DNA from: Burkholderiaceae bacterium
GTDB lineage: Bacteria; Pseudomonadota; Gammaproteobacteria; Burkholderiales; Burkholderiaceae_F
Length of the DNA: 29,976 bases
Assembly (NCBI GenBank): GCA_035537135.1
Contig: DATLMT010000419.1
Span: 1-29,976, forward strand
Direction: 5' to 3'
Below are positions 1 to 29,976 of this stretch, one piece after another (the stretch's first letter is position 1; every line of letters begins with the position of its first letter). Both the position numbers and the translations under genes were made by a program. The notes beneath the pieces were generated by a model. That model had not been told where the DNA came from. It saw only the letters and a list, made by a program, of their open reading frames with translations, and made no database searches.

Positions 1-1156
1 CGTTCTGCGGAGCGGCAGCCATCGTCTCGATGACCTTGCGGTTGGACCGGGTCGTGATGACTGTCGCGCCCTCGGCGATGAAGCCGCGCAAGCCACCGAT
101 GTGGTCGCCATGATGATGCGTGACCGCGATATAGCGAATCGGCTTGCCGGGGATTGTTTCCTTGATGCGCTTGATGACCGCATCGGCGCCCTCGCTGGTG
201 CCGGGTGCTTCGACGGCAACAATGTAGTCCTTGAATTCGACTGCCATCGTGTTCTGATTCTGGCCCGCGACGTTGTGAATCACGTACACGCCATCCGCCA
301 GCTTCTCCACGCTCGGCTTCAATGTTAGCGGCAAGGCCGGAACTTTACGGAACGCGGCGTCGGATACTTCGAATGACTTGTCGGCGTCGGCGGGATTAAA
401 TTCGGCCTTGACCTTGTAGCGTGCGACAACGTCCCCCGCCAGCCGCCACGTCCAGGTTTGCGGCACTTTCAGTTTTCCCGCGACGACGTAATCGGAGAAC
501 ATGATCTCGGAGGATTGCTGACCGCGCAGCGGATCGGTAATGACCAGCTCGTACTTGGAAACCAGACCGCTTTGCGCGTCGACGTACAGCGCAACCTGCT
601 GCGTATCGGGCATCACGAACGTAACGACATTGTGCTTACGGCCGTCAAATGGCGCTTCGCCAAGGTAGCGCAGCGAGTTCGCGCCATCGAGCGCCTGCCG
701 CAAGATCAGATGTGGAAGTCGCCGGTAATACTGGACGAATTGCTGCTGTGACGTTTGCTCGACAGGAATAGGTGTCGCCGTACGCGCGCGATGGTCGTAG
801 ACGGTGCCTTCGCCCAGTTTGATGATAACTGTGTTGTGGCCGTCAAACCCTGCGCCGCTCACGCGCTGCTCAAGATGCAGTCGATTGTCTTTGAGGTCGA
901 AAGTGAGCGCCTCGTGAAACTGGCCGGACTCGAAGGGAGGAGCCGGTGTCGGCATCTGCAAGCGAGGCCACGTTTCGCCTTGCAACTGCAGCTTCAGTGT
1001 TTCGATGCTCTGAAGCGCGTCGCGTCCTCCAATCGCCGCTACCGCTGAGTCGATCACTTTGCGTGCTCGCTCTTGCGAGCGGTTCGTCAGCGTGGCCGAA
1101 ACTGCGGCGGACGCCAGTGATGTACACAGTGCCAGCAGCAACAGGCTTTTGCGCAT
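1..1156 (-). CDS. Secreted MBL-fold metallo-hydrolase with a long N-terminal beta-rich domain (3'-truncated by window edge; absent from the ORF track)
   Basis: Manual minus-strand translation from ATG 1156 (RBS GGAGG) gives MRKSLLLLALCTSLASAAVSA (signal-peptide-like) and stays open to the window edge. It contains VEKLADGVYVI, NTMAVEFKDYIVAVEAP and THHHGDHIGG (HxHxDH motif at about 101-118). Confidence 0.85.
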   Translation of the reverse strand, partial: MRKSLLLLALCTSLASAAVSATLTNRSQERARKVIDSAVAAIGGRDALQSIETLKLQLQGETWPRLQMPTPAPPFESGQFHEALTFDLKDNRLHLEQRVSGAGFDGHNTVIIKLGEGTVYDHRARTATPIPVEQTSQQQFVQYYRRLPHLILRQALDGANSLRYLGEAPFDGRKHNVVTFVMPDTQQVALYVDAQSGLVSKYELVITDPLRGQQSSEIMFSDYVVAGKLKVPQTWTWRLAGDVVARYKVKAEFNPADADKSFEVSDAAFRKVPALPLTLKPSVEKLADGVYVIHNVAGQNQNTMAVEFKDYIVAVEAPGTSEGADAVIKRIKETIPGKPIRYIAVTHHHGDHIGGLRGFIAEGATVITTRSNRKVIETMAAAPQN

Positions 1157-1274
1157 GGTCGCCTCCAAGAATGAGCGCGGCGACTCTAGCTTTCCGTGCG
1201 TATCGCCGCGCACGTAAGCGACGAGCCGGCGATCAGCGGGACGAAACGGTTGCCCGCGACGACAGAACGGGCGG

Positions 1275-2078
1275 CTACTGGCTGGCGGTGATGCCGCCGT
1301 CGACGTACAGAACTTGGCCGGTCGTGAAGCACGCCGCGGGTGCGCACAGAAAGAGCACGGGTCCGACGACGTCTTTCGGCTCGGCGACGCGCCCCATTGG
1401 AATGCGCTCAAGCAGGTAGCGGCGCGTGGTCTCGTTGTCGAGCCAGTGTCGGCCCATCGGGGTCGCGACCACCGTCGGCGCGACACCGTTGACGCGAACT
1501 CGATGCGGCGCCAGCTCAGATGCGTGCTGCTTGATCAGCATGACCAGCGCACCCTTGGTGGCGCAGTACGCCGAATAGCCGCGTCCGCGCATCGCCAGCT
1601 GTGCGCGCACCGACAGCAAGTGCACCTGCGCGCCCCCACGGCCGTCGGCCACCTGATGGCGCGCGCACGCCTGCGCGACGAACATCGCCGCTTTTACATT
1701 GACGCGGTAAATTTCGTCGAACTTTTCTTCGCTGACGTCCGCCAGTAGCTGCTCGCGCTGGATGCCGATGCAATTGACCAGCAGATCAAGACGGCCGTGC
1801 TGATGGTGGGCGCAATCGACGGCTGAGCGCATCGACTCGAGGTCTTCTGCATCGGCGACCGCTGCATCCGCCTGCAGCCCCGCCTTGCGAATCGCCGCAG
1901 CGAGTGCGTCTGCTCTTTCTGCACTGCGTCCGACAATCACAGGAATCGCGCCTGCCAGTGCGAGTCCCCAACAAACCGCTTCACCGATGCCGCCGTAGCC
2001 ACCGGGCACGAACGCGACCTGGCCATCGAGCCGGAACTGTGCAGCAAGCTCGCGGGTGTAGTCGATGGGGGATGTCAT
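1275..2078 (-). CDS. SDR oxidoreductase, gluconate 5-dehydrogenase-like, predicted NADP(H)-preferring
   Basis: Rossmann motif VPGGYGGIG, YCATK (YxxxK) catalytic motif, C-terminal TGQVLYVDGG. Beta2 ends in VGRS with no acidic residue. Confidence 0.85.
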   Translation of the reverse strand: MTSPIDYTRELAAQFRLDGQVAFVPGGYGGIGEAVCWGLALAGAIPVIVGRSAERADALAAAIRKAGLQADAAVADAEDLESMRSAVDCAHHQHGRLDLLVNCIGIQREQLLADVSEEKFDEIYRVNVKAAMFVAQACARHQVADGRGGAQVHLLSVRAQLAMRGRGYSAYCATKGALVMLIKQHASELAPHRVRVNGVAPTVVATPMGRHWLDNETTRRYLLERIPMGRVAEPKDVVGPVLFLCAPAACFTTGQVLYVDGGITASQ

Positions 2079-2081
2079 CAG

Positions 2082-2822
2082 TCAATCCATCAGCAAGCCG
2101 CCGTTGATGTCGACGATCTCGCCGGTGATAAACCCGGCCAGCGGCGACGCCAGGAAGCGCACGACATGCGCGAACTCTTCCGGCTCGCAAAATCGTCCGA
2201 CCGGAATCGTCGCCAGCAGTGCCGAACGCTGTGATTCACTCAACCCTTCGGTCACCATCGGCGTGCGCACGTACGCTGGTGCAATGCCGTTGACCGTGAC
2301 ACCATCGGGTGCCAGTTCGCGCGCGAGCGAAAATGTCATTGAGCTCAGCGCACCTTTTGAAACAGCGTAAGCCGAGCCTGCGGTTAAACCGCCGGTCTTC
2401 GCCGCCAGCGAAGTCGTATTGATGATGCGCCCCCAGCGCTGTCGCGTCATCGCCGGGATCACCGCTCGCGCAAGAAAGAAAGCAGCATCCAGGTTGATCG
2501 CTAGCACGCGGCGCCACTCACTTTCGTCGGTCGCCTGCGACTTTGAGTTGGACAGCACGCCCGCGTTGTTGAGCAGAATGCCAACCTCCCCCAATTGGGA
2601 CTCGATGCGCCCGACCAGCGCAGGCATCCCATCAATCGAAGTCAGATCGGCCGCGAAAGCAGTGCCGTCGGTAACTTCAATCGCCGCATGGTCGAGCCGC
2701 TCGCTCGCCAGATCGACCAACGCAACACGACACCCGGCAGCTGCAAGCGCGTGCGCGGCGGCGAGCCCCATCGGTCCCGCCGCGCCGGTTACGAGCGCGA
2801 CTTTGCCATTCAACTCAGACAT
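2082..2822 (-). CDS. SDR oxidoreductase, FabG-like, predicted NAD(H)-preferring
   Basis: TGAAGPMG, NNAG, YAVSK and ITGEIVDINGG motifs. Asp at the end of beta2 (ALVDL). Confidence 0.88.
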   Translation of the reverse strand: MSELNGKVALVTGAAGPMGLAAAHALAAAGCRVALVDLASERLDHAAIEVTDGTAFAADLTSIDGMPALVGRIESQLGEVGILLNNAGVLSNSKSQATDESEWRRVLAINLDAAFFLARAVIPAMTRQRWGRIINTTSLAAKTGGLTAGSAYAVSKGALSSMTFSLARELAPDGVTVNGIAPAYVRTPMVTEGLSESQRSALLATIPVGRFCEPEEFAHVVRFLASPLAGFITGEIVDINGGLLMD

Positions 2823-3732
2823 CGAGCACGCTTTTCTTGCCCGCCAGACCGCGCGCGCGCAGCGTCACGACCACGATGAAGAGGATGTACATCGAAACGA
2901 TTGCCCAGTCACCGGCGAACGCGCCCGTCAGTCCCACGACCATTCCGACTAACAGGCCCGCCGCTACGGCACCCCAGAAGCTGCCTACACCGCCCAGCAC
3001 TATGATCAGGAAAGCAGGCACGACCGCATCGACACCCACCTGCGGACGAATTCCCCATACCGGTGCGAGCACGATGCCTGCCAGCGCGGCCAGCGCAACG
3101 CCGAGCGCGAAGACACCGAGCCGCAGCTGTGTCAGATTGATGCCCAATGCACGAATCATCTCGCTGTCGTATGAGCCGGCCTTGATCTTCGCGCCATAGG
3201 AGGTGCGCTCAATAAAGAGCCACAGCGCGCCGATCGCGAGCGCAGCGGCAGCCGCCGCATAAAATCGATAGCGCGCAAACAAGAGATCGCCGATAACCAC
3301 CGAGCCTTGTAGCGCTTCCGGCGTTGGCAGCACGCGCTCGCGCGATCCCCATATCGCGCGGATTGCTTCCTCGATCACGATCGCGGCCCCGAAAGTCAAC
3401 AACAGCGCGTACAGCGGATCTTTGCCGTACGTCCGCCGCAGCGCCAACTCGAGGATCATGCCGAACGCGCCGACGATTACGGGCGCCAATACCAGCGCGA
3501 TCGCGTAGCGCACCGCAAGCGGCAGCGCCAGCCACCCGGCAGCGGTCTCGGGTGGCAATGGCGGCGCGACGATCATCAGCGCCACATACGCGCCGAGCGC
3601 GAAGAACGAACCGTGCGCCAGGTTGATCGTCTCCATCAGCCCCACGATCAGCATGAAGCCAAGCGCAAGCAGTGCAAACAGCAGCCCGAGCGCGATGCCG
3701 TTGACCAGATGCGGCGCGAGCGTGGCGAGCAT
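2815..3732 (-). CDS. livH: Branched-chain amino acid-type (HAAT) ABC permease, LivH-like
   Basis: NGIALGLLFALLALGFMLIVG..INLAHG, GAKIKAGSYDSEM..LGIN, and VLGGVGSFWGA motifs; strongly hydrophobic. Confidence 0.9.
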   Translation of the reverse strand: MLATLAPHLVNGIALGLLFALLALGFMLIVGLMETINLAHGSFFALGAYVALMIVAPPLPPETAAGWLALPLAVRYAIALVLAPVIVGAFGMILELALRRTYGKDPLYALLLTFGAAIVIEEAIRAIWGSRERVLPTPEALQGSVVIGDLLFARYRFYAAAAAALAIGALWLFIERTSYGAKIKAGSYDSEMIRALGINLTQLRLGVFALGVALAALAGIVLAPVWGIRPQVGVDAVVPAFLIIVLGGVGSFWGAVAAGLLVGMVVGLTGAFAGDWAIVSMYILFIVVVTLRARGLAGKKSVLDV

Positions 3733-3770
3733 TATTCAGGGACGGCTAAATACAATGGCACGAGTTGTGA

Positions 3771-5108
3771 CTATTGCTCGTAAGACGGCGTCGCCTCGTA
3801 CGACTCGAGCTTGCACGCGCTGACTGCGGCCTTGTCTTCGACGTCGGCCGGCGGCACCCAGGACATGATCTTGAAGATGTCGTCCTTTTCAGCGGGCGTG
3901 TCGTTGTAGCTCGCCATATAAATGGTCTGCTGCATCTGGTGCGTGGCCGGGTTCATGTACGCATCGAAGTGCTGCATCCGGTCGCGCGCACTGACCTTGA
4001 GATTTTCGAGCTGCTTGATGACCGCGATGTTATTGGTACTGCCGGCGCGCTCACACGCACGCAGCAACTCGCGCGTCGCCATGTAGCCGTTGTAATAGAC
4101 GTTGCCCGGTACCCGAATCGCCATCCCGGGAAATGTCTTCTGATACTGCGCGACGAACTCCTTGACGCCCGGCAGATCGAGCCGGTAGTACCAAGTGGTG
4201 CCGAACACGCCGAACATCGCGTCCGGGCCGAGCCCATAGACGTCAGGCCAATCCTGCTGATTGTTGATCCACGCCATGCGCTTGTGCAGTCCGGCTTGGA
4301 TCACCTGCTGGCGCATCGACTTCTGGTCGTCGCCGCCGACCGCCGCTGCGACTACGTCCGGCTTCATCTGCTGCAGTCGCAGCAGATACGAAGTGAAGTC
4401 GCGCGTGTTCTGCGGTACCAGGATCTCGCCGATGATTTTTCCGCCTTGTGCCTCCACCAGCTGCCGCGTGGCTTTCGACGTGTCGTGCCCCCACACGTAG
4501 TCGTTGGTCACCAGCACCCAGTTGTTGCCGTTGACCTTCATCGCGTTCTTGACGATCGCCTGTGCGAAGTTGCTGCCGTTGCCGTCCCACACGAACTTGG
4601 TACGGTGGCAGTTCTGCCCGGCCTCAGTCGGCGAGCTCGAATTGGTGTTCATGTAAACAACACCATATTTCTGCGCCACCTGGGATATTGCGTTCGCCAC
4701 ACCCGAGTGCAGCGCGCCGATCAAAAAAGCGACGTTATTGCGCGTGATCATGCGCTCGGCCACGCGCGAGCCGGTGGCCGGCGTCGTTTCGGTATCGATA
4801 TGAATATGCTCGATTGGCCGGCCCAGCACGCCGCCCTTGTCGTTGAATTCCTTGATCGCGAGCATCGCGCCCAGACGTTCATCGCTGCCGCTGGCCGCGT
4901 ATTGACCACTTGCGTCCATCGTCAGCCCGAGCACCAGCGGTTTTTTCTGCGCGGTTTGTGACCACACATGGTTATGTTTCCACGGGCCGTAGAACGGTGC
5001 GACACCGTAGAGTCCGGCGGTGGCCGCGCTCAGAGCGCTAGCCTTGAGCAGGCGACGACGTGTTGATGCGTCGGGCGTGGGGTGTTGAAGCTTCTTTGAC
5101 TGTTTCAT
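3771..5108 (-). CDS. HAAT-family ABC substrate-binding protein with Tat signal
   Basis: N-terminal TRRRLLKASALSAA twin-arginine motif and AIKEFNDKGGVLGRPIE..D periplasmic-binding fold motif. RBS AGGAG upstream. Confidence 0.9.
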   Translation of the reverse strand: MKQSKKLQHPTPDASTRRRLLKASALSAATAGLYGVAPFYGPWKHNHVWSQTAQKKPLVLGLTMDASGQYAASGSDERLGAMLAIKEFNDKGGVLGRPIEHIHIDTETTPATGSRVAERMITRNNVAFLIGALHSGVANAISQVAQKYGVVYMNTNSSSPTEAGQNCHRTKFVWDGNGSNFAQAIVKNAMKVNGNNWVLVTNDYVWGHDTSKATRQLVEAQGGKIIGEILVPQNTRDFTSYLLRLQQMKPDVVAAAVGGDDQKSMRQQVIQAGLHKRMAWINNQQDWPDVYGLGPDAMFGVFGTTWYYRLDLPGVKEFVAQYQKTFPGMAIRVPGNVYYNGYMATRELLRACERAGSTNNIAVIKQLENLKVSARDRMQHFDAYMNPATHQMQQTIYMASYNDTPAEKDDIFKIMSWVPPADVEDKAAVSACKLESYEATPSYEQ

Positions 5109-5161
5109 TGTCGTCTCCTGTACGTCCTATGTGTCATTCGCTCACGCGCGCGGACGTCGTG

Positions 5162-6058
5162 CTAGCGCGGAACGATCTTGATACCGTTTAACTTCTCCTG
5201 CGCCTCGATCAGTGACGGCATGAAGCGCTCTCCGAGACCGAGCGCCGTCGCCTGCACCAAAGCCTGATGTACCGCTTCGCCGACGTAACTTGCCGCGCCG
5301 TGCGACTCCGCCAAGTGGGTGTAGTAGCTCATGTCCTTGCGGCCATTGGCGATCGTGAACTTCATTCCCGTCAGATCGCCTTCGACCGCTTTGCTTGCGA
5401 TCATTTGGAACACGCCTGAGTTGACGCCACCTGCCGAGATGACTTCCAGCAGCTTGCGCAACGACAGTCCGCTCTTGGCGGCGATGCCGAATGCTTCCGC
5501 GGTGCTGGTCGCGATCGACAGCGCAAGAAAGTTGTTGACCAGCTTCAGCACATGGCCGTGGCCCGGCGGTCCGACGTGAATGACGTTCTCGCAAAACGCT
5601 TTCATCACCGGCTGCAGCCGTTCGAAATTTGCCGCATCGGCACCGACCATCGTGTTCAACCGGCCTTCTTCAGCCTCCTTCGGTGTGCGCGCCAGCGGCG
5701 CGTCGATATACGGGACTCCGCGCTCGGCGAGGTCGGCACGAATGCGGGCCGTGGAATTGGGCTCGCTGGTCGAGCAGTCCACGATCAGCATGCCGTCACG
5801 CGCGGCCGCGAGCATCCCGTCTGCGCCGTAAATGATTTCTTCGACCTGAGGCGAGCCGGTTACGCAGAAAAAGACGATGTCACTCGCAGCAACGAGCGCT
5901 CGTGTGTCTTTGACTTCGACTGCGCCCGCTGCGGTCAGATCGGCGAGGTTGGCGCGGTTGCGATGAACTTTGAATGCCAGCGGATACCCTTTGGCAAGCA
6001 GGTGCTTGGCCATGCCGTGGCCCATTAGGCCGATGCCGACGAATCCGATGCGCTCCAT
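5162..6058 (-). CDS. NAD(P)-dependent beta-hydroxyacid dehydrogenase (3-hydroxyisobutyrate dehydrogenase / tartronate semialdehyde reductase family)
   Basis: IGFVGIGLMGHGMA Rossmann motif, DAPLARTP substrate loop, catalytic Lys in LKLVNN. Confidence 0.88.
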   Translation of the reverse strand: MERIGFVGIGLMGHGMAKHLLAKGYPLAFKVHRNRANLADLTAAGAVEVKDTRALVAASDIVFFCVTGSPQVEEIIYGADGMLAAARDGMLIVDCSTSEPNSTARIRADLAERGVPYIDAPLARTPKEAEEGRLNTMVGADAANFERLQPVMKAFCENVIHVGPPGHGHVLKLVNNFLALSIATSTAEAFGIAAKSGLSLRKLLEVISAGGVNSGVFQMIASKAVEGDLTGMKFTIANGRKDMSYYTHLAESHGAASYVGEAVHQALVQATALGLGERFMPSLIEAQEKLNGIKIVPR

Positions 6059-6079
6059 GTTCTGCGGTGTCCTGTCGAT

Positions 6080-8050
6080 TTATGTGTTGGTGGAGGCGAG
6101 CGCAGGCGGCGCTTGCGCTGAGACTGCATGCCGTGCATCGGCAAAGCGCCGTACCAGCCGCACGTAACGCTGCGAAATCGCTTCGATTGCAGCGGCATCG
6201 TCGATTTCGCCCGTGAACCATGTGCGCGCGGTCTCGCCAAATATCGTGCGCCCAACGGCAAAGCCTCGGCACAGCGAATGGGTGGCCGCTTCGGCGAGCT
6301 GTTCGGCCAGCTCGTCGATCTGCGCATCCAGGCCGAGCACAAGCACACCGCGACAATAAGAGTCAGCACCCCGTATTGCGCTATCCAGCCGCTTCCATCC
6401 TTGCGCATTCGAGGGCGCGGGCAGCTTCCACCAATCGGGCAGCACGCCGGCTGCCGCAATTGCGGTGACGGCGCGGGCCAACACCTCGTCAGCATCGCGC
6501 GGGTCGTCGCGGAGCATCGGCGGAATCACTTCAAGCAGAAGCTCGCGACCGGAGTCTTCGCACGCCTTACGGAGATCGTGCAGCGTTGCGATCTGCTCGC
6601 CTCTGAGCGTCGGAGGATCATCGGCATCAAACGCCACCAGGCACTTCGCGATATGGCGGGCCGGCCATTCGCGCAACATCGACTGCACGTTGCGGCCGTG
6701 CTCGAAGCGCAGCGGACGCGAACCGGGATCCTCGACCGGCCGCGCTATCCACCAGCCGGACTCATCGAGCTCGGGTAGCAGACCGGCGCCATATCTATCA
6801 TCGAGTATCAATCCGTACGTTGCACCGAGACCTGCGGCGCGGACGCTGGCACGCTGTGCAGCGCGCGCGACCAGATGTTTGAACTGTGAGATGCGGGTCA
6901 CTGGCGTGTTCAGGTCGGACGCGAGTTGCTCGAGGGGCGCGCGGTGATCGAACGCCAGCGCCGCGATCCATGGCGGCGCTGGCCGTCGCGTGGTGGCGTG
7001 GTGCAGGCGGTTCAGTGCAGCGTCTTCACGCAATCGCGGCGTGGCAGAACCGTATCGCAGAAAGTGTTCGAGCTCGACGGCGGTCGGAATGGCGGGTGCG
7101 CAGCCGTGGCGCGATACAACCAACGCGCCGCACGCGTTAGCGCGGCGTCCACACTCCGCCAACGATGCGTCGCGCAGCCATCCGCTCAAAAATCCCGCCA
7201 TGAATGCGTCGCCCGCGCCGAGCACGTTGAACACTTCGATCGGAAACCCCGGCACGTCGATCGGGGCAGCGCCGCGCGCTCCCGGATAAATCGTACAGCC
7301 TGATTCGCCGCGCTTGACCACCAGCGTCGCAGCCGATGCCCGGCGCAGTGCGTGCGCGGCACTGCGTGAATCGCTGGTATCGGCGGCGATGCAGAACTCT
7401 TCTTCGGTCCCGACGATCAAATCGCAAAGAGCGATGATCGGTTGCAGGGTGGCGCTGACCGAAGACGCCTGGACGTAGCGTTTCTCCCCGTCGGCAAGCG
7501 GTGCGAGTCCCCAAAGAACCGGCCGGAAATCGATGTCGAGGACGACGCGCCCACCGGCGGCTCGCGCTGCGTCGATCGCGGCGCGGCACGCTGCATGAGT
7601 TCCCGGTTGCGACAGATGCGTGCCGGAGATCAGCACTGCGGTGGCGGTCGCGATGTAGCGTGAATCGATGTCAGCCGCTTCGAGCGCCATGTCGGCACAA
7701 TGGTCGCGATAGAAAAGCAGCGGAAACGCGGTGCGGCTTCGAATACTCAGAAATACGAGGGCGGTCAGGCGTTGCGGGTCAAGGCGCACGTGGCTGACAT
7801 CAACGCCCTCGCGCGCGAGTGTGTCGAGCACGAACCGGCCGTTTTGCTCGTCGCCGACGCGCGTCAGCATGGCGGCCTCAAGGCCTAGGCGGGCGCATCC
7901 GACGGCGGTATTGGCGGGCGAACCGCCGAGGTAACGCGCGAAGGTCGTCACGTCTTCGAGACGCGCGCCAATCTGCTCTCCGTATAGATCGACCGCGGCG
8001 CGTCCGATGCAAATGACGTCGAGTTTCCGCGGCAATGCACCGTCCTTCAT
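6080..8050 (-). CDS. iolC: Bifunctional 5-dehydro-2-deoxygluconokinase / DUF2090 aldolase-like protein
   Basis: LDVICIGRAAVDLYGEQIG..YLGGSPANTAVG and PfkB signature GAGDAF. C-terminal LAFDHR...LLLEVIPP...PDWWKL...GFAVGRTIF matches DUF2090. Confidence 0.92.
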   Translation of the reverse strand: MKDGALPRKLDVICIGRAAVDLYGEQIGARLEDVTTFARYLGGSPANTAVGCARLGLEAAMLTRVGDEQNGRFVLDTLAREGVDVSHVRLDPQRLTALVFLSIRSRTAFPLLFYRDHCADMALEAADIDSRYIATATAVLISGTHLSQPGTHAACRAAIDAARAAGGRVVLDIDFRPVLWGLAPLADGEKRYVQASSVSATLQPIIALCDLIVGTEEEFCIAADTSDSRSAAHALRRASAATLVVKRGESGCTIYPGARGAAPIDVPGFPIEVFNVLGAGDAFMAGFLSGWLRDASLAECGRRANACGALVVSRHGCAPAIPTAVELEHFLRYGSATPRLREDAALNRLHHATTRRPAPPWIAALAFDHRAPLEQLASDLNTPVTRISQFKHLVARAAQRASVRAAGLGATYGLILDDRYGAGLLPELDESGWWIARPVEDPGSRPLRFEHGRNVQSMLREWPARHIAKCLVAFDADDPPTLRGEQIATLHDLRKACEDSGRELLLEVIPPMLRDDPRDADEVLARAVTAIAAAGVLPDWWKLPAPSNAQGWKRLDSAIRGADSYCRGVLVLGLDAQIDELAEQLAEAATHSLCRGFAVGRTIFGETARTWFTGEIDDAAAIEAISQRYVRLVRRFADARHAVSAQAPPALASTNT

Positions 8051-8964
8051 CGACGCTCTTTCTTGAACGCTCTTCTGCCCGAGGCGTGCGGGGAGCGCCG
8101 GTTCGCACGCCCGGCCATCAACCGGTGCCCGACGGCGACGACCAGCGATTGCGCGAGTACGATCGGCTCGACCAGCGAACGAAACGCGGCGCCGCCGTCG
8201 TCACCGATGGCAAAGGAAAGCGTGGCCACGCGCATCAGCGGAGACAACTTGCTGTCGGTGATCGCGATCACCGCGGCGCCCCGTTTGCGGCAGCTGTCGG
8301 CGATCTCGACAATCTCGTCGGTGTAATTGCGAAAGCTGACTGCGATCACCAATTCGTCGGCGGTGATGCGTGCGGCGAACTCGCGATTCATTCCGCCCAC
8401 GTTGTCCAGCAATTGCGTTCGGACCTCGAGCTGATTTAGCGCATAGGCGAGATATGCGGCAACCGGAAACGAGCGCCTCGCAGCAAGCAGATTGATTTGT
8501 GATGCGGCGGCGATCAATTCGACTGCCTGCGTCAGCAGCCGATCGTCCACTGCGTGCTGGAAGCGCTGCAGCTCGGCGATCGCCTGAACCGCCTGGGCGT
8601 GGAAAACAGCGCCAGGCGACGTGGCTTTCGGAGCGCGTGACTGCAACCGCTCGATACGCTCGCGATACGTCAGCGTACGCGCGCGCAACCGCGTCCGAAA
8701 CAGCTGGCGCAGCTCTGCGAAGCCGTCGCAATCGACGGCAGCGGCAAAGCGCACCAGCGCAGAGGGCTGTACGCCGATCTGCTCGGCCAGTTGCGCAGCG
8801 GTGCCGAGTGCAAAATCCTCGGGTGCGTCGAGCGCGAATCGGGCAATGCGCTGTAACTGACCCGGCAACCGCGGAAAGCGCTCGGTGATTTTTCCCGCGA
8901 GCTCTTCGTAGCTGCTGGGCCCGATAAACCGCTTCCGCCCGCTACTTATGGCTTGCGATTGCAT
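8047..8964 (-). CDS. iolR: MurR/RpiR-family transcriptional regulator (IolR-like)
   Basis: N-terminal HTH (LAEQIGVQPSALVRFA..GFAELRQLFR) plus SIS domain (RRSFPVAAYL, IAVSFRNY, IAITDSKLSPL). ATGA overlap with iolC. Confidence 0.85.
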   Translation of the reverse strand: MQSQAISSGRKRFIGPSSYEELAGKITERFPRLPGQLQRIARFALDAPEDFALGTAAQLAEQIGVQPSALVRFAAAVDCDGFAELRQLFRTRLRARTLTYRERIERLQSRAPKATSPGAVFHAQAVQAIAELQRFQHAVDDRLLTQAVELIAAASQINLLAARRSFPVAAYLAYALNQLEVRTQLLDNVGGMNREFAARITADELVIAVSFRNYTDEIVEIADSCRKRGAAVIAITDSKLSPLMRVATLSFAIGDDGGAAFRSLVEPIVLAQSLVVAVGHRLMAGRANRRSPHASGRRAFKKERR

Positions 8965-8994
8965 CGTCTGGCTTGATAAGTCTCATTGCTTTGC

Positions 8995-9045
8995 GGAACA
9001 TTAGAACGTAGATTACGTTTTGTCCAGAAACAGAACAAATATTCT
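8995..9045. promoter_or_regulatory. Candidate IolR operator sites in the AT-rich divergent promoter
   Basis: Palindrome AACGTA-GAT-TACGTT (9005-9019) flanked by GGAACA/TTGTCC, and AGAA-N6-TTCT (9032-9045). The latter resembles GGAA-Nx-TTCC IolR operators described in alphaproteobacteria. Confidence 0.55.
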
Positions 9046-9066
9046 AAAGCGGCTGCGGGGAGACTT

Positions 9067-10101
9067 GTGGCAGGCGTCCTAAGCACGCAAACGCGGGTTG
9101 TCGTACCTTCATTCGGGGTTGCAACGGCGCCGCGGTTCGCGCTCGCGTTCGGTGTCGTGCTCGCGCTGTTTGCAACCAGCCCGCTTTGGCTCGGCACCGT
9201 TGGGCTTTATCAGTACCTCGCTCTGGAAGTACTGATCTGGAGTCTGTACGCGCTGGGCTACAACCTCCTGCTCGGCTACGGTGGCTTACCTTCGTTCGGT
9301 CATGGCGCCTTCTTCGGCGTTGGCGCCTACGCGGCCGGGCTTGCCCTGAAGCAGGCCGAGATTGGATTGATCGCCGGCATGGTTACTGCGGTCGCTGCGG
9401 CCGCATTTTTCGGCGCCATCGTCGCAGTATTCATTTCGCATCGACGCGGCATCTACTACGCGCTGATGACGATCGCCTTCGGCCAGTTGGCGTGGTTTGT
9501 GTCGATCAAGTGGCACAGCGTAACCGGCGGCGAGGATGGACTGCTGAACATTCCGCGGCCGCCGCTCGACCTTGGCTTCGTTCAGTTTTCGTTGACATCG
9601 CATGCAGCGCTTTTCTATTTCGCGCTGGCGCTGTTCGGTGCGATCGCATGGGCGCTGTGGTACCTGATCGACACGCCGTTCGGGCGCGTACTAGGTGCCG
9701 TAAAGCAGAACGAGATGCGTGCGGCTTACTGCGGCCACAACGTCTGGCTCGTCAAGTTCACTGTGTTCGTAATGTCGTGTGCGATCGCGGGGTTAGCCGG
9801 GGGGCTATTCGCGCTGGCACAGCAGTCGGCGTATCCGAACGTGATGAGTCTCAACAATTCCGGCTACGTGGTGATGATGGTGCTGATCGGCGGCGGACTG
9901 GTGAGCTTCTGGGGGCCGGTGATCGGTGCCGTGTTCTTCATCATCGCGCGCGATTTGCTTGGCGCCTACACCGAGCTTTGGCTGCTGTGGTACGGACTGC
10001 TGTTCATGGCGCTCGTGCTGTTCAAGCCGGAAGGCCTTGCTGGAATGCTGCAACAACTGCGCGATAGAGCGCGCCGGCGCACGACCGATGTCGCTGCTTG
10101 A
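9067..10101 (+). CDS. livM: HAAT ABC permease, LivM-like
   Basis: LGYNLLLGYGGLPSFGHGAFFG, RGIYYALMTIAF, TGGEDG, TPFGRVLGAVKQNE and VLIGGG..FWGPVIGA motifs. Start moved from 8986 to GTG 9067, which follows GGGGAGA. Confidence 0.88.
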   Translation: MAGVLSTQTRVVVPSFGVATAPRFALAFGVVLALFATSPLWLGTVGLYQYLALEVLIWSLYALGYNLLLGYGGLPSFGHGAFFGVGAYAAGLALKQAEIGLIAGMVTAVAAAAFFGAIVAVFISHRRGIYYALMTIAFGQLAWFVSIKWHSVTGGEDGLLNIPRPPLDLGFVQFSLTSHAALFYFALALFGAIAWALWYLIDTPFGRVLGAVKQNEMRAAYCGHNVWLVKFTVFVMSCAIAGLAGGLFALAQQSAYPNVMSLNNSGYVVMMVLIGGGLVSFWGPVIGAVFFIIARDLLGAYTELWLLWYGLLFMALVLFKPEGLAGMLQQLRDRARRRTTDVAA

Positions 10102-10831
10102 AGCACGCCGCCTGCACAAGCGCTTCGGTCAGCAGATCGTGCTTGACGACGTGTCCTTCACGGTGGAAGCGGGTCAGCTTGCCGGAATCATCGGGCCTAA
10201 CGGCGCCGGAAAGACGACCTTCTTTAATGTTCTGACCGGCCGCTACAGGCCCGAGCGCGGCGAAGTATTTTTCGACGGCCGCAACATTACCGGTGCTTCG
10301 CCCGCCAACATCGCGCGCGCCGGCATCTCGCGCTCGTTCCAGTTGATGAATCTGTTCGACAGCTACAACGCGCTGGACAATGTGATCGTTGCGATGCGGC
10401 CTTTGATGAACAAGGCATTTCGGATGACCGGGCAAGTGCGGCGTGACTCTGCCTTGCAAGCGCGCGCCGCTCAACTGCTCGCCGATGTCGGGCTCGCGGG
10501 AAAAGAAGCCACACCCGCGAAGGCGCTCGCTTATGGCGATCGTCGCTGTCTGGAGATTGCAGTGGCACTCGCGCCCGAGCCGCGACTGCTGTTTCTCGAC
10601 GAGCCGACGGCCGGCATGGGCGCGCAGGGCGCACGCCGGCTCACGACCCTGATCGAGCAGCTGCGCCAGCGCACGACCATCGTTGTTATCGAACACGACA
10701 TGCCGTTTTTGTTTCGTATCGCCGATCACATCTCGGTGATCCAATGGGGCCAGGTGATCGCGCAGGGCACGCCGGCCGAATTGCGCGCTGATCCTTGGGT
10801 TGCGCGCAGCAATCTTGGAGGGGTCGCGTGA
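10088..10831 (+). CDS. livG: HAAT ABC ATPase, LivG-like
   Basis: Start MSLLEARRL at 10088; GPNGAGKTT, SRSFQ, LAYGDRR, LLFLDEPTAG and IEHDM motifs. Confidence 0.9.
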   Translation: MSLLEARRLHKRFGQQIVLDDVSFTVEAGQLAGIIGPNGAGKTTFFNVLTGRYRPERGEVFFDGRNITGASPANIARAGISRSFQLMNLFDSYNALDNVIVAMRPLMNKAFRMTGQVRRDSALQARAAQLLADVGLAGKEATPAKALAYGDRRCLEIAVALAPEPRLLFLDEPTAGMGAQGARRLTTLIEQLRQRTTIVVIEHDMPFLFRIADHISVIQWGQVIAQGTPAELRADPWVARSNLGGVA

Positions 10832-11526
10832 TGTTGCAAATAGAGAATATTTGCACGTTCTACGGCGAAACCCAGGCGTTGTTCGATGTGTCGCTGCAGG
10901 TGGGCCCCGGCGAGGTGGTCGCGCTACTTGGCGTGACCGGCGCTGGCAAGACGACTACGCTGCGCTCGATTCTCGGCCTGACTCCCGCGCGCCAGGGCAC
11001 GATTCGCTTCGACGGCAGCGATGTGACACATCACAGCACGCACCGCATTGCTCGCTCCGGCGTTGCCTGGGTGCCCGAGGAGCGGCGCGTCGTGCCAAGT
11101 CTTACAGTAAGACGGAATTTGTCGATTGCCGAGAAGCGGACCCGGTTTCGTCGCTGGACGATCGGCGAGTGCTGTGAAATCTTCACGGCGCTCCAATACC
11201 TGCTCGAGCGCGATAGCGAAAACCTTTCGGGCGGAGAGATGCAAATGGTGGCGATTTCGCGCGCACTGCTTGGCAGCCCAGGGCTGGTGTTGATGGATGA
11301 GCCGAGCCAGGGCCTGGCGCCTAAGGTCGTGCAGGACGTGATGCGCACCGTGCAGCGGTTGAAGAAGGAAGGCGTCAGCGTCCTGCTGGTCGAGCAGCAT
11401 GTAGGCGCCGCGCTCGATGTTGCCGATCGCGTGGTCGTGCTCGATCACGGCTCGGTCGTGCATCAAGGCGCAGCTGCCGACTTGCGTAACGACGCAGCGG
11501 CGCGCACTCGCTTGCTCGGTGCTTGA
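10831..11526 (+). CDS. livF: HAAT ABC ATPase, LivF-like
   Basis: GVTGAGKTT Walker A, VPEERR, LSGGEMQM, LMDEPSQGLAP and LLVEQ motifs. Confidence 0.9.
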   Translation: MLQIENICTFYGETQALFDVSLQVGPGEVVALLGVTGAGKTTTLRSILGLTPARQGTIRFDGSDVTHHSTHRIARSGVAWVPEERRVVPSLTVRRNLSIAEKRTRFRRWTIGECCEIFTALQYLLERDSENLSGGEMQMVAISRALLGSPGLVLMDEPSQGLAPKVVQDVMRTVQRLKKEGVSVLLVEQHVGAALDVADRVVVLDHGSVVHQGAAADLRNDAAARTRLLGA

Positions 11527-11530
11527 TTCG

Positions 11531-12145
11531 ATGGCGGATCTGCTGCGCGTCGCCGCTTTGCGCAAGGAATATCGCCACCGCTGGGCGAGCGTGCCCAGCT
11601 TCGTGCTGCATGCCGATCTCGCTTTTGCCGAACCGGGAATCGTCGGCGTGCTTGGTCCGAACGGCTCAGGCAAGACGACGCTGTTCGAATTAATTACCGG
11701 CTCGAATGCGCCCACCGCCGGCTCAGTGCACGTCGACGGGCAGGACATTCACAGCGTTCGGCGCAACGAGCGGGGCCAGCTTGCGCGGCATTATCACCAG
11801 TCGTATCAGATCCGGCGCTTCCGATCGTGGAGGCCCGAGGCAATGCTGGCGCACGCCGCGCGCGAAGAGGCTTTGGTTCACCTGTTCGACGAGCCACAGC
11901 TGAACACGCAGGACGGCTACATCGGGTTCATGCTACGGTTCTTCGAGAACCTGCGGCGCCGCGACCGGTTGCTGTTCGTCTGCCTGCATCCGCAGGAGCG
12001 TTGGCAGCTCGATTTGTTGCGCGAAATTGCCGCCAGCTTCGTGTTTGTTGAACGTGGCCAGGTATCGCGGCACGCCACCTTCGAGGAACTAATATGCGTG
12101 CCTGGAGCGCGCGATTATCTCGGCCATCTGGCCGGAGCGGAATAG
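11531..12145 (+). CDS. Atypical short ABC ATPase lacking the helical/signature subdomain
   Basis: GPNGSGKTT Walker A, HQSYQ Q-loop, VHLFDEP Walker B and CLH switch are present; there is no LSGGQ-like motif. 204 aa from ATG 11531, tightly packed between livF and iolA. Confidence 0.75.
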
Positions 12146-12149
12146 CGAT

Positions 12150-13673
12150 ATGGGAAAAAACGAAGTAGCACTCGCCGACATAACACATTGGATCGCCGGG
12201 CGCCGTGGCGGCGTTCCAAACGGCCACAGCGATCGCACAGGCGAAGTCTTTAATCCAGCCACTGGAGACGTCACCGGTTCTGTGCGGTTAGCGGATGCCG
12301 GCACGGTCGACGCCGCGGTCAGTGCCGCGCTTGCGGCGCTGCCCACATGGAGCGCGACCTCACCGCCGAATCGAGCGCGTGTGATGTTCCGCTTCAAGGA
12401 GTTGCTGGAGCGCAATCACGACGCGCTGGCGTCGATCATCACGAACGAGCACGGCAAAGTGTTCAGCGATGCCAAAGGCGAAGTACAGCGCGGCATCGAG
12501 ATTGTCGAGTTCGCATGCGGCGCGCCGCAGCTGCTCAAGACGCAGTTTTCGGACAACATTGGCGGCGGCATCGACAACTATTCGTTGCGCCAACCGCTTG
12601 GCGTGGTCGCCGGGATTACGCCGTTCAATTTTCCAGTGATGGTTCCGATGTGGATGTTTCCGCTGGCGCTTGTATGCGGAAACACTTTCGTGCTGAAGCC
12701 ATCCGAGCGCGATCCGTCGGCATCGTTGCTGCTAGCTGAACTGCTGCAGCAAGCGGGATTGCCTGACGGTGCGTTTAACGTCGTGCAAGGGGACAAGGAA
12801 GCGGTCGACGCGATTCTTGCGAATAAAGGCATCGCCGCCGTCAGCTTCGTCGGCTCGACGCCGATTGCGCAATATATCCATGCCGAAGGCACACGCCACG
12901 GCAAGCGTGTACAGGCGCTGGGGGGCGCCAAAAATCACATGGTCGTCATGCCGGACGCCGATCTCGATCATGCGGCCGACGCGCTCACTGGCGCCGCGTA
13001 TGGGTCGGCAGGCGAGCGCTGCATGGCGATATCCGTATGCGTAGCGGTTGGCAACGTCGCCGATCCGCTGATTGACAAGCTGAAATCGCGCATCGGCGCG
13101 CTGCGAATCACCGGCGGCATGGACGCAACGGCAGATATCGGTCCGTTGGTCACAGGCGCACATCGCGAGAAAGTGCTTGGTTACATCGACCACGGTGTGC
13201 GCGAAGGCGCGCGGATCGTGTGCGACGGACGCACTCACGAAGCCGCAACGCAAGCCGGATTTTTCCTCGGCGCAACGCTGTTCGACAAAGTCGAACCGTC
13301 GATGCGAATTTATCGTGAAGAGATTTTCGGGCCAGTGCTCGGCGTCGTGCGCGTCCCCGACCTCGCAGCGGCACTAGAGATCGTCAACTCGCACGAGTAC
13401 GGTAATGGCGTGGCCATTTACACCGCCGACGGCGGCACCGCGCGCGACTTCGCGCGCAGCGTGCAAGCAGGCATGGTCGGAGTCAATGTGCCGATTCCGG
13501 TGCCAATGGCGTTTCACTCGTTCGGCGGCTGGAAGCGCTCGATGTTCGGCGACCACCACGCATACGGCGAAGAGGCAATTCGCTTCTACACGCGCTACAA
13601 GTCGGTCATGCAGCGCTGGCCTGACGCGGCAGCAACCAAAGGGCCCGAGTTCGCGATGCCGGTGCACAAGTAG
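12150..13673 (+). CDS. mmsA: CoA-acylating (methyl)malonate-semialdehyde dehydrogenase
   Basis: [38 protein letters not shown], catalytic [17 protein letters not shown] and SFGGWKRS motifs. Equivalent to IolA. Confidence 0.95.
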
Positions 13674-13754
13674 CCTGCCGAGCCTGATTCGTCGCGCTCC
13701 GTAAACTGCGCCTCGCCGGGCGTGACCACCCGGCGGTCGAACAAGAGGTGCACC

Positions 13755-16046
13755 ATGCTGCAATTTCGATTGCGGCGATACCTGTTGGCGGTTCTTTCCT
13801 GCGCGGTGACGGTGAACGCTGCATTTGCGCAGGTCGCACCGGTGCCGGACTTGGCCCCTGCACCGCTCGCTCGCCCGAGGATTGGCCTCGTTCTTTCCGG
13901 CGGCGGCGCGCGTGGCGCGGCTCACATCGGCGTGCTCAAGGTTCTGGAGGAAATGCGCGTGCCGGTCGATGTGATCGCAGGCACCAGCATGGGGGCGATC
14001 ATCGGCGCCGCGTATGCCACCGGCACGACAGTGGCTGAGATGGAACGAACGATCAGATCGATTACCACCGACCGCTTGTTTACCGATCAGCCGCCCCGTC
14101 AGGATCAGTCGATGCGGCGCAAGGACGACGACCTCCGGCCGTACTTGGTTCCCGAATTGCCCATAACTGCCGACGGCGTGCTACTGCCGAAAGGAGTGGT
14201 GACGGGCGTTGCGCTTGAAAGCGAACTGCGGAAGCTCGTACAGATCACCAGTGTGCGCAGTTTCGACGAGCTGCCAATTCCATTCCGCGCGATCGCCACG
14301 GACATCGGCACCGGGGAGATGGTGGTGCTGAAAGAGGGCAGTGTCGTGCAGGCGATACGCGCTTCGATGTCGGTACCGGGGGCAGTCGCGCCGGTCGAAG
14401 CAGGACCGGACGGGAAACGACGGCAGCTAGTCGACGGGGGATTGGTGCGCAATCTGCCGGTCGACATCGCACGTGCGATGGGAGCCGACGTCATCATTGC
14501 CGTCAACCTCGGCACGCCGCTGCTGAAGCCCGAGCAGATCACCTCGGTGCTTAGCGTGTCTTTGCAGATGATCAACATCCTGACGGAGCAGAACGTCGGC
14601 CGCTCGCTGGCCGAGCTGAAGCCGCAGGATGTTTTGATCATGCCCGAGCTCGGCGAGTATTCGGCCGCCGACTTCGACAATCTTTCGAAGACAGTGCCGA
14701 TCGGCGAGGCGGCGGCGCGTGCGCTGGCCGGTCGCTTGCGTGAGTTTTCATTGCCGCCCGCGCAGTACGCGACACTGCGCGCGCAGCAGGTCGCACCCGC
14801 GGCGCTCGCCGCGTTGCCGATCGAAGCGATCAGGGTCGACGGTACGCGCGGTGTCAGCGAGGCCGCTGTGCTGGAGGCGATGCAGACACGCATCGGCGCG
14901 CCGCTCGATCGCGACACGATCGATCTTGACCTGCGGCGCATCTTTGGCCGCGGTGATTTTGAAACCGTCAATTACACCGTGCAGCAGATCGACGGTAAGC
15001 GCACGCTAGTGGTGCTCGTCAAAGAGCGGCCCGAGCGCAACTACGTGCGCTTCGGCCTGCAGCTCGAGGCATCGCTCGGCGCTCAAGCCGATTTCAACCT
15101 GCTGGCATCGCATCGTATGAAGTGGCTGAACTCACTGGGTGGTGAGTGGCGCAACGAGGTTGTTCTCGGGCGGGATGTCTTGATATCCAGCGAGATCTAT
15201 CAGCCACTGTCGGCGCGGCAATATTTTTTCGTCGCTCCGCGTGCAAGTTTTTCGATCGACCGATTCGATCTATATGCCGATGGGTTGCGCCTGGCCGAGT
15301 ACAGGGATCAGACAACGGTGGCCGGGATTGGCTTCGGCGTTAACTTCTTGCAGTACGGTGAAGCTCGTGTCGGAGCGCAGGTAGGCAAGCGCGAGCTAGA
15401 GCTGCGCAGCGGCGGCGTCTTCTTTCTACCCGGCAGCGATTTTGGTCCGCTCGCGTTGCCAACGGTGGGCCGCTTCGATATTGGCGCGTTTACGCTATCA
15501 GCCAAGCTCGACCGCCTCGACAGCATCGACTTCGCGAAGCACGGTTACTACGCGCGCGCCGACGTGCACATTTCAAGCGATTTGCTCGGTGCCGACGAGC
15601 GCTACACACGCTGGAACGCGGTGGTAAGCGCGCCGTTGACTTGGCGTCAGCACACGATCGAAGCGACCTTCGCCGCTGGCGGGAAGTTCGGTTCCGATGA
15701 AGTCCCGGTGTACGAGCAATTTGGGCTAGGCGGCTTTCTGAACCTGTCAGGTTTGTCGCGCGGCCAGTTGCGCAGCGACCGATTTCTGTTCGGGCGCCTT
15801 ATTTATCGAAGCAAGGTCACCAAGGTGCCGCGGTTCGAAGGCGTCAACGTCGGCATCTCGTTGGAGGCGGCGCGCCTCCAGCCGCTGATTCCGATTTGGC
15901 GCGGGAAGCCCGTTAACGGCGACTTGACGGTGGGCGCCGGCGCGCTGTTCGTCGGCATCGATTCGGTGCTGGGTCCACTTTACTTTGGCATTGGCTATGC
16001 AAATCGCGACAACATCGCGGTCTATCTCTATCTCGGGCGCCCCTGA
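13755..16046 (+). CDS. Patatin-POTRA-Omp85 beta-barrel protein (PlpD-like, type Vd)
   Basis: Signal peptide; GGGARG, GTSMG and DGG patatin motifs; POTRA-like [25 protein letters not shown]; C-terminal amphipathic strands ending YLYLGRP. Start at ATG 13755 after AAGAGG. Confidence 0.88.
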
Positions 16047-16049
16047 CGT

Positions 16050-17606
16050 TCATACTTCGCGCAACGATCGCCGATACTGAATCGCCTCCGCGACGTGCGA
16101 CGTGGCAAGCTCGGTTGCGCCGGCCAGATCCGCAACGGTGCGCGACACCTTTAGCACGCGGTGATACGCGCGCATCGACCACCCGAGTCGAACCGCGGCC
16201 GCGTGCAGCAGTGATTTGACGGCGCCGGACACGGTGCATACCTGATCGATCTCCGAGGGCTGCAAATGATCGTTCAGCTTGCCCTGTCTCGCGAGTGCCT
16301 GGTGATACGCCTTGCGCACGCGCTCTGCGACGAAGCGCGTCGGCTCACCGTCGCCCATCGTCGTTAGCTCCTCCTCGGTGAATGAAGACACTTCGACACG
16401 CATGTCGATACGATCGAGAAGCGGCCCCGAGATGCGGTCCTGATAACGCGCGACCAGATCCGGCGTGCAGTGGCACTCGATCGTCCGGTGGCCAAAGTAG
16501 CCGCATGGACACGGGTTCATCGCTGCGATCAATTGAAATTTGGCGGGATACTCGACCTGGCGCGCTGCCCGCGACACGGTGATACGGCCTGATTCGAGCG
16601 GCTGCCTCAACGACTCGAGCACGCGCCGCTCGAACTCCGGCAGCTCATCGAGGAACAACACGCCATGGTGCGCGAGCGAAATCTCGCCAGGCATTGGCGG
16701 ATTGCCGCCGCCCACCAATGCGACGGCGCTCGACGTGTGATGCGGAGAGCGAAAGATCCGAGTCGCCCAGCGCTGCGTGGCGAACTGCCCCACGATCGAC
16801 AACACCGCCGCCGATTCAAGCGCTTCGTCGGTCGTCATCGGCGGAAGAATTCCGGCGAAGCGCTGCGCCAACATCGTTTTGCCTGTGCCCGGGGGGCCCA
16901 CGAGTAACGCGCTGTGACCGCCGGCAGCGGCGATTTCGAGCGCACGCCGCGCGGCCAGCTGGCCCTTGACGTCAAACATATCCGGATAGGTCGGCGGTGT
17001 AAGCCGAACCATTGCCTGGTGCGCTTCGATGCGCTGCGCGCCCGCCTCCCCTGAAACTGCGCGCAGATGCTCGACCACTTGCAACAGCGTCTTTGCAGGA
17101 TAAATTGGCACCTGCCCCACAAGCGCTGCTTCATCGGCACTCTCCGACGGGACAATGAAGCCACGCGGCGGCGGTTTGTCGGCACTGCGCCTTTCGCCAT
17201 CGCCGGAGCCGGCCAGCGTGACTGCGTACGCCATCGCAAGCGTGCCACGCACCGGCCTTAACTCACCGGACAACGACAGCTCCCCGGCGAATTCGTACCG
17301 ATCAAGTGCGCGCGCCGGCAATTGCCCGGTCGCGGCGAGAATACCCAGTGCGATTGGCAAATCGAAGCGCCCCGATTCTTTCGGCAGATCGGCCGGCGCG
17401 AGATTCACGGTAATTCGCCGCATCGGAAAATCGAAGCGGCTGTTTTGCAGGGCCGCGCGCACGCGCTCGCGCGCCTCGCGCACCTCTGTATCTGGCAGCC
17501 CGACCAGCGTAAAAGCGGGCAGCCCGTTGGCAAGATGCACTTCGACGGTGACTTCGGGTGCCGACATGCCCGACAAGCCGCGGCTGCGAACGACGGCGAG
17601 CGTCAT
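16050..17606 (-). CDS. comM: YifB/ComM Mg-chelatase-like AAA+ ATPase
   Basis: EVHLANGLPAFTLVGLPDTEVREARERVRAAL, NLAPADLPKESGRFDLPIA, GPPGTGKT, LFLDELPEF and MNPCPCGY motifs. Confidence 0.95.
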   Translation of the reverse strand: MTLAVVRSRGLSGMSAPEVTVEVHLANGLPAFTLVGLPDTEVREARERVRAALQNSRFDFPMRRITVNLAPADLPKESGRFDLPIALGILAATGQLPARALDRYEFAGELSLSGELRPVRGTLAMAYAVTLAGSGDGERRSADKPPPRGFIVPSESADEAALVGQVPIYPAKTLLQVVEHLRAVSGEAGAQRIEAHQAMVRLTPPTYPDMFDVKGQLAARRALEIAAAGGHSALLVGPPGTGKTMLAQRFAGILPPMTTDEALESAAVLSIVGQFATQRWATRIFRSPHHTSSAVALVGGGNPPMPGEISLAHHGVLFLDELPEFERRVLESLRQPLESGRITVSRAARQVEYPAKFQLIAAMNPCPCGYFGHRTIECHCTPDLVARYQDRISGPLLDRIDMRVEVSSFTEEELTTMGDGEPTRFVAERVRKAYHQALARQGKLNDHLQPSEIDQVCTVSGAVKSLLHAAAVRLGWSMRAYHRVLKVSRTVADLAGATELATSHVAEAIQYRRSLREV

Positions 17607-17889
17607 CGCGACGTTGTCATCGAGCAACCGTTAATACCGACATGGCCTGTGATTCTATCGACGCGTCACGGAGTGCCTTGCCAGCACCTTGGCGGCCTAA
17701 ACCGTTCACGCGATCGAAAAGCCCCTTAATGCCCCCGCATCCCTCTTTTGGGTGCGCGGCGACCCTAATTGGACGAAGGAAAAATGATCCGTTTAGCCTG
17801 ATATTCGCAAGGGGTGGTCCGCGTCTCCATGGCACGATACAGTCACGGCTCCGTCACTTTTTCTACTCGCAAATCGGCAAGCGAATCTG

Positions 17890-18825
17890 GTGGCTACTTT
17901 TCTTCTCTGCGTCGCGATTTTCGGCACGATCACAGGGCTGTACATCTGGGCGCAGCGCCGCGCGCGCGCGCTCCGCGAACAATCGGCCCGGCGCGAGCAG
18001 AGTGCGATGGCACTGATGCTGGCCGGCGGGCAGCTTGACGAAGAGCGGCCGCCTGAATCCGATACGCCAGTTAAGCCGAAAGTGATGGGACGCTTGTTGG
18101 ACGATGACCCCGCCGAAAAAGCAGCAGCAGCGGCGCGTCATGCGGCGGCGCGAAGCGTGGCCAAGGAAAAGACTCGAGAGCTGCCGCCGCTTGAATACGG
18201 CAGTAAGGATTCGAAATCGCGCAGCAAGTCGAAGTCGAACGGTGCGCACAATGGAGCACATCGTGCAGCACCCGTCGAACACGCGGCAGACGGCATGGAT
18301 CCGATTGAGGATTTGATTTCACAGATCATGGTGCATGAGCCGGAGCAGCACACTCGGCCGCGATCCGCGGCCAAGCCCGCGCCGGCATCAAACGACGCAG
18401 TGGCGAAACGCAAGCCCGATGTGATTTCGCCGAACGTGCCACTGCGTGAACTCGTTCTCGCTTGGTATGAAGCGCGTGGCTATCGCGGTTCTCCCGCTTC
18501 GCCGGCGGTATGGCCGATCGAACTCGTATTGCGTCATCGCGAGGACGCTGCGCGCGCATATGCCTTCGTCGTTCAAAACGATCATGTGTCGGTTGATCGC
18601 ATCACTGCACTGATCGAGCAGGCGCGCGAAATCGGCATGATGCGCGTGGCCGTGATCGCCGAGGCCGGATATGAAAGCGGCGCGAAGGAAGTTGCCAAGC
18701 GTCGACATGTGCGTTTGATCGACCGCCCGGCCATGGAAGCCGAGTTGTCCGAATTGCAGTTACCTACCGCAGCGAAGATCATTGCGATCGCTCGCAAACG
18801 CTCGGCCGAGGCGTCTCCCGCTTAA
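17890..18825 (+). CDS. Membrane-anchored protein with a low-complexity linker and C-terminal degenerate Mrr-like (restriction endonuclease fold) domain
   Basis: N-terminal hydrophobic segment FLLCVAIFGTITGLYIW. C-terminal LVLAWYEARGY...PIELVL...YAFVVQ...VSVDRI...RVAVIAEAGYESGAKEVAKRRHVRLIDRPAMEAEL follows the Mrr_cat pattern. Recognised by eye, not by search. Confidence 0.65.
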   Translation: MATFLLCVAIFGTITGLYIWAQRRARALREQSARREQSAMALMLAGGQLDEERPPESDTPVKPKVMGRLLDDDPAEKAAAAARHAAARSVAKEKTRELPPLEYGSKDSKSRSKSKSNGAHNGAHRAAPVEHAADGMDPIEDLISQIMVHEPEQHTRPRSAAKPAPASNDAVAKRKPDVISPNVPLRELVLAWYEARGYRGSPASPAVWPIELVLRHREDAARAYAFVVQNDHVSVDRITALIEQAREIGMMRVAVIAEAGYESGAKEVAKRRHVRLIDRPAMEAELSELQLPTAAKIIAIARKRSAEASPA

Positions 18826-18867
18826 AAGTCTTTGCCACGCGCTCATAACCTGCAGCGCGTCCCCGAT

Positions 18868-19110
18868 TTAACGCGCGGCGGTCTTGTTCTCAATCTCAGT
18901 CAACCTGCGCTCCAGCGCTTCTAGCTTGGCGCGAGTTTTCGCAAGCACTTTGGTCTGAGTATCAAACTCCTCGCGCGTGACAAGCTCGAGACGCGCGAAC
19001 TGCTGCGTTAACAGCGCCTTCACGTTCTTTTGCATGTCGGCGGCCGGCGTGTTGCGCATCAGCGCCGCCAGCCGATCCTGCAGCTCATCGAGAAACGAGA
19101 CCTTGTCCAT
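18868..19110 (-). CDS. ubiK: Ubiquinone biosynthesis accessory factor UbiK (BMFP/YqiC)
   Basis: 80 aa with KNVKALLTQQFARLELVTREEFDTQTKVLAKTRAKLEALERRL signature. Confidence 0.9.
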   Translation of the reverse strand: MDKVSFLDELQDRLAALMRNTPAADMQKNVKALLTQQFARLELVTREEFDTQTKVLAKTRAKLEALERRLTEIENKTAAR

Positions 19111-19147
19111 GACGCGAATTTAGCCTATCGCGATTGTTCGCGGGCGT

Positions 19148-19226
19148 TGCTCCGCAGTCGTGCGCGGGCGCACCGCCACCGTGCACGCAGTTCTTTTATC
19201 TCCGACATTTGCACCGCAATCGAACA
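19148..19226 (+). promoter_or_regulatory. NtrC-like enhancer sites
   Basis: TGCTCC-N5-CGTGCG (19148-19164), CGCACC-N5-CGTGCA (19169-19185) and half-site TGCACC (19210-19215), against consensus TGCACC-N5-GGTGCA. Confidence 0.65.
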
Positions 19227-19244
19227 TTTTGGCGCTGCAACAAT

Positions 19245-19259
19245 TGGCATACATGTTGC
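19245..19259 (+). promoter_or_regulatory. Sigma54 -24/-12 promoter of the TorF-glnK-amtB operon
   Basis: TGGCAT-ACATG-TTGC, with exact GG-N10-GC spacing. Confidence 0.85.
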
Positions 19260-19309
19260 GTAGAGCCCTCAAGTCTGTTTTTCCAATCACACTCGAGGGG
19301 ATTTAAAAC

Positions 19310-20110
19310 ATGAGAACAGCGCTGGTCGCTTGCGCTATTGCAATGGGCAGTATCGCGCCGTGTGTCTCGGCACAAACCGCAAAGCCGGAACCCGAATTCA
19401 CCATCAGTGGCAACGCGGGTCTTTTCAGCGACTACCGTTTCCGCGGCTTCACGCAAACCGACTACCGGCCGGCGTTCCAGGGCGGTTTCGACTTCGCGCA
19501 CAAGTCCGGCTTCTATCTGGGGAACTGGAATTCGAACGTCGAACAGCTGCTTTACAACGGTGCTTCGCTCGAGATGGATTTCTACGGCGGTTACAAGACC
19601 ACGTTTGGCGATTTTGGCATCGACGTAGGCGTGATCTATTACTACTACCCCGGCACCAACAAGTTCTCACCCGGCGTGGACGCCAAGAACTTCGAGGCGT
19701 ATATCGGCGGCTCGTACGGCCCGGCGTCGTTGAAGTATTTCTATTCGTTCACTGATTTTTTCGGGCTTAACTCGAACGACTTGGGTCTGCCGGGCAACAT
19801 CGATACAAAAGGCTCGCAATATCTCGATTTGACGGTGACGTTTCCGTTCGACGGCGGTTGGGCTGTGGTCGCGCATGCCGGCTGGCAGAAGATCAACAAC
19901 CTGAAGCAGTTCGGGCCGAACGTGTTCGGTGTCCAAGATGACAAGTACTACGATTACAAGCTGGGCGTCACCTACGACATTGGCGGCTCCGGCTGGATCG
20001 CGGGCGCTGCCGTGGTCGGCACGAGCAAGAAGAATCTGTTTACCGTCGGCGATGTTTCCGAAGGCGGCGGCAAGACTCGGGGTGTGATTTCATTGTCTAA
20101 AACGTTTTAG
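19310..20110 (+). CDS. TorF-family putative outer-membrane porin (TIGR02001-like)
   Basis: Signal peptide; GNAGLFSDYRFRGFTQT..PAFQGGFD, GFYLGNWNSNV and EMDFYGGYK motifs; C-terminal SKTF. Confidence 0.9.
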   Translation: MRTALVACAIAMGSIAPCVSAQTAKPEPEFTISGNAGLFSDYRFRGFTQTDYRPAFQGGFDFAHKSGFYLGNWNSNVEQLLYNGASLEMDFYGGYKTTFGDFGIDVGVIYYYYPGTNKFSPGVDAKNFEAYIGGSYGPASLKYFYSFTDFFGLNSNDLGLPGNIDTKGSQYLDLTVTFPFDGGWAVVAHAGWQKINNLKQFGPNVFGVQDDKYYDYKLGVTYDIGGSGWIAGAAVVGTSKKNLFTVGDVSEGGGKTRGVISLSKTF

Positions 20111-20458
<348 letters not shown>

Positions 20459-20474
20459 CCCGATGAGGATGACG

Positions 20475-22016
20475 ATGAAGAAACTGATGGTCATGCTCCT
20501 CGCTGCAGGAGTGTTCGCAGCTGCACTGTCGCCCGCAAGCGCGCAGTACGAAAATCCAAAGCCCGGTGAAGCGTCCAAGGCTGAGGTGGTGACACCCGCG
20601 CCGGCAAAAGTCGAAGCCGCGGCACCCGGCGCCGCGGTGGCACAAGCCCCTGCCACAGCACCGGCTGCTTCTGCGACCGACGCGCCGAAACCGCCCAACG
20701 TCAACAAGGCGGACACCGCGTTCATGTACGCGGCCACGATGATGGTCATCCTGATGACTATTCCCGGGCTGGCGTTGTTCTACGGCGGGCTGGTGCGATC
20801 GAAGAACATGCTGTCGGTGTTGATGCAGGTTTTCGTCACGTTCGCTTTGATTTCGATCCTGTGGATGATCTACGGGTACTCGCTTGCCTTCACCGGCGGC
20901 GGTCCGTTCATCGGCGGCCTGTCGAAGATGTTCTTGTCGGGTGTTACGCCCGAAGCCGGCGCGGCAACCTTTAGCAAAGACACCTACATACCGGAGTTGA
21001 TGTTCGTGGCGTTCCAGTGCACGTTCGCAGCGATCACGTGCGCGCTGATTGTCGGCGCGTATGCCGAGCGCATGAAGTTCTCCGCGGTGCTGCTATTCAT
21101 GGCACTGTGGTTCACGTTCAGCTACCTGCCGATGGCACACATGGTTTGGTACTGGGACGGCCCCGACGCGATCAAGGATGCGGCGACGCTGGCGACCGTC
21201 ACCGGATCAGCGGGATGGTTGTGGGCCAAAGGCGCGCTTGATTTTGCCGGCGGCACCGTCGTGCACATCAACGCCGGGATTGCGGGACTGGTTGCCGCGT
21301 ACGTGCTCGGCAGGCGCATCGGTTACGGACGCGAGTCGATGGCGCCGCACAATCTGACGCTGACGATGGTCGGGGCGGCCATGCTGTGGGTCGGCTGGTT
21401 CGGCTTCAATGCGGGGTCCAACCTGGAAGCCAACGGTGTGGCCGCGATGGCGTTCGTCAACACGCTGTTTGCAACCGCAGCGGCGGTGCTGACATGGACG
21501 TTTGCCGAGTGGATGATCAAGGGCAAACCGTCGATGCTGGGTGGCGCGTCAGGGGCGGTCGCGGGATTGGTGGCGATCACGCCCGCATGCGGATTCGTCG
21601 GCGTGATCGGCGGTGTCGTCATCGGTGCGGTGGCCGGCGCGGCCTGCTTCTGGGGCGTGACCAGCCTTAAGAAAATGCTCGGCGCAGACGATGCGCTCGA
21701 CGTGTTCGGAGTGCACGGCGTCGGCGGCATCACCGGTGCGTTGCTGACCGGTGTGTTCGCTTCACCTTCGCTCGGGGGCCTCGGAATCTGCAACTACGTC
21801 ACCAACAAGTGCGGTGACCCGGCAGACTTTCCGGGCATCGGTGCGCAGGTATGGATTCAGTTTCAGGCGGTGCTGACCGCGGTCGTGCTGTCGGCGATCG
21901 TATCGTTCGTCGCGCTGCTGATCGTCAAGATGATTATCGGTGTCAGAGTCAACGAGGAGGAGGAGCGCGAAGGCCTGGATACAACGTATCACGGCGAGTC
22001 TGCGTACAAGATGTAG
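20475..22016 (+). CDS. amtB: Ammonium transporter
   Basis: PGLALFYGGLVRSKN, DFAGGTVVH, WFGFNAGS and DDALDVFGVHGVGG motifs, with both pore histidines. The start may instead be 20463 or 20469. Confidence 0.96.
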   Translation: MKKLMVMLLAAGVFAAALSPASAQYENPKPGEASKAEVVTPAPAKVEAAAPGAAVAQAPATAPAASATDAPKPPNVNKADTAFMYAATMMVILMTIPGLALFYGGLVRSKNMLSVLMQVFVTFALISILWMIYGYSLAFTGGGPFIGGLSKMFLSGVTPEAGAATFSKDTYIPELMFVAFQCTFAAITCALIVGAYAERMKFSAVLLFMALWFTFSYLPMAHMVWYWDGPDAIKDAATLATVTGSAGWLWAKGALDFAGGTVVHINAGIAGLVAAYVLGRRIGYGRESMAPHNLTLTMVGAAMLWVGWFGFNAGSNLEANGVAAMAFVNTLFATAAAVLTWTFAEWMIKGKPSMLGGASGAVAGLVAITPACGFVGVIGGVVIGAVAGAACFWGVTSLKKMLGADDALDVFGVHGVGGITGALLTGVFASPSLGGLGICNYVTNKCGDPADFPGIGAQVWIQFQAVLTAVVLSAIVSFVALLIVKMIIGVRVNEEEEREGLDTTYHGESAYKM

Positions 22017-22018
22017 GC

Positions 22019-22046
22019 AACGCGTGCGGCCAACGCCGCGCGCGTT
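22019..22046 (+). other. 12-bp stem-loop immediately after the amtB stop
   Basis: AACGCGTGCGGC-CAAC-GCCGCGCGCGTT (one G-U pair), with only a weak U tract. Confidence 0.7.
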
Positions 22047-22049
22047 TCT

Positions 22050-22150
22050 GTAAGGTTGTGTCTCCCTAGCTCGCCGGGCCGTGTCGCGCGGCCCACGTAC
22101 CGAACGTACAGGCGGACTTTCAGGGCACCCATTGTGGTGCCCTTTTTTTG
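22050..22150 (+). ncRNA. Candidate structured sRNA in the amtB 3' region
   Basis: Unpaired GTTGTGTCTCCCTAG, then a predicted three-way junction (22071-22115), then an intrinsic terminator. No plausible ORF here. Confidence 0.35.
22122..22149 (+). terminator. Rho-independent terminator
   Basis: AGGGCACC-CATTGT-GGTGCCCT followed by a T run. Confidence 0.85.
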
Positions 22151-22223
22151 TTTGCAGGAAAGCCGTGCAGTGTCAGTTGACGCGTGAAGCTAAGATCGAT
22201 GCGGACGCAGAACGGGAGATGGG

Positions 22224-22889
22224 GTGAAGCGCAAATTGCTGCGCCGGTTCGCGCGGCGCCAGGATCTGGCGTTGACGACTGGCGAGTTCTCTTTGCTGCA
22301 GCGGCTGTCGACGCCGCAAAAGATCCAGTCGTTCCTAAACGCGATTCCCACCAATCACGAGCTGCGCGGCGAGACGATCCATTCCGTACGCTCCGTACTG
22401 AATCATCGATGCGCGCATTGCATCGAGGGCGCGATGCTCGCTGCGTGCGCGCTGTGGGTGCACGGGGAACCTCCGCTGGTGATGCATCTTGACTGCTCGC
22501 TCAGCGATTACCCGCACGTGCTGGCGCTATTTCGACGCGGATCTCACTGGGGCGCGATCTCAAAGACCAACGGTGCGGTGCTGCGCTATCGCGATCCGGT
22601 TTATCGCAGCCTGCGTGAGTTGACGCTGTCGTACTTTCACGAGTACACAGACCGTTCCGGCAGTAAGACTTTACGCAGCTATTCAGCCGCTTTCGACTTG
22701 CGTCGCATCGATTCCAAACTGTGGGTCACCAACGGCAACAATTGCCAGGAGATAGAGGATCTGCTGGCCGGGCTGCGCCACTATCCGCTGATCTCCGTCC
22801 GGCAGGAGCGATTGCTCGCGCGTCGAGATCCGTTCGAACGCAAGGCCTCGAAGTTGGTGGAGCATCCGCGGCCAGTTGTGACCGCTTAA
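22224..22889 (+). CDS. Uncharacterised transglutaminase/papain-like fold protein
   Basis: TPQKIQSFLNAIP, AHCIEGAMLAA (Cys66), HVLALF (His98) and WGAISKTN..LRYRDPVYRSLREL..SYFHEY motifs. RBS GGGAGA before the GTG start. Confidence 0.7.
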   Translation: MKRKLLRRFARRQDLALTTGEFSLLQRLSTPQKIQSFLNAIPTNHELRGETIHSVRSVLNHRCAHCIEGAMLAACALWVHGEPPLVMHLDCSLSDYPHVLALFRRGSHWGAISKTNGAVLRYRDPVYRSLRELTLSYFHEYTDRSGSKTLRSYSAAFDLRRIDSKLWVTNGNNCQEIEDLLAGLRHYPLISVRQERLLARRDPFERKASKLVEHPRPVVTA

Positions 22890-22995
22890 ATCGCTGGCGC
22901 GGCTGCGTCATCAACATGCCAAAGGTACGCGGTTGTCACTGCACGCCAGGTCACGCCAGTGCAATGTGCGAGTTACACTGGCCGACGTTTTTTGA

Positions 22996-24378
22996 GTGAG
23001 TGCAAAAGTGTTGGACCCTACCGTTCCTCACCCGGCCATCCCGCACCCCGACGTTCCGCACCTGATAACCGCGCAAACGGGGCCGCTTCTGCAATTGGAG
23101 CAGCGCATTTTGGAGTCGCTGCCGGCGATTGAGCGCTGGTTTCGGCTGCAGTGGCAGGACCACACGCCGCCGTTTTACGGGTCGGTCGATTTGCGCAACG
23201 CCGGCTTCAAGCTCGCGCCCGTTGATATGAATCTGTTTCCCGGCGGATTTAACAACCTTTCCGAGCAAATGCTGCCTGCGGCGGTACAGGCGGCGCAAAC
23301 CGCGATCGATCGTATGTGCCCCGACGCGCGCAATGTGTTGCTGATTCCGGAACGGCACACGCGCAACCAGTTTTATCTGACCAACGTCGCACGACTGGTG
23401 CGCATCCTGCGCCAAACTGGGCTCGAAGTTCGCCTGGGCTCGCTGGCAGAAGATGTGACACAGCCGACGCGCGTCGCTCTTGACGACGGTGATGAGCTGC
23501 TGCTTGAACCGCTGGTGCGCGACGGCGGCAGCCTTGGTGTCGAAGGCTTCCGTCCGTGCGCCATTCTGTTGAATAACGACCTGTCGTCTGGCATTCCGCC
23601 AATCCTGCGCGGGCTCGATGACCAGATCGTGATACCGCCGCTGCAGGCCGGGTGGGCGGTGCGCCGCAAGTCGAATCATTTTGCCGCGTACGACCAGATT
23701 GCCGACGAGTTTGCGCAGATGCTCGGCATTGACCCGTGGTTCATCAACCCGTACTTCGGGCGCTGCGGGGAAGTCAATTTCCATGAGCGCTCGGGCGAAG
23801 AATGTCTTGCGACCAATGTGGACTTCGTGCTGGAGCGAATGCGGGAAAAGTATCGCGAGCACGGCATTACCGATACGCCTTACGTGGTGGTGAAAGCCGA
23901 TGCCGGCACCTACGGTATGGGTGTCATGACGGTGCGCGATGCGTCCGAAGTGCGCCAACTCAACCGCAAGCAGCGCAACAAAATGGCGGTGATCAAAGAG
24001 GGCCTGGAAGTTACCGAAGTCATCATCCAGGAAGGAGTGCCGACGCGCGAAAACGTCGACGGCGCTGCGGCAGAGCCGGTCGTTTATATGATCGACCGTT
24101 ACGTGGTGGGCGGCTTTTATCGTGTGCATACAGAGCGCGGGCCCGATCAGAACCTGAATGCGCCTGGAATGCACTTCGTCCCGCTGGCGTTTTCCGACAG
24201 CTGCAATCTGCCGGACTGCAGTGCTCAGGCGGGCGACAGCGTGCCGAATCGGTTCTACTCGTACGGCGTGATCGCGCGCCTCGCGTTGCTGGCGGCCGCG
24301 ATCGAGCTCGAAAGCACGGCGTCGCGATTAGAAGTGCCCGCACCGTCGGCGGCACTCGCCGCCGCGATCGCGGGATAG
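22996..24378 (+). CDS. gshA: Glutamate--cysteine ligase (betaproteobacterial GshA type)
   Basis: IERWFRLQWQDHTPPFYGSVDLRNAGFKLAPVDMNLFPGGFNNL, VVKADAGTYGMG and NLNAPGMHF motifs. The true start may be slightly downstream. Confidence 0.93.
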   Translation: MSAKVLDPTVPHPAIPHPDVPHLITAQTGPLLQLEQRILESLPAIERWFRLQWQDHTPPFYGSVDLRNAGFKLAPVDMNLFPGGFNNLSEQMLPAAVQAAQTAIDRMCPDARNVLLIPERHTRNQFYLTNVARLVRILRQTGLEVRLGSLAEDVTQPTRVALDDGDELLLEPLVRDGGSLGVEGFRPCAILLNNDLSSGIPPILRGLDDQIVIPPLQAGWAVRRKSNHFAAYDQIADEFAQMLGIDPWFINPYFGRCGEVNFHERSGEECLATNVDFVLERMREKYREHGITDTPYVVVKADAGTYGMGVMTVRDASEVRQLNRKQRNKMAVIKEGLEVTEVIIQEGVPTRENVDGAAAEPVVYMIDRYVVGGFYRVHTERGPDQNLNAPGMHFVPLAFSDSCNLPDCSAQAGDSVPNRFYSYGVIARLALLAAAIELESTASRLEVPAPSAALAAAIAG

Positions 24379-24403
24379 TTCGCGATCTGAGCTCGCGCGT
24401 CGC

Positions 24404-25360
24404 ATGCCATTAACGTGGCTGTTCATCGTCGATCCATTCGACGACTTAAAGGAATACAAAGACTCGACTGTCGCGATGATGCGCGAGGCGGCGCGCCGCG
24501 GCCACGTCGTGCACGCCGGCACGCCCGCCGAGCTGTGGTTCGACAGTCACGACGGACTGGTGCGGATGCAATCGCATCAGCTCGAGATGACGCAGCAGGC
24601 CGCGCCCTGGTATGTCGATCTGGGGGTGCGCGATCATCCGCTGAATTTTTACGACGCGGTGTTGATGCGCAAGGATCCGCCGTTCGACGTTGAGTTTTTG
24701 AACGCGACTTTGTTGTTGTCACGGGCGGTGGCGCAGGGCGCCCACGTGATCAATGATCCGCAGGCCTTGCGCGATCACAACGAAAAGCTCGCGGTGCTGG
24801 AGTTCCCGCAGTATGCGGTGCCGACGCTGGTGACGCGGAGCATTCCTGGTATTCGAACCTTTTGGGCCGAGCACAGCGACATCATCGTCAAGCCGATTGA
24901 CGGCATGGGAGGTGCGGGTGTGTTTCGCCTGCAGCCGGGGGATCTGAATGCCGGCTCGATTCTGGAGGCTGTCACGCAGCACGGCGAGCGCACCGTGATG
25001 GCTCAGCAATTCATTCCGGAGATCAGCGAGGGCGACAAGCGCATTCTGGTAATTGGCGGCGAGCCGGTGCCGTATTGCCTCGCGCGCATTCCGGCGCCCG
25101 GTGAAACGCGCGGCAACCTGGCCGCCGGTGGCAACGGCAGAGCGCAGCCGCTGACTCAGCATGACGAGATGATCGCGCGCGGGGTTGGAAAAGCGCTGTT
25201 GCCGCGTGGATTGATGCTGCTCGGTCTGGACGTGATCGGTGATCACCTGACCGAAATCAACGTCACCAGCCCGACGTGCTTCGTTGAAATCGAAGGACAG
25301 GCGGGATTTAACGTGGCAGGGATGTTTATCGATGCGTTGGAGAAAGCGGTGGCTCGCTGA
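24404..25360 (+). CDS. gshB: Glutathione synthetase
   Basis: KDSTVAMMREA, VLMRKDPPFD, NEKL, KPIDGMGG, GDKRIL, RGNLAAGG and TEINVTSPT motifs. Confidence 0.96.
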   Translation: MPLTWLFIVDPFDDLKEYKDSTVAMMREAARRGHVVHAGTPAELWFDSHDGLVRMQSHQLEMTQQAAPWYVDLGVRDHPLNFYDAVLMRKDPPFDVEFLNATLLLSRAVAQGAHVINDPQALRDHNEKLAVLEFPQYAVPTLVTRSIPGIRTFWAEHSDIIVKPIDGMGGAGVFRLQPGDLNAGSILEAVTQHGERTVMAQQFIPEISEGDKRILVIGGEPVPYCLARIPAPGETRGNLAAGGNGRAQPLTQHDEMIARGVGKALLPRGLMLLGLDVIGDHLTEINVTSPTCFVEIEGQAGFNVAGMFIDALEKAVAR

Positions 25361-25370
25361 TGTTTTGCTG

Positions 25371-25385
25371 TGGCATTTGTACTGC
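25371..25385 (+). promoter_or_regulatory. Possible sigma54 promoter upstream of the PTS genes
   Basis: TGGCAT-TTGTA-CTGC with GG-N10-GC spacing; the -12 box has CTGC rather than TTGC. Confidence 0.4.
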
Positions 25386-25463
25386 GCGCGTACGCGCAGC
25401 CGCTCCGAAGGGAGCGCGCCTGACTACTCGTGACGAGTGCACGTGCGACCGCGCAGCGGTCGC
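25382..25463. other. Array of four perfect hairpins in the gshB-EIIA spacer
   Basis: CTGCGCG-CGTA-CGCGCAG (25382-25399), CGCTCC-GAAG-GGAGCG (25401-25416), ACTCG-TGA-CGAGT (25426-25438), GCGACCGC-GCA-GCGGTCGC (25445-25463). Confidence 0.7.
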
Positions 25464-25484
25464 GTACACGAGGAACGCCGCCTA

Positions 25485-25886
25485 ATGGTTGGAATCGTGG
25501 TCATTGCCCACTCCCCCTTAGCGAGTGCGCTGAGCCGATGTGCGGAGCATGTTTATACGTGCGAGCCGAACGCGCGGCGTCAATTGCGGGCGCTTGACGT
25601 TGATAGCGGTGCCGAGCTTGTGCAGACGGTCGCGCGCGCGCGCGAACTGGTACGCGAAGTTGATCGTGGCGAAGGGGTGCTGATACTGACCGACGCTTTC
25701 GGAGCCACGCCGGGCAATGTCGCCGCGCAGCTTGCGGAGTCGGAGCGCGTCACCGTGCTGGCAGGTGTCAATTTGCCGATGCTGTTGCGCGCCGTTTGCT
25801 ATCGCGGCGGCCCGCTCGAGGAAGTCGCGGAAAAGGCGCTTGCCGGCGGGCGGCAAGGAATGCTGCAGGTGGACGCGGCCAAATGA
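25485..25886 (+). CDS. PTS EIIA, mannose/fructose type
   Basis: MVGIVVIAH (phospho-His), GVLILTDAFGATPGNVA and LAGVNLPMLLRA motifs. Confidence 0.9.
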   Translation: MVGIVVIAHSPLASALSRCAEHVYTCEPNARRQLRALDVDSGAELVQTVARARELVREVDRGEGVLILTDAFGATPGNVAAQLAESERVTVLAGVNLPMLLRAVCYRGGPLEEVAEKALAGGRQGMLQVDAAK

Positions 25887-26155
25887 TCAGCAAAGACTTC
25901 GTGATCAAGAACAAGCTGGGCCTGCACGCACGCCCGTCGGCGCAATTGACCCAGATTGCGGGGCGCTACGAAAGCGAAGTCTTCATCGCAAAAAACGGGC
26001 GGCGCGTTAACGCGAAGTCGATCATGGGCGTGATGATGTTGGCCGCCGGGCCGGGGTCGACGGTGACCGTTGATGCCGAGGGGCCTGACGAGCAGCAGGC
26101 GCTCGACGCCGTTGGAGAGCTGATCTCGTCGGGCTTCGGCGAAGTGCATGGCTAA
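25883..26155 (+). CDS. ptsH: HPr phosphocarrier protein
   Basis: NKLGLHARPSA (His15) and VNAKSIMGVMMLAA (Ser46). ATGA overlap with EIIA. Confidence 0.95.
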   Translation: MISKDFVIKNKLGLHARPSAQLTQIAGRYESEVFIAKNGRRVNAKSIMGVMMLAAGPGSTVTVDAEGPDEQQALDAVGELISSGFGEVHG

Positions 26156-27968
26156 GGAGGGCGAAGTGGCGCCACGCCGCCGCGAATCGCTCGCCGGCAG
26201 CGGCGTTACCAACGGCATCGCCGTCGGCCGTGCGCATCTGCTGGCGCCGTCGGAGCTCGACGTTCGCCAGTACACGATCCAGCGGCGGGACGTGCTGCAT
26301 GAAATCGGTCGGTTGACCACCGCTTTCAACGTCGTGCGCGAGGAGCTCGACGAGCTCAAAGCCGGCATCGCACCGAACGCGCCAAGCGAAGTGCGCGCGT
26401 TTCTCGATCTGCATCGCTTGATCCTCGGTGACGCGCTGCTGGCCGATGCACCGCGTGATCTGATTCGTAGCCGGCTGATCAACGCCGAATGGGCGCTGAC
26501 TATCCAGCTTGAACAGCTGGTCAAGCAGTTCGATGCGATCGATGACGAGTATTTGCGCGAGCGTTCGACAGACGTACGCCAGGTAGTCGAGCGCGTTGTC
26601 AATGCACTTGCCGGTGGCCGGCCGACACGAGTGGCGTTCACCAAGCAGTTGGCGCCCGGCGAGCGCCTGATATTGATTGCGCAGGATCTGGCCCCGGCCG
26701 ACGTTTTGCATTTGAAGGATCGTGCCGACGTGGACCTTGCCGGCTTCGTCACAGAGCTTGGCGGCCCGACGTCGCACACCGCGATTCTCGCGCGCAGCCT
26801 GGGGCTGCCTGCGGTGGTCGGAGCCGAGAATGCGCGCAGCGTGATTGCGGAAGGCGACCTGGTCGTTATCGACGCAGACTTCGACGCGGTCATCGTCAAT
26901 CCGAGCGATGACGAGCTGGCCGAATTCGGCAGGCGCGTGCGCGACGAAAGCGAGCACCGCATTCAGCTGCGCAAGCTGAAGGGCAGGATTGCGCGCACCC
27001 GCGACGGCATTGCAATCGAGCTGCAGGCAAACATCGAACTGCCCGAAGACGCGCGTGATGCGCTCGAGGCCGGAGCCGACGGCATTGGCTTGTTTCGCTC
27101 CGAGTTTCTGTTCATGGATCGTGACGAGCTGCCGACCGAGGACGAGCAGTACGAGGCATACGCCGGAGTTGCGCGAGCGATGAAAGGCAAGCCGGTGGTG
27201 ATTCGCACCCTCGACATCGGTGCCGACAAGGTGCTGAATGAGGCGGCGCGCGAGACCCTTGGAATGGGACGCGGTGCTCCGCGCCCGGAATCGAACCCCG
27301 CGCTCGGCCTGCGCGCGATCCGCTACTGCCTCGCGTATCCGGAACTGTTTTTATCGCAGCTGCGCGCGATCCTGCGCGCGTCCGAAGTCGGCACGGTTCG
27401 TATCCTGGTGCCGATGCTGGCTCACATGCACGAAGTGGAGCAGGCGCTCGCCTTCGTTTCACAGGCGAAGCAGCAACTGCGCGAGAGAAAGCGCAAGTAC
27501 GATGGTCGTGTGCAGATCGGCGGCATGGTCGAAGTGCCCGCCGCTGCGCTTTCAGTTCCGCAGCTAGTGAAAAAGCTCAAGTTCCTATCGATCGGTACCA
27601 ACGATCTGATTCAATACACGCTCGCGATCGATCGTGCTGACTCGAGCGTTGCGCATCTGTACGATCATCTGCATCCAGCCGTACTGCGGCTGATTGCATA
27701 TACGATCAAGGAATGCCGTAGGGCCAGGGCGCCGGTGGCGATTTGCGGTGAGTTGGCCGGCGAGCTCGAGATGACCGAGCTCTTGCTCGGTATGGGACTG
27801 CGGCAGTATTCGATGCACCCCTCGCAGATCCTGCCGCTGAAAGAGCGGATGTTTACTCTTTCAACCAAGGACTCGGCGCGACTTGCCACGCGCGTGCTGC
27901 GCCAGTCAGATCCGGTGAAGATCAAGGCATCGCTGTTGCGCGCGGCGAACGCAACTTCGCCGCGTTGA
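26148..27968 (+). CDS. ptsI: PEP-protein phosphotransferase, Enzyme I
   Basis: GGPTSHTAILARSLG (phospho-His), GIGLFRSEF, NPALGLRAIR, SIGTNDLIQY and ICGELAG motifs. Confidence 0.96.
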   Translation: MAKEGEVAPRRRESLAGSGVTNGIAVGRAHLLAPSELDVRQYTIQRRDVLHEIGRLTTAFNVVREELDELKAGIAPNAPSEVRAFLDLHRLILGDALLADAPRDLIRSRLINAEWALTIQLEQLVKQFDAIDDEYLRERSTDVRQVVERVVNALAGGRPTRVAFTKQLAPGERLILIAQDLAPADVLHLKDRADVDLAGFVTELGGPTSHTAILARSLGLPAVVGAENARSVIAEGDLVVIDADFDAVIVNPSDDELAEFGRRVRDESEHRIQLRKLKGRIARTRDGIAIELQANIELPEDARDALEAGADGIGLFRSEFLFMDRDELPTEDEQYEAYAGVARAMKGKPVVIRTLDIGADKVLNEAARETLGMGRGAPRPESNPALGLRAIRYCLAYPELFLSQLRAILRASEVGTVRILVPMLAHMHEVEQALAFVSQAKQQLRERKRKYDGRVQIGGMVEVPAAALSVPQLVKKLKFLSIGTNDLIQYTLAIDRADSSVAHLYDHLHPAVLRLIAYTIKECRRARAPVAICGELAGELEMTELLLGMGLRQYSMHPSQILPLKERMFTLSTKDSARLATRVLRQSDPVKIKASLLRAANATSPR

Positions 27969-28997
27969 TCAATGCCCGTAGCCCCTATTTTCTTCGTCGC
28001 CTTTGACGTGAAACACGCGGTAGTTGACCCACGTGTGCCACAGGATCAGCGGAATCAGAATCAGCAGTCCGGGCAATAGGAACCGCTGCGACTCCGGCGA
28101 TGCGGCGGCGTCGAACAGTGTCAGTGACGGCGGCGGCAGCTTCGGAAAAATGCTGATCGCCAAACCCGAGTAGCCGAGAAAGAACAGGCCGATGCAGAAT
28201 AGAAACGGCACAGCGCTCGGCGCTTTCTTTACTGCCTTATAAGCGCCCCAGGCGCACGCTATGGTCAGCACCGGCACCGGCGCGAATACAAACGCCTTTG
28301 GAAAATCGAACCAACGTGCTGCAACCGCGGGTGACATTAATGGCGTCCAGACGCTGATTGTCGCGATCGCGCCCAGCATGCCGAGCAGCAGCACAGGCAT
28401 CCACGTGCGCGCTTTTTCCTGCAGCGTGCCGTATGAGCGCCAGAACAGCCACGTGTTGCCAAGCAGCGCATAACCACACGACAAGGCAACACCGGTCACC
28501 ATCGAAAATGGTGTGAGCCAGTCCCATGCGCCCCCTGCGTACCGGCCGCCCGCTACTTCGATCCCCTGAACAAACGTACCCAGGACCACGCCTTGCGCGA
28601 AGGCGGCGATCACCGATCCGGCGGCGAATGCCACGTCCCAGATGCGCGTGCGCGGGGAATGCTTGAAGCGAAACTCGAAGGCCACGCCGCGAAAGATCAA
28701 GCCGAGCAGCATCACAATGATCGGCAGGTACACCGCAGGCAGTATCACGGAAAATGCCAGCGGAAATGCTGACAACAAAATTGCGCCGCCAAATACGAGC
28801 CAGGTTTCGTTGCCGTCCCAAAATGGCGCAATCGAATTCATCATCTGATCGCGCTGCGTGTGATCGTCGGCAAACGGAAACAGGATGCCGAGCCCGAGAT
28901 CAAATCCGTCGAGCACGACGTACATCCCAACCGCGAACGCGACCATGCCTGCCATCAACAGCGTCAGCCAGTCGGATGCTGTTATGGTTGCGATCAC
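27969..28997 (-). CDS. cydB: Cytochrome bd-type ubiquinol oxidase subunit II
   Basis: YVVLDGFDLGLGIL, SIAPFWDGNETWLVFGG and FRGVAFEFR motifs. GTGA overlap with the cydA stop. Confidence 0.95.
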   Translation of the reverse strand: MIATITASDWLTLLMAGMVAFAVGMYVVLDGFDLGLGILFPFADDHTQRDQMMNSIAPFWDGNETWLVFGGAILLSAFPLAFSVILPAVYLPIIVMLLGLIFRGVAFEFRFKHSPRTRIWDVAFAAGSVIAAFAQGVVLGTFVQGIEVAGGRYAGGAWDWLTPFSMVTGVALSCGYALLGNTWLFWRSYGTLQEKARTWMPVLLLGMLGAIATISVWTPLMSPAVAARWFDFPKAFVFAPVPVLTIACAWGAYKAVKKAPSAVPFLFCIGLFFLGYSGLAISIFPKLPPPSLTLFDAAASPESQRFLLPGLLILIPLILWHTWVNYRVFHVKGDEENRGYGH

Positions 28998-29976
28998 TTC
29001 GCGGCCGCTGCAGACATGCCGGCCATTGGGCGGTTGCCGAGCTCGGGCGCTTCGGGCAATGCAACTTCGACCGGACCGGTGCGAATCGTGCGGAACAGGT
29101 ACCAGAAGCCCGCGCCGAACACCGCGCTGTAGATGACGAAGAACAGCACAAGCGATAACGCGACGTTGCCCGTCGTCACCGGGGACACTGCATCGGCCGT
29201 GCGCAGCATTCCATAGATCACGTACGGCTGGCGGCCGATCTCAGCCGTGTACCAACCCGCGACGATCGCGACGAAGCCAAGCGGCGACGCGAGCGTCAGT
29301 ACGCGCAGAAACCAGCGACTCGAATACAGCCGCTTGCGCAGGGTGAGCACGATTGCCGTCAGTGCGATTAACAGCATCAGAAAACCGATGCCGACCATTA
29401 CCCGGAACGTCCAGAACACGATCGCGACGCTGGGCCGGTCGGCCGCGGGAAACTCGCCAAGGCCTTTGACCGGTTCGTTCAGCGAGTGTTGTGTGATTAG
29501 GCTGCCAAGCTTCGGAATGCCGATCTCGAAACGGTTGCGCGCGTCATCCTGATCGGGAATCGCAAACAGCCGCAGCGGCATCACACCTGTTTCCCACTGC
29601 GCTTCCATTGCGGCGAGCTTGGCCGGTTGATGGTCGCGCACGACCAATCCCGCCATGTCGCCGACAATGATCTGCAGTGGTGCGAGCGGCACGATCATCA
29701 GCAGCGCCAGTGCCAGCATCGGTTTGGCCATTGTGACGAAGCGATCCTTTAGCAGGTACCACGCTGCCACACCGGCGACAACGAATGCAGTCGACAGGTA
29801 TGCCGCCATCAGCATGTGCGCGTAGCGCCCCGGGAATGACGGATTAAAGATGATCGCCCACCAATCGATGGGGAAAAACACCCCGTCGCGCACAGCGTAA
29901 CCGGCGGGCGTCTGCATCCAGCTGTTGGACGCCATGATCCAAAACGCAGAGATGCAGGTGCCGAGCGCGACCATCA
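28994..29976 (-). CDS. cydA: Cytochrome bd-type ubiquinol oxidase subunit I (5'-truncated by window edge)
   Basis: SAFWIMASNSWMQTPAG, RYAHM, QPAKLAAME, FWTFRVMVG and GWYTAEIGRQPY motifs. Confidence 0.95.
   Translation of the reverse strand, partial: MVALGTCISAFWIMASNSWMQTPAGYAVRDGVFFPIDWWAIIFNPSFPGRYAHMLMAAYLSTAFVVAGVAAWYLLKDRFVTMAKPMLALALLMIVPLAPLQIIVGDMAGLVVRDHQPAKLAAMEAQWETGVMPLRLFAIPDQDDARNRFEIGIPKLGSLITQHSLNEPVKGLGEFPAADRPSVAIVFWTFRVMVGIGFLMLLIALTAIVLTLRKRLYSSRWFLRVLTLASPLGFVAIVAGWYTAEIGRQPYVIYGMLRTADAVSPVTTGNVALSLVLFFVIYSAVFGAGFWYLFRTIRTGPVEVALPEAPELGNRPMAGMSAAAAK

Follow-up and report, generated by a model that had tools for sequence, protein, structure and literature searches.

Among the described systems that come closest to the locus analysed here, the sulfo-EMP pathway of sulfoglycolysis relies on the YihV kinase, the YihT aldolase and the YihU reductase, i.e. 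on a kinase of the PfkB type and a class I aldolase resembling LacD, which yield DHAP and an acidic aldehyde, with an adjoining enzyme of the beta-hydroxyacid-dehydrogenase family. Gluconate 5-dehydrogenase (IdnO/Gno) interconverts L-idonate and 5-ketogluconate. The lower myo-inositol pathway of Bacillus subtilis consists of IolC, IolJ or a DUF2090 protein, and IolA, as a passage of PMC9007349 relates with reference to Yoshida 2008, and fusions of IolC with DUF2090 have been described by Price 2022 (PMC9007349). Finally, the oxidative deoxyribonate pathway, in which the catabolism of a 2-deoxy sugar acid is initiated by a short-chain dehydrogenase (SDR), was found by combining genome context and genetics (Price 2019, PMC6365646).

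The window, i.e. the whole stretch of 29,976 nucleotides that was analysed, contains at positions 1275-13673 a 12-gene uptake and oxidation cluster, on which no paper was found in the literature. Seven genes lie on the minus strand and five on the plus strand, and intergenic distances of -8 to 53 bp indicate two divergent operons. The minus-strand operon comprises rpiR and the genes for an IolC-DUF2090 fusion, a beta-hydroxyacid dehydrogenase (bHAD), a solute-binding protein, a permease and two SDRs; the plus-strand operon encodes a second permease, two ATPases, a third, truncated ATPase and a (methyl)malonate-semialdehyde dehydrogenase (MMSDH, IolA/MmsA). Inspection of the open reading frames and Pfam/NCBIfam profile matches bear out the gene order and families named in the initial annotation, and its statement that no Gfo/Idh/MocA, IolE, IolD or IolB gene is found in the window held on re-examination; to this can be added that the importer genes are divided between both arms. 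The remainder of the window is of a housekeeping nature (patatin-Omp85, ComM, AmtB, GshA, GshB, PTS-Ntr and cytochrome bd). The cluster is real and widely conserved, and comparative genomics indicates that it channels a compound directly into the final reactions of the inositol pathway in bacteria lacking that pathway. On balance, it is best explained as a self-contained catabolic module that would feed 5-dehydro-2-deoxygluconate (DKG), or a very close analogue, into the lower inositol steps, the imported compound being most likely a polyhydroxy acid.

The fusion (6080-8050, minus strand) combines, by profile match, a 5-dehydro-2-deoxygluconokinase-type PfkB kinase with a class I aldolase, and scores 721.6 bits against NF047869 (cut-off 600) and 397.8 bits against TIGR04382 (cut-off 300). 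Since IolC is joined to the DUF2090 aldolase, the aldolase step is encoded within the island. GAGD278-281, K469 and E507 are invariant in the fusion alignment, and the spacing of 38 residues between the lysine and the glutamate matches the residues named by Price 2022 (PMC9007349). The cluster-type fusions form a clade of their own, linked to the importer and set apart from the canonical enzymes with an SH-aLRT of 100, and reach 717-795 bits versus 880-1100 bits for the latter. The two groups have 126 invariant residues in common, GAGD, K469 and E507 among them; all invariant catalytic and polar residues of the canonical enzyme are retained in the cluster-type fusion, and the seven fixed differences between the clades are all conservative, no polar or charged residue in the alignment being consistently different.

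The CoA-acylating MMSDH (12150-13673, plus strand; 661.7 bits against TIGR01722, cut-off 448.5), last gene of its operon, is 62-68% identical to the MMSDH/IolA found within canonical iol operons. It accompanies the cluster in 8/8 loci of the genus and in 17 of the 48 fully covered fusion-bearing loci, having been recruited at two different cluster positions. As it is the sole MMSDH above cut-off in the MAG, it possibly also serves as the housekeeping mmsA. Both the 17/48 adjacency and the sole-copy status were counted against DKG.

The importer includes a LivH/UrtB-like permease (2815-3732, minus strand; PF02653, 4e-33), which remains under the cut-off of the UrtB model TIGR03409 with 166 bits, and a periplasmic binding protein of the Peripla_BP_6, HAAT family (3771-5108, minus strand; PF13458, 3e-76) with a twin-arginine (TAT) signal, TRRRLLK. 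The LivM/UrtC-like permease (about 9067-10101, plus strand; PF02653, 4e-37) has an open reading frame that opens at 8986, but translation likely starts at position 9067, with an in-frame GTG that lies downstream of the candidate operators; alignments of orthologues start near residue 26-64 of the long frame. It is followed on the same strand by a LivG/UrtD-like ATPase (10088-10831; PF00005; about 205 bits against TIGR03411 and NF008449, under their cut-offs), a LivF/UrtE-like ATPase (10831-11526; PF00005, 2.7e-29) and a short ABC-ATPase-like protein of 204 aa (11531-12145; partial PF00005 match). In the latter, the ABC_tran match is limited to the N-terminal profile positions 6-65 of 137, with GPNGSGKT, and the remainder of the domain, where the signature motif resides, is without a PF00005 match. 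This third ATPase is a constant importer component, encoded together with LivF in 58/58 loci and also in distant alpha-type clusters. Amino acids are the typical ligands of HAAT binding proteins; here urea/amide-type models outscore LivJ, and no close solved structure was found (best 3i09, 112 bits). Identity of the binding protein is 92-98% within the genus and 75-81% across Comamonadaceae and others, and more than 2900 homologues at E<=1e-30 make the family very abundant in metagenomes. Distantly related importers, whose binding protein is 60-63% identical, occur with an SDR and a GabD-like (succinate-semialdehyde-dehydrogenase-like) aldehyde dehydrogenase in genomes without any IolC, which was also counted against DKG.

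The enzyme most constantly tied to the importer, present in every cluster type among Burkholderiales, is the 267-aa SDR_A (1275-2078, minus strand; Pfam adh_short_C2, 1e-51), whose proposed role is the formation of DKG from the compound taken up. Its solved relatives include 5u9p, 1vl8 and 4z9x, the closest being 5u9p (E 6e-43), named 'gluconate 5-dehydrogenase', and it scores under the cut-off of all NCBIfam gluconate-5-dehydrogenase models. It carries YxxxK at 171 and, following strand 2, a GRS that may indicate NADP; this NADP-dependent look, a weak indication, leaves the reaction direction uncertain and was held against DKG. The 246-aa SDR_B (2082-2822, minus strand; Pfam match) is FabG-like, with FabG enzymes as its closest solved relatives, and the Asp that follows its strand 2 may indicate NAD. 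Its gene is accessory, gained and lost along with that of bHAD: among the 55 loci with full coverage, 45 have the two together and nine have neither. The bHAD itself (5162-6058, minus strand; PF03446, PF14833), a member of the 3-hydroxyisobutyrate-dehydrogenase family, attains 186 bits against the tartronate-semialdehyde reductase model TIGR01505 (cut-off 341) and 130 bits against HIBADH (cut-off 292); its closest solved relatives are 3w6u, which we take to be a serine dehydrogenase, 3cky and 1vpd. It may reduce an acid aldehyde or prepare a second substrate. It adjoins the fusion in 45/49 IolC-bearing loci, and the four loci without it all have MMSDH. Its position beside the fusion, with tartronate-semialdehyde reductases as best family matches, would fit a different aldehyde product and was likewise counted against DKG.

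The RpiR-family regulator (8047-8964, minus strand; HTH_6 and SIS domains, PF01418 and PF01380), encoded at the head of the minus-strand operon, shares only 30-34% identity with its RpiR counterparts in canonical iol loci. The divergent promoter region, conserved across all cluster types, holds candidate operators to which it may bind (9002-9045, no strand assigned), namely the imperfect palindrome AGAACGTAGATTACGTTTT and AGAACAAATATTCT, an AGAAY-N4-RTTCT motif present as a single copy in the window. This motif recurs in 75 of 130 loci in one or two copies, 30 bp apart and confined to the divergent intergenic region, and is absent from all canonical iol loci.

The initial annotation had proposed a whole-genome search for iolG, iolE, iolD and iolB and a check of conservation in genomes lacking the upper pathway. 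In the MAG (89.7% complete, 426 contigs) the profile search gave no IolB, IolD, IolE or IolG at the family cut-off, and the gene set is kept in genus genomes and isolates without IolB and IolD. Five genomes of the same genus, 92-100% complete, have no IolB, IolE or IolD at cut-off, IolG being below cut-off in both of those searched for it; five cluster-carrying isolates (Polaromonas, Variovorax and Pseudaquabacterium) are without IolB and IolD, and the complete Polaromonas aquatica chromosome also without IolG. Control genomes gave the expected matches in every Iol search.

The 12 genes are syntenic in 8/8 genus loci, 44 of the 55 Burkholderiales loci with full coverage have the cluster core, and a distant lineage has the same gene content in a different arrangement (L146, L152, L154 and L157). 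The smallest IolC-bearing cluster (four loci) retains importer, RpiR, fusion, SDR_A and MMSDH. In an order-wide sample of 251 genomes, canonical IolC fusions are present in 16 (803-1099 bits, the lowest score being that of a fusion truncated at contig ends), 15 of which have IolB, and five have low-scoring fusions (717-795 bits), with IolB in none and the binding protein adjacent in all five. Likewise, IolB is found in 0/41 genomes whose cluster has its own fusion and in 9/10 of those whose cluster has none, canonical-class iol genes being present in all ten of the latter; on a Piscinibacter contig iolC-D-E-B lie about 1 kb from a fusion-less cluster. On the binding-protein tree fusion presence changed at least 3-5 times, and in paired genomes that differ in IolB the change is always opposite to that of the fusion, with a sign test on independent evolutionary contrasts giving p 0.25, the contrasts being too few for significance. 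Clusters without a fusion are thus restricted to genomes that encode a canonical DKG-type enzyme, which implies that this enzyme is able to take its place, and the complementary distribution implies that importer and SDR_A most likely yield DKG or a near analogue.

From these data we infer each enzymatic step, the direction of the SDR reactions and the function of the operators as follows. The compound would enter through the six-component HAAT-type ABC importer (binding protein, two permeases, two ATPases and the extra truncated ATPase) and would be turned by SDR_A, through one redox reaction, into DKG or a compound very close to it. The fusion would then phosphorylate this at C6 with its kinase half and split the product into DHAP and malonate semialdehyde with its DUF2090 half, and MMSDH would convert the latter to acetyl-CoA. 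bHAD and SDR_B would be an optional pair, which might make a further, isomeric substrate available or act on the aldehyde product, and RpiR would probably keep both operons repressed, through AGAAC-N4-GTTCT-like palindromes as operators, for as long as no pathway intermediate is present. A direct entry of the island into the lower inositol pathway, independent of IolG, IolE, IolD and IolB, as first suggested, is strongly supported by comparative genomics, i.e. by the missing upper genes and the complementarity, whereas the accompanying example of a 2-deoxyhexonate is weakened: 2-deoxyglucose is not known to occur naturally (Price 2019, PMC6365646), and 2-deoxygluconate, the simplest precursor, has no known natural source (PMC6365646), and yet the binding-protein family abounds in metagenomes.

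It is unlikely, albeit the best of the alternatives, that the fusion has drifted to a related keto-acid (5-keto-D-gluconate or a ketohexuronate), with SDR_A as a gluconate/idonate 5-dehydrogenase, cleavage to DHAP and tartronate semialdehyde, reduction of the latter to glycerate by bHAD, and MMSDH as incidental. The place and family matches of bHAD, the name of the closest solved relative of SDR_A, the separate clade and lower model scores of the fusion and the lack of MMSDH in most clusters would agree with this. However, fusion-less clusters are confined to genomes with the canonical DKG-type enzyme, the fusion clades show no consistent polar or charged difference, MMSDH was recruited at two positions and is present in all four bHAD-less loci, and the specific gluconate-5-dehydrogenase and tartronate-semialdehyde-reductase models are all under cut-off.

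bHAD and MMSDH also match the classical mmsB/mmsA pair, as would be expected of a 3-hydroxyacid module in which uptake is followed by oxidation to a semialdehyde by bHAD or SDR and by MMSDH, the fusion being a passenger or the remnant of a lost inositol operon. We consider this improbable, in spite of the sole MMSDH of the MAG being in the island and of the IolC-free distant importer relatives, because the fusion is an internal gene of the operon, 21 bp from bHAD and overlapping rpiR, is conserved, catalytic residues included, in over 40 genomes as well as in the rearranged cluster form, and is complementary to canonical iol operons, while MMSDH is missing from most clusters.

Hardly better, and if anything slightly worse, are the prospects of D-glucosaminate as the substrate, which would undergo C5 oxidation, phosphorylation and cleavage to DHAP and aminomalonate semialdehyde, reduced by bHAD to serine. 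An alpha-amino acid would suit a HAAT-type binding protein, and 3w6u, closest to bHAD, is presumably a serine dehydrogenase; a passage of PMC9537276, moreover, describes glucosaminate as abundant where chitin is oxidized. Nevertheless, the recurrent MMSDH points to malonate semialdehyde, the 2-amino analogue would have to be a substrate of canonical IolC, the binding protein fits urea/amide-type models better than LivJ, and the cluster is without deaminase or aminotransferase. Ordinary myo-inositol catabolism with upper genes missed in, or lying elsewhere from, an incomplete and fragmented MAG is very improbable and, barring non-homologous replacements of IolE, IolD and IolB, refuted for the lineages tested by the more complete genus genomes, the P. 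aquatica chromosome, the four other isolates and the controls.

With feeding of DKG or a close analogue as the preferred reading, the island resembles the lower myo-inositol pathway in that its fusion belongs to the same family, above the curated cut-off and with the same catalytic Asp, Lys and Glu, its MMSDH is close to canonical IolA and its regulator is of the RpiR type. It differs in the absence of IolG, IolE, IolD and IolB from the genome, in the separate clade of the fusion, in uptake by an importer of the HAAT type rather than by sugar-type ABC or MFS transporters, in SDRs and a bHAD of its own, and in its own operator motif, which canonical iol loci do not have. With sulfo-EMP it shares the logic of kinase and class I aldolase and the bHAD-family neighbour, but not the sulfoquinovosidase, isomerase and sulfonate exporter; moreover, its kinase and aldolase are of the IolC/DUF2090 type and fused, and the acylating MMSDH points to malonate semialdehyde. 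SDR_A is closest to SDRs that, like IdnO/Gno, oxidize C5 of hexonates, the chemistry needed to convert a 2-deoxyhexonate to DKG, although it is far under the curated gluconate-5-dehydrogenase cut-offs and the route downstream would use a kinase and a DHAP-forming aldolase rather than GntK and the Entner-Doudoroff pathway. The deoxyribonate pathway, unlike the island, acts on a C5 substrate without kinase or aldolase, oxidizing C3 and then employing a beta-keto-acid cleavage enzyme and CoA chemistry, but it is likewise an SDR-first route and sets the precedent for deoxy-aldonates as natural substrates (PMC6365646).

The source MAG is a Burkholderiales genome of 2.6 Mb, 89.7% complete, and its contig C419, which constitutes the window, carries at 1275-13673 twelve closely packed genes organized in two divergent operons, the remainder being housekeeping genes. 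The minus-strand arm comprises rpiR (8047-8964), a PfkB kinase fused to a DUF2090 class I aldolase (IolC-DUF2090; 6080-8050, over the cut-offs of both NF047869 and TIGR04382), a beta-hydroxyacid dehydrogenase (bHAD; 5162-6058), a twin-arginine Peripla_BP_6 binding protein (3771-5108), a LivH-like permease (2815-3732) and two short-chain dehydrogenases, SDR_B (2082-2822) and SDR_A (1275-2078). The plus-strand arm encodes a LivM-like permease (about 9067-10101), LivG (10088-10831), LivF (10831-11526), a 204-residue ABC-ATPase-like protein with a recognizable match to only the initial portion of the ABC domain (11531-12145) and a malonate-semialdehyde dehydrogenase of the IolA/MmsA type (MMSDH; 12150-13673), which scores 661.7 bits on TIGR01722 (cut-off 448.5) and thus belongs to that family. 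None of the specific equivalog cut-offs of the NCBIfam models is reached by the SDRs, the bHAD or the transporter parts. The gene content given in the initial annotation was correct; beyond that description, IolC carries the aldolase step in its DUF2090 half, and the genes for the importer are divided between the two arms. A further minus-strand gene at 2-1270, of more than 423 residues, leaves the window and shows a metallo-beta-lactamase fold only near its C-terminal end; it is probably not a member of the module, since it neighbours SDR_A throughout the genus and not in other lineages.

In the MAG, the lower part of the canonical iol set is represented by IolC, the aldolase and IolA, and the absence of IolG, IolE, IolD and IolB, which had been noted for the window, extends to the whole genome, where none of the four exceeds its cut-off. 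IolB and IolE gave no match at all; the best match to IolD reached 194 bits against a cut-off of 715, so that it is an ordinary ThDP paralogue, and that to IolG reached 114 against 355. The relatives agree. IolB, IolE and IolD stay below cut-off in five fusion-bearing genomes of the genus that are 92-100% complete, as does IolG in the two of these that were tested, and neither IolB nor IolD was found in five isolates with the same cluster (Polaromonas aquatica, with a complete chromosome, Polaromonas sp. JS666, Variovorax sp. OV329, V. flavidus and Pseudaquabacterium terrae), nor IolG in P. aquatica. Control genomes gave the expected outcome in every one of these searches. The upper inositol pathway is, therefore, genuinely absent. 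A gap in the MAG assembly as the cause is ruled out by the searches of complete relatives.

The cluster is real, non-random and widely conserved. When gene contexts were rebuilt from tblastn matches and our own ORF calls, the twelve genes were syntenic in 8/8 loci of the genus, and the binding protein, used as query against species genomes, retrieved 80 Burkholderiales loci (binding proteins 74-98% identical) from Polaromonas, Variovorax, Ramlibacter, Rhodoferax, Piscinibacter, Caldimonas, Casimicrobiaceae and many MAGs. In a distant lineage, with binding proteins 63-65% identical, the same genes occur in another order, with IolC-RpiR transcribed away from an array of bHAD, binding protein, LivHMGF, third ATPase, SDR_B and SDR_A. 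Querying metagenomes with the alpha-type binding protein yielded 80 loci, and the ten ORFs beside them that were scanned with Pfam included no transketolase and no transaldolase. Apparent frameshifts in SDR_A, the binding protein, LivH, the third ATPase or MMSDH are seen in the genus loci L018, L019, L020, L021, L023 and L025, and may be assembly errors rather than pseudogenes.

Among the 55 loci in which the arm from rpiR to SDR_A is fully covered, the importer, RpiR and SDR_A are common to all cluster types, and the other genes vary. Type I (44 loci) adds the IolC fusion, bHAD and SDR_B, along with an adjacent MMSDH in 13/44; type II (4 loci) contains the fusion and MMSDH, and lacks bHAD and SDR_B; type III (5 loci) has no further genes; type V (1 locus) has bHAD and SDR_B without the fusion; one remaining locus combines the fusion with bHAD in the absence of SDR_B. 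A gshA/gshB and PTS-Ntr EIIA/HPr/EI neighbourhood is shared by this genus (22996-27968 of the window) and by a fusion-less locus, L043 (16722-20190), which suggests that the site was vertically inherited while the IolC-bHAD-SDR_B block was gained or lost.

How the fusion is distributed is the key to the role of the cluster. IolB is found in 0/41 distinct genomes whose cluster bears its own fusion. In all five type III genomes a canonical-class fusion, adjoined by IolB, is encoded elsewhere; it scores 916-1030 bits in four of them and is fragmented in the fifth. Four more fusion-less clusters (Rhodoferax, Piscinibacter and two betaproteobacterial MAGs) all reside in IolB-positive genomes; in the tenth genome with a fusion-less cluster a canonical fusion of 1009 bits was detected and IolB was not found. 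In the Piscinibacter MAG contig L128 (115-13499), an iolC-iolD-iolE-iolB set (998, 906, 388 and 336 bits, respectively) lies approximately 1 kb from an importer/RpiR/bHAD cluster that has no fusion of its own. The flanks of the fusion-less clusters, searched for a replacement cleavage enzyme, contained only housekeeping genes (MFS, MetX/MetW, PTS-Ntr, GshB). On the binding-protein tree, an own fusion is gained or lost at least five times, with good branch support for three of these changes, and in paired genomes that differ in IolB (e.g. two Piscinibacter MAGs) the change is always opposite to that of the own fusion; a phylogenetically corrected sign test, with only 3-5 independent contrasts, is consistent in direction and not significant (p 0.25).

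These observations can be accommodated if the importer and SDR_A yield a product that requires 5-dehydro-2-deoxygluconate (DKG) kinase and aldolase, functions that would be provided in cis where the iol operon is missing and in trans where it is present. In the simplest reading, the shared point of the two arrangements would be DKG or a very close analogue, this being the only point common to supply in cis and in trans. The proposal of the initial annotation, namely a new route into DKG that joins the lower pathway, is well supported by this complementary distribution.

The fusion itself is compatible with such a role. It scores 721.6 bits on NF047869 (cut-off 600) and its N-terminal domain 397.8 bits on TIGR04382 (cut-off 300). 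Price et al. 2022 (PMC9007349) used fitness data to propose the fused kinase-aldolase, and also described the Lys/Glu pair of DUF2090, 38 residues apart (K493/E531 of BPHYT_RS13910); K469 and E507 of the present protein show the same spacing of 38 residues and, together with the PfkB catalytic G278-A-G-D281, are invariant in 39 sequences. In an order-wide sample of 251 evenly drawn genomes, each at least 90% complete, 21 encode a fusion over cut-off. Sixteen of these are canonical, at 803-1099 bits (the lowest being cut at contig ends), and IolB accompanies 15 of the 16, mostly within a few kb; the other five score 717-795 bits, with IolB in 0/5 and the binding protein adjoining the fusion in 5/5. 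A maximum-likelihood tree separates 32 importer-linked from 7 canonical fusions by a branch with an SH-aLRT of 100. Since 126 invariant residues are common to both clades, and the fixed differences between them amount to only seven positions, all conservative (hydrophobic or small residues), the cluster-type fusion would be expected to have retained its substrate chemistry. Its activity on DKG is thus predicted indirectly, from conserved residues and from the complementarity with the canonical enzymes.

As for the entry reaction, the gene content of the minimal cluster, type II, speaks for entry into DKG by one SDR step. An SDR could most obviously do this by oxidizing a 2-deoxyhexonate at C5; among solved structures, the closest to SDR_A carries the annotation gluconate 5-dehydrogenase. 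Against a 2-deoxyhexonate as the substrate, however, 2-deoxyglucose is not known to occur naturally (PMC6365646), SDR_A misses all gluconate 5-dehydrogenase models by a wide margin (NF006070, 160.7 bits against 279; NF005983, 156 against 408; NF005488, 143 against 369), and it appears, tentatively, to be NADP-dependent. The bHAD is similarly below the cut-offs for tartronate semialdehyde reductase (TIGR01505, 186 against 340.75) and 3-hydroxyisobutyrate dehydrogenase (TIGR01692, 129.7 against 291.6). Being gained or lost as a pair, independently of the fusion and MMSDH, bHAD and SDR_B may act on a second, isomeric substrate or process the resulting aldehyde.

The importer, with its Peripla_BP_6 binding protein, two BPD_transp_2 permeases and two ABC ATPases, has the composition of the HAAT (Liv/Urt-type) family. 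All of its parts score below the cut-offs of the urea and Liv equivalog models, so that, by those models, its substrate is neither urea nor a branched-chain amino acid, and no solved structure is close enough to the binding protein to hint at the ligand. Among the candidates scored, more than 2900 belong to the binding-protein family at E<=1e-30, and this family is very abundant in soil and freshwater metagenomes. The third ATPase (11531-12145, matching only positions 6-65 of ABC_tran) would seem to be a required sixth subunit of importers of this family, because it stands beside LivF in 58/58 related loci and is kept in distant alpha-type clusters. In a more distant type (L106-L108 and L131-L144, binding protein 60-65% identical), all importer genes are co-directional with RpiR divergent, and are accompanied by one SDR and a succinate-semialdehyde-dehydrogenase-like aldehyde dehydrogenase; given that neither IolC nor IolB was found in the complete 6-9 Mb genomes that bear it, with importers 60-63% identical, this type may take up a related hydroxy-acid that is processed differently. 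At L184 (7771-8928) and L201 (7185-8234), the genes beside distant importers are not the usual partners but encode an Ldh_2-family dehydrogenase or a Gfo/Idh/MocA oxidoreductase.

The divergent intergenic region contains two conserved palindromes, AGAACGTAGATTACGTTTT at 9004-9022 and AGAACAAATATTCT at 9032-9045, which are candidate operators likely bound by RpiR. The motif AGAAY-N4-RTTCT is present in 75/130 loci, as one or two copies 30 bp apart, only in the rpiR/livM intergenic region of cluster loci, and was found in none of the canonical iol loci fetched. The cluster RpiR shares only 30-34% identity with its counterpart in canonical iol loci, and the module thus appears to have a regulatory unit of its own.

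Genomic evidence of this kind indicates a physiology other than inositol use, in which a new feeder route, with its own importer, regulator and operator, would lead to DKG. A literature search on this cluster found no paper. The broader proposition, that it represents a widespread, unrecognized pathway for a common environmental compound, for which Burkholderiales of soil and fresh water would employ HAAT-type importers in their thousands and which would reach central metabolism at DKG, is in our view evenly balanced. If true, the ‘lower inositol pathway’ would serve two or more independent feeder routes as a common trunk, and the importer-linked IolC-DUF2090 clade a dedicated paralogue, retained only where the inositol operon is missing. 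The complementary occurrence of the cis paralogue and the trans canonical operon is a clean natural experiment on pathway modularity. Furthermore, since this gene is automatically annotated as ‘5-dehydro-2-deoxygluconokinase/aldolase’, GapMind-like tools could score these bacteria as partial inositol users. Given the abundance of the binding-protein family in metagenomes of soil and fresh water, identification of the ligand would annotate thousands of genes, and a carbon source that has been overlooked could come to light. Cultured strains amenable to experiment carry the cluster (Polaromonas sp. JS666, P. aquatica 36b22, Variovorax sp. OV329 and Ramlibacter sp. WS9), so that the question can be tested directly.

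With respect to known systems, the kinase, the aldolase and the adjacent bHAD resemble sulfo-EMP sulfoglycolysis, and the downstream half of the predicted route would be that of the lower inositol pathway. From the canonical iol systems, however, the cluster differs in dispensing with IolG, IolE, IolD and IolB, in drawing on a separate clade of fusion paralogues, in its HAAT-type importer and predicted SDR entry step, and in having its own regulator and candidate operator.
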